IMG/VR virus record: IMGVR_UViG_3300046779_001679
Location: 18,530 to 82,529 of that record
Length of the DNA stretch: 64,000 nucleotides
Direction: 5' to 3' (one strand)
Origin: a virus
Taxonomy: Duplodnaviria; Caudoviricetes
Made by a program: the position numbers and the translations under genes. The notes beneath the pieces were generated by a model. The model did not search any database, was not told where the DNA came from, and saw only the letters and a program-made list of their open reading frames with translations. This document shows, piece after piece, positions 1 to 64,000 of this stretch (the stretch's first letter is position 1; each line of letters opens with the position of its first letter).

Positions 1-2
1 AT

Positions 3-1178
3 CTTTGGCTCGTATAAAGGCTCCTTATCAGTGTAAGTGATTACAAGGTCACAACAATTTGCATAGACAGCAGTTTTGTTATGTCGTAAGCTATTTCCAA
101 TGCTAATAACACTCATAGGTTTCCAGTCGTTTTTTAGCAAAAATTTCGGAATTTTTCCACTTTGAACACCGACAATTTTTGTGTCAGGAGTTAACACACA
201 ATTATATTTCTTTTGACTAATCAGTTGATTAAATTCTTTTCCTTGCTCATCGTTAGCAAGTCTAAAGTAAATTCCTACATTATCAGTGATTCCATTTTTT
301 TCCAAAATTTCACTGATTTTTGCCAATTCTTTGGCAGATTCTTTTGTGCCATATGAATCAAATACTAGCAGCGTTGGAAGACGATTCAATTCGACCAAAC
401 TTTCAAAAATATTGTCCAAAGAAAATTTAGACTTGTCAATCCATACTTTTGTGCTGTATCTGTTGGCAATAATTTCTGTTGTATTTTCCGGTTCTTTTTC
501 AGATTTTTTGGTAAAATACTGGTACCGCACAGACCTGTCTGCAACCAACATAGGATTAGTAACAGAGTCTTCGTTTAATTCTGCTTTTATCTTTTTTAAG
601 AACTGTTCGTGCGTAATGTTGTCAAATGCAAACTTAGATTCAATTTCAGTTTTTGACCAAGATTTGATAATTTCGTAAAATTCCATCAATTTTTCGTCAA
701 CATCAAACCCCAATCCTTTGACACCGTCGATTAAGGCAACAATATTTTTTTCAGTGTAACTTGCGTAGTACAGCTTACCACTTGTTACTTGTACAAGTCC
801 AGACAGCACTTTGTTCATAGCCATAATTTTTTGTCTAATGGCCGTAGAAAACGCAAATTCGATGGCAATAACCGGGCTGCTTTCTTTTTCGAACTCAACG
901 TATATACGCTTAGTCTTGTCAGCTGGTCTGAAAGGCTTTGACCACTTTGGATCGCCTAAACTACTGTCAATGTCTTCAACTAGTTGGGACACAATTTTCT
1001 TGTTTTCGTTAAAAATTTTCACAATTAGTCGACCTTGATTTTCTGTAATAAAGTTAGGACCTGAAATATTCTTGTATAGGCTGGATAAGATACGAACGTC
1101 TCTATGAGCCATAGACTCTTTGAGAGTATCGATATTATTTGTTACCAAGTGCCTGAGGATTTGATCAATTTCTTTCAT
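3..1178 (-). CDS. Hypothetical protein, at least 392 aa, running off the left edge of the window (absent from the ORF track)
   Basis: Checked by hand: stop-free frame from the ATG at 1178 (MKEIDQILRHLVTNN...) to the window edge (...CCDLVITYTDKEPLYEPK). In-frame stop just upstream at 1188-1190. Sits directly downstream of a sigma70-like promoter. Confidence 0.8.
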   Translation of the reverse strand, partial: MKEIDQILRHLVTNNIDTLKESMAHRDVRILSSLYKNISGPNFITENQGRLIVKIFNENKKIVSQLVEDIDSSLGDPKWSKPFRPADKTKRIYVEFEKESSPVIAIEFAFSTAIRQKIMAMNKVLSGLVQVTSGKLYYASYTEKNIVALIDGVKGLGFDVDEKLMEFYEIIKSWSKTEIESKFAFDNITHEQFLKKIKAELNEDSVTNPMLVADRSVRYQYFTKKSEKEPENTTEIIANRYSTKVWIDKSKFSLDNIFESLVELNRLPTLLVFDSYGTKESAKELAKISEILEKNGITDNVGIYFRLANDEQGKEFNQLISQKKYNCVLTPDTKIVGVQSGKIPKFLLKNDWKPMSVISIGNSLRHNKTAVYANCCDLVITYTDKEPLYEPK

Positions 1179-1184
1179 AACAAT

Positions 1185-1213
1185 ATTTTAACATTAGCAA
1201 TAGTACAAGTCAA
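1185..1213 (-). promoter_or_regulatory. Sigma70-like promoter with extended -10, positioned for a leaderless transcript
   Basis: TTGACT (1213-1208), 17-nt spacer ending TGT, TAAAAT (1190-1185), then 6 nt to the ATG at 1178; no Shine-Dalgarno. Confidence 0.75.
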
Positions 1214-1221
1214 CATCTTAG

Positions 1222-1256
1222 AAAAAAATAGGCCTCATAAATATTTAAGGCCTATT
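1222..1256 (-). terminator. Intrinsic terminator downstream of uvsY
   Basis: AATAGGCCT-12 nt loop-AGGCCTATT followed by a T-run on the minus strand. Confidence 0.7.
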
Positions 1257-1278
1257 AGGTAGATTTTGGACAAATTAG

Positions 1279-1734
1279 TTACAACGATGCATCTTCCATA
1301 CCCGCAACACGCAATTTTACAATATTTGTAATTTGCCATTGCTTTTGATCTAATGCTTTAGTAATACCTAACCACTTGTTGCGTAGCAAAGCAAAGTCGT
1401 TGATAATTTTTTCAAAATCAACTACATCTGCTTCGCCTTCAACAAACTTTTCACAGTCTCTACTACTAAGAGCACGTTGATAGTTTTCAAGATACTTTCT
1501 AAAATGCTGGCTTTTCAATCTTCTAAGTTCGATATTTAAATATTCCAAAATTGCTTCAATTTCTTGAAGCTGACTAAATCGTTGCTCCACAATACCAGGC
1601 ATACCTGCCGCTGCTCTTTCTATATTTCCCGTTATACGGCATTCTGTTTTTGCGGCGTCCAGTTCTGCATTGTAATATACCACAGCATCGGGGATATACG
1701 AAATGTCTTTTGCAATCTTACTATACCAGCTCAT
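1279..1734 (-). CDS. uvsY: UvsY-like recombination mediator protein
   Basis: 151-aa all-helical protein (YLENYQRALSSRD.EKFVEGEADV...LRNKWLGITKALDQKQWQI..IVKLRVAGMED); lies downstream of uvsX and gp32 as in T4-like phages. Confidence 0.8.
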   Translation of the reverse strand: MSWYSKIAKDISYIPDAVVYYNAELDAAKTECRITGNIERAAAGMPGIVEQRFSQLQEIEAILEYLNIELRRLKSQHFRKYLENYQRALSSRDCEKFVEGEADVVDFEKIINDFALLRNKWLGITKALDQKQWQITNIVKLRVAGMEDASL

Positions 1735-1967
1735 TAAAAGTCCAGTTCTTTATAATCGTCGTCTTCGTCGCTTGGCTCATCAAGGTAGTAATCAATTGCT
1801 GCATCAAGTGTTCCATCGATGCCCATTGCACTTTGCAATGTGCGATCACTAACACCGTAGTCTGCTAACAAGTCAACATATCTTTCTGCCGCAACTTCTA
1901 ATTGTTTCTTATCGATAAAGTCGCTAAACAATACCCAGATGTCGCCAATTTGTGTTTCACTCAACAT
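1734..1967 (-). CDS. Small acidic hypothetical protein
   Basis: 77-aa ORF overlapping the uvsX stop and the uvsY start, consistent with translational coupling. Confidence 0.7.
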   Translation of the reverse strand: MLSETQIGDIWVLFSDFIDKKQLEVAAERYVDLLADYGVSDRTLQSAMGIDGTLDAAIDYYLDEPSDEDDDYKELDF

Positions 1968-3024
1968 GATCTTCGTTCTCCTCAGGAATGGATGTTTCTG
2001 TCACTTCTGGTTTGATATGAAATTTCTCCATTATCATATCTAATTTATCATCTTTCCATTCTTTTCGGTAGAATTTGAACTCTTCTCCAGTTTCCGGATC
2101 AATCCACTTGAGTCTGTTACCTTCTTGCTTGAGCAAACCTTCTGCTTCAAACAAATCAACAAGACCACTGTAAGGACTCATGCCAGTTGCGTAAGGAATC
2201 TTGACTTGAACACTTTCAAATGGTTTAGCATAACGTGTCTTCATGATTTTACATGCAGCACGAATACCATTTACCTCTGAAGTTTTGTTACCGTCTTCAT
2301 CTTCTTTCAACTTTAACTTACGCATAGCAACTACAATAGAACTTGCGTAGATAAAGCCTTGACCGCCGGAGATTTTGTCATCTGGGTCAAACATATCTTG
2401 TGAAGCATATGTGTGGTTAGTAGCAACTAAACCGATATTCAATGCACCGAACATGTTAACACAGTTACGAACTAGTGCAGTAAGTGCTTTTGGCTTACGA
2501 CCCATGTCGCCTTTTAGATCTCCCGCTTCGAATTGATTAACATCGGTTGGGGTCAAAAGCATACCTAGTGAGTCAATTACAAACAACACTTTTGGTCGAG
2601 CTTCTTCTGGCATTGCTCTGTATTCAGTAACAAACTCGTTAATAGTTTTAGCTACATCATCGATCATTGCCATGTTGAGTTTGAGCAACTTTTCTTCACT
2701 TGTATCTACACCAAGTGCGTGCAACCACTTTTCATCCAATGCATTTTCACTGTCAACTAATACAACGTAAATGCCCTGTTCTTGTGCGGCTTTAACAAGG
2801 TTACCAGAGCAAATATAAGACTTGCCTGCGCCAGATTCGCCTGCAAATACAGTTACTTTACCTAGTGGGACACCTTTTTTAAAGTCTCCGCTAATTAGGT
2901 AATTTAATGCGTAGTTACCTGTACTGATCCAATCAGTTGGATCGCTAAACCCTACACTAAGTCCAGAAATAGACTTAGTTAAGGTTTTTCTAAATTTTGA
3001 TAAATCAAAAGGCTTTGATGCCAT
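1957..3024 (-). CDS. uvsX: RecA/UvsX recombinase (start revised to 3024, MASKPFDLSK)
   Basis: Walker A GESGAGKS, Walker B-like LFVIDSLG, TNHTY and ISGGQGFIYASS motifs; AGGAG Shine-Dalgarno upstream of 3024. Confidence 0.95.
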   Translation of the reverse strand: MASKPFDLSKFRKTLTKSISGLSVGFSDPTDWISTGNYALNYLISGDFKKGVPLGKVTVFAGESGAGKSYICSGNLVKAAQEQGIYVVLVDSENALDEKWLHALGVDTSEEKLLKLNMAMIDDVAKTINEFVTEYRAMPEEARPKVLFVIDSLGMLLTPTDVNQFEAGDLKGDMGRKPKALTALVRNCVNMFGALNIGLVATNHTYASQDMFDPDDKISGGQGFIYASSIVVAMRKLKLKEDEDGNKTSEVNGIRAACKIMKTRYAKPFESVQVKIPYATGMSPYSGLVDLFEAEGLLKQEGNRLKWIDPETGEEFKFYRKEWKDDKLDMIMEKFHIKPEVTETSIPEENEDHVE

Positions 3025-3094
3025 ATTTGTGTTTCTCCTAAAATAGTGATGGCTTGGGCGTAGCACTAGGTGCAAGAGGCCCAAACTGTGTTAA

Positions 3095-4096
3095 TTACTG
3101 CTTTTGACGATTGCGAATCATTGCCAAGATGTCTTGTGCTCGGCTATCGCCACCAGTGCTTGCAGGTGCTGCTTCTGCTTTAGGAGCAGGTGCAGTTTCA
3201 GCTACTGGTGCAGGTGCTGCTTTAGGAGCAGGTGCAGAATACTCTTCAGCATCGTCGTGTGTAACACGAGATACTGTAGTTGTTGCTTTGTTAGGATCAC
3301 CAGTATTTTGTGACATACCTGCTGGCTTGAAGTATTGTCCCCAACGATCCATATCAAATGGTTCGCCTTCGACGCTTGCTTCAAACATTTCCTTGATAAC
3401 CTTTAGTTCGACATCACTTGGCTTCTTAGGCAAGAAGTCTGACAAGTTAAACAGATTATGTTGCTGAATTGCACCAGCTTCTGTTTCGCTTAGTGGACGT
3501 GAACGACGGCTCCAAGTAGAAGTAGAGTAGTCAGCGTAACCGCCTTTGCTACCTTTCTTCATACGGAAGTCAATACCGTTGATGTAATCTGTTGGTAGAT
3601 CTTCGAGTTCTGGATCTAGCAATGCAGATTGGATTAGTTTAAAAATTTGAGGTCCGATAATGAATCGGCGGATTGGGTTTTCTGGTAATTCTTTTTCGCC
3701 AAGTCCGTCTTCTACAACAAACCCTTGGAAAATGTAAGAACGCTTCTTCCAGTACTTACGACCCATATCTTCGAGGCTTGGATCTTTAAACCAGCCGCGG
3801 ACTTCGCTTAGAATTGGGCAAGTCTCGCCATACATTTCCATGCATGGTACTTGAACGATTGTTTCTTTGTTATCGGTTTCACCTTTAACGCCTGCGAATG
3901 GCAATTTAATCATTGCACGTTCGACCCAGAAAAAAGTGTTGTTTTGATTACCGTCTGGTAGGAAGCGTAGGATTGCTTCTTGACCTTCTTTTAAGTTCCA
4001 GAACGGATAAATTGAATTGTCACCGCCTGTACGTTCTCCTGAACCACGTTGTTCAGCTGCCTTTAATTTTGCGCGAATTTCTGCCAAAGATGCCAT
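3095..4096 (-). CDS. gp32: T4 gp32-like single-stranded DNA-binding protein
   Basis: AILRFLP, CP(I)L, MGRKYWKKRSY, GGYADYSTS motifs; low-complexity Ala/Pro linker and C-terminal tail; AGGAG SD. Confidence 0.9.
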   Translation of the reverse strand: MASLAEIRAKLKAAEQRGSGERTGGDNSIYPFWNLKEGQEAILRFLPDGNQNNTFFWVERAMIKLPFAGVKGETDNKETIVQVPCMEMYGETCPILSEVRGWFKDPSLEDMGRKYWKKRSYIFQGFVVEDGLGEKELPENPIRRFIIGPQIFKLIQSALLDPELEDLPTDYINGIDFRMKKGSKGGYADYSTSTWSRRSRPLSETEAGAIQQHNLFNLSDFLPKKPSDVELKVIKEMFEASVEGEPFDMDRWGQYFKPAGMSQNTGDPNKATTTVSRVTHDDAEEYSAPAPKAAPAPVAETAPAPKAEAAPASTGGDSRAQDILAMIRNRQKQ

Positions 4097-4150
4097 AATG
4101 TTTCTCCTATTGTTAGCCTTTGTGTTTTTGCCTTTATGTTCTAACCTTTT

Positions 4151-4188
4151 AGAACAAAAAACGCATACGTATAAGTGTATGCGTTTTT
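4151..4188 (-). terminator. Perfect 12-bp inverted repeat; terminator-like hairpin upstream of gp32
   Basis: AAAAACGCATAC (4157-4168) / GTATGCGTTTTT (4177-4188), followed by TTTTTTGTT on the minus strand. Confidence 0.6.
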
Positions 4189-4193
4189 ATTTA
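4188..4193 (-). promoter_or_regulatory. Late-promoter box TAAATA upstream of gp32
   Basis: GATAAATA on the minus strand, same motif as upstream of the structural genes. Confidence 0.5.
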
Positions 4194-4239
4194 TCATTAC
4201 AAGGCAAATGGTGCCTTAATTATGATGTTGTTTTACCAA

Positions 4240-5325
4240 TTATCTATGATGAATTAAACTAACAATTCTCTGTAGCTCATCATAGCCAGTGCTCTCTTCC
4301 ATGTCACGTCTGTCTGCATTTGCTACACCTTGTTGAACTGGTGCTGCTGGTGCTGCTGGTGCTGTACTGCCTAACTTAGCTTGTAATCTAGCAACATAGT
4401 CCTTGTTAGCTTGCAATGTCATGTTGTTGCCTTTAGAGAACCTATCAATCTCTGCCTGAATCTTTGCAGCATTCGGATTTGCTGGTGCTGCTGGTGCTGC
4501 TGCCGGTGCTGCTGGTGTAGCTGCCTGGCCTGCAGGTTGATTTAATGGGTTACTAGGATCTTTTCCTTGTGCTGCTGCAACTGTAGGACCTTTTAGACCT
4601 GTGCCTGGTGCTGCACCTACGTTAGGAACTTTTGGAGTAGCTGCTGCTTTTAATTCTGCTGCTGTTGGTCCGCCTTGACTGCCACGGCCTGCTCCTGCCC
4701 CTGATGGTGTTGCGCCTTGTCCGCCAGCAGCTTGTGGGAATTGTTTCATAGCTGCTTGAGTCATTGGTCCCATAACACCGTCTGCGGTAATCTTTGCGCC
4801 AGCTGCAATTAATTTCTTTTGTAAATCTAACACACTCGGGTCAGGCTTTCTTGCTGGTTTTGCTGGTGTAGCTGCTTGCTGAGTAGGAGCAGCTTGTGGC
4901 GTAACAGGTAAACCGTTTTCTGGATTGATCATTTGGCCAGTAACTGGATCTTTCATAGAAACCATTTGCCCAGTAGCTGGATCAACTCCATTTGCTCTTT
5001 GTGTTGCTGCTGCGTCACTTGCTTTATCCATTTCATTTCTATCATCAGCTGGTGCTGCTGCTGGTGTAGCTGCTGGTGCTGCTGCCGGTGCTGCTGGTGC
5101 TGCTGGAAAGCCTAGTTGTTTTGCTAGTGCTTGATCTTGAGGATTTGTAAAGTGCGTTACTGGTGGTTTAGCGCCAGGCATTCTAGAAAGAATATACGGA
5201 TCTTGTTGATTTGCGCCGCCCAGCCATTTAGCTTGTTCAGCATCCGGAGTCCATGCAGGAGCATCAGCCTCTGCTAACATACTCTTTTCTGTAACTATTT
5301 TGATATAATCGCGGATTGATGACAT
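4240..5325 (-). CDS. Ala/Pro-rich protein with a PGBD-like peptidoglycan-binding motif (start revised to 5325)
   Basis: SVLDLQKKL...ADGVMGPMTQAAMKQF (about 4738-4843) matches the PG_binding_1 pattern; the rest is mostly AAP-type low complexity. Confidence 0.7.
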   Translation of the reverse strand: MSSIRDYIKIVTEKSMLAEADAPAWTPDAEQAKWLGGANQQDPYILSRMPGAKPPVTHFTNPQDQALAKQLGFPAAPAAPAAAPAATPAAAPADDRNEMDKASDAAATQRANGVDPATGQMVSMKDPVTGQMINPENGLPVTPQAAPTQQAATPAKPARKPDPSVLDLQKKLIAAGAKITADGVMGPMTQAAMKQFPQAAGGQGATPSGAGAGRGSQGGPTAAELKAAATPKVPNVGAAPGTGLKGPTVAAAQGKDPSNPLNQPAGQAATPAAPAAAPAAPANPNAAKIQAEIDRFSKGNNMTLQANKDYVARLQAKLGSTAPAAPAAPVQQGVANADRRDMEESTGYDELQRIVSLIHHR

Positions 5326-5326
5326 G

Positions 5327-7486
5327 TTATTTCCCAAAGTTAATTTTTTTCATAAGGTCTTTAATTTGGTCTGCTGAAGATTTACTTTCGGCAAAACTTA
5401 CTTTAATACCTTTTAGCATATTTTCTAATCCGCTAGCTTTATCGTCGTGATGAACTTCTGGCTCAGGAGCACTACGTTGTACACCGGCTAATTTTAAAAT
5501 ATGAGATTGTTCTTGATCTTGTGGCTCTGTGCTAGGATCCTTTGCATCGATTAACTTAAAGACTTTAATTAGATCAGATGCTGGGCAATCACCAAACTCG
5601 CCTTCTTCCCAAGCCTTCTTTAACTTGATCTTCATGCGTGTTCCTCCAATAGTAAAGTTGCCTTCACTTAATTGGTTGTTGCCTTCTTTATTATAGAATC
5701 CAGAAATATATTTTAGCATTGCTGGAATGCCAGCTTCTTGAGGTTCACTACCTTCTTCGTCGCTGAATCCAACTGATTGCGGATCACAACCACATTCGTC
5801 AATAATTTCAGCAATGGTCTTAACACCGTAACCAAAATCTAATGCTGTTTCTAATGTTGCTCCTGCTGCCTTTGCTTTTCTTAGAGCGTTCATTATGCTT
5901 TCTGCCATTGGCGCTGCTGGCGCAGGAGTTGCCGGTGCAGGGGGAATTTCTTCAGGAGCTGCTGGAGGAATTTCTGAAGCTGGCGGTACTGCTGCTGGTT
6001 CTGCCGGCGGAACTTCTGGAGCAGGTGCCGGAGCCTCTACTTCAGCTTCTGGTTGAGGAGTTGTTTCACCTTCGCCACCAAAGTGGATTAATGCTAATGT
6101 TTCAGCAGCGTTCCCTGGAAACTTGTCTTTGTTAGCAATTAACCATTGTTGAATAACTGGTCTAACATCTAAATTAGGATCTAAATCTGTGAGTCCGTTA
6201 ATAAAATCCGGATCATCGATTAGTCCTTTAAGGCTTTCTACGGCATTGATACCACCTGGGCCACCTTGCAATTCTTTTTCTAAAATCTTGTTTAGCTTGT
6301 CAATTGCTCTTAATTTGGCAGACTTGTTAGGACTAAAAATTTCGTCTTTGTCTTCGTTAACAATGCTATCCATAAACGATTCAAATTCTAGTTCCGGAGC
6401 AAATGACTCAGTGTATCCGTTTTCTTGTTTACTATCTTCTACTTGATCTTCGTCTAGCAAATCGTCAACTGATAACTCAGTAACAGGCAAATCGCCTTCG
6501 TTGACAAACTTGTAAATGTATGGAAAAACTGATTTTAATTCTTCATTAAATGTACGAATAGTTAAACGATCAACTAAATCATCAACTACTGACTCTGGAA
6601 TTTGTTCTTGTTCTGTTTCTTCAAAAGATTCTGCAAACTGCGAGTAGTAGTTTGTCTTTTGTAGATTGTGTAATTCTTTCTTAATAGACTCAATACGTTC
6701 TGCAACTCTCATTGTTACAGTGCCCATTGCTTCACTAATTTGTGTTTGGCGCATTACGTAACCTTTGAATTTACGTAAGCCTGCTAATTCTTCACTTAGG
6801 CTAACAATATGTTTACCGATGCTGTCGTATGGAATACCACCAGCTTTAATGTGTTCAGCTAATGCACGAGCGCCGCTTAGGTGCTTAAACGGATATTTAA
6901 ATCTTTCACCTTCTGCATTTTCAATGTAAATGCTTTCGATGTGCATTGTACGACCTGCTGGTAGATCAATATTAACTGGCTGAGTGTGTTTAATGATTAA
7001 ACGTGCTTCGCCTAGATCTTGATAACTCATTCTTGAATTACCGTAAAGTTTACTTTCCATAACTGGTTGCATTGGCATAACTGGTTCTTCCTTGCGCTTC
7101 GCCTGGAACATGTAATCTCTCTTGTCCAAGTTACTTTTTCCGATGTTGTCTACTTTATAACTTAGAAGTCTATCTCTAGCAAACTTTCTAAAACTACGGA
7201 TGAATTTATATGCTCCGTGGTGCGTTGTTTCATTGTCATCGTCAACTAAGTCACCGCTTACTTGTACAACAATACCAACTTGATCGTCTACTACGCCTAA
7301 ATTAATAGAGATAGATCCTAGGCTTTCACCACCTTCAACGTATTCAAACTCAAAGAAGCGAGCCTTAGGAATATCTTCTTTACGGGATAACGGAGCCGCG
7401 TGTTCATCACCGATTTTAATGTCTTGAAAACGGGTTTGTATCTTACCGTAAAGGTCTTTAGCAATATTATCTAAATTAATGTCCAT
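5327..7486 (-). CDS. Large acidic hypothetical protein next to the terminase (719 aa; start revised to 7486)
   Basis: ATG lies 4 nt after a TAAATA box; Glu/Asp-rich, with a Pro/Glu/Ala linker and a C-terminal ILKLAG motif. Confidence 0.8.
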   Translation of the reverse strand: MDINLDNIAKDLYGKIQTRFQDIKIGDEHAAPLSRKEDIPKARFFEFEYVEGGESLGSISINLGVVDDQVGIVVQVSGDLVDDDNETTHHGAYKFIRSFRKFARDRLLSYKVDNIGKSNLDKRDYMFQAKRKEEPVMPMQPVMESKLYGNSRMSYQDLGEARLIIKHTQPVNIDLPAGRTMHIESIYIENAEGERFKYPFKHLSGARALAEHIKAGGIPYDSIGKHIVSLSEELAGLRKFKGYVMRQTQISEAMGTVTMRVAERIESIKKELHNLQKTNYYSQFAESFEETEQEQIPESVVDDLVDRLTIRTFNEELKSVFPYIYKFVNEGDLPVTELSVDDLLDEDQVEDSKQENGYTESFAPELEFESFMDSIVNEDKDEIFSPNKSAKLRAIDKLNKILEKELQGGPGGINAVESLKGLIDDPDFINGLTDLDPNLDVRPVIQQWLIANKDKFPGNAAETLALIHFGGEGETTPQPEAEVEAPAPAPEVPPAEPAAVPPASEIPPAAPEEIPPAPATPAPAAPMAESIMNALRKAKAAGATLETALDFGYGVKTIAEIIDECGCDPQSVGFSDEEGSEPQEAGIPAMLKYISGFYNKEGNNQLSEGNFTIGGTRMKIKLKKAWEEGEFGDCPASDLIKVFKLIDAKDPSTEPQDQEQSHILKLAGVQRSAPEPEVHHDDKASGLENMLKGIKVSFAESKSSADQIKDLMKKINFGK

Positions 7487-7490
7487 GTTA

Positions 7491-7496
7491 TATTTA
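7491..7496 (-). promoter_or_regulatory. Late-promoter box TAAATA (leaderless placement)
   Basis: Terminase stop TGA, then TAAATA, TAAC, ATG. Confidence 0.6.
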
Positions 7497-9092
7497 TCAG
7501 AATCCGCTTGAAACAAAAATAGGTAACGGCGCTTCAAATTCGTCGTCTGCATTACCGTCTACACTCATAAGTTCAAAAACTTGTGGGTCCCATTCGGCTA
7601 AAACTACACTCATTCTAACTATTAATAGCAATGCTGCTACTAAGTCATCATGTTGCCCTTCTTTAGCACTAAAAGTAACACCCTTTGCAATAAATGACTT
7701 CAGCTCACTAATAAGTATTTTGCTGTTAATTGTCATTTTATTTTCTTCAATTAAGAACTTTAATCTAGAACAAGCTGAAATTTTAGAACCGTGTGTAGTG
7801 TTAAATCCTTTACGGAATTTGCGAACATGCCCTTTTCTCTGAGGCTCATTAACAAATAGCCCAGGGAATGTTTCTTCACCTAAGTCCGAAATAACTACTA
7901 ACGCAGCTTCACCTACTGTGTTGTTTTCTACACTGTAATAAATGCTATTAGTGTTTTCAGGACCAATTGTTTCCTGTATATATCTTAATACATCTCGGAA
8001 TATTTTAACTTGCCCTTGTACTGGAGTAATGTTGTGCTGCCATTCTGCAACTTGTGTCATACTAGGCAATTCAAATACTTGTATACCTGCAAAGTCACCG
8101 CCTGTACCTAAACTAGGGTCTAATGCTGCTAAGTACAACATACCTGCCTGTGGCTTCTTAAACCACCTAACTTGCCCCATTTTAAAAATAGGCTCACGAC
8201 CAAGTAGCTCTGTTAACTTAATACTATTAACAAGAGTTTCGTCGTAAATTAAGAACTCGCAACCATATTCTCGGCGGAATCGTTCCTCGCCAATACGGCC
8301 CATTTCTTCTTCTTTCCATTTCTCATTACGATCCGGGTGTTCCCACCATTCACTTCTATATCCGTGAAAGCCGTTGCGCCCTGTGTTGTCTGTCTTTGAG
8401 TTACCATAAGAGTCAAACATATCCTGTGACTCTTTCCAAATAGTAGCAAACGTATCTTCGTCTGAGTTTGGTGTAGATGTAATAATCGCCTTACCACCAG
8501 TTGCTAGTGTAGGCGAAATAGAAGTCCAAAATTCTTCAGCTATGTTAGGTTGTACGAACGCAAACTCGTCACAATATAGTAATGATATAGACATACCACG
8601 ACCTGTTGTACCAGTTGTTGTTTGACTTACAATACGCGATCCATTATCAAATTCGATACTACCTTTGTTATAGCTAACAACACCACTTCGTATAAAGTCA
8701 GGACACAGTTCGTATCCATAACGAATACGTTGCATAATTTCTTGAGCACCTGTGTATTTGTGAGCTGCAACTAGAACTGTTTGATCCGGATGGAACATTG
8801 CATACCAAAGCAAGTATCCAGCAGCACATGTAGTTTTACCACTTTGTCGTGGCATCATGTTTACGTTGAAACGAAAATCGTGATAACTGTGCAGCAATCT
8901 TTCTTGATATTCAAACGGCTCAAACTTAACCTTACCACGTGTAGGATGTTGAATATGGAAAAAGTTTTTAACAAAGTGCATGTACCCTTCTACGGGGTCA
9001 GAACACATTAGCAATTGCTGTACTTGATCTTCTGTAAATTTTTCTTTTGTATGCGCCTTTTTGGTTAAGACGCCATCTAATGATTTAGCCAT
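7497..9092 (-). CDS. terL: Terminase large subunit (T4 gp17-like)
   Basis: Walker A MPRQSGKTT, Walker B LLYCDEFAFV, ITSTPN coupling motif, nuclease motifs AALDPS, VENN and HDDLV. Confidence 0.95.
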   Translation of the reverse strand: MAKSLDGVLTKKAHTKEKFTEDQVQQLLMCSDPVEGYMHFVKNFFHIQHPTRGKVKFEPFEYQERLLHSYHDFRFNVNMMPRQSGKTTCAAGYLLWYAMFHPDQTVLVAAHKYTGAQEIMQRIRYGYELCPDFIRSGVVSYNKGSIEFDNGSRIVSQTTTGTTGRGMSISLLYCDEFAFVQPNIAEEFWTSISPTLATGGKAIITSTPNSDEDTFATIWKESQDMFDSYGNSKTDNTGRNGFHGYRSEWWEHPDRNEKWKEEEMGRIGEERFRREYGCEFLIYDETLVNSIKLTELLGREPIFKMGQVRWFKKPQAGMLYLAALDPSLGTGGDFAGIQVFELPSMTQVAEWQHNITPVQGQVKIFRDVLRYIQETIGPENTNSIYYSVENNTVGEAALVVISDLGEETFPGLFVNEPQRKGHVRKFRKGFNTTHGSKISACSRLKFLIEENKMTINSKILISELKSFIAKGVTFSAKEGQHDDLVAALLLIVRMSVVLAEWDPQVFELMSVDGNADDEFEAPLPIFVSSGF

Positions 9093-9096
9093 ACTT

Positions 9097-9102
9097 TATT
9101 TA
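9097..9102 (-). promoter_or_regulatory. Late-promoter box TAAATA (leaderless placement) for the terminase
   Basis: GTAAATA-AAGT-ATG, directly after a terminator. Confidence 0.6.
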
Positions 9103-9105
9103 CAT

Positions 9106-9131
9106 AAAAAAAGGGGCATAAAGCCCCTTTT
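9106..9131. terminator. Bidirectional-type intrinsic terminator
   Basis: AAAAAAA-GGGGC-ATAAA-GCCCC-TTTT. Confidence 0.75.
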
Positions 9132-9147
9132 CGATAACTAGATTATT

Positions 9148-9636
9148 TTATCTAGATTTAACTTCTTCATAAAAACTTGATAGTTTTCTAACTAACGTTT
9201 CTTGCATCGGGTTTCCGCCACCGTTTACTTTCGGACTTTCTGCACCCTTACTTGCTAGATCGTTACCAGTTCTAGTAACGGCATCAACTCCTGCAACAAT
9301 TTCATCGGGCTCAGTTGTTGCATCTTTAAAGCCGCCGTCGGTTAGTTCTTCGTCCATACCAACAATCACGTCTTTTTCGCTATCGCCGCTTTCAATGTTT
9401 CTAAGAACATCAAGCAAATCTTTAATTCCGCCTGCACCGCTACCATTAATGCTAACATTCATAGAAATGTTATCTGATTGCTTGCTGACCATTGGAGACA
9501 TCATTTCTCCGTGCTCTTCACCGACTAGTAAGTCATCAGCGCCAGCCATTCTAGGTGAATCACCGCACTCTTCCATGCCGCTATTAGATGATTCATCTAA
9601 TGTTTTAAGTTTTGTTAAAAGATCTTGAAAGTTCAT
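9148..9636 (-). CDS. Acidic hypothetical protein, possible head-internal/core protein
   Basis: 162 aa, coupled to the upstream gene by an ATGA overlap; N-terminus MNFQDLLTKLKTLDE. Confidence 0.7.
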   Translation of the reverse strand: MNFQDLLTKLKTLDESSNSGMEECGDSPRMAGADDLLVGEEHGEMMSPMVSKQSDNISMNVSINGSGAGGIKDLLDVLRNIESGDSEKDVIVGMDEELTDGGFKDATTEPDEIVAGVDAVTRTGNDLASKGAESPKVNGGGNPMQETLVRKLSSFYEEVKSR

Positions 9637-10244
9637 TTTTGTCCTCCGGCAGTCCTTGTAACTTTTTTACTACCAACAGGACTTGTGTTATTTTGTGTTT
9701 CTTTTACTTTAGCTGATTTTTCACTAGGCACTTTTTTAGCTAAAATCTTTTCGTTAGTACCCTTGTACTGTGTGCCTTGTGTTTTGTTCTTACCTAACTC
9801 TTTTAAAAGAGCCATCTTTTGCTTTTCGCCAACTAGGTCTTGATTAGAATCCTTATCGTATCCTTTTTCTAACAATGCGCCTTCTGGCTTAGTGTCATTT
9901 GCATGATTTAACAGGACTTCTGCTTCTTCTGCAGGATTACGTACAATAACGCATGATTCTGATTTCTGTAATTTAGTAGCTACCGCAGCACGCACTTGCT
10001 GACTGTTTGTAGGGTAATTTAAGCAAACTTCAAATGTTGTAACTTTGACGTTCTTTTCTTCTGGAAAGTCAAAATGTGTTTCTTGAATTGGCATACTTGT
10101 GCCACTTGAGCAACTTGCACAGTCGTAAACGCTTAGTGCTTCTTTAATCTTGTCGTTGCAACCTTCTGGGCAATCATGTGCGATCTTAATTTTAAAATCG
10201 TATGTTTTCTTGCTTTCTGTTAGATATTCTTTAAATGATTTCAT
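9633..10244 (-). CDS. Hypothetical protein with a T4-type capsid-targeting-like N-terminus
   Basis: Begins MKSFKEYLTE; AGGA SD and TAAATA box (10263-10268) upstream. Confidence 0.75.
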   Translation of the reverse strand: MKSFKEYLTESKKTYDFKIKIAHDCPEGCNDKIKEALSVYDCASCSSGTSMPIQETHFDFPEEKNVKVTTFEVCLNYPTNSQQVRAAVATKLQKSESCVIVRNPAEEAEVLLNHANDTKPEGALLEKGYDKDSNQDLVGEKQKMALLKELGKNKTQGTQYKGTNEKILAKKVPSEKSAKVKETQNNTSPVGSKKVTRTAGGQK

Positions 10245-10261
10245 AGTAAAGTCCTGATATA

Positions 10262-10750
10262 TTATTTATTCATGTTTTTAAGTTTTTCGATCAGGCTGTT
10301 ACGATCTGCAATAATAACACCGTCGCCGTTAAGGTTAATTCCGTTGTCCTCGGAACTAGCAGAGTCTTGATCGAGCTTTTGTTTTTTAAGCTGTAGCTCG
10401 ATCATTTTAAGTTTTTTATCAATTTTTGCAGCTTTGGCATCAATAGCATTTTTAAGCATAGAACCTGCAACTTCAAAAATTCGAGCACTGTAACGAGCTT
10501 CTACGTTCATGCCTAAGTCAATTAAATCGTCATAAGCATCTGTTGCACGTTGAGCTAGTGCATCAAACTCAGAATCGCTTGCATCGCCTAGGCCTTTTAC
10601 AGCAGGAAGTGCAGCACTAATTTTATCAAACTCAGAAATGTCTCTTAAAAATGGCTGTGCCATTTCTGTTTTCTTAGTTTGCTTTTCATCGGCCTTAATA
10701 ACTTGCTTACTTTCGGGCAGATTTAATAGTTCTTCTAGTTTTTTTGTCAT
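10262..10750 (-). CDS. terS: Terminase small subunit (T4 gp16-like)
   Basis: Helical core ARIFEVAGSMLKNAIDA..KIDKK resembles the gp16 PRAYEV..QL..helix pattern; lies between gp4 and terL; TAAGTA box 5 nt before the ATG. Confidence 0.6.
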   Translation of the reverse strand: MTKKLEELLNLPESKQVIKADEKQTKKTEMAQPFLRDISEFDKISAALPAVKGLGDASDSEFDALAQRATDAYDDLIDLGMNVEARYSARIFEVAGSMLKNAIDAKAAKIDKKLKMIELQLKKQKLDQDSASSEDNGINLNGDGVIIADRNSLIEKLKNMNK

Positions 10751-10758
10751 AACTTTAC

Positions 10759-11196
10759 TTATGCCATTCCGCCGGTATGGAAAATATCATTTTGATTTAA
10801 CACACGGAACTTAATGCCTTGCTGCTTACACCAAACAGTAGCAGCGGCCCATTTAGCTTGATTTTTAACGTATTGTGCTTGATTGTATTTGTTCTTGCCT
10901 ACACGCTCTAACAGTTGCTGACTAGCTGGTTTAATTTCTATTAATTCAACGTGCATTTTGCCCATTTTATCAACATACTGAATAAAGAAGTCTGGCACAT
11001 ACACTGTGTTTCGGCCAGTTAAGGGATCTTTATAAGGTATTTGTATAGCTTCGCTGGCCCACTTTTGAATGCCGTCGTTAGTGTCGCAAAAGTTCATAAA
11101 GTGCCATTCCCAACTACTGCGGTATATAGGCTGCTTAGTCCCCACGTATTTGTCGGGACGCTTCATAGTAAATTTACCTTTTGCAAACTTAACCAT
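10759..11196 (-). CDS. gp4: Head completion nuclease (T4 gp4-like, TnsA/PD-(D/E)xK fold)
   Basis: YRSSWE..FM.FCD.N..I.KWASE...IPY...YVPDFFI...IEIKP. Confidence 0.9.
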   Translation of the reverse strand: MVKFAKGKFTMKRPDKYVGTKQPIYRSSWEWHFMNFCDTNDGIQKWASEAIQIPYKDPLTGRNTVYVPDFFIQYVDKMGKMHVELIEIKPASQQLLERVGKNKYNQAQYVKNQAKWAAATVWCKQQGIKFRVLNQNDIFHTGGMA

Positions 11197-11552
11197 TATA
11201 CTAAGATATTTCTAGACTCGTAAGTATCTACTAAAGGGGCAATTCTATACCCTAGCAAACTTACTTTTTCTCTATATGCATTTAGAATTTGTGCCACTAC
11301 CTGGCTCAATTGCACATCGGTAAGTGTTTTTAACGTATCAATTAACTCAAATACATTAACGTTATCTGCACGAGCTTGATTGAGCAATACAATGCCAGTA
11401 CTACGTGCGCTTTCAATATCGAATCCATTCTTTAAAAAGAATCCAACTACAGCATCAATTTGGTTTGCTGGAAAACTAATCTTTTGATCATAATATTTGT
11501 CAAAAAATTGTTTAACGTCTCCACTTGTATTTTGTGAAGGTAAATTAGACAT
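11196..11552 (-). CDS. Hypothetical protein
   Basis: 118-aa ORF with an AGGA SD, TAATG-coupled to gp4. Confidence 0.7.
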   Translation of the reverse strand: MSNLPSQNTSGDVKQFFDKYYDQKISFPANQIDAVVGFFLKNGFDIESARSTGIVLLNQARADNVNVFELIDTLKTLTDVQLSQVVAQILNAYREKVSLLGYRIAPLVDTYESRNILV

Positions 11553-11553
11553 A

Positions 11554-12564
11554 TTATGTTCCTGTGATAATATTAATTGGTTTTGCTACAACTGTATCGT
11601 TATTATTATTTGTTGATACTGGGAATGACACTCCTTGCAATCCGCTTACACCTTGTCGAGCAGTTGCAGAAGTATTTGTTATGATTCCAGATTGTAAATT
11701 TGCGTTTAATCGTTGAGTATTTTGATACCCATTAATTGTATTAGCAATGTTATTTAAAAACTCGTTAGCATTAGTTGTTAAATTTTTATTCGACGTTAAC
11801 GACGGATTAATTGCGCCTGGGTCAGAAAGTCCTTGCAAAGGACTAGGAGTTTGATCATAATGCTCTGAACCAAACCCTTCAACAGAATCAGCAGTAATGT
11901 CGCCACGGTCATACGACACTGCTTCAAAAGCAATTTGTGCAGTGTTGTCATGCGGGGTTCCGCCTTGCGAGTAATCTAACTTGTTATGATTCCACTGTGT
12001 TATAATTGGGTTATGTAATGTATAGCTTACATACTCGTGCCTAGCCATTTGATAGATGCGTATGTAGTTAAAAAATGGAGCAGTGCTGTTATTGTCTAAA
12101 CCAAATGTGTTGTAAATGTAATCAAAGTTTTTAGTTGCAGTTCTATCATAGGCTCCTGCATCTTTAGAGCTAGTAGCATCAGCAAAGTAGTAACTATAGT
12201 AGTTTTCCCATAACTGATTAATTAACCCCATATTATCATCATGAAATGTAATATTAATCGGGTTATACTTTAATGAGGTTTGGATGTTTTTCTTTCGGTT
12301 ATACTGATTAAGAGTTTCAGTGTTAACAGATATATTAGGCAAGTCGCAACTCTTAACTAACATATTAATTTCATTTTTATATCGCTGTGCTAAGTCTGTT
12401 GTTATCAATGCTGCTTGATTGATGTTAAACGCAACGTGAAATAGAAACTTTTGTTTAGGGGCAAGCCTAAACTGATCGTCTACAAATAGACGTGCGGCGT
12501 GCTGTTGATCCCTTAAGGTAACATTGCCAGTTAGATTTAAGAATTGACTAGGTATGAATGCCAT
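11554..12564 (-). CDS. Tail-tube-fold protein (gp19 paralog; gp48/gp54-like tube initiator candidate)
   Basis: KSCDLP...Y.PINITFHDD...LW..YY...I..LHNP.I..W....LDYS.....T..I.FE follows the tube-fold pattern; adjacent to gp19. Confidence 0.55.
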   Translation of the reverse strand: MAFIPSQFLNLTGNVTLRDQQHAARLFVDDQFRLAPKQKFLFHVAFNINQAALITTDLAQRYKNEINMLVKSCDLPNISVNTETLNQYNRKKNIQTSLKYNPINITFHDDNMGLINQLWENYYSYYFADATSSKDAGAYDRTATKNFDYIYNTFGLDNNSTAPFFNYIRIYQMARHEYVSYTLHNPIITQWNHNKLDYSQGGTPHDNTAQIAFEAVSYDRGDITADSVEGFGSEHYDQTPSPLQGLSDPGAINPSLTSNKNLTTNANEFLNNIANTINGYQNTQRLNANLQSGIITNTSATARQGVSGLQGVSFPVSTNNNNDTVVAKPINIITGT

Positions 12565-12569
12565 AATAA

Positions 12570-12579
12570 TATTTATTTA
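12570..12579 (-). promoter_or_regulatory. Tandem late-promoter boxes TAAATAAATA (leaderless placement)
   Basis: The proximal box ends 5 nt before the ATG at 12564; no SD. Confidence 0.6.
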
Positions 12580-12610
12580 ATTATTAACTACGCATATAAT
12601 GTGTTGTCGT

Positions 12611-12632
12611 AAAAAAGCCCACCGAAGTGGGC
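12611..12632 (-). terminator. UUCG-tetraloop intrinsic terminator after the tail tube gene
   Basis: GCCCAC-TTCG-GTGGGC-TTTTTT, the classic T4-type terminator. Confidence 0.9.
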
Positions 12633-12639
12633 TAATTTA

Positions 12640-13266
12640 TTAAACTCTAGAACCTGCGCCAGTAACTGCTGTACCTTTAGCCCAAGCTGTAGGCGCATTA
12701 GCACCACCGCTAGTCTGAATACAGTTGTCAGGCTGGATTGTCAAGTCAATTGTCATTGCTTCCTGACCTGAGTAAGCCAATGCTTGATAGTTAGCTTGTG
12801 TTACATAGCAGCCATAACATTCCCATGTTTCTAAAACTACAGGAGTGTTAGCACCGTTACCACCGTCTAACATTTCAATACGCATTGTAAATTTATAGTC
12901 GCCGCCTGCTGCTGCACTCGACTGCTCGAAGAAGTCGAATTGCTTTTGCATCTGTTCGCCAATTAGCTTAGATACTGAACCAGTAACATCGTCACGTAGC
13001 TTAACTGTAAATGTCTGCCATGTAGGCTTGCCTGCATAGTGAATTGTCGAGTTGTAAACTTCGATCTTCTGATCAGCGAACTGTACGTTTGGACGAGCAG
13101 CTTCTGCAACTTGCTTTGTAAGTTCTGTTGTTGGTGTTGATACACCAAAGTTTTCAAACATCACACGGAAGCGATATTTGAGCTTTGGCATCAACATACC
13201 TTGTGCGCTAGCGGATTGATCGCTAGCTAAAGGTACTGTAAATTTGCTTAAACTTGAAATTGCCAT
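12640..13266 (-). CDS. gp19: Tail tube protein (T4 gp19-like)
   Basis: Directly downstream of the sheath gene; PKLKYRFRV, AGKPTWQ.FTV.LRDD, WECYGCY, TIQPDN. Confidence 0.85.
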   Translation of the reverse strand: MAISSLSKFTVPLASDQSASAQGMLMPKLKYRFRVMFENFGVSTPTTELTKQVAEAARPNVQFADQKIEVYNSTIHYAGKPTWQTFTVKLRDDVTGSVSKLIGEQMQKQFDFFEQSSAAAGGDYKFTMRIEMLDGGNGANTPVVLETWECYGCYVTQANYQALAYSGQEAMTIDLTIQPDNCIQTSGGANAPTAWAKGTAVTGAGSRV

Positions 13267-13283
13267 TTGTTATGCTCCGTTAA

Positions 13284-16200
13284 TTAACCTAGTGCCTTAA
13301 TTTCACCAGTGTTCTTTAGGCGTAGTGGAATGTAAATAAATTCAACTGCCTTAACTGGTTCAATCGCAACGTCTAGGTATAGTTCACTACGATCGATTCT
13401 TGACGGTGTGTTATTTGACGTATCGCAAACTACGATATAATCATATAGAGCACGCTGTCCTACTAACTCTAACAATAGGCTTTCTGCTGCACCTTTGATT
13501 TCATCACGTGTAATCTTATCGTTTGGTTCAAACACATATGGCTTAGCCAATTGTGAGAACTGACGACGTAAGTAAATTACTAAACGTGCAACGTTAATGC
13601 GATCTAACGCACTTGCGTTCTTAGCACGAGTGTACTGACCGTAGTTAACTAAACCTGTACCTGTGATAAATGTTAGCGGGTTAACTTTAATAGCTGCTAA
13701 TGTATCACGTTGTCCTGTGTTCAATGCAACAGATTGGAATTCGCCGCTATCTGGGTCAACATAACCAACTGCTGTTGCGTTTGTAATACCGCCACGACGT
13801 GTACCTGCTGGTGCAAACCATGGGTAACTAACTTGGTCGTTTAATGCAATAGTACGTAACATCATGTGGCTTGGAGGAACAACAACGTTATTACCGATGT
13901 TATCGCTTGTGTAACCCCATGGATAGAACACACCTAAGTATTCGTCAAAACTTACTAAGCCTTGATCGTTGTCTTCTAATGCGCCTGCGGTATTGTAACC
14001 CCAGTTGCTTAGTGTTGTTGCATCTGCTTTTAATCTTGCTGGACAGTCGCCAACTACAAATGCAGTAATGCCGCGATCATAGTTTAAGCTAACCATTTCG
14101 CCAATAAGCTCTGGATAACCAGGAGTTGCAATTAGGTTGAAAATACGTGATTCTTCATCACGGATTTGTTGGTTGCTATTAACAAGTGCTTGCAGAGCTT
14201 GTACAACAACTTTACGTTGTGCTTTGCGACCAAATGTACCTGCACCATTTTCTTGGTTAGCAGCTTCGCTTACCCAACGATCTGGGTTGTATTCGAAGCC
14301 AGTTGTATCCATTGGCTCATCACCAAAACGTGTGTTTCTTAAACTAATGTCGATGTAATTCTTTACAAAACGCTTAACGTTAAATCCGCTACGACGTAAG
14401 TTCCATAGCAACATACCCTTTGGATATAGTGCTGGATCTGGAGCATCTGGATCTAGGAAATCGCTTGCTAGCAAATCAGCAATTGAAGCTGCATCTGCGT
14501 CACGGCCGTTTGTTGACCAACGTGCATCAGCAAACAAGATACCGTCTTCTGTAGTTTGGTCTGAAGAATCAACTAATACCCACTTCTTAGTCAAGTAATT
14601 GAACTTACGAATAGTTGGATAATTTTCTAAATCGCTTGTGTCGATCCATAAATCACCGTTTGCTAGGTCAGTACCGTCACTTTGTGTTGTTGGCTGACTT
14701 GCGCTTACAATTGGACCAGCTGGATCAGTAGATGTTCCGCCTGCTTGGTTTTGTACGTAATTTGCATAACCTACCCAACCAGAACCGTCATGTACCATAA
14801 TGTCAACTTCGTCAACAATGCTGTTATACCATAGTTGTCCGTCTGCTGGAGTAGTTGTAGGAGCGTCTGCACTTGCTGGAGCAAATGCTGAACCTGCTAC
14901 TTCTGAAGTCCATAGTGTAGCAACATAGTGATCAGCTGTACCGGTTGGAGCATTGTAGAAATTAGATGTTACACCAGTTGAGAAAATCTTAGCTAGTGGA
15001 CGACCTGCTGCAATTCCGCCAAGATCTAAGTCAACTAAATGAATGTCACCACCTAGTGCATGGCTAATAACAATCTCGTTGCTAGCTGTCTTGCTAGCTA
15101 CAATGTTACTTCCTGATAATGCACCAGTTAATGCTGTTAGTAATGTGTCAGCATCGCCTGCGGTTGCACTTCCTGTAAACACGATTTCGATCGGTGTTGA
15201 TGGAATTGCTGAACCTGCTACAGTTTCACTAATTGTAAACTTATATGTTGCTGCTGGGAATTGTGAACCAATTACAGCTGACTTGATTGATGTTGCGCCT
15301 ACGCCATTACGTGCATAGATCTTAAAGTTAGCAAGAGTTGGGTTTGCTTCGTCATCGTTGTACTTAACATACAATTGACCCAATGCTAAGTTAATACCGC
15401 CGCCTAATGGATCTAAACCAGCTAATGCTGCTGCGTTATTAGAATACAACGGAGCAGGAACTTCAGTCCATGCAAGTGTTGCATCGCTGTACTTTTTAAC
15501 AATCCAATCTGCACCTAAGTTAGGTGTAGTTGTTTTAACCCATACTGCACCTGTTGCAACACCGTTTGCTGTTCCCATATTATCAGAACGCTTATATGTT
15601 GGAACAACTGTGTGCTTTGAAATTTGTAATGCAGGTGCTTTGTAAGTAGTTGCTGTTAAACCAACTAATGTAGCTAATGTACCAGACACTGCAACGTCGA
15701 CGCCTGTCGAGTATAGTTCTAACTTACCATTTGGCTTACCAGCAGTAATGCCTGGAATGTTTAAAGAATTAATGTCTGCAATAAGACCGTCTAAGTCTGT
15801 GCTGCCAGCACCTGCTGGAGTTGTGTTAATAATAAGAGTATTACCAGATACCCAGGTTGGGTTCGATACTGTACCTTGTGCAGTTGGCCAGCTAGATGCC
15901 CAATCACCGGATCCAACTTCAACCCATGTTCCGCCAGCTGTGTTTGTTTTTGCTTTCTTATACCAAATCTTATTTAGGTTAGTTGTAGCAACAACTGCGT
16001 AATCGCCAATAGCACCGATACTAGCTAAAGGAGCTCCGCCGCCATCAACTTTAGTAGAGTCTGTAATAACTGTTGGAACTTTGTTAGTAAATGTCTGGCC
16101 GCCAGTTACTGTTGCAGCAGCCGAGTTCCATTCAAAGATACCAAACTTAGTGTTTGATGTGTCAAACCAGTAAGTGCCATTTGCTGGTGCGCCTGCTGGA

Positions 16201-16577
16201 GCAGTTGCTGTAGCGTTTAATTGGGCTAAGTCAATATCAGCACGTACTACATATGCACGATTGCTTACACCTAAGAAACTATAAGCAGCCTGGAGACCAT
16301 ATTCGTTTTGTTCTCCTGCATGAATCGGATTATTGTTAGCATCAGTTTTGAAAACTGGTGTGCCAAACGTATCCGACAAATCTTTTTGGCTTGTTAGCAA
16401 GTATACAGTACCGGCATTAGCTTTTAATGTGCCTGGTGCTGTGCCTGTGCCTGCGCCGTTTTGTTTACCTTCTTCTGAGGTAACGATAATTAAAGGGACT
16501 GTACCCGGAGCAGCAGGGGTATAGAAACTTTCGTCTATAACACTAACGCTTACGCCTGGTGAACTTAATTGAGCCAT
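13284..16577 (-). CDS. gp18: Tail sheath protein (T4 gp18-like) with a large internal insertion, 1097 aa
   Basis: SPGVSVSVID, FGTPVF, WFAPAGTRRG, NPLTF, RINVARL..YL, FEPND..TR, DVAIEPVKAVEFIYI. Confidence 0.95.
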   Translation of the reverse strand: MAQLSSPGVSVSVIDESFYTPAAPGTVPLIIVTSEEGKQNGAGTGTAPGTLKANAGTVYLLTSQKDLSDTFGTPVFKTDANNNPIHAGEQNEYGLQAAYSFLGVSNRAYVVRADIDLAQLNATATAPAGAPANGTYWFDTSNTKFGIFEWNSAAATVTGGQTFTNKVPTVITDSTKVDGGGAPLASIGAIGDYAVVATTNLNKIWYKKAKTNTAGGTWVEVGSGDWASSWPTAQGTVSNPTWVSGNTLIINTTPAGAGSTDLDGLIADINSLNIPGITAGKPNGKLELYSTGVDVAVSGTLATLVGLTATTYKAPALQISKHTVVPTYKRSDNMGTANGVATGAVWVKTTTPNLGADWIVKKYSDATLAWTEVPAPLYSNNAAALAGLDPLGGGINLALGQLYVKYNDDEANPTLANFKIYARNGVGATSIKSAVIGSQFPAATYKFTISETVAGSAIPSTPIEIVFTGSATAGDADTLLTALTGALSGSNIVASKTASNEIVISHALGGDIHLVDLDLGGIAAGRPLAKIFSTGVTSNFYNAPTGTADHYVATLWTSEVAGSAFAPASADAPTTTPADGQLWYNSIVDEVDIMVHDGSGWVGYANYVQNQAGGTSTDPAGPIVSASQPTTQSDGTDLANGDLWIDTSDLENYPTIRKFNYLTKKWVLVDSSDQTTEDGILFADARWSTNGRDADAASIADLLASDFLDPDAPDPALYPKGMLLWNLRRSGFNVKRFVKNYIDISLRNTRFGDEPMDTTGFEYNPDRWVSEAANQENGAGTFGRKAQRKVVVQALQALVNSNQQIRDEESRIFNLIATPGYPELIGEMVSLNYDRGITAFVVGDCPARLKADATTLSNWGYNTAGALEDNDQGLVSFDEYLGVFYPWGYTSDNIGNNVVVPPSHMMLRTIALNDQVSYPWFAPAGTRRGGITNATAVGYVDPDSGEFQSVALNTGQRDTLAAIKVNPLTFITGTGLVNYGQYTRAKNASALDRINVARLVIYLRRQFSQLAKPYVFEPNDKITRDEIKGAAESLLLELVGQRALYDYIVVCDTSNNTPSRIDRSELYLDVAIEPVKAVEFIYIPLRLKNTGEIKALG

Positions 16578-16610
16578 TTGTTGATCTCCAATGAATACTA
16601 ATTCTAATTG

Positions 16611-16616
16611 TATTTA
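16611..16616 (-). promoter_or_regulatory. Late-promoter box TAAATA for the sheath-tube operon
   Basis: CTAAATA about 35 nt upstream of the gp18 ATG, with a GGAGA SD between them. Confidence 0.6.
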
Positions 16617-16672
16617 GTGGATTTTGGCTTTTTGCCCTAGATATAGTACCTGAAAAAGGGGCAGAAAAGGCT

Positions 16673-16678
16673 TAAATA
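16673..16678 (+). promoter_or_regulatory. Late-promoter box TAAATA (leaderless placement) for the HNH gene
   Basis: TAAATA-AAAT-ATG at 16683. Confidence 0.55.
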
Positions 16679-16682
16679 AAAT

Positions 16683-17018
16683 ATGAGACCATTATGCCAA
16701 TGCGGTAAGCGTCCTAAAGCTATTAATTATTACAAGAATGGGCGCCCTTACTTTAGAAAATTTTGTGAAGTTTGCCTAACTAATGGGTTATATCATGGTA
16801 TACCACGATGGGAACGTGCCGGATATAAAATAAAAAACACCTGCGATAAGTGCGGATTTAAAAGTCCTTACTTAGAGGTGTTTAATGTGTTTCACGTCGA
16901 TGGCGACCTAAATAACTGCCGCCATACTAATCTTAAGACGGTGTGTTCAAATTGTCAAAGACTCCTGCATCGTGAAGGTGTGAAGTGGAAACAAGGTGAT
17001 CTTGTACCAGATCTTTAA
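16683..17018 (+). CDS. Zn-finger / HNH endonuclease-like protein
   Basis: CQC, CEVC, CDKC and CSNC cysteine pairs plus HVDGDLNN...NL...CSNCQRLLH (HNH signature). Confidence 0.75.
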   Translation: MRPLCQCGKRPKAINYYKNGRPYFRKFCEVCLTNGLYHGIPRWERAGYKIKNTCDKCGFKSPYLEVFNVFHVDGDLNNCRHTNLKTVCSNCQRLLHREGVKWKQGDLVPDL

Positions 17019-17631
17019 CCTTAGAAAACAGGTCATCAATGCTACCGTCGTTATCTAATACTGCGTCAAAATCTGTTCCTACCCATGCTGTTTCACTAGC
17101 ATGAATTCCTAATTTTTCAAGTTTAGATTTACTTGTTGACCAGGTAAAATTTTGTACTTCGCCCTTGTTTACGCTTAATGCAGAATCGTACCATTCTGGT
17201 AGATCTCCTCGTTTGACCCAAACAATAATGCCGCCTGCATCTCGAATTGATTTAATTTCGTTAGGGAATCTACAATCACTAATAACAATATCGTCTGTAG
17301 AATTACGAAGTTTGTTTTCTAAGCTAGCAATCCAAATATCATCATGAAAGCCTTTGCGGCAAACTTCAGTACCCCACAATTGTAGCATTAAACGCGGAGT
17401 TAAATTAGGCATGTTTAATCGTTCTGCCCACCACGGATCAACTTGTTCTCGCCATTCACGGGCTTGTTTTGTACGCCCTTCTAGCAGTGTTCGATCCCAG
17501 CCAAACACTTGTGCTACAGCATCTTTTAAACTGTTAGCAAAACTTTCTCTTCTAAATCCGTGAAAGTTAGTAAGATAATCGGCAATAGTATCTTTGCCTG
17601 AACCAATAAATCCGCAAACGCCTATAATCAT
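16933..17631 (-). CDS. gp1: Deoxynucleoside monophosphate kinase (T4 gp1-like)
   Basis: N-terminal P-loop IIGVCGFIGSGKDT, FA..LKD, TPR..LQ.WGTE..R, ISDCRFPNE, HASE. Confidence 0.9.
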   Translation of the reverse strand: MIIGVCGFIGSGKDTIADYLTNFHGFRRESFANSLKDAVAQVFGWDRTLLEGRTKQAREWREQVDPWWAERLNMPNLTPRLMLQLWGTEVCRKGFHDDIWIASLENKLRNSTDDIVISDCRFPNEIKSIRDAGGIIVWVKRGDLPEWYDSALSVNKGEVQNFTWSTSKSKLEKLGIHASETAWVGTDFDAVLDNDGSIDDLFSKVKDLVQDHLVSTSHLHDAGVFDNLNTPS

Positions 17632-17653
17632 AAGAAACCCCTCAATAAGTTCA

Positions 17654-17683
17654 AGTATATATTACTAAACTATGAGGGGTCAA
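17654..17683 (-). promoter_or_regulatory. Sigma70-like promoter for the dNMP kinase gene
   Basis: TTGACC (17683-17678), 18-nt spacer, TATACT (17659-17654). Confidence 0.65.
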
Positions 17684-17690
17684 GAGTTTG

Positions 17691-18110
17691 TTAGCCGTTT
17701 CCGTCGCCTGCTTCGATAACTTCTGCTGTAAATGGCCAAGGGCCTTGATGCCCGTTGTGACGCTTGTAATGGTCATATTTGTTATTGCTACGAGCATGAT
17801 TCATCATACGATCTGCAATTGTTTCTGCAAGATCGCGGCTTGCGTAGCTAGCAATAGCTGCCCACCCACCTTGGTGAGCACGCATCATTCTACGAATAGC
17901 TTCGTCCGGGCTTAAACGTGTAGCATGAATAATGGCTTCAACAACAACTTCCATTGGCGTAATAGGGTCATTTAAAATTACAACAGTAAACCCGCCTGGT
18001 AAGTGTACAGGAACTTCTTGCTGCTGACGATCCGGTGTTCTAACAGGAGGACGGTCAACAACGTCGGAATCACCTGCTTCTACAATTTTAATAAGTTCCC
18101 TAATGTTCAT
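17691..18110 (-). CDS. clpS: ClpS-like N-degron adaptor (divergent)
   Basis: VVILNDPITPMEVVV.AI......EA.R.MMRAHQ.G.A.I..Y...AET matches the ClpS core pattern V.L.NDD.TP.EFV...A...ML.VH..G.A....Y..E.AET. Confidence 0.75.
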   Translation of the reverse strand: MNIRELIKIVEAGDSDVVDRPPVRTPDRQQQEVPVHLPGGFTVVILNDPITPMEVVVEAIIHATRLSPDEAIRRMMRAHQGGWAAIASYASRDLAETIADRMMNHARSNNKYDHYKRHNGHQGPWPFTAEVIEAGDGNG

Positions 18111-18113
18111 AAA

Positions 18114-18881
18114 TTATCCTAAAACAAATGTATAAGGTACGCCGCCTGGCACTAGATTTTCAATTTCTTTTTCTAGCTTTTCAATTTCTTTTTCGCCCTC
18201 TTGTTTTAGGGTTGCACCATTCATTTGAATGCCACTGCCTGGGCCAGCAATGCTAGCAAACTTGCTACGAGCTTCACCTAACTGTAACTTAGCTACAGCT
18301 AAAGCATAGTCATAAAGCCATTGTTTAGCGTAAATATCGTCTAATAATGCCCAGTCTGGACGGTAGTTATACGTCTGGAGCAATATTTGCTCTCCTGCGG
18401 CAAAAGGACGTTGTAAAATAGTTAGCGTATGAGCTTGTTGTTTCCACTTATATTCGATATAACTACCGAACATACGTCCTACTAATTTTTGATACCCTGC
18501 AAACATTTCGTACGTTGCTAGTCCGCCCATCATTGTACCACTTAGCAAATAGGTATTTGTATATGCTAAGTTAAATGGTTCAAAAAGGGTACCGCCTGCG
18601 CCTAACCCACTTCTACTTCCAATTGCACGTCTAAACACATTTCTTACTTCTATTACTTCGTCGGGCAAGCGGTACTCGTTTTGATCCTGGATTAGTTCCA
18701 AGAACATATAGCTTTCTTCAACTGCGCCTGAACTACGCTGTCTATACTTTGTTAAAGCACGATTTAAAGCAATTTCTAAGTGCTTTGGATCAAGTTCAAC
18801 TTCTACCATTCCGTCACCTAGCATGGCGCGGACGTAATCAAATACTTGGTTTCTTTTTTGGACTGCGGTAATTTCAGACAT
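18114..18881 (-). CDS. gp13: Neck protein (T4 gp13-like)
   Basis: LG...VEVELD, Y.LP..VI.V, W...YALA..K..LGEARSKF, G.IQMNG..L..EG..E...LE.E; GGAG SD. Confidence 0.85.
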   Translation of the reverse strand: MSEITAVQKRNQVFDYVRAMLGDGMVEVELDPKHLEIALNRALTKYRQRSSGAVEESYMFLELIQDQNEYRLPDEVIEVRNVFRRAIGSRSGLGAGGTLFEPFNLAYTNTYLLSGTMMGGLATYEMFAGYQKLVGRMFGSYIEYKWKQQAHTLTILQRPFAAGEQILLQTYNYRPDWALLDDIYAKQWLYDYALAVAKLQLGEARSKFASIAGPGSGIQMNGATLKQEGEKEIEKLEKEIENLVPGGVPYTFVLG

Positions 18882-18898
18882 GTTTTGCTCTCCATGTA

Positions 18899-18918
18899 TA
18901 TTTAGCTACTGATAAATA
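18899..18918. promoter_or_regulatory. Back-to-back late-promoter boxes driving gp13 (minus) and gp14 (plus)
   Basis: TATTTA at 18899-18904 and TAAATA at 18913-18918, 8 bp apart; the plus-strand box is 5 nt before the ATG at 18924. Confidence 0.7.
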
Positions 18919-18923
18919 TCATT

Positions 18924-20345
18924 ATGCCACGAATATCTTTATATAAGCCCGAACGAGGGCAAGACTACAAGTTTATAGATCGACAAATTAGCGAAATGTT
19001 TCAGGCTGGCGGTACTGATGTGTTTTTGCACAAGTATTTAGGTGCAAATACTGCACAAGAAAATGCAACTGCTGATCAACCGCATTATGCAACTACTGCT
19101 GTCACTAACATACAAGACTTGTTGTTTTTAGAAAATAGAGATAGAAAATATGATAGTTCTATCTACAGAATTCGCGGGTTTTATAATGTACAAAACATTG
19201 ATTTTAATTTAAGTCAGTTTGGACTTTTTATTGATAACGATACGTTGTACATGACTGTACACATTAACGATTTTATTAGCTATGTAGGTCGTAAGCCAAT
19301 AAGCGGTGACGTTCTTGAATTACCACACTTAAAAGACAACTTTACGTTAGATGATCACGATTTTGGTATGCCCAGGTATTATGTAATCGAAGACGTAGGC
19401 CGTGCTAGCGAAGGATTTAGTGCTACGTGGTATCCGCATCTATACAGATTACGTGTCAAACGAATTACAGATAGCCAGCAATTTGCTGACATCCTTAATA
19501 AGCCTGCTTTAGATTCAAACGGGGATCCTGTATCTGATGGTACTACCCTAAGAGATTTAATCAGCACTCACAACACAGAATTAGCAGTTAATGATGTTAT
19601 TGTTGCACAAGCAGAAGTAGATGCTCCTAAGAGCGGATATGAAACAAGACAATTCTATACACTAGCTGTTGATCCTACTACAGGTAAAACAGTTTTAAAT
19701 ACTGCCGATACTTTGTCGTTAGATGCTAGCGTTACTTCAACAACGGCATTAGAATCAGCCGCAAGGCCTGTTAGAACTGGGTATACTGGTTACCTTGTTG
19801 GAGACGGATTCCCACAAAACGGCTACGATTTTGGTCACGGTATTCAATTCCCAGATAACCCAGGGCAAGACGATTTCTTTTTGCGTACCGACTTTATGCC
19901 TAATCGACTATTTAGATTTGATGGTACTAGATGGGCAAAGGTAGAAGATGCTGTTCGTATGAACATGACTAATAACGACACTCGATCAACTCTCAAGACT
20001 GGCTTTATTAATAACGATGCATTTATCTACAACGATATTGTAAAATCAGATTTTGTAACATTAAGTCGAGGTGATTATGTAATAGATACCAACATTGATT
20101 ACACTGTTACTGCACCATTCCTTGAATTTAAATTAAGTACAGTTGTATTTGGTTATCAACTATCAAGCTATACACCTTCGTTGATTAGCAATAACGGTGG
20201 AAAAATTAGAATTACATTGCCTGTTATTAACTTAGAACAACAAGTAATCCCAGAAGACGGTAGCTGGCGAATTAGTATGTGCAATAACAGAGAAGCACAA
20301 AGACAGAGTCTCAGCAAGGCTCTCAGACCTAAGGCGGATTTATAA
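18924..20345 (+). CDS. gp14: Neck protein (T4 gp14-like) with a C-terminal extension
   Basis: DLLFLENRDRKY, LSQFGLF..D, GDVLELPHL, Y.IEDV; divergent from gp13 and followed by gp15. Confidence 0.75.
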   Translation: MPRISLYKPERGQDYKFIDRQISEMFQAGGTDVFLHKYLGANTAQENATADQPHYATTAVTNIQDLLFLENRDRKYDSSIYRIRGFYNVQNIDFNLSQFGLFIDNDTLYMTVHINDFISYVGRKPISGDVLELPHLKDNFTLDDHDFGMPRYYVIEDVGRASEGFSATWYPHLYRLRVKRITDSQQFADILNKPALDSNGDPVSDGTTLRDLISTHNTELAVNDVIVAQAEVDAPKSGYETRQFYTLAVDPTTGKTVLNTADTLSLDASVTSTTALESAARPVRTGYTGYLVGDGFPQNGYDFGHGIQFPDNPGQDDFFLRTDFMPNRLFRFDGTRWAKVEDAVRMNMTNNDTRSTLKTGFINNDAFIYNDIVKSDFVTLSRGDYVIDTNIDYTVTAPFLEFKLSTVVFGYQLSSYTPSLISNNGGKIRITLPVINLEQQVIPEDGSWRISMCNNREAQRQSLSKALRPKADL

Positions 20346-21796
20346 TGCTTCATTTTTACGACGGGCAAATAAGAAGATACTTAACACAAGTTGTTCGTGT
20401 TATGAGCAATTTTACAGTTAAGTACGGAGATGGCACTTTAGTTAGAGTGCCCGTAATGTATGGTGATCCAGATAGGCAAGCTGCAACTATTTTAAGACAG
20501 AACTCTGAAAATAAAGTTAATTCAGTGCCACGTATTAGCGTTTATATTACTGGACTAGATATAGACAAAGAACGTTTGTCAGATGCATCCTTTGTTGGTA
20601 ACGTCCATATTAGAGAGCGTGAAATTAACAACTCTAACCCTAACAATCCAGTATATACTACCGGCCAAGGCCGTAACTATACTGTTGAAAGGTTAATGCC
20701 AACTCCTTTTAAACTCACATTAAAATGTGATATATGGGCTGCAAATACTGAACAAAAGTTACAAATATTAGAACAAATTTTAGTATTGTTTAACCCGAGC
20801 CTAGAACTACAAACATCGGACAATTATATCGACTGGACTAGTCTTAGCGTTTTAAACTTATCTCAAGTCACTTGGTCAAATAGAAGTATTCCGGTCGGTA
20901 CTGATAGTCCAATTGACATTGCTACACTAACCCTAGATACTCCGATTTGGATTAGTCCGCCTGTTAAGGTCAAGCACTTAGGTGTTATTACTAGCATTAT
21001 TACTAGTTTGCATCAAGGCGCTAGCACTGATAATAATGCCTATATCGAAGGTCTTGGACAACCGCTTGCAAGTTCAGAAGTTACATTATCAACACTGCTT
21101 GCACAAGACATTGTAACTATAACTGAATACAATATCGAAGTATATAACAACCAAGCAATTGTATTAGGTAAATCAGAAAGTACAATCCCTAGAGAACCAA
21201 CTTTAGACATTCCGGTAAGACAAGGCTCTCCAATTTCTTGGGAAGAAGTGTTTAGTTACTATCCTGCCAAATATGTTGCAGGGTCGTCGACGTTATACTT
21301 AGTACAGCCAAACGGATCAGAAATTGTAGGTACTGTTGCTATTAGTCCTTTAGATCCAACAGTATTACAAATTAATTGGGATGTTGACACTAGATCCCCG
21401 GATAATGATTTGCCAAGCCCAGGTGATAGAAGTGCCAACGGTGGAAGATCATTAGGTACATTCGATGCTATCATTGATCCACAAAAAGTTTATCCAGATC
21501 ACGGAATGACTGCATTAGTTTCTGGAGACAGATTCCTAATTGTTGAAGACATTATTGATACAAGCCAAAATAATATTAACGTGCAAGCATGGGGAGGCTT
21601 CCTTGCAAAAGCAAATGATATCATTGAATGGGACGGTACTCAATGGCATGTTATTTTTGAAGCAGCTCAGGAATCCAGTACACTGATATACCAAACTAAT
21701 ATATACAGTGGAGTTCAATATACATGGAATGGTGTATATTGGTCCAAATCATTTGAGGGCGTGTATTCTGCAGGAAAATGGAGAATAGAACTTTAA
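20345..21796 (+). CDS. gp15: Tail sheath stabilizer / tail terminator (T4 gp15-like) with a C-terminal extension
   Basis: HFYD.QIRRY, VPVMYG, PRIS, MPTPF.L....DIW, QILEQILVLFNP. Confidence 0.85.
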   Translation: MLHFYDGQIRRYLTQVVRVMSNFTVKYGDGTLVRVPVMYGDPDRQAATILRQNSENKVNSVPRISVYITGLDIDKERLSDASFVGNVHIREREINNSNPNNPVYTTGQGRNYTVERLMPTPFKLTLKCDIWAANTEQKLQILEQILVLFNPSLELQTSDNYIDWTSLSVLNLSQVTWSNRSIPVGTDSPIDIATLTLDTPIWISPPVKVKHLGVITSIITSLHQGASTDNNAYIEGLGQPLASSEVTLSTLLAQDIVTITEYNIEVYNNQAIVLGKSESTIPREPTLDIPVRQGSPISWEEVFSYYPAKYVAGSSTLYLVQPNGSEIVGTVAISPLDPTVLQINWDVDTRSPDNDLPSPGDRSANGGRSLGTFDAIIDPQKVYPDHGMTALVSGDRFLIVEDIIDTSQNNINVQAWGGFLAKANDIIEWDGTQWHVIFEAAQESSTLIYQTNIYSGVQYTWNGVYWSKSFEGVYSAGKWRIEL

Positions 21797-22236
21797 CAGA
21801 TAAAATTGTATGCAGCGGAGCTTTGTTCTACGCTAAATCTACACGAAGACTGTTACTGTTACAAAAATCACGCGGTAAGCATCAAGGAACTTGGGGGTTA
21901 GTTGGCGGAACTAACTTTCAAAATGAAAACCCATGGCAAGGACTTCAGCGAGAAGTTCAAGAAGAAATTGGACAAGTTCCTAAAATTTTAAAAACAATCC
22001 CATTAGAAACGTTCGTTAGTAACGACTCTGTGTTTAACTTTCACACCTATTTGTGTGTTGTCGAAAACGAATTTGTACCTACACTAAGCGACGAGCATAT
22101 TGCATGGGCTTGGTCAACTATTGACTATGCTCCTAAGCCCCTTCATCAAGGGCTTAGGAATAGTTTTTCTAACAAGACCATTCGCACTAAACTACAAACA
22201 GTGTTTGATTTAGTTAGTGTTATTGATAAACTTTAA
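21778..22236 (+). CDS. Nudix hydrolase
   Basis: Nudix box GG.....E.......REVQEEIG plus EH..WAW; exact start uncertain because it overlaps gp15. Confidence 0.85.
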   Translation: MENRTLTDKIVCSGALFYAKSTRRLLLLQKSRGKHQGTWGLVGGTNFQNENPWQGLQREVQEEIGQVPKILKTIPLETFVSNDSVFNFHTYLCVVENEFVPTLSDEHIAWAWSTIDYAPKPLHQGLRNSFSNKTIRTKLQTVFDLVSVIDKL

Positions 22237-25200
22237 GCCTGTGCTTCACCCCATCGAATAATAATATTCGACGAAACTGCTGTTCCAGAAGTCTTATATA
22301 CGTTAATAGCTAACACGTCTGGACCGTTAGGATAAGTTCCACGACCGCCTAGTGTAGTGTTAGTCAATTCTTTCAACGCAGACAAATCTAGCGAATTAGA
22401 TCCACCTGGTGTACTAATGAACGAGAATACAGTTTCCCCAGGCAACGCATATGGTGGTTGACCAAATTGGAATGTAACATTACTTCCGCCAGCAATTGTA
22501 GTAACAGAACTTTGTGTAAAGTTTACACGATAATACTGTGTTCCTGCAAATGCTGACAACACACTAATCGATTGTATCGAAGTACCACTTGGGAATTTAT
22601 CAACGTCAGCTACGGTTGTTCCAATACCGGCATTATATGTGTTAACTAAGGTTTCCCAACTTGCCTTTGTGAAATACAAGAACGAGCTGTTTGCACTTAG
22701 CACCGATGGTGTAAACGGAACTGTAGTTCCAAAGTTAACGTTGCTTGATGCTGTTTTACTTAACGTTAATACGTAGTAAGGAATATAATCAAACGTTAAT
22801 GATGATCCTGCCGATTGTGCAGTTAACAGTGTATTATTAAATGTTACAGTATAATAGTTTACTCCGTTAAATGTTTTCAACGAGCTAATTGTGCTAATCT
22901 GTGTTCCCGAAGCAAATTTTGTTGGGTCATTAACTAAACGACCAACTACTGCTGTTGCAACAGGTAACGCAGTCCAGCTTGATTGCGTAAAGTTCATCGA
23001 TGTTGAGCCAACGTTTGCTTGACCTGTAACTGAGAACGACGCAAAATTTAACGATGTATTATTAACAACTGATCCTGTTGAACTTCCGTTGAAGTTTCCA
23101 CCGATTCCGGTAAATTGTACATACTGGGTTGTACAAGCTGTTACAGTCCTAGTTCCATTAACTTGCGGAACTCCAGCATTACCTGAAACTGTGATAACTT
23201 CGCCTACAACATATGGAGCATAGGTTTGTGCTGGGTTAAAATAAATTGTAGCTGTTCCACCAGATACAATTGTATAGTATGTTGCAATAGTAGATCTTAC
23301 CGGGTTGTGAATTACCAACGAATTATTACTAAATGTCACAGTATAATAACTTTGTCCTGCTGCTACAGCTGGTCCAGTAACGTTAGTAACAGTAGTACCA
23401 GCTGGGAAATCTGTACTATAAACAGCCGTTCCAATTTGTCCGTTTAAAGCGGTCCAGCTTGCTTGGGTAAAATACAAGAAATTAACACCTGCCGCTGTTT
23501 TAAAGTTAGGACTTGGCGGTATTGTAGCATTACCTGTTATTAAGCCGATTGTTGTTGCAACCGGAGAAGGATTTTCAGCAATTGATGTTATTGTAGTACC
23601 GCTAGGGAATCTAGTTTCACTTGCGTCAACAGCAAAACCGGTTGTTGCTCCTAATGTGTCCCACGAATCCTTTGTTACATATAATGTGTTTGAACCTGAT
23701 ATTGTAGTGAACAACGCATTATTTGGAACTGTTGCGGTTCCAGATAATGTAGCAGTAGTTGTAGCAGTTGCGTTTGTAGTAGTAGCACCTCCAGACCAAC
23801 TAACCGAACCACCAGGTGCTACTTGTGCAAAGCTAGGCTGTCCACCAGCAGCAGATGTGTTTAATGCTGACCAAGTAATTGCTGTTGGGTCTGTCGGATA
23901 GTTTTGAGGATTTAAGATACCTTCAACAACTAAGCCGCCTGCACCTGCGTCTGACGTTACTTCAATGGCTTGTAAAAGCAATTGGGCTCGGTTGATTAAT
24001 TCTTTTTCTCCTAAGTCACCAACTTGTGCGTTAGAAACGCTAGGTGCTAAACGAATTAAGAACGCTGTTTGTTTTGTAGTCGAAGCTTGAACACCAGTTG
24101 ATGCATAGTTAAAAATGTATCCACGGTCTTCATCAAATAAACCGTCAGTTAAGAAAGCACTACCCCAGTGACTAATAATAGGAGTAATTGTGTTACTAAT
24201 TAATATTACACCAGTGTTAACTTCGTGTGTTGAAGCTGCTCCGGCTCTAAATAGTCGAGGTGCACCGCCTGTAAACTGAGGTAATGATGCAGATCTAGTA
24301 CAACCAGTTAATGTATTTCTATTTTTACCAGTAAACGCAATAACTTCATTGTCGACATAAATGTAACCTGATTCATCTGGGAACATTGTTGCATCAACTA
24401 ATGGAATAGTTGTTTGGGTTGCTGTAATCGATTCTCTTAATTTGCTGCTTGCGCCTTCGTTATGTACTTCGTATCGAACAGGCATGTTACCAGTACGCAT
24501 ATAAGCTTCTGTGTTTACGTTACTGTTACGAATACGGTGTGCAAATACGTAGTTACCGTCTGAGCCTCTTAGCATAAAGTCGATAAATCCAGCACCGTAC
24601 CATGACCATTGCATACCGATCATCTGCATCTTAGTAATATCTAGATTATATCCGCTTGGGCCGGTACCATCTAATTTGTCTAAGTTAAATTGACTTTGCG
24701 GAACTACTAGTTCTTGGACTAAGCAAATTTTACTTCCGACACAATCTTTTGCGCCACGGTAATCAGGAGTTACATACAACTTAGTTTGACTAGGGACACT
24801 AGTGACAACATGCGTCATTCCTTTGATAACAATTTTATCGCCGGCCTTAATTTGATCACGGAATCGTGTGTTTGTACCAGTTACTAAGTTTGTGTCTTTT
24901 TCAATATCTGCTACACCAGCTAGCTGGAATGTGCTAGATCTACGAACAACTGATAACTCTTTGCCATTGTATTGCCAGAACATACCGTTTTGTTCATCAA
25001 ACGTTCCTGCACGAACAGTTGACCCGTGCCAATTTAGAATCGACACTTGTGCATTACTTGAAATATACCCATATCTATTACCCAAAGTTGATTGAGCTTG
25101 AACTGTAAAAATACGTTCAGTCTGTATACTTACTACAGTGTATTCCCCGTTGAACCCAGTAGTGTCAACGCCGGAGATTCTAACTTTTCCACCTATTTGT

Positions 25201-28200
25201 AATCCGTGGTCTACATCGTCTGTTGTAAATTGAATATAGGATCCAATAGATGTACCAGATGCTGTTGCAGCTTGTAAATTGTAGCTAGGAGCAAACAATG
25301 CGCCGGTTGTATACATTACACCCTTACCAGACTGGTATCGAATGTATTTTTTACTCATACGAATTGCCTGACTACCGTGCTGTGGGCCACCAGTTCCTAA
25401 CTGTACACCACCGTCGAATGGTCTGTGTACAAAGAATGACTGTGGTCTTGCATAAACAATACCAGTTAATGCAGTAGCAGTATCGATAATACCGTTTGTT
25501 CTTGCAGTATATCTAATAGAATTTAAATTAGGAACTTCTTCAATATAGAACGGGCCTTTTGCAAATAGATGATTAGTTCCAGAACTAGTAATGTCTACCA
25601 ATATGCTCATGCCAGGAACTAAACCGTGATAAGTTGGCCAGGTTACTTGAATTGTTGCAATAGCAACAGTAGTAATAGATGTTGAATTTGCAATACTTCC
25701 AATTGTTGGTTCACTAATAGAAACAGCTGACCAAAATGCAATGTTTGCGCCGCCTACTGCTGTTCCAACAATCGTTGCATTTGTTATTACACCACCTACA
25801 TCAACCCCGGTTACAGTAATAGTTGCATCATTTAAAACATCACTGCCGCCAATATCTGTACCGTCAATTTTTATGACGTCATTAACAGCATATCCAGATC
25901 CTCCCAGGTTAGGTTGTACACTATAAGATCCAACGCTTCTAGTAATATCAAAGGATGCATTAACCCCTGGAGCTATGTTAGTTCCAATCAATGAGTTAAA
26001 TGTAGCATTAATACTTGATGGTAAACCTGCAGAACTAAAAGTTAAAATACTTCCGCCGACACCTGCTGAAACAACTGTAATAGTTAAATCATTAACTCCG
26101 TCTTGTCCGCCTAACACACTTCCAAGAATAACAATTTCTTCTCCAAGTACATACGAGTCTCCAGTTGATGTTATAGTAACATCGTATTCTCCATTGTTTG
26201 TTTGAACATTGAATACTGAATTTGCGCCCGAACCTGTAGTTGTTGACTGTGCTAACCCAGTGTATGAGCGTTCTCCGCTAACACTTGTGCCTGATTGAAT
26301 TGTAGCAATATCAATTGCGCCGCCGCTTATCGAACTAACTGTAATAGTTAAGTCATTAGTAATATCAGTTCCGTCTAATAAACTACCTAAGATAGTTATA
26401 GTATCACCAACTTGGTAATCGGTTCCTTTTAATACTCGTGTAACATTATAGTTACCTGCTCCATCTAAACTAACGTTAAATGATGCGCCAGTTCCTACTC
26501 CGTCAGTTGAAGATTGGAAAATACCAGAGGCAATGTTTAACGAACTAACAGTTGTTATAGAAATTGTCAAGTCATTTGTACCGTCAACACCGTCTAATAA
26601 ACTACCTAAAATTACAACTTGATCAGATGACTGGTAAGAGTTACCAGGATCCACTACTGTTACAGAATACCCACCTAGCCCGTCTAAACTAACATTAAAT
26701 GTGGCATTTGCTCCAGCACCTGTAGTAGACGATTGCGAGATAGCTGTAGCAATATCTAATGAAGTTACTGCTGTAATTGTAATAACAATATCATTAACGC
26801 CGTTTGATCCGCTTAGTTGGCTTCCTAAAATAGTAAGTTCGTCGCCAACATTAAACCCTTGACCGTCTGTGTTCAACGCTACTAGGTATGCACCTGATCC
26901 ACTATCATTAATGTCAAATGTTGCACCTGTACCAGACCCAGTATTAGAGTCCGGAGTTACACCTAAGAACGGTCCAATTGGGGAATTTGCAACACCCGAG
27001 TGAGTAAATGTAAGTATGCCCCCCGATCCGTCTATGGTATCAACTGTAACAGTTAAGTTGTTTACACCGTCTGCACCTTCGAGCACGCTACCTAAAATTG
27101 TAACTACTTCGCCTACAATATATCCAGAACCAATAGTTGATAACGACACACTATATGCACCTGCGCCAGCATCAGTAACGTTAAAAGTTGCGCCTGCGCC
27201 AGTTCCAGATGTTGAAGATTGTATTAAGTTTGTAAATGGTCCAACTGGGGAGTTAGGAGTACCGGCAAATGTAAACGAAACAATATGTTTTCCTAAAACA
27301 GCAGTTCCGCTAGTAAGGTAAGACTCAATACCATTACCTAGTACAGCAGCACCTGCATGATTAACTGTTTCAACTTTTCCGCCAATTACGCTAGCAACTT
27401 TAACAATGATATCATTGTCGCCGTCTACTCCACCTAAGTCAGATCCTAAGATTTTAATTCTTGAGTTAGTAACGTAATCAACACCAGGTGTAGTAACTAA
27501 TAAATTAGTATATTGGCCGTTAACACGTTCAACACTAAAGTCTGCGCCACTGCCGCCCGGAATAACGTTTGTACCGATCACGTTTAGATATGTTTCGGTT
27601 GTGCCGCCTTTAGCAACAGTCATTGGACCATTTAATGCTACATCGTTTCCAGAAATTTCAGTTACAAATATTGCTGTTCCGCTACCGTTATCGATGGCCA
27701 TTCCTTCAAGTATGCCTGTAGTATCATTAACAGAAATAATAGTATCTCCGATTTCAATACTAGAATCAACAACTGCTAATACTTGCTGACCGCCTGTTCC
27801 AACTGTACCTGTAATTTGTGTGCCTGAATTAATGCCTGCAGAACTTAACGGAACACCTAATGCAGGCAATGCACCTGCAACTGCAATTTGAGAAGACCCG
27901 CTAGGTGTTACAAACTTACTAGTAAATGAGCTAGTTTGTCCATTGCTGTAAACGCTAATTGTTGGCGAACCAATGCTAGCACCTGTGTAAAATCCTGCTT
28001 TTCTTAATTGAGTATATGTCGTAGCAAGGATTTGGCCATCAATACTTCCTACCTTTGCAGACGCATAATATGTAAACGAGGTTGGACTTGGCACATCTAG
28101 GACAATAAAAGTTCCTTCTGCTCTGTTAAAGCCAGACACAGTATTTGCCAAAGACCTAATTGTTATCGGAGTTCCTACAGTAAATCCGTGTGCGCTTTGC

Positions 28201-29768
28201 GTAGTAACAGTAATTAAACTTGCACCTACCCCGCCTGTTCCAGTACTTGCATCTGTAATAACAGAAATTACCGGAGTATCTGAGCCCGGAACTTCGTAAA
28301 CGCTTGGGTATCCTCTAGCAATACCAATAGCTTGCCACTTTGTAGGTTGTAGTCCGTACTCAAAGTCAGCATCGAGCATAGATTGAGGTTGTGCAACACG
28401 CATACGTTCAATTGCATCTGTACCAAAATCGTACGGTCTAATCTTTTGTTCTTCACCTTCGACAAAAATTTGAATATCGTCAGATGTACTAGAGTTAGAA
28501 GTATCGGCGTTTAAAGTAATTGTTGTTACATAATCAGCAACTTCCAAGAATCTTACAAAGTCTTCATCCTGAGAGTGAGAGTTACTAGTATATGTAGAAC
28601 TAAAAGAAACTGTTGCGCTTGCTGTTGGATCACTAAAATTATATAAAATTTGGTTTGTAGTTGCATTAGTAATTAATAACAACTTATCTAGTGTATATTG
28701 ACCTTGTAACCTAATAGTAGTTACACCGTTTACCAGTGAAGGGATACTACTAGGTCCGTCTGCAATTACAGTGTTAACTAAGTTAACTAAACTTGTAATC
28801 CTGTTAGCTGCTCCAGCTTCGCCTTCTAAACCGTTAAGCAACTGTCTTGGGTAAGATTGTTGCAACGGTGTATAACTACTAGCTGAAAAAATATTGCTAA
28901 TTAATCCTTCAATAAATGTATGAGTGTCTATTTCAGTTTTTCTATCTCCCAGAATCTGGGGTACATCTCCGTCCCAGTATCTGCTAGCGATTGTTCTAGT
29001 TTTTGCGTTGCCGCCGTATTTTAAATCATTAAGATATGCATCAAATATGTAACCAACATCTCTTTCACATTTGCTGCTATCATATGTATATTCTGCAAAA
29101 TTATAGTCGGAATAAATGATAGCCGGTAAAGTGGACAACCCGCCAGACATTACATTACTTGCTATTGTTGACAACATAAGTGCCCATGCAATTGCGCTAA
29201 TTTCACCCGGTGCTCCGGAAGTGTTTTGGGTGCTAGATACTGGACTCTGTTGTGATACATAAGGGGTAGCTGTTAAAATGTAATCAGAAATAAGCTCCCA
29301 TAATTGTGATTGAATTGCAACTTCAACCGGGACGTTAATTACCTGAACTACACCACTCTGATAATACTGACTAGCAACATAACTAACTTGTTCGTTCCCG
29401 CCGTATCTTAAATCGTGTATTAATGCATCAATGAGATATCCCATATCTCTTTTGCACTTTGATATTTCAGTTGGGCCATACTCATACCCGTAGAACAAAT
29501 CTCCTACTACTGAACTTTGAGTAGTTTCAAAAATCCAAGCCGAAATTTCATCTAATATAAATTGTTTGTTGCTAGTTAACAATGCAACAGCAGCAGGGTA
29601 TAAGTTTTGTGCAGTATCTTCCGCTACCTTTGATGCAATATAAGCAGTTGACTCTTTAATAATAAAAGTCTTGTTAGCACTTAATAAAGAATACGCATTT
29701 GGGTAAGCATTGGTTGAGCTAGATACCCCTGGTAAAAATACGTAATTTGCTATTCTTTTCTTTGCCAT
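22233..29768 (-). CDS. Giant modular virion protein (2511 aa; baseplate/fibre-associated)
   Basis: N-terminal helical CxRD domains, seven Gly-rich beta repeats, a lectin-like region and four C-terminal F(T/S)xxSW repeats; GGAG SD. Confidence 0.8.
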   Translation of the reverse strand: MAKKRIANYVFLPGVSSSTNAYPNAYSLLSANKTFIIKESTAYIASKVAEDTAQNLYPAAVALLTSNKQFILDEISAWIFETTQSSVVGDLFYGYEYGPTEISKCKRDMGYLIDALIHDLRYGGNEQVSYVASQYYQSGVVQVINVPVEVAIQSQLWELISDYILTATPYVSQQSPVSSTQNTSGAPGEISAIAWALMLSTIASNVMSGGLSTLPAIIYSDYNFAEYTYDSSKCERDVGYIFDAYLNDLKYGGNAKTRTIASRYWDGDVPQILGDRKTEIDTHTFIEGLISNIFSASSYTPLQQSYPRQLLNGLEGEAGAANRITSLVNLVNTVIADGPSSIPSLVNGVTTIRLQGQYTLDKLLLITNATTNQILYNFSDPTASATVSFSSTYTSNSHSQDEDFVRFLEVADYVTTITLNADTSNSSTSDDIQIFVEGEEQKIRPYDFGTDAIERMRVAQPQSMLDADFEYGLQPTKWQAIGIARGYPSVYEVPGSDTPVISVITDASTGTGGVGASLITVTTQSAHGFTVGTPITIRSLANTVSGFNRAEGTFIVLDVPSPTSFTYYASAKVGSIDGQILATTYTQLRKAGFYTGASIGSPTISVYSNGQTSSFTSKFVTPSGSSQIAVAGALPALGVPLSSAGINSGTQITGTVGTGGQQVLAVVDSSIEIGDTIISVNDTTGILEGMAIDNGSGTAIFVTEISGNDVALNGPMTVAKGGTTETYLNVIGTNVIPGGSGADFSVERVNGQYTNLLVTTPGVDYVTNSRIKILGSDLGGVDGDNDIIVKVASVIGGKVETVNHAGAAVLGNGIESYLTSGTAVLGKHIVSFTFAGTPNSPVGPFTNLIQSSTSGTGAGATFNVTDAGAGAYSVSLSTIGSGYIVGEVVTILGSVLEGADGVNNLTVTVDTIDGSGGILTFTHSGVANSPIGPFLGVTPDSNTGSGTGATFDINDSGSGAYLVALNTDGQGFNVGDELTILGSQLSGSNGVNDIVITITAVTSLDIATAISQSSTTGAGANATFNVSLDGLGGYSVTVVDPGNSYQSSDQVVILGSLLDGVDGTNDLTISITTVSSLNIASGIFQSSTDGVGTGASFNVSLDGAGNYNVTRVLKGTDYQVGDTITILGSLLDGTDITNDLTITVSSISGGAIDIATIQSGTSVSGERSYTGLAQSTTTGSGANSVFNVQTNNGEYDVTITSTGDSYVLGEEIVILGSVLGGQDGVNDLTITVVSAGVGGSILTFSSAGLPSSINATFNSLIGTNIAPGVNASFDITRSVGSYSVQPNLGGSGYAVNDVIKIDGTDIGGSDVLNDATITVTGVDVGGVITNATIVGTAVGGANIAFWSAVSISEPTIGSIANSTSITTVAIATIQVTWPTYHGLVPGMSILVDITSSGTNHLFAKGPFYIEEVPNLNSIRYTARTNGIIDTATALTGIVYARPQSFFVHRPFDGGVQLGTGGPQHGSQAIRMSKKYIRYQSGKGVMYTTGALFAPSYNLQAATASGTSIGSYIQFTTDDVDHGLQIGGKVRISGVDTTGFNGEYTVVSIQTERIFTVQAQSTLGNRYGYISSNAQVSILNWHGSTVRAGTFDEQNGMFWQYNGKELSVVRRSSTFQLAGVADIEKDTNLVTGTNTRFRDQIKAGDKIVIKGMTHVVTSVPSQTKLYVTPDYRGAKDCVGSKICLVQELVVPQSQFNLDKLDGTGPSGYNLDITKMQMIGMQWSWYGAGFIDFMLRGSDGNYVFAHRIRNSNVNTEAYMRTGNMPVRYEVHNEGASSKLRESITATQTTIPLVDATMFPDESGYIYVDNEVIAFTGKNRNTLTGCTRSASLPQFTGGAPRLFRAGAASTHEVNTGVILISNTITPIISHWGSAFLTDGLFDEDRGYIFNYASTGVQASTTKQTAFLIRLAPSVSNAQVGDLGEKELINRAQLLLQAIEVTSDAGAGGLVVEGILNPQNYPTDPTAITWSALNTSAAGGQPSFAQVAPGGSVSWSGGATTTNATATTTATLSGTATVPNNALFTTISGSNTLYVTKDSWDTLGATTGFAVDASETRFPSGTTITSIAENPSPVATTIGLITGNATIPPSPNFKTAAGVNFLYFTQASWTALNGQIGTAVYSTDFPAGTTVTNVTGPAVAAGQSYYTVTFSNNSLVIHNPVRSTIATYYTIVSGGTATIYFNPAQTYAPYVVGEVITVSGNAGVPQVNGTRTVTACTTQYVQFTGIGGNFNGSSTGSVVNNTSLNFASFSVTGQANVGSTSMNFTQSSWTALPVATAVVGRLVNDPTKFASGTQISTISSLKTFNGVNYYTVTFNNTLLTAQSAGSSLTFDYIPYYVLTLSKTASSNVNFGTTVPFTPSVLSANSSFLYFTKASWETLVNTYNAGIGTTVADVDKFPSGTSIQSISVLSAFAGTQYYRVNFTQSSVTTIAGGSNVTFQFGQPPYALPGETVFSFISTPGGSNSLDLSALKELTNTTLGGRGTYPNGPDVLAINVYKTSGTAVSSNIIIRWGEAQA
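22450..23700 (-). repeat. Four copies of an internal protein repeat [LY(F/V)T..SW..L ... F(P/A)(S/A)GT.I..I ... YY.V.F]
   Basis: LYVTKDSW/LYFTQASW/MNFTQSSW/LYFTKASW paired with FPSGTTI/FPAGTTV/FASGTQI/FPSGTSI. Boundaries approximate. Confidence 0.7.
25780..27570 (-). repeat. Seven tandem Gly-rich beta-sandwich-like repeats of roughly 65-85 aa
   Basis: G.GA.F.V...G.Y.V....G..Y..G..I.ILGS.L.G.DG.NDL.ITV recurs seven times. Boundaries approximate. Confidence 0.8.
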
Positions 29769-29787
29769 TTATTTCTCCGAATTCTTT

Positions 29788-30270
29788 TTACGATAGTGCC
29801 ACTGCAAATGCAATTGACAATGATTTAATGTTTTGGTTGCCTAGATAGATACTATCTGATGCAGTTAAATTTACAAAATTTCCGTTGCCGGGGGTATTTG
29901 TTCCAATATCTATATTATCAATGCTGCCAGTTATAGCTGGTAATAATGTAATAGTTCCACTTGAAGTAACCGTTAACGAGCTAGAATTAATTGCAACATT
30001 ATCGCCTGTTAGGTTGATATTGTTTGTTGTTGATAAATTTACAGATGCTGTACTATTTACGGTTAATCCCGATAGTGTCCCTACTGAAGTTAGATTGCTA
30101 GCTACGATCCCCGATCCTAGACTATTAGTAGTAATAACAGTTTGCCCGGAAATTTTAATAGCTGAGGTGGTATTAAGATTTGCAATTGTAAAGCTGCCGG
30201 TTTCGTCAACTAAAAAGCCCGGGCTTTGAAAACCCTTGTCTGATATAAATGGTTTATAAGTAACTGTCAT
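29788..30270 (-). CDS. Putative virion fibre-associated protein ending in a hydrophobic C-terminal helix
   Basis: 160 aa; SNLTSVGTLSGL, GSIDNIDIG fibre-like strands; ends SLSIAFAVALS. Confidence 0.65.
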   Translation of the reverse strand: MTVTYKPFISDKGFQSPGFLVDETGSFTIANLNTTSAIKISGQTVITTNSLGSGIVASNLTSVGTLSGLTVNSTASVNLSTTNNINLTGDNVAINSSSLTVTSSGTITLLPAITGSIDNIDIGTNTPGNGNFVNLTASDSIYLGNQNIKSLSIAFAVALS

Positions 30271-30272
30271 AA

Positions 30273-30668
30273 TTAGGTTAACAGGTTAGGGTTAATTGTT
30301 TGGTAATAAGATGCGCTGAAATAAACTTTAGCTGGATTTAACACTGGGGTTGCATATAATGTTAATTTTGAATTATTTACTGATGCTTCTAACTCAATAA
30401 CTTTTCCAGTGAGATCAGTTTGGCCGTATGCAGTAATGGCAGCATTGTCTGGGCTAGCTACAATCAAACATTTAATAATTTCTTTAGTGTTTGTACCGGC
30501 ATCTGCAACAATAGTGTAGTCAGCGCTCATGAAGTCACCGACATACCAGCTATCAATTTCTATTTTTTCTATTACATTTACCCAAGGACCGGCATGGGAA
30601 AACTGAGTTCCGTTGGCTAGTTTTAAGGTTCCCCTCAACCCGTTCATGAAAAATTTTGTTATTTGCAT
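30273..30668 (-). CDS. Hypothetical beta-rich virion-associated protein
   Basis: 131 aa; TAAATA box (30684-30689) and AGAGG SD upstream. Confidence 0.65.
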   Translation of the reverse strand: MQITKFFMNGLRGTLKLANGTQFSHAGPWVNVIEKIEIDSWYVGDFMSADYTIVADAGTNTKEIIKCLIVASPDNAAITAYGQTDLTGKVIELEASVNNSKLTLYATPVLNPAKVYFSASYYQTINPNLLT

Positions 30669-30709
30669 TGTAGTCCTCTTACATATTTATCCAACTCAAA
30701 ACTCTTGTT

Positions 30710-30738
30710 TTGCTTTCAAAAAAATGCTAAATTATAGT
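30710..30738 (+). promoter_or_regulatory. Sigma70-like promoter for the GT9-SGNH-carbamoyltransferase operon
   Basis: TTGCTT (30710-30715), 17-nt spacer, TATAGT (30733-30738); AGGA SD before the ATG at 30759. Confidence 0.6.
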
Positions 30739-30758
30739 ATCTTATTATAGGACTTTTT

Positions 30759-31763
30759 ATGACCCAGCGAGCAAAGGCATTTTTTATCAACGGTGGTGCA
30801 GGCCGTGTTATTTGTTCAATTCCAGCATTAGAGAAATATGCAGAGGAAGTTAGCAAAGATTTTATTATTGTATGCGAGGGCGGCACTGACTTTTACAAAG
30901 GCCACCCAGTTTTACATTCGCGTGCATACGATCATTGGCACAAAAACTTGTTCGAAGACAAGTTAGTTAATATGGACTTAGTAAGTCCAGAGCCATACAG
31001 AATTTGGGAATACTATAACCAAAAATGTTCAATTGCACAGGCATATGATATTGCAATTAATAACAAAGGTATTCGAGACCTACAGCGACCGCTGATTAGA
31101 CTAGTTAACGAAGAAATGTATGCTGGTTTCAATGTCATTAAAGAAGTAAAAGAAAAAACTAAAAAAGACAAAGTTGTTGTATTCCAACCCTTTGGTCGTG
31201 GCGTTCGTGCTGAAAATAACATTATCTATGACCCGTCTAACAGATCGTTTGAAGGACAGCACGTTATCAATATTGTTAAAAAGCTACAGAAAAAATACGC
31301 CGTTATTTTTATGAGTGAAATTGGCATTGATTTTTCAAAACATGGATGTAAGGAACCAGTTGCTACTCCACAAAATACTTCACTTAGAACTTGGGCTGGT
31401 ATTATTAATGCAGCTGATTATTTCTTAGGATGTGATTCTGTAGGACAACATCTAGCATATTCGTTTGATGTGCCATCAACTGTCGTAGTAGGGTCAACGT
31501 TTGGAATTAATGTATCCTATCCAAACTACGAAAAGTTTGATGTTTTAGATATGGGTGGTAATATTAGGCAATACAGTCCAATTAGAATTACAATGGACGA
31601 AGTTGCTGATCGTGGTAATGACGGTATTATGATCATGAATGATAAAGTTGAAGATGCAATTGTTGATTCAGTTGTAAAAAATACTGCTAGATTTCCAAAA
31701 ATGCAACAAGCTGATCCAAGTGTTAGTGTAACAGTTGCACCGGATGCAAGTTGCTGTGGTTAA
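30759..31763 (+). CDS. GT9-family (heptosyltransferase-like) glycosyltransferase
   Basis: GGAGRVICSIPA at the N-terminus; VVFQPFG, and IINAADYFLGCDSVGQHLA..F..PSTVVVGST at the C-terminus. Confidence 0.75.
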   Translation: MTQRAKAFFINGGAGRVICSIPALEKYAEEVSKDFIIVCEGGTDFYKGHPVLHSRAYDHWHKNLFEDKLVNMDLVSPEPYRIWEYYNQKCSIAQAYDIAINNKGIRDLQRPLIRLVNEEMYAGFNVIKEVKEKTKKDKVVVFQPFGRGVRAENNIIYDPSNRSFEGQHVINIVKKLQKKYAVIFMSEIGIDFSKHGCKEPVATPQNTSLRTWAGIINAADYFLGCDSVGQHLAYSFDVPSTVVVGSTFGINVSYPNYEKFDVLDMGGNIRQYSPIRITMDEVADRGNDGIMIMNDKVEDAIVDSVVKNTARFPKMQQADPSVSVTVAPDASCCG

Positions 31764-31764
31764 T

Positions 31765-32685
31765 ATGAGAAGATTTTTTGCATTTGGTTGTAGTTATACT
31801 AGCTATTCTTGGCCTACTTGGGCTGATTTAGCTGGCATTGATTACGATTTTTCTAAAAATTGGGGGTTGTCTGGTATTGGAAATAAAGCTATTGCCGAAA
31901 GAGTTTCCGAAGCAAATGCTAGGTACGAGTTTGGTCCAGACGATGTTGTAGTTGTACAGTGGTCAAGTCACTTGCGTAATGACTGGTGGCACATGTATAG
32001 TATGCCTGAAAGACACGCTGGGTGGAAAACTGCTGGCAGTATCTTCAACTACATCAATGAAAAGTTGTATGACAAAAAATGGGTCGATACGTTTTTCTTC
32101 GAACCTGCATATTTCATGCATACCTTAAATCATATCTCATTAACACAAGGGTTGTTAGAATCTACCGGCTGTAAGTGGTATATGTCTAGCATTGGCGACA
32201 TTAGAAACATGGGTGCTGATCTTAGAGATAACGAAGGAATTGGCGAGCAAACCGACTTCTTAAATCCTCGAGACAAAGAACAAGATCTGGTTGCATGGAA
32301 GAAAATTCCAGAATTACAGATTTATGACAAGGCTATTTGGCAGAAATATGCAGATCACTGGCTAACTCCTATGGAACATGCTGCAAAGCAAACCCCAGAA
32401 CACACTTTTGATTTTATCGATACTGTAAGAAAAAATAAAACATTTTTAGATACGCATCCGAGTACACGTCAACATTTGCTATGGGTTGAAAAAGAGCTTA
32501 AAGATAAGTTGCAATTATCTGATAACTCAATTAAAATTGCAAATAAAGTAGCAGATGCTGTTGACCAAGTACATGAAAAATTTAAGTTTAACAAACATAC
32601 ATTTGAATTAATGCTATCTAAGAGAACATTCTTCCCAGAAGATGCTACTAATTTAAAATGGCCTTTTAGATACGAAGGCTTTTAA
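31765..32685 (+). CDS. SGNH/GDSL-like hydrolase or acyltransferase (start revised to 31765)
   Basis: Block I FGCSYT, block II GLSGIGN, VVVQWS strand and C-terminal DTHP. Confidence 0.55.
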   Translation: MRRFFAFGCSYTSYSWPTWADLAGIDYDFSKNWGLSGIGNKAIAERVSEANARYEFGPDDVVVVQWSSHLRNDWWHMYSMPERHAGWKTAGSIFNYINEKLYDKKWVDTFFFEPAYFMHTLNHISLTQGLLESTGCKWYMSSIGDIRNMGADLRDNEGIGEQTDFLNPRDKEQDLVAWKKIPELQIYDKAIWQKYADHWLTPMEHAAKQTPEHTFDFIDTVRKNKTFLDTHPSTRQHLLWVEKELKDKLQLSDNSIKIANKVADAVDQVHEKFKFNKHTFELMLSKRTFFPEDATNLKWPFRYEGF

Positions 32686-32694
32686 AGGAACAAT

Positions 32695-34497
32695 ATGACA
32701 GAAAATAAAAAAGATATTTGGATTGCAGGTATTGCTAGAGGACACAACAGCGGAGTCTGCTTGCTTAAAAACGGCGAGGTTGTTTTTGCTATCGAAGAAG
32801 AGCGTATTAGTCGTCACAAATACGACGGCGGGCCATATGCTACTATGTTAAAGATTCTAGATTACACAGATCATCTAGATTACATGGTAATTGCACACAC
32901 TCAAAAGTTAAGTGAAACAGCCGGTCGTGTTGACTTCTCAGGTGACGATGTATACACTGGCCTTGCTAGAAAACTAGGACTAATTAAACGACATCAAAAT
33001 CCGTTTGATCATCCACAAGTTGTAGACCTAAGTCATGTACATCACAAGTTACATGCCGCGTGTGCTTTTTATCGTTCGGGATTTGAAGAAGCCGCTGCAC
33101 TAATTGTCGACGGCGCAGGAACATTTTTACCATTAATAATCAATGGCGAAAACGTAACTGGTTGGGAAACAGAAAGCATTTATGATTGCTCATATCCTGC
33201 TAACTTTAAAACAAAGTATAAACATATTGGGCTTAGAGGTCCAATGACAGGTGCATTGGTTACAAACTTTGACGGTACAATGTATGACGAACCAGGGTCA
33301 ACTCACGAAGCATTAGTAACAGATCGAGCAGGTATTACAAAAATTTACGAAGCAGTTACACAATATTGCGGATGGTCAAGTATCGAAGCAGGGAAAACAA
33401 TGGGCTTATTCCCATATGGCAAGGAAAATCCAGCAATTCCTCCATTGTTTGACGAATCAGGTATTGCGCCGTTGTCCAACAGAAACTTAGTAGTACCTAC
33501 GTATCCAAACGGTGCTCACATTAATTTTGGATTATTTCCGTTTTTAAACAGCAGTAATGCTGATGACATTACTACTTTAGAAAATCGCAGAGATCTAGCA
33601 TATGCGGTTCAAACACAAACACAAGAGCAGGTTCTTAAATTAATTCGTAAAGCTAGCCAAATGACTGGCCAGAAAAAGGTGGTTATTAGCGGCGGTTATG
33701 GTTTAAACTGTGTTGCTAACTATTTCTACCTCGAGGGTCTTAAAGACGACGGAATTGAAATATATGTAGAACCAATTAGCAACGATGCAGGTACAGCAAT
33801 TGGTGCAGCACTTATGTTCTGGAAGGACATGATGCCAAACAGCACGAATGATTATAGCAAAGATGGCTTGTACCTCGGATTTAAGTATAATTACACTAAC
33901 GAAGATCTTGCAAAAGTTGCAAAAGATCATAATGCGGAAATTACAGATGCTACACACGAAGATGTAGTTGACTTGTTAATGAACAAAAACATTGTATGTT
34001 TCTATCAAGGTCGTAGTGAAAACGGCCCTAGAGCATTAGGTAATCGCAGCATCTTGTTCAATCCAACATACGAGGACGGGAAAGACTTTGTTAACCTAGT
34101 CAAGCGTAGAGAATACTTTAGACCATTTGCAGGCTCTATCTTACAAGAACATGTACATGAGTGGTTTGATCTTAGAGGAATGGAAGATAGTCCATATATG
34201 ATGTATGCTGTTAATTGCCAACCAGGTGTTGAGTCTAAGATTCCTAGCATCATACACGTTGATGGTACATGCCGTATTCAAACTGTTACTAAAGAGCAAA
34301 ACAATCATTATTACGATTTGATCAAAGCATTCTATAATCGTACAAGTGTACCGATTATCTTTAATACTAGCTTTAACCTAGGCGGTGATCCTTTAGTTGA
34401 AACATTAGAAGATGCATTAGACACGCTAGCTAGAAGCGATATCGAATACTTGTATTTGCCAGAGCTAGGCAAGCTAGTTAAAATAGCAAATCAGTAA
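32695..34497 (+). CDS. NodU/CmcH/TobZ-family O-carbamoyltransferase
   Basis: GHNSG..L, EEERISR.K, HH..HAACAF..SGF, VDGAG, SGGYGLNCVAN, NDAGTAIGA, GPRALGNRSIL, KRREYFRPFA, HVDGTCRIQTV, NTSFN. Confidence 0.95.
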   Translation: MTENKKDIWIAGIARGHNSGVCLLKNGEVVFAIEEERISRHKYDGGPYATMLKILDYTDHLDYMVIAHTQKLSETAGRVDFSGDDVYTGLARKLGLIKRHQNPFDHPQVVDLSHVHHKLHAACAFYRSGFEEAAALIVDGAGTFLPLIINGENVTGWETESIYDCSYPANFKTKYKHIGLRGPMTGALVTNFDGTMYDEPGSTHEALVTDRAGITKIYEAVTQYCGWSSIEAGKTMGLFPYGKENPAIPPLFDESGIAPLSNRNLVVPTYPNGAHINFGLFPFLNSSNADDITTLENRRDLAYAVQTQTQEQVLKLIRKASQMTGQKKVVISGGYGLNCVANYFYLEGLKDDGIEIYVEPISNDAGTAIGAALMFWKDMMPNSTNDYSKDGLYLGFKYNYTNEDLAKVAKDHNAEITDATHEDVVDLLMNKNIVCFYQGRSENGPRALGNRSILFNPTYEDGKDFVNLVKRREYFRPFAGSILQEHVHEWFDLRGMEDSPYMMYAVNCQPGVESKIPSIIHVDGTCRIQTVTKEQNNHYYDLIKAFYNRTSVPIIFNTSFNLGGDPLVETLEDALDTLARSDIEYLYLPELGKLVKIANQ

Positions 34498-34510
34498 TTT
34501 TATAGCCAAT

Positions 34511-34538
34511 AAAAAAGCCGCTTTAAGCGGCTTTTTTT
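34511..34538. terminator. Bidirectional intrinsic terminator between convergent operons
   Basis: AAAAAA-GCCGC-TTTAA-GCGGC-TTTTTTT. Confidence 0.9.
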
Positions 34539-35205
34539 ATGCTGATCCGTCCGGAGCCGGTGGCATGTGAACTTTCCATGCATCGACTGAGGGAGTTTCT
34601 CCGGGCGCTGCACCGTAAGTTTGTGGCAAGTCGCGAAGTGCTTGTCTATATGCTTCCCATTTTGCTTTAACTGATTCTGGTGCATCAGCAGGAGCAATAT
34701 GATCGATAGCAGTTAACGCATGGTTTCTCCATTGACGCACTGTTTCCCAATCACTATGTGGTTTTTTCCACGGATAAGGAGTAACAAACGAATTAGTTGA
34801 TGGGCTGTATTCAATGTCCATTAATTCGTATGTGTGATCAGGTGGAGGAGTTTGTGGGCGCTTATAAACATTACCATCGGGTAATTGTTCTTCGATCTGA
34901 TCTAACAAATTATAATCGCGAATCTCATCTGCACCAACTAGTGTGCATAGTAACGGATTAGTTGTGCAATCAACAAATACTTTAACCATATCCATAGGAG
35001 TAGGATAATGCTCTCCATCTTCTTTTTCTGTTAAAAAGCGACCTGCATAACGATTAGTTTCTGCATTAACTAGAATCCAGATCTTATCAGGACCGTTATA
35101 AACCCAATTACCAGTTTTACCTAATTCATTTGTTTGGTACAAATAATCGTCGGGCGCATCGTAAGTAAAAGGTACGTCTACGTGTTTATTTTCTTTTTCT
35201 TCCAT
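34537..35205 (-). CDS. Protein with a C-terminal phage tail-fibre assembly chaperone-like domain (paralog of 36737-37378)
   Basis: W..VR..RN..L...D......W..YRQALRDLP; shares P.PDHTYEL..IE and PYPWK with 36737-37378. Confidence 0.7.
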   Translation of the reverse strand: MEEKENKHVDVPFTYDAPDDYLYQTNELGKTGNWVYNGPDKIWILVNAETNRYAGRFLTEKEDGEHYPTPMDMVKVFVDCTTNPLLCTLVGADEIRDYNLLDQIEEQLPDGNVYKRPQTPPPDHTYELMDIEYSPSTNSFVTPYPWKKPHSDWETVRQWRNHALTAIDHIAPADAPESVKAKWEAYRQALRDLPQTYGAAPGETPSVDAWKVHMPPAPDGSA

Positions 35206-35218
35206 GTTTTACCTCTGA

Positions 35219-35971
35219 TTAACCGTATGTAATAGAAACTGCGCCACCTGCACCCCAGCTTCCACACCAGCAGTTACCACCGTGTGCTTGAGCACTTAGT
35301 CCTCCGCCGCCCGGGAATGCAGTGCAAGGGAACCAACCTGTGCAGTTACCGTTTGCTGATCCGTTGATACAACCGCCGGGGCCTGTTTGAGGACCGGACT
35401 GGGCCATAGGGGCCATTGAAGCTAGCTGTTGAGGATATTGAGCACACCAAGTACTAGAAGTCATACTACTTTGCATACCGTGAATACAAATATCTCCACC
35501 GAAAGCACAGCAGCAATATGGATAAGGAATACTACATGTATAGCATCCATAATACATAAAGCAGTGAGTATCACCGTAAGAACCGCCTTTTGCACAGAAG
35601 TTAGTTAAACCGTAACCCTGTACCCAGCTATCAAATCCAGGGCATCCTAAACATCCCGGAGTCATACCTGTTGTACTTGCTGCACAAACTGTCCATTGAC
35701 AACCGCCTAATGTTCCTGTAACTGTTTTTACTGTATAAGCACCAGAACCGCCTGGGTAACCTTGCATACAGCAACATGCTCCGGCGCCACCGCCGCCGCC
35801 TCCCCACACTTCAAAAGTTACCCATGAAGTCCCTGCAGGTGCAGTAAATTGGCAACAACGTCCACCATTCGAAGGTGTGTTAACACTAGTGTTATAAACA
35901 ACAATTTCTGTTGGATAGTTAGACGCAGCTGGTAGTGTTAATGTATGTAATAACGATCTTAAATCTGACAT
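35219..35971 (-). CDS. Cys/Gly-rich adhesin-like protein, paralog 3 (250 aa, 23 Cys by hand count)
   Basis: FEVWGGGGGGAGACCC, GGSGAY, FPGGGG, WGAGGAV.ITY. Confidence 0.7.
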   Translation of the reverse strand: MSDLRSLLHTLTLPAASNYPTEIVVYNTSVNTPSNGGRCCQFTAPAGTSWVTFEVWGGGGGGAGACCCMQGYPGGSGAYTVKTVTGTLGGCQWTVCAASTTGMTPGCLGCPGFDSWVQGYGLTNFCAKGGSYGDTHCFMYYGCYTCSIPYPYCCCAFGGDICIHGMQSSMTSSTWCAQYPQQLASMAPMAQSGPQTGPGGCINGSANGNCTGWFPCTAFPGGGGLSAQAHGGNCWCGSWGAGGAVSITYG

Positions 35972-35980
35972 TCTTATTCC

Positions 35981-36733
35981 TTATTTGTATGTAACAACAA
36001 CTAGTCCGCCAGCACCCCAGCCACCCCAGCAGCATCCGCCATAAGAAATAGCTGTACCACCACCACCGCCTGGGAATGAGTTAAATCCGCCTGCTAAATC
36101 GCAGCCCATCCAAGATTCACCGCAGTGTGTTCGAGAAATTCTAGATCCAGCACCAATAGAAGGACCGCTAGGAATATATGTCCATGAGTCAAATCCGCAC
36201 CATGATTGGTGTGCGCTACCTTGTGTTCCGCAAATTGACCAGTCATGGCCACATGTGCTGCCACAAATGTTTGTTGCACAGTGATAGTTTCCGCCAATAG
36301 CTGCCCAGCAGCATGACGCTCCACCTTCTCCACCGCTTGCACATAAATTTAAAGGGTATGTAGCAGAACCGTTACATGCGTAAGACGGAAATCCATTTGT
36401 ACCGCAGTTTGCTTGTGAACAGCAACCTGAGCCTGCGGCACATAATGTATATTGTTGTCCAGGAACTACACGAATAGTTCTACGGGCATATGATCCTGAT
36501 CCGCCACCTTTTGATGGTTGCTGACAGCAACATGCTCCGCCGCCGTCACCTCCACCACCCCATACTTCAAATTTAGCCCAAACTGTGCCCGCAGGTACTG
36601 TCCAAAGACAGCATCTGCCACCGTTGTTAACGTTTCCGGTAGAAGTATTATAAACATATAATATGTTTAAATTATTCGAAGTATTAACGATGTTATATTT
36701 CGTGTCCGGAAATAACGATCTTAAATCTGCCAT
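35981..36733 (-). CDS. Cys/Gly-rich adhesin-like protein, paralog 2 (250 aa, 22 Cys by hand count)
   Basis: FEVWGGGGDGGGACCC, GGGSGSY, FPGGGGG, WGAGGLVVVTY. Confidence 0.7.
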   Translation of the reverse strand: MADLRSLFPDTKYNIVNTSNNLNILYVYNTSTGNVNNGGRCCLWTVPAGTVWAKFEVWGGGGDGGGACCCQQPSKGGGSGSYARRTIRVVPGQQYTLCAAGSGCCSQANCGTNGFPSYACNGSATYPLNLCASGGEGGASCCWAAIGGNYHCATNICGSTCGHDWSICGTQGSAHQSWCGFDSWTYIPSGPSIGAGSRISRTHCGESWMGCDLAGGFNSFPGGGGGTAISYGGCCWGGWGAGGLVVVTYK

Positions 36734-36736
36734 AAT

Positions 36737-37378
36737 TTATCCTGCCTGTCTTGTAAATGGCTCTTGAGGGAACGGTACTTTCCATGGATCAATGCCAGCA
36801 AATGTTGTTGTAAGATCTCGTAGTTTTTGTCTGTATTCTTCCCAAACCGGTTTATCTGTGTCCGATGCTTGACCGTAACGTATATCACTTGCGCCTAATA
36901 ATGTATTTCTAACATTGATTAATTCTTCCCAAGTGACATGAGCTTGTTTCCAAGGATACGGTTTTACTGTTTCTTTAGTTTCTAAATTAACTTCAATTTC
37001 AGTTAGTTCGTATGTATGATCGGGAGGAGTTGGATCTGGGCAACCATAAGTACTTCCGTCTGGTAAAACTTCAACGGTATGTGTTAAATCTGCATAAACC
37101 TGTTCGCTATGGAATAAGCTAGCTAACACAGGATCTAATTCTGCGTCAATTGCTATCTTTGTCATTCCTGCTGGTGTAGGAACGTCAGCTCCGTTGTCTT
37201 TTTCTGTATAGTGAAATCTACTAGAAATTTTTCTAGTCTCATTATCAACAAACGCCCACAAGTATCTTGGACCAGTGTAAGTCCAAGTTGCTGTCTTCTT
37301 CAAGCTATCTGATTGAGACAAATAGCTGTCAGGAATGTTGTATGTAAATGTTTTTTCAATGTTTGTGTTTTCTGCCAT
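36737..37378 (-). CDS. Protein with a C-terminal tail-fibre assembly chaperone-like domain (paralog of 34537-35205)
   Basis: WEEL..VRN.LL..SD......W..YRQKLRDL. Confidence 0.7.
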   Translation of the reverse strand: MAENTNIEKTFTYNIPDSYLSQSDSLKKTATWTYTGPRYLWAFVDNETRKISSRFHYTEKDNGADVPTPAGMTKIAIDAELDPVLASLFHSEQVYADLTHTVEVLPDGSTYGCPDPTPPDHTYELTEIEVNLETKETVKPYPWKQAHVTWEELINVRNTLLGASDIRYGQASDTDKPVWEEYRQKLRDLTTTFAGIDPWKVPFPQEPFTRQAG

Positions 37379-37388
37379 TTTTTACCTC

Positions 37389-38141
37389 TTATTGTCCATA
37401 AGTAATCAATACTAATCCGCCGGCTCCCCAACCACCGAAGCAACATCCACCGCCGCAAGCACGCGAGTTTGCACCCGGTCCGCCTGGCCATCTAGATGGA
37501 TAATAATCGTTACCGTTACGTGTTAACTGTGTAGTACAGTATTCCATACCTACTCTAAAAGTGTTACCGTATTTGGCAGTCCCTGCTTGGCCAGTCCACT
37601 GGTTACTCCAGCAGTAGTTTGACTCTTTAGCAATGCTATTAATAGAAGGAGCTTGGAAATCTCCACTGCTTGTGCATCCATAGCTGCACGACGGAACGCA
37701 AATACCGGTACATCCTTGGTAGGATCTAAAGCATAAAGTACAGCCCATATAGCCGCCACCGGCGCAGGTTGCCATAGTGCCGTTTTGGCAAACTACCCAA
37801 CTTGGATATCCGCATTGGCCGCAACATGTAGTTGCACAGCATCCTGACCCTGCTGCACATACACAAAAATATGTACCAGCAGTTACTGTAAGTTGTTTTT
37901 TAACATAGTTACCAGAACCTGGTCCCCAGTAGTTACCCATACAGCAGCAAGAACCTGCACCATCGCCGCCACCTCCCCATAATTCAAAAATAGCCCAAGT
38001 AACGCCCGTTGGAACTACCCAGCAGCAACATTGTCCGCCATTTGTAACACTTTGAATGTTAGTGTTATAGATAGCTAGTTGTTGTTGAGTAAAGTTCGAT
38101 GTAAACGTTGTATTAGGCAAAAGATCGCGTAATGATGACAT
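37389..38141 (-). CDS. Cys/Gly-rich adhesin-like protein, paralog 1 (250 aa, 26 Cys by hand count)
   Basis: FELWGGGGDGAGSCCC, GPGSGNY, WPGGPG, WGAGGLVLITY. Confidence 0.7.
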   Translation of the reverse strand: MSSLRDLLPNTTFTSNFTQQQLAIYNTNIQSVTNGGQCCCWVVPTGVTWAIFELWGGGGDGAGSCCCMGNYWGPGSGNYVKKQLTVTAGTYFCVCAAGSGCCATTCCGQCGYPSWVVCQNGTMATCAGGGYMGCTLCFRSYQGCTGICVPSCSYGCTSSGDFQAPSINSIAKESNYCWSNQWTGQAGTAKYGNTFRVGMEYCTTQLTRNGNDYYPSRWPGGPGANSRACGGGCCFGGWGAGGLVLITYGQ

Positions 38142-38152
38142 GTCTGTTTACC

Positions 38153-38473
38153 TTATTTTAGAATTGTCCAACCGAGTGCAGTGCTGTAAACCAGTGTAAC
38201 AGTTGAGTTATTAACGTTAATTGTTAAGTTTTCTGCTAAGTTCTGAATGTTAGCGCCGTTTCTTGCTACAGTAATATTGTTAGACCCGCTAACACCTGCT
38301 GCATCAGTAATTTGTACGGTATCACCGTCTAACAAACTTCCTGCTGCTGGCAAAGTAATAGTAAATCCACCTGCTGTACAAAGAATACGATCGTTAACTT
38401 GAGCACTATAAGCACTGCTAATTACTCTAGTTACAGATCCAGCTGTACCAGTTGTTGTAATATATCTTCCCAT
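38153..38473 (-). CDS. Stand-alone T4 gp34 N-terminal-repeat-like fibre domain
   Basis: ITLPA....GD.V.I.D..G....NNITVARNG..I....E.L......VTLVY....GW; late box overlaps the upstream stop at 38495-38500. Confidence 0.55.
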   Translation of the reverse strand: MGRYITTTGTAGSVTRVISSAYSAQVNDRILCTAGGFTITLPAAGSLLDGDTVQITDAAGVSGSNNITVARNGANIQNLAENLTINVNNSTVTLVYSTALGWTILK

Positions 38474-38497
38474 GTGATTAGTCCTTTATCAGTATAT

Positions 38498-38818
38498 TTA
38501 TGACGTTGGCGTCTCAATTCCAAACGCCACTGCTGATGTGTTGCCTGTATTAGCGTAAACTACTAAATTGCGGCCTGCTTCTAGAACTAAACCAGTTCTT
38601 TCTAGCACACCCTTTGGTAGAATTTCTGTATCGTATTCGATCCATTCAGCTGCCGTTGGTGATGATGTAGCAGAAAGTGCAACTCTAGCAGTAATTGCAG
38701 AGTTACTTCTGTTACAAATCGATATTGTTGCTACTGCAAACGTATTTGATGGGCATGTATAAACAACCGTGTTTGTAGCGCCGGTTAAGTTTGATGTTCC
38801 CAAAACTCCTGTTGCCAT
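38498..38818 (-). CDS. Small (106 aa) beta-sandwich virion protein, family member 1
   Basis: Shares the VY.......I.ICN.....V.L....I.......L...G.VL...L.V pattern with 53190-53519 and 61884-62201. Confidence 0.65.
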   Translation of the reverse strand: MATGVLGTSNLTGATNTVVYTCPSNTFAVATISICNRSNSAITARVALSATSSPTAAEWIEYDTEILPKGVLERTGLVLEAGRNLVVYANTGNTSAVAFGIETPTS

Positions 38819-38830
38819 ATTTTTTCTCCA

Positions 38831-41800
38831 TTATCCTAAAAGTAAGAAGTCCATTGCGACTGGCAACCCATTAATACCGCCAGTAAAATTCATGGTAGCT
38901 GAAACATTAATTTGTACACCAGTAGTAGTACTAATACTATTACCAGCAATATAAATTACACCAGCTGTTAGTGTATTTACGTTCAATGCACTTGATCCGC
39001 CGCCAATTTGTGACGCAATGTATGCCTTAATCGCTTTTTGTGTCGGAACAATATTATCACTGTTTGCAGTAAAATATTGATCTGTTGAGAACTGGGTAAT
39101 TGTTGCGCCAGTTCCGCCAAGTGCAACTGAACCTAGTGTTAATGAGTTCAAACCAGCTAAGTTGAAAGCATCAGCATTAATGCTTGCGACACCAGTTGCC
39201 TGTTCAACGGAGAACAGTGTACCTACTCTAAAGTTACCGTCTTGGTCAGTACTTGTATAGAATACACGACCGCCGCCATTTCCTACAGTTTCCTTACTAG
39301 GATCTGGAAGTTGTAACGGTGTATTTGGATAGTTAGTTGTTGTTACGTTACCAGTACCGATACTTAAGAAGTCATGGCCAGTTAATCGAACTTGACTATA
39401 CTTGAGCCTTAGTGTAATGCCAGTGCCGTGGGCAGGAGCATTACCTGCTACTAAGTCTGGGCTGATTTGGAATCTAGCTGTATATGGACTAGATCCACCT
39501 GCCCCATTACCTTGTGTACCTAAGTAGTTAGTAACTTGAACTAACTTGTAATAGTTGCCGTTTAGAGCAATTTGAATGTTTGATCCAGGTGTTGGTTGCT
39601 CTAACAAACCTGCTACGTTAATAAAGTAACCAGTTTGATATTGATCTGCGTACCCGTTACCTTCGACTGTTGCAATAGCAGTAGCATATTGCAAGCCTCT
39701 GTTAACAAAGTTAGGACTTGCAAGAACACCGTTACTAGATCTAACTTGCCATGTTGCGCTCGATGTTTGGTTAGGATCAATAATTTGAATTGTTGGTGCC
39801 GACGGATAACTACTACCTGGCTCAACAACTCTAAATTCGCTAATCTCACCGTTAGTAACTTTTACACGGCCTTGAGCTGTGCAGCCTAAGTTTAGATAAT
39901 TAGTAACAGAAGTGTTTGCCGATGATAACACAACCCATACTGGGCTTGAATTTGGGTTACCGTAAGCGACTTGATACCAGTTAAATGTTGTTGTTAAAGA
40001 ACGTTGCTTCCAGTTAATACCGTCGTCTGATGTAGTAATGATATTGCTAGAAGATGCTGTTGCACAGAAAACGCCTGCGCCGTAAACAACTTTTTGCCAG
40101 GAAGCAGTACCTAGACCGTTGTTTGTAGATAATGTCCAATTAATACCATCTTTAGAGTATGCAAATGCTGACGATCCAGTTGCAACTGCAACAAACAATC
40201 CTTTACCAAATGTTACACTTACCCAACCAAGTGTTGCTGGTAGGGTTCTGCTGACCCAAGTAACTCCGTTGTCGCTACTTGATGCTGCTTGATTTGTGCC
40301 ACTATTAACTGTAACATATACTCCATTACCATAAGCAAGTCCAGTCCATGCTCCGCTAGCAGGAAGTGTGCCGCCTGCTGTCCACGATGCTCCATTTGTA
40401 GAGTATGCTGTGCTTGTTGAACTACTACGTACTGCTACAAACACTCCTCTTCCGTAAGTTAATCCAGACCAACCTCCAGAAGATGGCATGTTTCCACCTG
40501 TTATCCATGCAGACGTCGGATCATCAGTGTATTCGCAAATATTGCCGGCGCTAATTGCTACCCAGCGTCCTGCACCATACGCCATGACGTTCCAAAATAC
40601 ATTATTAGTTCTTGAGCCGCCACTAACAAAAGATGAACCAGTTGTGCTAATTGCAGTGCTAGTACCATTCTCAGGAAGAGCAACAAAATATCCGCCAATG
40701 CCTGTACCTGTGTAGGTAAAGTTTTGTATTGCACCAGTACTTGCATTAACATCGTTAACAGTAATAGTTAAATTGTTAGCAGGTGCTGTGCCGCCAAGGC
40801 TTGTTCCTAGGATAGTTAATACATCGCCGTAACTATACCCAGTTCCTGGATTGTTAGATGTAACAGCATATGATACACCTGTTCTTACAATAGTAAATGT
40901 AGCGTTTGCGCCAGTGCCGCCTGTTGCAGAAACGCCAACTGAACCAGCACCATTATAAGTTTTAATAGTATCACCGTAAACTAGATTGAAATACGATCCA
41001 GCTACAATTGTGCCTTCTGTTGCAGTGTATGCAGGACTTGTAAACTTAACACGTGGTTCAATAATATAAGCGGTAGTTAAATCAAGTGCTGATACAATTG
41101 ATGTACCTGGAATAATGTGATCCCAGCCAACTGCATGTAGCTCTAATGGGCCACCGCCTGATCCAGTACCAACGGTAATCGCTGTTCCACCTACACCAGT
41201 TGACAGGCTAAATGTATTTCCGACGATGTTAACGACATAATAATTAGTGCCAACTGCTACACCTGACATACCTGTTAGTAGAGTTCCGACTAACTGTACT
41301 CTCATATTTTCATATAAGGTTGTAGCATCTGCTACAGTAAATGTAACCGAGCTAGTAGATTGGATAGCAAGAGGTGTAAAACTTTCTTTACCAATTGTAC
41401 CTGATTTTGTACCAGAATTATATGTTAAGAAATATCCAGTTTGTCCAGAACCAGTTCCACTAGTAATAATGATTCTCATACCAACATATGCAGCACTAAT
41501 TGCACTATCAGTTGCAGCAATAGTAATGCTTGTTGCTGATCCGCCTTGAGCTACGTTAGCGATAGATGCATGATCAGCACCACTGCTTAGAATTCGACTT
41601 TCAAATACTCCACCGTCACGGAATTCTGGAGTGTATGCGTCAACTTCAACGTTATATCCAGTACCGCTAACACTAAATGTTGCAGAGTTATAGTTTGAAC
41701 CTGCGTTAGTAAATTCAAGTCTACTTACAGTGTCAACACCGTCAGTAACTACTAAGCCAACTTGTGCTTCATAATAACGGTTATTAACTGTTGCAGTAAT

Positions 41801-44800
41801 TGGCACTTCATAAGTGTCAACACCTTCTGCTAACGATCCATATGTTCCGTAAGAGTTGTTACCGTTTGTAGCACGGATTTTTCCACCTAATTCGGCCAAA
41901 TAACCGGCATAGTTGTAATAACTAAACACAGATACAAGTTCTGTTAATGCATTAGAGCCAGTACACCATACACCAATACCGTCGCTCAATACTTGTGTAA
42001 AGTCGTTTGACACGATTGAACGGTTACCTGCGCTGTGTAACGCACCGTCGATCTTGCATCCAACACATCCTGTACCAAATGTAGTTACGTTTTGTACGTA
42101 TGGAGAACGAGGTGTAATCCATACATTGCTGTCTGTTGGACCGTAACCAGGATCTAGAGATGCATAAGCACCTGCGGTTGGACGTTGTGTTCCGTAAGCA
42201 TTTGCAGTACCTAATACACCATTTAAACCATTCAATGTCATATTACGAAGGCCTGTGCCGTTACGTAAGTAGAACATATCAGATAATTGTGATCCAGTAA
42301 TGGCATGATTATACAATGTTGCAGCTCTTATTGACTTATAGTTACCTAAGTAGTTGATGTCATAAATCAATGCATCAATATATGCTGCCATATCTCTCTT
42401 ACAAGCAACTTCGTCAAAGCTGTAAGATACTGTCATAGAACCACTAGCAGTAATTACTTCAAATACTGTTGAAGATCCCTGGATTGGTGTAAGAGTAAAG
42501 GTAACTAACGACGGTGTTGTTAGAACATAGTAAGTTGTACCAGAAGTTACATTTCCAAATAAAGATCCGCCAGTAAATTTAACAGGATCACCAACAGTTA
42601 AGTTATGTGCAGACGATGTTGTAAATTCGTTTGTTCCAGATGTTGTATTTGTAACAGTGCCACCGAAGCTAGCATTAACCCATGCAGTAGCTTCGTTTGA
42701 TAAGAATGATTTATTGATTCTTAAAATTTCAGCGCCATTGATAGTAGCTAGTACATTGTTATATTCATTAGTGCCACATGTTTCAACATTTCCGCCGACG
42801 GTACCTGTAATAGAACCGGTTGCGTCTACGTTAGTCATTGCATTTCCGCCATACGTATTAGTAATTCGAATTGTCGTTGCATCGATAATCGAATGAATCC
42901 AGTATTGCTGGTTTGCTACAATCATGCCTAGTGAACCTGCAAACTTAACTGGAAGACCTGCGTAAATTCCAGTAGTCGACGACACAATAATATTGCCGCC
43001 AACTACTGTATCTGTGACAGTAATTGTAATAACGCCGGCAATAGTTTCAATAATATCGTTAATAGTTTCAACAGCTTGTGCTGCTGATCCATATGCTGCA
43101 ATTCGTTTTGCTTTTTGTGCAATAAAATTAATCGCACCAATTTCAGCAGCAAGCTGGGTGTTGAGCACCTCTTGAGCTGTTGCTCGGTGATATGCCATAC
43201 CCGCCTTGATACTATTAAAATTTGTACCAAATAATACGTCGTATGCTATAGCTTCAACAATTAAACCAGCATCTCTTGAGCATAAGGCCGAATTAAAGTT
43301 CATTGATTGGTAGAACTTGTTAACCCAAGCAACTGTGTCTGATTGAATTTCACTCTTAGCAGCAATCAATGCGTTAAATGCATTTTGTAAATCAGAGCTA
43401 AATGTATATGCTGGATATGCTAGGACTGACGGGCTTGTTCCGCCGCTAGTAATTGTTGCAATAATTTCATCAATTCTTGCTTGTGCAAATGTTGACGATT
43501 CTGCAGAGCCAGCAGTACCGCCTGTGTTTTGAACCAGTGCTGTTGATTTAGTCCAACTTGTATTTTCTGTGATTACATAACCAACAACGTCAGCTAAATG
43601 GTTGTATGCTGCAATTACTTCATCCTTTTCTCCTGCGCCATAAACTCCTGCGCCGTTGGAGAAATATGCATTAGCTGCAATTCTAGTTTGATAGTTGCCT
43701 CCGTATGTTAGGTCATAAATTAATGCGTCAATGATGTAACCAACATCGGCTTCGCAAGAAGCAGTATTGTAAGTAAAGGATCCAGTAAATGGAGCAATTG
43801 ACCCAGCAACTTGATCTGCAATCCATTCGGTAATTTCGTTAATAATAAATGTTTTGTTTAGAAGTAACTGGTCTTTTGCATCACCGTATCCAATTAGGAT
43901 AGAAGTATTATAACCAGTGTATTCAGTATACTCAAAGTCTGGTAAAGAACCAATACCGTTTGCCACAATTTCAGCAACAGTACCTGCACTCTTAAGAACG
44001 GATGCTACAGCACTCGTGCTTCCAGTATTTCCAACAATGTTTGATAGGTATTGTTGAGTTTCAGTATTTCCACTAGTTGGAGTTATTGGGTTATTTAAAA
44101 CTAAGTCAGGAATAATGTTTTTAATTCTATTCAGAACGCTGATAGTTTTTGGTTTATCGTTAACCAAGTTTGTGTTTGCCGGTGCTGGCTGAACAACGCT
44201 TGAGCGTAATTCGTCACCTACAATTGCTGTGTTTCTAGGAACAACAATTGGTAATACTTCGTTGTATGTCCCTGTCTTTACACTAATAGTTGTTCCAGGG
44301 TTTACTACAGCTGGAATAGCACTAGTTGTACCAGCTTCGAGGCCAGTAATAACAATGTCGACTAAGTTACTAGTAATAGTTGATGCGTTTTCTTCTGCTA
44401 CTAAACTAAGATCTACAATTTGTATAGCTTGGTTAGCTAATAATACACCATTTAAATCCTGATAGTTTACTGCTGGTGCAGTATTGCTAACTACATTTTC
44501 GATCAATGTTTTTACGTATTCTAAAGTGCCAGTAAATGCTGGAATGTCATAGTCATTAACACCAGCTACATAATCGTTGCCAGCAGCATTAAAATATGCA
44601 AGTGCAGTAGTAGTAGTTTGTAAAGTTCCGCTATGGCTTAGGTCAAATGCTACAGCATCAACCATAATTCCGGTATCTCGTTCAGTTGAGGCTTCGCTAA
44701 ACACAAATGTTCCAGTCATTGATCCAGCACCTGCTGACAACGAACGAGCTCCACCGCCTAAAGTATTAGAAACTTTGAAACTTGTATTTGCAGTAATGCT

Positions 44801-46882
44801 ATGTACATAGTATGTTGTACCTGCTACAACACTCCCGACAGTACCAGTAAACACAATTGGCATGTTAACATAGATGCCAGAAGTGTCTGTAGTTAAAAAG
44901 TCAGTAGCATTTGCTGCTGAAACAATAACTTTAAATGTTTGAGAAACATAGTTTTTTGCTTCTTTAATAATGAATTGTTTATTTTTTCTTAACAACTCAG
45001 TTGCATTTGGATTTAGATAGCCGTCCTCGATTTGTTTGGCAGCAAATCTTACAGATTTCCAAGGCTTATCAATCGTTAAACCTTGACCGTTTCCAGTAAC
45101 ATCTGCGCCAGAGTTTGCAACATACACGACATTATTGATAACACCAAAATAAGTCCAAGTTGGTTTTTCTCCTACTACGCGAAGAACTTGGCCATCGGTG
45201 CCAATTGGCAACCTTGTTGGGCCAGCACCGCCATAGTACAACGTATCGCCTTGTGTAGTTAAGATTGATGTGATCGAACCAACTGCTAATAAGTTCCAGT
45301 AGCTACCAGTAGTATCATTATCTGGTCTATTTAAAGTTGCACCAACGTGTGCTTGAGTACAAATATATGTGTTTACACCGAATGCAACAGAGTCACCTAA
45401 TACATATGCGGTACCGCTAGCCCAAGTAACTGAAAAACCAGCCGGTGATACCGATTGCACTGCGCCGCCGCTGGCAGTAACAGTTAACAACAAGTCGTTA
45501 GCAGGAGTAATACCGCCTAATAAGTCACCTGTAATCTTAATAATGTCGCCGGTTGAGTAATTAATACCTGCGCTACCAGCGTGTACAATTACTTCGTATT
45601 TTGTGTTTAAAAGAGATACATCAAATGTTGCTCCGGAACCTGTACCTAAAACGTTAGTTCCGCCAACATTAGTAAATGATTGTCCTGTTGCAGCCCATTT
45701 AATTCCGCTGTTTAATCTTGACCAGTAAACTCCAGCTGGCGGAATATTACTTGGCCCAGCAACGTGATCTACTAAGGCAACATATGTGTAGCCGTTTAGT
45801 CTAACAACTTGCCCTACTTTATATTCTGTAGCAGTAGTCCAATCTCCCTGGAAACTAAAACCAGTAGTAAACAAGTCCCAATCTGATGTGCTAGATGTAG
45901 GTATTACATTCGTATTGTTTGTCTTGGAGATATATGCATATCCGCCATAACTAACAACGTCACCCGGTTGATAAATTCCAACGTTGGTCCAACTGTTCTC
46001 ATATTCTAATCCGTTAACAAATAAAGACCAGTTAACTTCGGCAAATGTAGAACTGCTGGTGTGCGGTGTAACACAAATCCATAGGTCTGAACCAAACTTA
46101 ACAATATCGTTAACTTTATAACGAACAGTGCTTGGGCTCCAATCGCCTAAGAATTCAATACCTTTATGGAAATAATCCCATAGTCCTTGGTCGTCTTCAA
46201 GGCCTAAAGAAGCAGAAGCTGCTGATTTGTGCCCGGTGTTACATACGTAGGTTGTACCACCGTAGAGTACAACGTCGTTCTTTTTATATCGATAATTTGC
46301 AGACCAGTCGCCGATCCAGCTAAACCCAGTGGCATATTGATCCCACTTGCTAAGATCTGCTTCTAACCCGTCAGAGTCAGATGTTGCTGTAGCAGAAGAT
46401 TGATGGCCGGTATTACATACATAAGAAATTCCGCCATATCTAACTACGTCGTTAATTTTGTATCTGGTGCTAGTGGCCCAGTCGCCTTTCCAATCTAAGC
46501 TAGCTGCGTAGAGATCCCACTTAGTAAAGTCAGCTTCTAAGCCAGCAGTGATATCTGGGCTAGTTCCGGAGTTAGCAGATGCATTACTTTCATGGCCTTC
46601 ATTACACAAGTATACTCTTCCACCATACTTAACTAAGTCGTTGACTTTGTAATAAGTGCTAGTAGTCCAATCACCTTTCCACTCTGAACCGTCTGATACT
46701 TGATTCCAACGTGCCGGAATGTTATCTAAATCTGTATAAAAGTCAGCATCAGCAACGTGCCCAACAACGCAGGCGTATGTTTTACCGCCGTATCTAACAA
46801 TATCATCTTTAACGTATGTGGTTCCAGTAGTCCAGTTATTTTTCCAAACAAAACGGATTCTACCTAGTTTATATTCAGCCAT
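38831..46882 (-). CDS. Giant modular virion protein (2683 aa): W-rich repeats, beta-helix, helical CxRD domains, beta-propeller
   Basis: Paralog of 46948-52788. YVANSG.D...PWKSVRFA / KTGTYNEVLP / GDELR / SPYVQNVT beta-helix motifs; W..(V/L).YG.G.FVA propeller repeats; TAAATA box (46909-46914) and GGAG SD. Confidence 0.85.
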   Translation of the reverse strand: MAEYKLGRIRFVWKNNWTTGTTYVKDDIVRYGGKTYACVVGHVADADFYTDLDNIPARWNQVSDGSEWKGDWTTSTYYKVNDLVKYGGRVYLCNEGHESNASANSGTSPDITAGLEADFTKWDLYAASLDWKGDWATSTRYKINDVVRYGGISYVCNTGHQSSATATSDSDGLEADLSKWDQYATGFSWIGDWSANYRYKKNDVVLYGGTTYVCNTGHKSAASASLGLEDDQGLWDYFHKGIEFLGDWSPSTVRYKVNDIVKFGSDLWICVTPHTSSSTFAEVNWSLFVNGLEYENSWTNVGIYQPGDVVSYGGYAYISKTNNTNVIPTSSTSDWDLFTTGFSFQGDWTTATEYKVGQVVRLNGYTYVALVDHVAGPSNIPPAGVYWSRLNSGIKWAATGQSFTNVGGTNVLGTGSGATFDVSLLNTKYEVIVHAGSAGINYSTGDIIKITGDLLGGITPANDLLLTVTASGGAVQSVSPAGFSVTWASGTAYVLGDSVAFGVNTYICTQAHVGATLNRPDNDTTGSYWNLLAVGSITSILTTQGDTLYYGGAGPTRLPIGTDGQVLRVVGEKPTWTYFGVINNVVYVANSGADVTGNGQGLTIDKPWKSVRFAAKQIEDGYLNPNATELLRKNKQFIIKEAKNYVSQTFKVIVSAANATDFLTTDTSGIYVNMPIVFTGTVGSVVAGTTYYVHSITANTSFKVSNTLGGGARSLSAGAGSMTGTFVFSEASTERDTGIMVDAVAFDLSHSGTLQTTTTALAYFNAAGNDYVAGVNDYDIPAFTGTLEYVKTLIENVVSNTAPAVNYQDLNGVLLANQAIQIVDLSLVAEENASTITSNLVDIVITGLEAGTTSAIPAVVNPGTTISVKTGTYNEVLPIVVPRNTAIVGDELRSSVVQPAPANTNLVNDKPKTISVLNRIKNIIPDLVLNNPITPTSGNTETQQYLSNIVGNTGSTSAVASVLKSAGTVAEIVANGIGSLPDFEYTEYTGYNTSILIGYGDAKDQLLLNKTFIINEITEWIADQVAGSIAPFTGSFTYNTASCEADVGYIIDALIYDLTYGGNYQTRIAANAYFSNGAGVYGAGEKDEVIAAYNHLADVVGYVITENTSWTKSTALVQNTGGTAGSAESSTFAQARIDEIIATITSGGTSPSVLAYPAYTFSSDLQNAFNALIAAKSEIQSDTVAWVNKFYQSMNFNSALCSRDAGLIVEAIAYDVLFGTNFNSIKAGMAYHRATAQEVLNTQLAAEIGAINFIAQKAKRIAAYGSAAQAVETINDIIETIAGVITITVTDTVVGGNIIVSSTTGIYAGLPVKFAGSLGMIVANQQYWIHSIIDATTIRITNTYGGNAMTNVDATGSITGTVGGNVETCGTNEYNNVLATINGAEILRINKSFLSNEATAWVNASFGGTVTNTTSGTNEFTTSSAHNLTVGDPVKFTGGSLFGNVTSGTTYYVLTTPSLVTFTLTPIQGSSTVFEVITASGSMTVSYSFDEVACKRDMAAYIDALIYDINYLGNYKSIRAATLYNHAITGSQLSDMFYLRNGTGLRNMTLNGLNGVLGTANAYGTQRPTAGAYASLDPGYGPTDSNVWITPRSPYVQNVTTFGTGCVGCKIDGALHSAGNRSIVSNDFTQVLSDGIGVWCTGSNALTELVSVFSYYNYAGYLAELGGKIRATNGNNSYGTYGSLAEGVDTYEVPITATVNNRYYEAQVGLVVTDGVDTVSRLEFTNAGSNYNSATFSVSGTGYNVEVDAYTPEFRDGGVFESRILSSGADHASIANVAQGGSATSITIAATDSAISAAYVGMRIIITSGTGSGQTGYFLTYNSGTKSGTIGKESFTPLAIQSTSSVTFTVADATTLYENMRVQLVGTLLTGMSGVAVGTNYYVVNIVGNTFSLSTGVGGTAITVGTGSGGGPLELHAVGWDHIIPGTSIVSALDLTTAYIIEPRVKFTSPAYTATEGTIVAGSYFNLVYGDTIKTYNGAGSVGVSATGGTGANATFTIVRTGVSYAVTSNNPGTGYSYGDVLTILGTSLGGTAPANNLTITVNDVNASTGAIQNFTYTGTGIGGYFVALPENGTSTAISTTGSSFVSGGSRTNNVFWNVMAYGAGRWVAISAGNICEYTDDPTSAWITGGNMPSSGGWSGLTYGRGVFVAVRSSSTSTAYSTNGASWTAGGTLPASGAWTGLAYGNGVYVTVNSGTNQAASSSDNGVTWVSRTLPATLGWVSVTFGKGLFVAVATGSSAFAYSKDGINWTLSTNNGLGTASWQKVVYGAGVFCATASSSNIITTSDDGINWKQRSLTTTFNWYQVAYGNPNSSPVWVVLSSANTSVTNYLNLGCTAQGRVKVTNGEISEFRVVEPGSSYPSAPTIQIIDPNQTSSATWQVRSSNGVLASPNFVNRGLQYATAIATVEGNGYADQYQTGYFINVAGLLEQPTPGSNIQIALNGNYYKLVQVTNYLGTQGNGAGGSSPYTARFQISPDLVAGNAPAHGTGITLRLKYSQVRLTGHDFLSIGTGNVTTTNYPNTPLQLPDPSKETVGNGGGRVFYTSTDQDGNFRVGTLFSVEQATGVASINADAFNLAGLNSLTLGSVALGGTGATITQFSTDQYFTANSDNIVPTQKAIKAYIASQIGGGSSALNVNTLTAGVIYIAGNSISTTTGVQINVSATMNFTGGINGLPVAMDFLLLG
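45300..46840 (-). repeat. Eight CBM5/12-like aromatic repeats W..(S/N)T.Y...D.V.YGG..Y.C...H
   Basis: Counted by eye in the translation; one Gly-rich beta module is interposed before the last copy. Boundaries approximate. Confidence 0.75.
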
Positions 46883-46947
46883 TCAATGCTCCGATTTTCA
46901 TAATAATGTATTTATGCATCTTTAAAAATTGCATTTTTGTATAACGA

Positions 46948-49900
46948 TTAGCTCTTAAATCCATGTCCAAAGAAGCTTTTCGCTAACATTGTTCCCTTTA
47001 TACCCTTTGTAATATTCATCGAATTCTTTACAAAAAGTTGTGTCTGTGTTGACGAATAGATTTTATTCGGTCCACCTACGCCAAATGTACCAGCAACGAT
47101 TGCACCCGCTTGTGCGTTTGCACCACCACCGGCAATGTTTCTTGCAATATATGTTTTAATTGCTTTTTGTGTTGGAACAATTTGATCACTGTTCTGTGTA
47201 AAATATTGATCAGTACTAAACTGATTAATAATAATAGTGTTAGTTCCTAACGCAAAACCGCCAATCGAAATAGATTGTAAGCCTTCTAAACTTAGTTGAT
47301 CTGCACTGATTGTAACAATACCCGATGCCTGTTGAACACCAAACAAGTTACCTACTTTAAAGTTACCATCTTGGTCAGTAGATGTTTGGAACACCCTACC
47401 GCCGTTATTTTCAGCAATTTGTTGATAAGATAGTGCATTGTTAACGTTTACGTTTGGATAGTTTGTATCTATTTGATTTCCGGTACCGATTAACAAGAAG
47501 TCATGTCCAGTAATACGGCATTGGCTATAACGTTGTCTAATCTCAATTGAGGTTGCGTGCTCAGGAGCAGTATCGATACTCATTGGAGGACTAATTTGGA
47601 ATTTAGCGCGGCCGTTTCCTAAGTCGTTAATAACTACAATACGGAACTGTGTAGGATTTCCTGAGATTGTCAATGCAGCACCAGGGGTAGGCATACTAGC
47701 AATTCCGCTAACAGTTAGATACTTAGATGGTTGATATACGTCTGCATAGCCATCTCCTAAAACTGTTACTTCAGTTGTAGATGTTCTATAGTTTGTACCT
47801 CTGTTTACAAACGTTGGGTTTCCAAGAACTCCGTTGCCCACTCTAACTGATGTCTGGGCAGTTGACGTAGGGTTAGGGTCAGTAATAGAAATACTAGGCA
47901 ATGACATACCATATCCACTTCCTGGTTCCCAGATTTTAATCTGACTTATTTTATTGTTAGCAACTACTGCTCGGCCGATAGCTGTTGCACCAGTAGATAT
48001 TACTGTCGAAGCGTTCGAAGCATTAGTAGAAACTGCTACCCATCTTGGTTCTTGTCCCGATACTGTTAGTACAGATCCAGCAGCAATTCCCGACCATTGT
48101 GCTGTTGAACTTAGCGTTTTTATTTTCCATACTTTACCGTCTTGGCTAGTTGCAGCTAACGAAGTTCCAGCAGCAATTGCTACAAACAACCCATGACCAT
48201 AACTGAGTTTACTCCATGCTCCCGATACAGGCAACGTGCTAGCATACCATGTAATTCCGTCAAAGGAATATGCTGCGGCTGAGCTTCCTGTTGAAATAGC
48301 TACGAATCGTCCGTTACCCCAAGAAACAGATGCCCAGTCTGATGTTGTTGGCATTGTTGTTACGGTCCAAGAGTCGCCGTTGTCAATCGAGTATGCTGCA
48401 ACATTACTTGCGCCCGCAATTACTACCCATGCACCAACACTTCCGTAAGCAACACAAGACCAAGTGCCGGATGGTACTGGGATTGGTGCCCAAGAAGAAC
48501 CGTTAAGGCTAGAGTAACCTATTGATGTGTTTGTTACTGCTACAAACTTGTTATTTCCAAATGCTAATGAACGTAAAGTCGAGGCACCTGTGGCAACTAC
48601 AATTGACCAAGAAGTACCGTTTGACGATACGTTTGACCCGCCGTCGCTGTTAATTGCAACAAACAAGCCGGAACCAAACTTAATGTCCACCCATGTACCT
48701 GGACCTAAGCCGCTGCCAGCAGTCCATGTGCTGCCGTTTGCAGAATATGCTGTTGCACCATTAGCTGCAATAGCTACAAATTTTCCATTTCCGTAAGCAG
48801 TAGCAACCCAGTTTGTTGACGATGGTAAAGCGCCAGCAATTGATGAGAACGATGGGCTAGAAAATCTTATAGCCGGTTCAATTGAATATACGCTTGTCGA
48901 ATCTAACAAATCAACATCAGGAGTTCCTGGGTTAACGTTTTCCCAACCTACAATCTGTGCTTGCATTGTACTTCCATAAGTTTGGGTAGAAACAACTTTA
49001 GCAGAGCCATTTAATGTTTCACTAATTGCAAATGTTGTAGAGCTAAAATTTGATGCAATTACATAATATATCTGACCAGCAGTTAATCCGCCAATCATAC
49101 CACCAGCAATAACTGAACATAAACCAGTTGCATTTGTAAGAGTAAACACTGATCCTTGATATGTTTCGCTAATTACAACTTGGTTGTTAATGATATTTTT
49201 AATGTAATACGTAGTACCAGAAACAATGTTACCAAATGTTGATCCAGAAAACACAATTTGTTCACCGATGTACATGTCTTCGGTAGAAGTTAGTGTAACT
49301 AAGTTGTTTGTTCCAGAAATTGCAATTGGGTTTCCAATGCTTCCCGCAGTTTGCGAACTGTTTATAGTCCATGTACTACCTACACCAGTTCCACTTAGGT
49401 TTGATACTATGTAAGTTCCCGCAGCAATGCCTGCCCCAGTTAAAAACATTCCAACTGCAATATTACCAGCACCAGTAGTTGATATTGTTAATGTGTTTCC
49501 ACTAATGTAACCGGTAATTGTAGCAACAGTTCTAATAGTATTATATGCTGTGGTTTCTTGCTTATTAGGAGTAAAGACTACAGCCTGACCTGGAGAAAAT
49601 TCTGAAGTACTTGTTACCGTTAATGTATTATTAGAGCTAGATGTTGCTGTTACTGTTTGCGGAGCAATACTTTCCTTACCAACTGTAATTTCTTTGTTAA
49701 CGTTATTATAGTATGCAACATAGCCATATTGGCCAACACCTGTACCTGAAGTAATAATAACTCTCATGCCATAATATTGTTCAAGTGTTTTTTGATCGTT
49801 TGATGCAATTGTAATAATTTGTGTATTACCAGATTGTGCTTGGTTACCTGAAGTAATATATCCCAACCCGCCAGCAGAATAATCTGTTCCAGTAATTCGA

Positions 49901-52788
49901 ACTTCATATACTCCGCCGTCTCGAAACTCATCTGCAATTGCAATTGCACCAGTACCTGCTCCAGTAAACTGATATGTAGCTGCACTGTATTCTTGTCCTG
50001 CATTACTAAATTCTACTTTTAGAATTTTGTTAGTTGCTTCGCCAATAAATGCTGATGCAATTTGTGCGTCTTGGTTTCTGTTATCTACAGAGGCAACTAA
50101 CGGGGTTTCAGTAATATCAAAACCTTCTGCAACACAACCGTATGCACCATACGAAGTGTTTCCGTTTGTAGCACGGATCTTGCCGCCATCTTCTGCAAGA
50201 TATCCAATGTGTCCGTAATACGAGAATACCGAAACAAGCTCTGTTAATGCTTCTGGACCAGTACACCAAACACCTATACCGTCTGATAAAATTTGTGTAA
50301 AGTCATTAGCAACAATAGATCTATTGCCGCCGTTGTGTAAAGTACCATCTATTTTAAGACCAATACATCCCTGACCAAAGTTTGTTACGTTTTGAACATA
50401 TGGAGACTTTGTAGTAATCCACACACTTGAGTCACCTGGGCCTGTTCCTGGATCTAAAGAAACATACGCTCCTGCTGTTGGGCGTTTTGTTCCATAAATG
50501 TTAGCAGGATTTAGACCACCAGTTAATCCTTTTAAGGTCATGTTTCTTATGCCGCAGCCATTTCTAACGTAAAACATATCTTTGATGCCAGCTGCGCCGT
50601 AAATAGATGCACTTTGATTCGAAGTGTCTGTAAGGATTGCCGGAGTTGTTCCTCCAGAAGTTTCAGAAATTTGGAATGTAGTAGGAGTTATTGACGAGCC
50701 AATAACATAATAAGATTGGCCAGTAGTGAGGCCAGCAAACTGTCCAGCAACTGCTTCCATATTTCCTGTTGCATTAGCTAGTTCTAATGGGTCACCGTTG
50801 AGGGTCTCGCTTATAACAATTGTTGATGTAATTGTATCGTATGCTGTAATGTAATAGGTTGTATTAGTATTAATATTTCCAAAGTTTGTTCCACTAAACT
50901 TAATAGGCATTCCGACATATGCGCCAATGGTATTGTTTAATGTAACTTTATTTCCAGTAGCAGAAGTTTCAGTTGCAAATGTAATCAATGTTGGAACTAC
51001 AATTTGAATTTCGTCATTTGCTTCTAAACCTACAGTAGTATTAACTGTAATAGTGTTAGTGCTAGAGCTAGATCCTGTTGCGATTAGATTAATAATTCTA
51101 GAAGGTTGGACAACGGTACCTCTTAGTTCGTCACCAACAAGTGCAACACCTGCGGGTACTCTAATTGGTAAGTCTTCGCTATATGTACCTGTTTTAACAA
51201 AAATAGTCGCTGGGCCAGTCACGCTTTCACAAGCGTACTTGATAGTTCTCCACGGAGTTGACCATGTTGTACCAAATGTTGGATCATCAGTTCCGGTAGT
51301 TGCTACGTAATAAACTTTGTCTATAGCACCCCACGTTCCCCAAGACGGAATTGGTAAAAATGCCCCACTTACTTTTAATAAGTTGCCTTCAGTTCCAATA
51401 GGCACTGCTGCCCACTCTCCGCCAGCAAAACTTTGTATATCACCTTGATACTGCAAAGTTTCAAATTGATCGCCACGAACATATAATGTCCAGTTTGTTG
51501 TATCAGTTAAAGGTGCAGTTGTTGCAGTATGCTTTTGCAGGCAAATGTATGATGAAGAGTAAAATGTAACTACATCACCGATTACATATACATTGTTAAC
51601 TGCCCAGCCACCTCTCCAATGTATACCAGGGTTTACTAGTTCCCATGTACCTGTGTCAGTTGGTTCAATGCTGATACTATCGGCAATAGCAACATACAGA
51701 TAGCCGTTGCGTCTAATTAAGTCACCTGTTTTGTAAAATACAGCAGAATCCCACTCGCCTAACACGTTGTAATTTTTAACTAACGGTGTCCAATTAATTG
51801 TATCTGTTGACGGAGTATTTCCTAAGTTGTTAGTTATGTTGCTAACATATTCATATCCGCCATACCCTACTACATCACCTTTGATATAAGAAACTAATGG
51901 ATCCCAGTCGTCGGCAAATTCTAAGCCCGGGACCCAAATAGACCATTTGTTTGTTTCAAATTGAGCAATGCTAGTATGACCTGCTGTACAAATGTACAGA
52001 TTTGACCCATATTTTACAATGTCATTTAGTTTGTATCTGTTAAGTGCAGCCCAATCAAACTTGTAATCAATACCGCTATGAACAATTTCCCATTTACCTA
52101 GGTCTGATTCTAAACCAATTGTTGTGGTTGGTGAACTAGTGTGCCCAGTTTGACACTTGTAAATAATGCCGCCGTAACGAACTACATCTCCTAGCTTATA
52201 TCTAGTGTTAGTTTCCCAATCAGTCTTCCAGTCGTTTGCATATGTGATTGCAGACCATTTGCTCTGATCTGCTTCTAATCCCAATGTTAGTGTTGCAGCT
52301 GAAGTGTGACCAATGGTACAAGTGTATAAAGTTGCTCCGTATCGAACAATATCGTTTAAAACATATCGTGTGTTAACAGACCAGTCTTTTACCCAATCAT
52401 ATGTAACTGCGTATCTAGTCCATTTGCTTTGATCTACTTCTAAACCTAATGCTGTTGTTGCTGCTGAAGTATGCGACTCATTACAGATATAAATGATTGA
52501 TCCGTACTGAACGTAGTCACCTAAATTATATAAGTGATTTACAGTCCATGGTCCTTGCCATTCGTATCCGTCAAACCATAATTCCCAATAAGGATCATTA
52601 GTTGTCGGAACTGTATTAGTGTTTACATGTTCTAAATCAGTGTTAAAATCAGTGTTAGCAACGTGCCCAACTAAGCATACATAAGACTTACCGTAGTAAC
52701 GAACAATGTCATCTTTGATATAACGAGTCCCGGTAACCCAGTCACCTCTCCAAGTAAATCTAATTTTATTAAGTTTAAATTCTGCCAT
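46948..52788 (-). CDS. Giant modular virion protein (1946 aa), paralog of 38831-46882 without the helical CxRD domains
   Basis: MAEFKLNKIRF vs MAEYKLGRIRF; eight W-repeats, YYVATTGTD..PWRTIKYA, SPYVQNVT, propeller repeats, shared C-terminal GHDFL.IGTGN/STDQDGNF.VG.LF.V.QA.G. Confidence 0.85.
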   Translation of the reverse strand: MAEFKLNKIRFTWRGDWVTGTRYIKDDIVRYYGKSYVCLVGHVANTDFNTDLEHVNTNTVPTTNDPYWELWFDGYEWQGPWTVNHLYNLGDYVQYGSIIYICNESHTSAATTALGLEVDQSKWTRYAVTYDWVKDWSVNTRYVLNDIVRYGATLYTCTIGHTSAATLTLGLEADQSKWSAITYANDWKTDWETNTRYKLGDVVRYGGIIYKCQTGHTSSPTTTIGLESDLGKWEIVHSGIDYKFDWAALNRYKLNDIVKYGSNLYICTAGHTSIAQFETNKWSIWVPGLEFADDWDPLVSYIKGDVVGYGGYEYVSNITNNLGNTPSTDTINWTPLVKNYNVLGEWDSAVFYKTGDLIRRNGYLYVAIADSISIEPTDTGTWELVNPGIHWRGGWAVNNVYVIGDVVTFYSSSYICLQKHTATTAPLTDTTNWTLYVRGDQFETLQYQGDIQSFAGGEWAAVPIGTEGNLLKVSGAFLPIPSWGTWGAIDKVYYVATTGTDDPTFGTTWSTPWRTIKYACESVTGPATIFVKTGTYSEDLPIRVPAGVALVGDELRGTVVQPSRIINLIATGSSSSTNTITVNTTVGLEANDEIQIVVPTLITFATETSATGNKVTLNNTIGAYVGMPIKFSGTNFGNINTNTTYYITAYDTITSTIVISETLNGDPLELANATGNMEAVAGQFAGLTTGQSYYVIGSSITPTTFQISETSGGTTPAILTDTSNQSASIYGAAGIKDMFYVRNGCGIRNMTLKGLTGGLNPANIYGTKRPTAGAYVSLDPGTGPGDSSVWITTKSPYVQNVTNFGQGCIGLKIDGTLHNGGNRSIVANDFTQILSDGIGVWCTGPEALTELVSVFSYYGHIGYLAEDGGKIRATNGNTSYGAYGCVAEGFDITETPLVASVDNRNQDAQIASAFIGEATNKILKVEFSNAGQEYSAATYQFTGAGTGAIAIADEFRDGGVYEVRITGTDYSAGGLGYITSGNQAQSGNTQIITIASNDQKTLEQYYGMRVIITSGTGVGQYGYVAYYNNVNKEITVGKESIAPQTVTATSSSNNTLTVTSTSEFSPGQAVVFTPNKQETTAYNTIRTVATITGYISGNTLTISTTGAGNIAVGMFLTGAGIAAGTYIVSNLSGTGVGSTWTINSSQTAGSIGNPIAISGTNNLVTLTSTEDMYIGEQIVFSGSTFGNIVSGTTYYIKNIINNQVVISETYQGSVFTLTNATGLCSVIAGGMIGGLTAGQIYYVIASNFSSTTFAISETLNGSAKVVSTQTYGSTMQAQIVGWENVNPGTPDVDLLDSTSVYSIEPAIRFSSPSFSSIAGALPSSTNWVATAYGNGKFVAIAANGATAYSANGSTWTAGSGLGPGTWVDIKFGSGLFVAINSDGGSNVSSNGTSWSIVVATGASTLRSLAFGNNKFVAVTNTSIGYSSLNGSSWAPIPVPSGTWSCVAYGSVGAWVVIAGASNVAAYSIDNGDSWTVTTMPTTSDWASVSWGNGRFVAISTGSSAAAYSFDGITWYASTLPVSGAWSKLSYGHGLFVAIAAGTSLAATSQDGKVWKIKTLSSTAQWSGIAAGSVLTVSGQEPRWVAVSTNASNASTVISTGATAIGRAVVANNKISQIKIWEPGSGYGMSLPSISITDPNPTSTAQTSVRVGNGVLGNPTFVNRGTNYRTSTTEVTVLGDGYADVYQPSKYLTVSGIASMPTPGAALTISGNPTQFRIVVINDLGNGRAKFQISPPMSIDTAPEHATSIEIRQRYSQCRITGHDFLLIGTGNQIDTNYPNVNVNNALSYQQIAENNGGRVFQTSTDQDGNFKVGNLFGVQQASGIVTISADQLSLEGLQSISIGGFALGTNTIIINQFSTDQYFTQNSDQIVPTQKAIKTYIARNIAGGGANAQAGAIVAGTFGVGGPNKIYSSTQTQLFVKNSMNITKGIKGTMLAKSFFGHGFKS
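51490..52750 (-). repeat. Eight CBM5/12-like aromatic repeats
   Basis: W...TRY..(N/G)D.V.YG...Y.C..GHTS recurs eight times. Boundaries approximate. Confidence 0.75.
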
Positions 52789-52815
52789 AATATTCTCTAT
52801 ACGTTATGTTTTTAA

Positions 52816-52823
52816 TATTTATA
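52816..52823 (-). promoter_or_regulatory. Perfect T4 late-promoter consensus TATAAATA
   Basis: Overlaps the stop of 52819-53178, about 28 nt upstream of the ATG at 52788. Confidence 0.7.
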
Positions 52824-53178
52824 TACCGCTTGGATAGTTATATTTTGAGTTAACTCTTACTACTAATTGCCCGTCATCGTCTATGTAATAGTATAGATTT
52901 CTATCATCCCAACGCATTTGTTCATAATTTAAATTTTCGTGTACCAACTCGTGTGTTACATCTCTTCCTTCGAAGAAATCTACACCTACTTCAAACTCGG
53001 TAAAGTTTCCGTCTGCTGTTCCGTCTTTGTTAATCTGAACTGAATCAGATTTACTTAAATTATTAACTCTAGCAAAATATAGATCGCCATCGTCTGTTCT
53101 ACGTAATGCATAAAAGTACTGAGGAGTGTCGCCTAGTAGTTCAGTTTTAGTTCTTCCAAATTGATAATTTTCAGCCAT
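52819..53178 (-). CDS. Hypothetical protein
   Basis: 119 aa with an AGGAG SD, within the late operon. Confidence 0.7.
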   Translation of the reverse strand: MAENYQFGRTKTELLGDTPQYFYALRRTDDGDLYFARVNNLSKSDSVQINKDGTADGNFTEFEVGVDFFEGRDVTHELVHENLNYEQMRWDDRNLYYYIDDDGQLVVRVNSKYNYPSGI

Positions 53179-53189
53179 TTAAATTCTCC

Positions 53190-53519
53190 TTATACTATTT
53201 CTGCATAGCTCGCAACCATGTCAATGCTTGCATTAGTATCACTTACGATAGTCATTACTGTGTTCTCGGATAAGATTATCTTTTCACCATTAGTAACAAG
53301 TTTGGCACTTGTATATGGATCGATCACTAGTCCTTTAATGTAGTAACCAGTGACCGCAGTTGCGCTAGTAATAGTTACATCAACTACAACTACATCGTCT
53401 GTAGTATTTGCTAAGTTAAGTCCGATGATTGTATATCTATTAGCCGCTGCTGGGGACAACACGTTTACTGGTGTAGTCCCTATATCTTTGATAATTGCTG
53501 TTCTAAAAAATGATGCCAT
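53190..53519 (-). CDS. Small (109 aa) beta-sandwich virion protein, family member 2
   Basis: TIIGLNLAN......VDVTI....YYIKGL.I....S.......KIIL.....I.SDT..SID...SY.EI. Confidence 0.65.
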   Translation of the reverse strand: MASFFRTAIIKDIGTTPVNVLSPAAANRYTIIGLNLANTTDDVVVVDVTITSATAVTGYYIKGLVIDPYTSAKLVTNGEKIILSENTVMTIVSDTNASIDMVASYAEIV

Positions 53520-53523
53520 AATT

Positions 53524-56500
53524 TTATCCGAATATTAATGAAGCAGTGATACCTAAATCATTTGCCTCTGATGTTGTTACACCGCCGCTTGCACCAGCAA
53601 CACTAGCCCAAGTAACTCCGTTATACACTTCAACTAATTGTAGGTCTGTATTAAAACGCATCATGCCCATTTCTGGAACTAGTGGTCGTTGAGTCTGTGT
53701 ATCCCCTGACGGAATAACAACACCGTTGTGTCCTGCAATTCTAACGTATCCTGTTCCCGATTCTAAAAACTCAGTAACGGCATTATTAACTACGTTAGTA
53801 ATTGTGTTATTGAACACCTTTAAGTTTCCTAATCTAACTCCGCCAGTACCTGATGTTGTTAGATTTAAATCACTATTAGTAGTAATAGGTGTAATTGTAT
53901 TACTGTAAATGTCAACGTTTGTAGTCTGGAATCTCTGTGCAAATAAACGGCTACTATCAATAGTTGCTGTTAAGTTGCCGTCGGCATAGAAGTATAATGT
54001 GTTGTCGTTGGCGCCAGGTGTTGCCTCTGCGAGTATTTTTGTATTTCCATCAACGTCTTCAAGACCGCTTAGACGTACCCAATAGCCGTTGTTATATGCT
54101 TCGTATCTTAATAAATCAGTGTTGTAACGAATTTGTCCGTTTGCGGCGTATCCTACATCAGGTCGCTGTGCTGTAGTACCAACTGCTACTTGTAGACTTT
54201 GATTGCTATCAATTACAACACCGCCGGTTCCTTGTGGTGTTAAGTAAATGCTTGAGTTAGGATTAACGCTGTTAATAGTGTTATCAGCAAACATAATACT
54301 TTCGGTAATAACATTACCTGTGCCATTTGCTGTTAATTTTAAATCAGTATTAGTAACAGTTGTGTAAATCTGATTACCAGTGATAGTAATTTGAGGTAGC
54401 TGTAAGTACCCAGATCCAGTTATATTGCCAGTTACTTCAGTATTACCGCTAGTTACAAAATCACCAGTTTGATTAATGTCACCTGTTTGGGTGATAGTGC
54501 CGTTAATCGACATATCTGTTAGATATGAAGTGCCGTATAATACTGAGAAATTCTGATCAACTGTTAAATTTTGATCAATGACTACATTGTTTGACGGGAT
54601 GAAAATTTCACCAGTGCCGTTTGCTGTTAATGTTAAATTATCGTTGTTTGCAGTTGTTTGAATTGTATTTGCATCGATAACTAAACTATCAATCTCTGCT
54701 CTACTAACAAAAACTGTGTTCCAACGTAAAAGATCAGTACCTAAATTGTAAGTTGCAGTAGCTGCCGGAATTAAGTTACTATTAATTTTAGCAACAAATG
54801 TAACAGTATCAGATGACTGGTCACCAATTTGAATGTTACCACCGATGTTAACATCACCAGTTACGTTTAACGTGCCGGTGACGTATGTATTGTTTTGTAA
54901 ATTAATAACACCGCTTGCTGCTGTTACATTAATATCACCAACAACGCTGTCAATATTGTTATCATGGATAACAATGTTTCCAGTTGTTATTTCTGTAGGA
55001 GTAATTGTAGTAGTGTTTACACCGTCAGTAAATGTTACGCCTGCAGGAGTAGTAATACTTAAATTCTGACTATTAAACTCAACGTCGCCTGTTTTCTGAT
55101 TGACAGAAAAATAGTTACCTACTTTAAAATTACCTTCATTGTCAACGCTAGTTCTATAAATGTGTGCGCCGTTTAGCTCAACAACCTCGTTAGCCGAAAT
55201 CCTATCATTAGGATCGTTAGTTGAAAGTTTACCACTGCCTACGTATGCAAAGTTCTGACTTACTAGGTATGCAATAACGCCAACACCGTCGCCGTATGCA
55301 CCGTAATTACCATAAACGTTAGCTGAACCAATTGCACGCATTTCTGCGCCAAAGTCTGAATAGTCTGCAAAATTAATAACACTTGCTGTTCCGCCAGCAC
55401 TTGTTCTTAAATCTTGATAAGTTATACCGTCGTCAAGAATAGTTGTAGAATTGTTTACGCCATTGAAGTGCAATAACAATACAGTTGATAAGTCACCAGT
55501 TAACGGAACGGTAGATACAGTAAAGTTTGATGTATATCTAGCAACACCTTTAGTGATTCTTACGTCATCGAAGTACCCAGTAAATGCAAAATTTCCGTTA
55601 GGGTCTGCACCAATTCTTATAGGTCTTGCTGCATAACTATTGCTGTCAGCATAATTAGAACCAACTTGAACCCCGTTAACAAATGCTCTAGTTACACCTG
55701 CACTTCTTGCTAACGAAATGTGTGTCCATGCATTAATTGGTACAGATCCTACAGGGCCAATGCGATAGTTTCCATTGAAGAAAAAGTACAATGCATTTAT
55801 GTCTGATAAGCCTAATATAATACCGCCAGTGTCACCTGTTGATGATCGTAAATCAAAAATTGTTCTATAAGTGCTGGTTGCTGTAGGGTATAAAAATGCT
55901 TCAATACAAAAATCACCTGTTCCAAATTCAAAATCTGTACTGCTTGTGTATGTAATATAATCACTAGAACCGTCTAATGCTAAACTAGAAACACCGAATT
56001 TATATTGGGCTGTTGATAATTTTGCATCGCCATTGACTGTTGCTGTTTTTCCTACACGGTCAGTAATTGTTTCAAATCCATCACGCTTGCCAGTTAAGTT
56101 AAAATAATCACCATCAATACTTTCAATGGTACCAGATGCAAGGACTGTAGTCCCATCAGTATCATAGTAAGAAACAGTATTTCCAACAGCCCAAGTTCCT
56201 GAACGATTGTCAATTCTTAATCGAGTAAGACCTGCACCTGCAAAACCATCATTGCTAGTATATAAGTAAAGACCTTTATCTGCAAAATAGGTAAACGAGT
56301 TTAACCACTCAATTCTTGCACCGTTAGTTGCGCTAATAGCAGTTCTATTAGGAGTAATAAATGTCGAAGAGTGGAAAAGCATTGATGCTTCTCTAGAAGT
56401 AGAGTTAGCATATGCTCCGTCGATATACGCTCCTTTACCAGCGTCGCCTGCATCAAAACCGTATGGATCCGAAACGCTAGTTGTGCTGCCTCTTGTAATT

Positions 56501-57816
56501 ACTGTAATATTTCGAATATAAGGACTACGTGTTGTTACAACAAAGTCTGTTGCAAAACGGAATGCATATCCGTTATCGGGGAATACTCGTGTTCCGCCGT
56601 TACAGCTAAACGTTAAGTTTGATAAAAATATTGTTAAGCCAGTTGCGTCAGGTCCGGCATGTGTTAAAACTACTGCACCTGTCGTATGATCGTATGTTGC
56701 ATTTGTAATAGCATAGTTGGTGCCGCTAATATTAATTGTGCCACCACTCACATATGCATGTGCAAATGGGGCTGTTCCAACATTGATAGTTGTAGATCCG
56801 GCACTTGCTGTTACTACTGAAAAATAATTTCCGCCGCTAAAGAAATCAGTAATTGCTAAATCTTCAACTGTTGTTTCGCCGGTTACTAAGAACGCATCGT
56901 TATATCGTGTAGCAGTAGTTGGTTTAATAGTAACTGCTCTAATGCCAGCGCCTCGAACAGTAACGCCTTGTGGTACAGTTAAGGGGAACTCTTCCTCGTA
57001 AATTCCAGGATAAATGTAAACAGTTGATCCGGCTGTTGCTAAACTTAGCGCATGTTTAACTGTTGCTAATGGGTTATTTTCATGGACACCTGCGTTAGCA
57101 TTGTTACCATTTGTTGCAACATAATAGATATTTCCTTGCGGTAAAGCTAACTCAATGTTATCAACAATTAAACTATTAGATGTAATAGTGGTAGCAACAA
57201 TGTCCTGAATGTAGGATGTTTTCCACGATTTTCCGCCAGTTAACGGATCGCTACCTAAGTCGTATGTGTTTGTTATATCCGGTACAATATTACTGTTAAT
57301 ATCTGCATTAAAAACAATATTGTCAGTATTATCATCACCAATTTGAATATTACCGTCAGCAGTAATAGTTCCGGTTGCGTGCAAGTCACCGTTAACAAGA
57401 ACATTGCTATTGATGTTAACTTGGCCAGTGCCAGATGTTGCAATTGTTAAATTAGTATTAGCCGCAGTAGTACTGATTGTATCTTCAGTAATTTGCATGT
57501 TGTTGTTAACAACTAGCTTACCTTGATACAATACTCCGTTAGTGCCACTAGGCTCTAAACTAATTGTAGAATTTGTACTAGAAATTGTGCTACCGCTAAC
57601 TGTAAAGCTAGCAATATCTGCTTGTGTAGTAACTTCTAGATTTGTTGTACGGGTAGTCCCGTTGATTTGTAATTCAGTAGAAGGAGCCGCTGTCTTAACA
57701 CCAATACGGCCGTTAACAACGTCCAAATAGAGTAAGTCCGTCTCGAAGGCTAAGTTTGCCCCTTGTCGTAAGAGGTTTGCCTTTAAGAGCGGGCCCGTAA
57801 TTCGACCAACAGCCAT
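53524..57816 (-). CDS. Virion fibre/baseplate protein (1430 aa) with a beta-helix and a LamG/ConA-like insert
   Basis: GRI(T/S)GPLL..NLLR shared with 57975-61133; YYVATNGN..P.ATVKHAL, SPYIRN(I/V)T; LamG-like GDFCIEAF..WTHISLARS..FVNG..IG..F.GYFDDVRITKG.ARYTSNF at about 55470-56030. Confidence 0.8.
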   Translation of the reverse strand: MAVGRITGPLLKANLLRQGANLAFETDLLYLDVVNGRIGVKTAAPSTELQINGTTRTTNLEVTTQADIASFTVSGSTISSTNSTISLEPSGTNGVLYQGKLVVNNNMQITEDTISTTAANTNLTIATSGTGQVNINSNVLVNGDLHATGTITADGNIQIGDDNTDNIVFNADINSNIVPDITNTYDLGSDPLTGGKSWKTSYIQDIVATTITSNSLIVDNIELALPQGNIYYVATNGNNANAGVHENNPLATVKHALSLATAGSTVYIYPGIYEEEFPLTVPQGVTVRGAGIRAVTIKPTTATRYNDAFLVTGETTVEDLAITDFFSGGNYFSVVTASAGSTTINVGTAPFAHAYVSGGTINISGTNYAITNATYDHTTGAVVLTHAGPDATGLTIFLSNLTFSCNGGTRVFPDNGYAFRFATDFVVTTRSPYIRNITVITRGSTTSVSDPYGFDAGDAGKGAYIDGAYANSTSREASMLFHSSTFITPNRTAISATNGARIEWLNSFTYFADKGLYLYTSNDGFAGAGLTRLRIDNRSGTWAVGNTVSYYDTDGTTVLASGTIESIDGDYFNLTGKRDGFETITDRVGKTATVNGDAKLSTAQYKFGVSSLALDGSSDYITYTSSTDFEFGTGDFCIEAFLYPTATSTYRTIFDLRSSTGDTGGIILGLSDINALYFFFNGNYRIGPVGSVPINAWTHISLARSAGVTRAFVNGVQVGSNYADSNSYAARPIRIGADPNGNFAFTGYFDDVRITKGVARYTSNFTVSTVPLTGDLSTVLLLHFNGVNNSTTILDDGITYQDLRTSAGGTASVINFADYSDFGAEMRAIGSANVYGNYGAYGDGVGVIAYLVSQNFAYVGSGKLSTNDPNDRISANEVVELNGAHIYRTSVDNEGNFKVGNYFSVNQKTGDVEFNSQNLSITTPAGVTFTDGVNTTTITPTEITTGNIVIHDNNIDSVVGDINVTAASGVINLQNNTYVTGTLNVTGDVNIGGNIQIGDQSSDTVTFVAKINSNLIPAATATYNLGTDLLRWNTVFVSRAEIDSLVIDANTIQTTANNDNLTLTANGTGEIFIPSNNVVIDQNLTVDQNFSVLYGTSYLTDMSINGTITQTGDINQTGDFVTSGNTEVTGNITGSGYLQLPQITITGNQIYTTVTNTDLKLTANGTGNVITESIMFADNTINSVNPNSSIYLTPQGTGGVVIDSNQSLQVAVGTTAQRPDVGYAANGQIRYNTDLLRYEAYNNGYWVRLSGLEDVDGNTKILAEATPGANDNTLYFYADGNLTATIDSSRLFAQRFQTTNVDIYSNTITPITTNSDLNLTTSGTGGVRLGNLKVFNNTITNVVNNAVTEFLESGTGYVRIAGHNGVVIPSGDTQTQRPLVPEMGMMRFNTDLQLVEVYNGVTWASVAGASGGVTTSEANDLGITASLIFG

Positions 57817-57950
57817 TAGCTCTCCTTATACCCCGTGTTGCACGGTTAACCAATTTTGAAAGTAAGCGCGACCAAACTCTCGCATCCCGAAGGCTCTTTG
57901 CTGGTTTACCACAGTTTAATATCGGGAACTTAGGTCTAAGTTCCTCAGTA
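57817..57950 (-). ncRNA. Candidate structured 5' leader RNA (multibranch fold) upstream of the 1430-aa gene
   Basis: 8-bp hairpin, 13-bp outer stem, C(UUCG)G and GCGA/UCGC branches, and a competing CCGUG/CACGG hairpin, between a late box and the AAGGAG SD. Confidence 0.5.
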
Positions 57951-57954
57951 AAAG

Positions 57955-57962
57955 TATTTATC
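57955..57962 (-). promoter_or_regulatory. Late-promoter box GATAAATA
   Basis: Just after the stop of 57975-61133, heading the structured leader. Confidence 0.65.
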
Positions 57963-57974
57963 GCTTTTGGATTT

Positions 57975-60900
57975 TTAGCCCAGGATGAGGGCCCATTCGT
58001 CCATTATATCAAGGACTTCGTCTAGAGGTGCTGCGCCAGATGTACCAACCGCTGGAATCCAAGCAACTCCGTTAAACACTTCCATATATCCAATTTCTGT
58101 GTTATATCGGGTTTCTCCTTCTTCCGGAGTTAGGCGACGTTGGCTGTTATTACCATACGGTAATACTACTGCTCCTGTGCCCCCAAACTTGAACCAGCCG
58201 TTTCCTGTACTTTGAAGAACAAGTGCAGAATCAAGCGTATTTGTAATCGAGTTGTCTTTTAACAAAATGTTATTAACGTTAAGATACCCAGTGCCAGTTG
58301 GCTGAATTTCAGTATCGGCATTGATAATTCTGTTGTGTATAGTATTGTTAGAAATATCAAAATCACCAACACGAAGAGTTGCGTTAAACAGTTTTGTAGA
58401 GTCAATTGTTGATTTTACAACATCGTTAACTACAAATCTTAAAACGTTATCGTTTGACCCAACTGTTAGTTCAGGTGTAATATATGTCTTTCTGTCAGAA
58501 CTATACACGTTCCTAAATGCTTCGTTGCCGTACGATTGATAACCTTCGTACTGCCCAGTTGTGCTATTTTGTCTAATCTCACCCGCTGCTGACAACACTC
58601 TATTAGTGCTGTTTCCTATTGGCACTTGGATATATTTGTTAGAATATACAACAGTGTTGCCAACTCCTGTAGGCTTAAACACAATACTTTTTTGTAAGTC
58701 AGTTGTTGCACTTTGCCAAACGTTACTAATTGTGCTGTCTACAATTTTTAATCTATTATCAAGAACAACACCACCAGTTCCGTTTCCAGAAAATACAATA
58801 TTAGAATCTGTTGCTGTTGTTCTTATTTCGTTATCTTGAATAGTTATATCTGGTACTGAGAAATAAGATCCAGTGCCTGTAATAATAATATTATTATTAG
58901 AAAACAGACCTTGAATATAAGTGCTACCTGTTTGATCAATATTCCCTGTTAGTAACACATTTCCGCCGAGACTGATATCTCTTAAACTAGTTAATCCAGT
59001 AGCTGTAAAGTCAGAGTTAACAGCTAAGTCGTTACTAATCTTAACGTTTGATGTAGAAATAACTTGGCCTGTACCTGCTGCACTAAAAATCAAATTATTA
59101 TTGTTTTGATTAGTTGTAATAGTGTTGTTTGTTATTGTTACAATACCGTCTATATCTAACGAAGTATTGTACAAAGTATTCCACACATATGCTGTAGGAG
59201 ACTTAACACCTAAGTTGTAAGTGTTATTAGCACCAGGTTTAATATCTTGTGTCAACTGGGGGACCATTGTCACAATATCAAACTGTGTGTCGCCTAAAAA
59301 TACGTTTCCCTTAATAACAGCATCACCTGTTACAGTTGTAGAACCTGTAACATTAACAGTTGTGTTTAAGTAAGTACTGCCAGATGCTGCTGACAAGTTT
59401 GCAGGACCGATCAATGATTCAACAGTGTTATCGTGAATCTTGATGTTACCTGTTTGAATTTTAGTTGCATCAACAATTGTAAGTTGTCCAGGTCCTGATA
59501 ACGTAATGCTTCCAGTTGCGCTAAAATTAATAGACTGTGCGTTAAAAAATACATTACCAGTAGACTGTTCAACAAAGAATACATCACCTACGCGATAGTT
59601 ACCTTTATGGTCCATGCTATCGAAATAGATTTCACCGTTATTAAGTTTTACAATTTCATTGGCATGTATAGATAGCCTATCATCATTTTCGGAATTTGTG
59701 CCAGAACCTACATAGCCAAAATTATGACCAATTAAGTATCCTAACGTCTGGTCACCGTCTGCTACTGCTCCGTATATACCGTAGACGTTAGCACTGTTAA
59801 TTGAGCGCATTTCTGCACCAAACTTAACACCTAAACTAGCAAATCCTAGTGTCCCATTAGTTAAATGAATTCCTCTGTAGCAGAAGTAAGTAAAACTGTT
59901 TAACCATTCTACCCTAGAACCGTTTGTAGCAGTAATGCCATCGGCATTTGGAAGAATAAATGTAACAGCATGGAAAAGCATTGCTGCTTCGTAACTAGCT
60001 GGGTCAGAAACACTACCATCAACTAATGCACCTCGGCCTGCATCCAATACATCATTGCTAGTAATTACTGTTACATTCCTAATGTAGGGACTTCTTGTAG
60101 TAACTTTACACCCATTAGCAAATCTAAATGCGTAGCCAGTATTGTTTACTGAGTCATAGTAAAAGTTTTTTACTGTTAGATTTTCAACAGTTGTTTCACC
60201 ATTTAATAAAAACGCATCTTTATCATTTGTTAATGCTGTAGGAAGGATAGTAACTGCTCTAATTCCGTTGCCTGTAACTGTAACACCTTGAGGAACTGTT
60301 AATGGAAATTCTTCTTCATATGTTCCTGGAAATATGTAAACAGTGTCACCGGTGCTTGCAACAGACAATGCGTGCTTTAATGTCTTAAATGTTGAATGTA
60401 CGTGATCACCGTAGTTTGTATCTTTACCGTTAACACTTACATAATAAATGTTATTAGTTCTAAACAGTAGGTTGATATCATTTACAGTAACACTAGGTGT
60501 TGTAATAGTATTAGCAAATACCTGCTCAGAATATAAAGTTTTCCATTGCTTTAAATTTGTACCTAAATCAAAAGTATTGTTAACATTTGGTATTAAATCA
60601 CTAGCAAAGTCTGAGCTAAAATTAATATAGTCAGTGTTGTCACTACCAATAATAATATTGCCGTCAAAGGTTACATTACCAGTTGCATGTAAATTACCAG
60701 TAACGTTAACTTTTGATGTGTTAAAAACTGTTTGCCCAGTTCCATTAGGCGACAATTCAATGTTATCGTTAGCATTAATTGTCGAGACTGTTCGATTAAA
60801 AAAGTCTAACTTATTAGTTTGTAAATGCTTAGTTGATACTGTAGGATCAGATAATTGATCCGGAGTAATGGTAATAGAACCAGTTAAGTTCTGTATTTTA

Positions 60901-61133
60901 TTTGATACAAAAACTAAATCTGCGATGTTAGCTTTTGTATCAGCAATTAAATTTGTAGTAGTTGTTGTACCGTTAACTTCTAATTCTTTAGAAGGTGTAC
61001 TGGTCTTAATACCTACTTTACCAGAGTTTACATCTAAGTAAAGTAAGTCAGTTTCAAATGCTAAATCCGCTCCGTGGCGAAGTAAATTATTAGCAAGTAA
61101 CGGGCCACTTATTCTGCCTAGTTCTACGCCCAT
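57975..61133 (-). CDS. Virion fibre/baseplate protein (1052 aa), paralog of 53524-57816 without the LamG insert
   Basis: Shared N-terminus, YYVSVNG.D..STFKTLKHAL, SPYIRNVT, AEMRSI.SANVYG.YG, C-terminal G..R(Y/F)NT....EV(F/Y)NG..W. Confidence 0.8.
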   Translation of the reverse strand: MGVELGRISGPLLANNLLRHGADLAFETDLLYLDVNSGKVGIKTSTPSKELEVNGTTTTTNLIADTKANIADLVFVSNKIQNLTGSITITPDQLSDPTVSTKHLQTNKLDFFNRTVSTINANDNIELSPNGTGQTVFNTSKVNVTGNLHATGNVTFDGNIIIGSDNTDYINFSSDFASDLIPNVNNTFDLGTNLKQWKTLYSEQVFANTITTPSVTVNDINLLFRTNNIYYVSVNGKDTNYGDHVHSTFKTLKHALSVASTGDTVYIFPGTYEEEFPLTVPQGVTVTGNGIRAVTILPTALTNDKDAFLLNGETTVENLTVKNFYYDSVNNTGYAFRFANGCKVTTRSPYIRNVTVITSNDVLDAGRGALVDGSVSDPASYEAAMLFHAVTFILPNADGITATNGSRVEWLNSFTYFCYRGIHLTNGTLGFASLGVKFGAEMRSINSANVYGIYGAVADGDQTLGYLIGHNFGYVGSGTNSENDDRLSIHANEIVKLNNGEIYFDSMDHKGNYRVGDVFFVEQSTGNVFFNAQSINFSATGSITLSGPGQLTIVDATKIQTGNIKIHDNTVESLIGPANLSAASGSTYLNTTVNVTGSTTVTGDAVIKGNVFLGDTQFDIVTMVPQLTQDIKPGANNTYNLGVKSPTAYVWNTLYNTSLDIDGIVTITNNTITTNQNNNNLIFSAAGTGQVISTSNVKISNDLAVNSDFTATGLTSLRDISLGGNVLLTGNIDQTGSTYIQGLFSNNNIIITGTGSYFSVPDITIQDNEIRTTATDSNIVFSGNGTGGVVLDNRLKIVDSTISNVWQSATTDLQKSIVFKPTGVGNTVVYSNKYIQVPIGNSTNRVLSAAGEIRQNSTTGQYEGYQSYGNEAFRNVYSSDRKTYITPELTVGSNDNVLRFVVNDVVKSTIDSTKLFNATLRVGDFDISNNTIHNRIINADTEIQPTGTGYLNVNNILLKDNSITNTLDSALVLQSTGNGWFKFGGTGAVVLPYGNNSQRRLTPEEGETRYNTEIGYMEVFNGVAWIPAVGTSGAAPLDEVLDIMDEWALILG

Positions 61134-61146
61134 TATGCGCTCCTAA

Positions 61147-61881
61147 TTATCGATCAAACCCGTGTAGTACAGTAATAGGCTTTCCTATCATACTTGCATA
61201 GTTAGGATCAGAAGTAAAATTCAAATAGTATCCAGTAGCATTAAATGTTATTGGAGTACCAGCAAGAATGTTTCCGCCCGATACTGGGAGACTTAATGAT
61301 ACTGTAGTACCGTCAACCACTGTAGCTACAGTTCCCGATTGCAGATAAGGACTGCCGGTAACAATAGATCCGCTCGGAATAGTTGAAGTATCTGCAAATG
61401 ACAACGTTGTTGCTCCGTTATTAGAAGCAGCATCAGTACTTACGCCTGCGCTTGGGTTTTGTGTAATAACGTAGTTTGTGTTATAAATTTGAAAAACGTT
61501 TTCAATGAATACAAAAATATTTTGTCCGTTGAAGTTGTCATTTTCACTAGATACATTAGAAGGGTTATATGCAGCATTTAACGGGCCATAATAGTAACTA
61601 TAGCCGTCAATCGGACCTGCAGATTGTTGAATAATCTTTGTTGATTCTTTATAACGCAACGTTCTCCATGTTGCTGTTACACCAGAGTAGACTTCTACTT
61701 CATCAGTAGATGTATTGTATCTAATCATGCCATCAGTCTGAACTGCTGATAATGATCCACTGCTTTTAGGCAACACCATTGCATTGCTGTCTGCAACTGT
61801 GAACGTATTGTCAGTATTCAATGCAACACGACTATCGTAAATAGCCCTGCGATTTAAAGTTAATGTCTTTAAAAATCTCAT
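61147..61881 (-). CDS. Putative virion protein (start revised to 61881, MRFLKTLTL)
   Basis: Contains the GMIRYNT...EVY...W fibre-linker motif seen in the larger fibre proteins, and VFIENVFQI. Confidence 0.7.
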   Translation of the reverse strand: MRFLKTLTLNRRAIYDSRVALNTDNTFTVADSNAMVLPKSSGSLSAVQTDGMIRYNTSTDEVEVYSGVTATWRTLRYKESTKIIQQSAGPIDGYSYYYGPLNAAYNPSNVSSENDNFNGQNIFVFIENVFQIYNTNYVITQNPSAGVSTDAASNNGATTLSFADTSTIPSGSIVTGSPYLQSGTVATVVDGTTVSLSLPVSGGNILAGTPITFNATGYYLNFTSDPNYASMIGKPITVLHGFDR

Positions 61882-61883
61882 TA

Positions 61884-62201
61884 TTATACCGCCAATGTAC
61901 TTACTGTTGCTGTTAATCCTGATGCTGAACATACAGCTTTTAATTCGTCACTTGTGCTTAATACCATTTTCTCTTGATCAAAACTTACAGTGTCACCTGC
62001 TGGAACTGTTAATTGTTTTACAATCATATTTCCAACTGATGCTGTGCCACCGCCGGCTACTGCATAAAGAGATAATGTAAGATCTGTTGCACCTGTATTG
62101 CAAACAATGACAGTTGTGATTGCACGATTGCCCGACCCAGATGCTAGTGTGTCTGCACTAGCTTCTACCGTTGCTGTAATTTGTGTATTGTAAATTGCCA
62201 T
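61884..62201 (-). CDS. Small (105 aa) beta-sandwich virion protein, family member 3
   Basis: AITTVIVCN......L.LYAV....IVKQLTVPAGDT.....EKMVL...D.L.A. Confidence 0.65.
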   Translation of the reverse strand: MAIYNTQITATVEASADTLASGSGNRAITTVIVCNTGATDLTLSLYAVAGGGTASVGNMIVKQLTVPAGDTVSFDQEKMVLSTSDELKAVCSASGLTATVSTLAV

Positions 62202-62210
62202 GTTTGATCC

Positions 62211-63203
62211 TTAAAATAACATACTGAATAATAGTGCCCTATTCTTTGCTACTAGTTCATCTGCTGTAGTTGTATTTTTAAAGAACAGCCCTGTTTTTCC
62301 TGGGCCAGCAGTTGCTTGCGAATAGATTTTTGTTTTGTTTGGTGTTACTGCAACAGGTGCTGTTTGATCTGTTAGATCGAGCACTGAGTCAATTTCAACT
62401 TCATTTGACGAAGCTGATGTAATGATTAAATTAGATACTCCAGTATTTGTGATAGTATGGTTGTAAAAATTAATATCATCAACACTCAAACCGCTGCTAG
62501 TAATAATTGCTCGTTGATTAGATCCTGTAACCCCGCCAACGTAAAAAATTAAACTAGAAGTTGTTGCTAAAATTTCCGTATCGATTGTTACCGGAAGACC
62601 GTGCCCTTTATAAATTCTGTCAACGTCTGCCTGACCAGATACTACAACACTAGATGTAATGTAGTCGTATATAAATTGCTTGTTAGGAATAGCATTGCCA
62701 GACCCAGCAGTTACACGTAGTGAGTAACTTGAAGGATCTGCATTAACAATTTTAGCAACAACAGGTTCACCTTGCATGTCAAGGTTTAGGTCTGACCCGG
62801 AACCAGCTGCTACGCCAGATACTTGGATACCTGCTAATGTATTATCAGCAAATCGAAATACAAATGTACCTGGATCACTTAATTCTGTAATTTGATTATA
62901 ATGAGTTACAGTCTCATCAAAAACCATTTTTGCATTAGAATAGTCTCCTCTTTCGATCTCAATACCAGATTGATATCCTAAAGATGAACTAATACCGTTG
63001 CCAGTTTGTCCTTTGTTTAGTAGAATAATGTTATCTTCTACTTGCATGTCAGAAACGTTAATGTAAGTAGTGTCACCCCGGACTTCTAGGTCACCCGTAA
63101 TTACAACTTTACCCGGACTTGTCCCGGTGTCAAGCGTAATAATACCACCAGGTTGAACCTGTAGTCGATAGTTGTTTTCACTTACTTTTAGTATCTTTGA
63201 CAT
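62211..63203 (-). CDS. Putative virion fibre/baseplate protein (330 aa)
   Basis: V.ITGDL.V.G.TT......VEDNII.LN.G.....SGIEIERG beta-strand fibre pattern; ends RALLFSMLF. Confidence 0.7.
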   Translation of the reverse strand: MSKILKVSENNYRLQVQPGGIITLDTGTSPGKVVITGDLEVRGDTTYINVSDMQVEDNIILLNKGQTGNGISSSLGYQSGIEIERGDYSNAKMVFDETVTHYNQITELSDPGTFVFRFADNTLAGIQVSGVAAGSGSDLNLDMQGEPVVAKIVNADPSSYSLRVTAGSGNAIPNKQFIYDYITSSVVVSGQADVDRIYKGHGLPVTIDTEILATTSSLIFYVGGVTGSNQRAIITSSGLSVDDINFYNHTITNTGVSNLIITSASSNEVEIDSVLDLTDQTAPVAVTPNKTKIYSQATAGPGKTGLFFKNTTTADELVAKNRALLFSMLF

Positions 63204-63214
63204 TCGTAATCCTT

Positions 63215-63237
63215 AACAGGGGACCGAAGCCCCCGTT
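63215..63237 (-). other. GC-rich UUCG-tetraloop hairpin between genes, with no long U-tract
   Basis: AACGGGGGC-TTCG-GTCCCCTGTT, immediately 5' of the AAGGA SD of the next gene. Confidence 0.6.
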
Positions 63238-63243
63238 GATATA

Positions 63244-63918
63244 TTATTGGTTAGCAATGCTTACAGTTGTATTAGCTACAGCAGAACCAAATGTCCACTT
63301 TGCTGATGCACCTGTTGCAAATTGTGTGCCTGTACCAGCAACTAAAACTACTTTACGTGCTGTTAATTTACGAACATAATATGTGCCGCCGTCGCTATCA
63401 GTTGCAGTAATTGACATTTCATTAGCACCTAGGTCAGCAGTTGTAACTAACTTGCAGATTGCAGTACCGTCACTAGTTTGAACTTTATAACGCTTAGAAC
63501 CTGTTTGCTTGATAACATCACCAGTTGTAACTTCGCTACCAGCACCAACTTGAGCTTCACACTTAATACCATTTTGACGTGCAGATGCTCCGCTTGTTAA
63601 TACTGCGGTTAGTGTTAATGTTGTTTGAGTGCCGGTTGATGTTGTAATAGTAAGAGTCGGAGCACTTGTATAACCGCTGCCACCATTAGTAACAGTAACA
63701 CCAGTAACTGATCCGTCAGTAAGTACTAACGTACCGGTAGCAGTTACACCACCAGTAATTTGCGGTGCTGAAAATGCTACAGTATCAGCATCATCGTAAT
63801 TTGCGCTATCGCCTGCAACTACTGTAACGCTAGCTACGCTTTCGCCGCCAACGTTAGCTGAACCAAACACTTCGTAGTTTGTGTTAGCAAAATATTTCTT
63901 TTGAATTGGACGTCCCAT
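63244..63918 (-). CDS. Putative virion structural protein (224 aa, Thr/Gly-rich)
   Basis: MGRPIQKKYF; V..VTV.NGGSGYTSAPT module; IKQTGSKRYKV; AAGGAG SD. Confidence 0.75.
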   Translation of the reverse strand: MGRPIQKKYFANTNYEVFGSANVGGESVASVTVVAGDSANYDDADTVAFSAPQITGGVTATGTLVLTDGSVTGVTVTNGGSGYTSAPTLTITTSTGTQTTLTLTAVLTSGASARQNGIKCEAQVGAGSEVTTGDVIKQTGSKRYKVQTSDGTAICKLVTTADLGANEMSITATDSDGGTYYVRKLTARKVVLVAGTGTQFATGASAKWTFGSAVANTTVSIANQ

Positions 63919-64000
63919 TGTTTTCTCCTTATGAATGACGTTCTAGGTCTACGCAGAGGGATTCTGCATAAGTCTTGTTCAATGACAAGCTCAATTTAGA

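Follow-up and report, generated by a model that had tools for sequence, protein, structure and literature searches.

Several described systems, each in part, resemble the leader considered here, which precedes a giant fibre/baseplate gene of an uncultured tailed phage. In the maturation (A-protein) gene of MS2, a segment of the 5' UTR pairs with the initiation region and limits translation of a low-copy virion protein. The present leader likewise contains a 5' segment that, by covariation, pairs with the initiation region; however, MS2 is an RNA phage in which the partner is the Shine-Dalgarno (SD) region, whereas here the partner is codons 4-5 and kinetic control is putative. Leaders of the Escherichia coli ompA type carry a 5'-terminal hairpin that stabilises the mRNA. 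Here, too, a hairpin is located a few nucleotides from the (in this case, inferred) 5' end of a long mRNA, but, unlike in the ompA type, its loop is conserved and pairs with the open reading frame (ORF), and more conserved domains follow. The SAM-II, SAM-V and preQ1-II riboswitches resemble the present leader in their classical H-type topology, loop 1 being short and loop 3 long and able to accommodate an embedded hairpin, and in their conserved loop nucleotides; they differ in that the present leader has no covariance-model match, its SD lies outside the pseudoknot, and it is associated with a single structural gene.

Within the T4-type phages, the gene 32 leader of T4, T2 and RB69 contains, like the leader described here, an H-type pseudoknot with coaxially stackable stems located tens of nucleotides 5' of the AUG, and that pseudoknot is likewise conserved among related phages (PMC3014915). 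A 2010 review of T4 considers it possibly the sole viral pseudoknot involved in translational autoregulation (PMC3014915). Comparison of the two leaders without alignment reveals no noticeable sequence likeness. In gene 32, the stretch between the pseudoknot and the ribosome-binding site is an A+U-rich UUAAA tract, whereas here a hairpin (H3) and a G-rich stretch directly follow; gene 32 encodes a single-stranded DNA/RNA-binding protein, whereas the gene here encodes a LamG fibre/baseplate protein; and pairing of the 5' hairpin with the coding sequence is a feature of the present element, not of the gene 32 leader. The covarying pairing between a leader loop and the coding sequence, together with the freezing of codons, is what is unusual in this element. 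For the late structural genes of DNA phages, few structured cis-regulatory RNAs have been documented.

The locus and the spread of the leader

The window, that is, the whole 64,000-nt stretch analysed here (positions 18,530 to 82,529 of IMG/VR record IMGVR_UViG_3300046779_001679), belongs to a record (G000) of 82.5 kb that is rated 22% complete. The related contigs G001-G004 span 210-270 kb and are rated 60-71% complete, so that the source genomes appear to be large or jumbo T4-like myoviruses, with sizes of ~350-380 kb implied by the CheckV completeness. Identification of these viruses as cyanophages was considered and rejected, psbA being absent from the five records, all of which are incomplete.

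On the minus strand of the window, a 158-nt gap separates a 1052-aa ORF (57975-61133) from a 1430-aa ORF (53524-57816), which is the first of a same-strand run of giant genes. Both flanking proteins match PHROG families annotated as 'baseplate wedge subunit / tail fibre', and Laminin_G_3 is the only Pfam domain of the 1430-aa downstream protein. The two genes are tandem paralogs with a common N-terminal module, G-R-I-S/T-G-P-L-L ... L-A-F-E-T-D-L-L-Y-L-D-V. This GRISGPLL...LAFETDLLYLDV module is found in both paralogs; the leader and the frozen GGUC/CUC codons (see below) are found in one only.

A search with a 20-nt core pattern identifies the leader in at least 120 IMG/VR contigs. The ~170 unique leader variants are all located 5' of one LamG fibre/baseplate ortholog, and each of the core matches listed lies directly upstream of a gene starting with M-A-[IV]-G-R-I-S-G-P-L-L-K. 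A search with a codon-degenerate pattern for the peptide G-R-I-S-G-P-L-L-K, which is independent of the leader sequence, yields 70 more divergent leaders. The leader is kept among orthologs with only 51-69% protein identity and is present in one exact copy per 210-270 kb contig. Some loci (L020, at 3240-3266 and 4449-4475 on the minus strand; L061; L224) contain, ~1-3 kb away, a second gene with the same N-terminal peptide that is preceded by a short leader (TAAATA followed by ~20 nt) rather than by the structured one.

A search of 50,697 cultured phage records recovered no copy of the leader and no close homologue. The N-terminal peptide shows a weak likeness to 'sericin-like' virion proteins of cyanomyoviruses, and the weak homologue in P-SSM7 is preceded by a 30-nt gap with no leader. 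The same core pattern produces 31 matches in 185,579 prokaryote genomes, only two of which are genuine, the others being without the remaining motif. The genuine matches (L144 and L165, in PBPT01000016.1, 335 kb, and PBPT01000082.1, 153 kb) have an identical leader and gene start and come from phage-like contigs of one Neomarinimicrobiota metagenome-assembled genome, RS350 (Tara Red Sea). These contigs are probably mis-binned phage and could provide a hint to the host.

A scan of the window with the 4227 models of Rfam 15 (including SAM-II/V, preQ1-I/II/III, c-di-GMP-I/II, fluoride and ribozyme families) gives no match to the leader at E<=10, and a scan of 11 related loci spanning all length forms gives none at E<=5. 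Full-text literature searches on phage leader pseudoknots, RNA motifs and late-promoter leaders retrieved no account of the element. The leader is a new, uncatalogued RNA family of a known general kind, namely, a structured translational leader. Its covariation is unusually clean, the large or jumbo myoviruses that carry it are an abundant uncultured clade, and it is a candidate for an Rfam family.

Architecture of the leader

The leader is richer in GC than its surroundings (45.5% vs 39.5%), as the first-pass annotation of this DNA had noted. Its characterization there as highly structured is not reflected in the predicted folding energy: the minimum free energy z-scores of the window copy against dinucleotide shuffles, -0.73 (181 nt) and -0.53 (137 nt), are unremarkable, and the minimum free energy fold of the window does not include the 13-bp stem discussed below. 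Given that the window copy folds no better than shuffled sequences, the evidence is comparative and comes from a local alignment of 171 unique leaders and from an alignment of 150 sequences (A4). RNAalifold runs on the subfamily alignments gave little result because of the high conservation and the pseudoknotted structure. Direct examination of the proposed pairings is more informative. When the 5'-terminal hairpin H1, its loop pairing with the coding sequence (PK2), and the two pseudoknot stems, Pa and P2, are taken together, 85.1% of the cells in the 150 sequences are paired, compared with 75.7% in shuffles (0/500), and the covariation score is 0.291 compared with 0.152 in shuffles (0/500), with slid partners scoring at most 0.096. 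Read as the sense strand, the structure contains many G-U pairs, including one Pa pair that is U-G in 140 of the 150 sequences; on the opposite strand these would be C-A, which assigns the structure to the mRNA. Covariation among orthologs, on which the first-pass annotation had staked its proposal of a functional, structured cis-acting leader, is abundant, and the proposal holds. Judging from these comparisons, the long leader of the giant fibre/baseplate gene is a real, widely conserved folded RNA.

All features of the leader are on the minus strand. The sequence contains a T4-type late-promoter box (GATAAATA, 57955-57962), and an NTAAATA box occupies the same position in every related leader. 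Following the geometry of T4 late promoters, we take the transcript to start at A57949, 6 nt after the box and a few nucleotides 5' of H1; with this box just upstream, the structure should be transcribed. H1 (GGAACUUA-GACC-UAAGUUCC, 57925-57944, loop 57936-57933) is an 8-bp hairpin that is supported both by folds and by covariation. Its stem varies in sequence with the pairing retained, double changes being observed in all 10 aligned stem pairs, and its loop is conserved as G-R-C-Y(A). The number of unpaired nucleotides between the presumed start and H1 is 1-2 in most members and ~5 in the window. Variants that lack H1 start exactly at the pseudoknot, directly after the promoter box.

The pseudoknot consists of two stems, both supported by covariation. 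In stem 1 (Pa), the 5' strand UGU (57911-57913) pairs with the 3' strand GCA (57899-57901); in stem 2 (P2), the 5' strand UAAACCA (57902-57908) pairs with a 3' strand (57846-57853) that comprises U, the bulged U57852, and GGUUAA. Since Pa encloses the 5' strand of P2, the two stems form a classical H-type pseudoknot, in which a Pa of 3 bp and a loop 1 of 2 nt (GG, 57910-57909) are combined with a P2 of 7 bp containing a 1-nt bulge, without a loop 2. Pa is canonical in all 150 sequences (UA133/AU12/CG5, GC150 and UG140/CG6/UA4 for the three pairs), so that the first pair, U57913-A57899, occurs as three pair types. P2 conforms to the consensus UWARCCN with N'(1-nt bulge)GGYUAD and shows double changes in 7 of its 7 pairs, e.g., GGUCAACC/GGUUGG, GGUCAGUC/GACUGG, GGUUCGCC/GGCGAG and AGGACC/GUCC; its closing pair is distributed as CG77/AU51/GU13/GC3.

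Loop 3 (57854-57898) is long and A-rich, with conserved single-stranded A, UG and RAA(U), and, as a hairpin survey of the 171 leaders indicates, accommodates optional hairpins at fixed insertion points: 83 leaders have none, 70 have one and 18 have two. The loops of these hairpins are mostly GNRA or UUCG, and the P3 position alone is occupied by 24 different stems. The window represents the two-hairpin form, with P3 (57895-57884) capped by a UUCG loop, as C(UUCG)G at 57893-57886, and P4 (57884-57867) formed by UGCGA/UCGCG (57884-57880 with 57871-57867), and additionally carries a window-specific insert of ~10 nt in this loop. Other conserved unpaired nucleotides of the pseudoknot are AC before Pa and the GG of loop 1. 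The conserved unpaired positions, which would be unneeded for simple occlusion, hint at a bound partner.

Downstream of the pseudoknot, the H3 hairpin (CCGUG-CAA-CACGG, 57833-57845) ends 5 nt before the SD. Across the family, H3 is conserved in position, 5-9 nt before the SD, and falls into two subfamilies, CCGUG/CACGG and GGGA/UCCC, with compensatory changes in each. The SD (AAGGAG, 57827-57822), the spacer and the ATG (57816-57814) of the LamG fibre/baseplate gene follow (57814-57827 overall); in predicted ensembles of nested structures, the SD is mostly unpaired. A pairing of the H3 loop (ACAG) with CUGU was rejected: it finds no support in the loop variants L195 and L200, and Pa already uses CUGU. 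The possibility of a small leader ORF was also discarded: the 19-codon frame of the window and the AUG-UAA frame of the short forms are both not conserved. The leader L193 (IMGVR_UViG_3300021598_000058, upstream of 12093-12119) resembles a natural deletion variant: relative to the closely related L229, it has no promoter, no H1 and no 5' half of the pseudoknot, and retains P3, the 3' strand of P2, H3, the SD and the frozen codons. A recent deletion could account for this, as could an assembly artefact.

This architecture differs from the fold that had been drawn from the window sequence alone. The hairpins named in the first-pass annotation, the 13-bp pairing of 57913-57901 with 57853-57841 (one A-A mismatch and several G-U pairs) and the SD are all present in the window. 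The central 7 bp of the 13-bp outer stem, corresponding to P2, covary, but the outer 5 bp are not conserved: the 5' bases of this extension belong to Pa and loop 1, and its 3' bases belong to H3. The extension itself, UGUGG/CCGUG, is missing in one subfamily, and the change in L044 fits H3 rather than the extension. Similarly, the AAAG-AG/CU-UA-CUUU pairing is confined to the window, and the mutually exclusive folds that had been suggested, in which the 3' strand of the outer stem alternates with the CCGUG hairpin, are possible for the window sequence but do not represent a conserved switch. The suggestion that the region might be a standalone non-coding RNA appears unlikely: between the element and the gene there is no conserved hairpin of the terminator type with a U-run, and the structure enters the coding sequence. 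A terminator scan detects only a weak 5-bp site, within the window-specific part of P4.

Pairing with the coding sequence and frozen codons

Codons 3-5 (GUU GGU CGA) contain the complement of the H1 loop GACC(A), namely (U)GGUC (UGGUC at 57804-57808 of the window), for a helix of 4-5 bp at +9 to +13 of the ORF (PK2). In the 150-sequence alignment, 96% of the PK2 cells are paired, and the loop variants GGCC and GACU preserve the pairing through wobble. A targeted analysis included all IMG/VR genes of the family in which the wobble position of Gly4 is not U, namely, 13 loci from five lineages. All 13 contain GGAC, and a GUCC H1 loop is present in four of the five lineages (L219/L251; L237/L250/L258/L259; L253/L257; and L254), the exception being L174, which has GGAC with no matching loop; the GUCC loop occurs in none of the 159 GGUC genes. 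One lineage (L074, L092/L098, L117) has lost GGUC (GGA AGA) and the GACC loop together, and GGUC is kept by two lineages that lack H1. The covarying replacement of GACC:GGUC by GUCC:GGAC therefore indicates that the H1 loop pairs with positions +9 to +13 of the ORF, and, by the standard of covariation, pairing of this loop with codons 4-5 is shown by the four independent lineages that switched to GUCC:GGAC. An alternative pairing of the H1 loop, with the 3' strand of P2 (GACCAAUUU:AAAUUGGUU), was rejected upon inspection of the alignments: most members of the GGCU subfamily retain GACC, which results in an A-C mismatch, and the GUCC loops misfit the GGUU of the P2 3' strand.

Codon tables for the beginning of the gene reveal synonymous constraint at specific positions: Gly4 is GGU in 97 of 100 genes, Gly8 is GGU in 89 of 100, Pro9 is CCG in 76 of 91, Leu10 is CUC in 87 of 95, Leu11 is UUA in 79 of 100 and Lys12 is AAG in 78 of 98. 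Arg5 is encoded by CGN throughout the table, compared with AGA in the paralogs. Full variability is seen at the wobble positions of Arg5 and Ser7, and Gly, Leu and Pro codons farther into the gene are unconstrained. Codons 8-12 (GGC CCG CUC UUA AAG in the window, 57781-57795) form a frozen synonymous block, and the freezing holds across genes whose proteins have diverged far. About 43 leaderless paralogs with the same peptide encode Arg by AGA and Leu by UUA and so contain neither GGUC nor CUC; the leaderless upstream gene of the window, for example, reads GGC AGA AUA AGU GGC CCG UUA CUU. These observations indicate that synonymous sites at the starts of phage genes can be RNA-structural and that the element extends ~36 nt into the coding sequence.

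Codons 8-12 find their best complement in the SD/spacer region (AAGGAGAGC, -9.4 kcal/mol) in one subfamily and in the 5' strand of H3 (UAGAGGGAC, -9.3 kcal/mol) in the other. One candidate, GGAGAGC of the SD/spacer with GCUCUU of codons 9-11, is complementary in most sequences and was rejected after a permutation test, in which the energy with a gene's own partner is -8.72 kcal/mol compared with -8.66 kcal/mol (255/1000). Variants pair no better with their own SD, and the apparent compensatory cases are not borne out.

Functional interpretation

The interpretation that we favour, with confidence and reservation in about equal measure, is that the conserved cis-acting element, which spans the region from the late promoter to ~36 nt into the ORF, sets a low level of translation initiation and protects the mRNA. 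Under this hypothesis, the fold would close the ribosome-binding region as a compact domain. The loop-codon helix would be located within the 30S footprint and would have to melt before initiation, so that the closed fold should lower the initiation rate. The outcome would be initiation at a low, fixed rate, as suits a very large virion protein of low copy number that is expressed from a consensus late promoter; in addition, the 5'-terminal hairpin would shield the long mRNA from 5'-end-dependent decay, and a factor that shifts the equilibrium might dock on the sequence-conserved pseudoknot. The loop-codon helix is only 4-5 bp long, so the repression could be weak. The element offers a case for post-transcriptional setting of virion-protein stoichiometry or of fibre choice.

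The strong conservation of the unpaired pseudoknot nucleotides, combined with the tolerance of variable hairpins at fixed points only, is also compatible with a protein-binding translational operator, made up of the pseudoknot with H1 and H3, on which a phage protein would dock, either the product of the gene itself or a dedicated regulator. The bound protein would hold the fold closed or open it, analogously to gp32 on the gene 32 leader pseudoknot, and both this precedent in a T4-type phage (PMC3014915) and the restriction of the element to one gene fit such a role. However, the product is a LamG fibre/baseplate-like protein without a known RNA-binding domain, the pseudoknot is not followed by an A+U-rich tract for cooperative binding, and no candidate regulator was found, so we consider an operator unlikely, if still worth serious attention. 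A broader version, in which the pseudoknot does the sensing in a switch of a new class and a ligand, or a protein of phage or host, binds to the conserved loops and toggles both the closure of H1 on codons 4-5 and the state of codons 8-12, seems to us less probable again; if it were true, a jumbo phage could decide the timing or the amount of one receptor-binding fibre paralog.

The proximity of H1 to the presumed 5' end in most members (1-2 nt) and the location of the gene at the head of a same-strand run of giant genes could be explained also if the element were exclusively a stabiliser or scaffold of the mRNA, acting against RNase E/RppH-type decay without an effect on initiation. Such a stabiliser needs no conserved loop, no covariation with codons 4-5 and no sequence-conserved pseudoknot, and some lineages that lack H1 retain the other parts; this explanation is accordingly held to be improbable.

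We regard a further set of functions as very improbable: an RNA-polymerase-modifying leader (put- or EAR-like antitermination), a self-cleaving ribozyme or a DNA-level recombination linker. Compatible with these are the position of the element at the head of a multi-gene, one-strand block of giant genes, the combination of conserved junction nucleotides with variable stems, and the location between two hypervariable fibre paralogs with common end modules. Nevertheless, the codon 4-5 pairing and the frozen codons point to translation, none of the ribozyme families gives a match, the frequent sense-strand G-U pairs exclude a signal in double-stranded DNA, and freezing at specific positions, with the Arg and Ser wobbles left free, speaks against homogenisation by recombination.

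Least probable of all, with hardly any expectation attached to it, is the riboswitch-like element named in the first-pass annotation, here with the pseudoknot as a small-molecule or ion aptamer and H3 plus the coding block as the expression platform: the conserved loop nucleotides and optional inserted stems do recall the SAM-II/V and preQ1-II architectures, and codons 8-11 could alternatively pair with the SD or with the H3 5' strand, depending on the subfamily, but there is no Rfam family at E<=10 or E<=5, the element always lies 5' of the same structural gene and never of metabolic or transport genes, the SD is outside the pseudoknot, and the alternative pairings do not covary.

Elsewhere in the window, several giant virion proteins (including those encoded at 38831-46882 and 13284-16577) have a similar hydrophobic C-terminus, ...(L/I)(L/F)G*. 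A GGGGC-UUCG-GUCCCC hairpin is located at ~63204-63243 (minus strand), between two minus-strand virion genes and just before an SD; lying upstream of ORF 62211-63203, it could be a terminator or a stabiliser.
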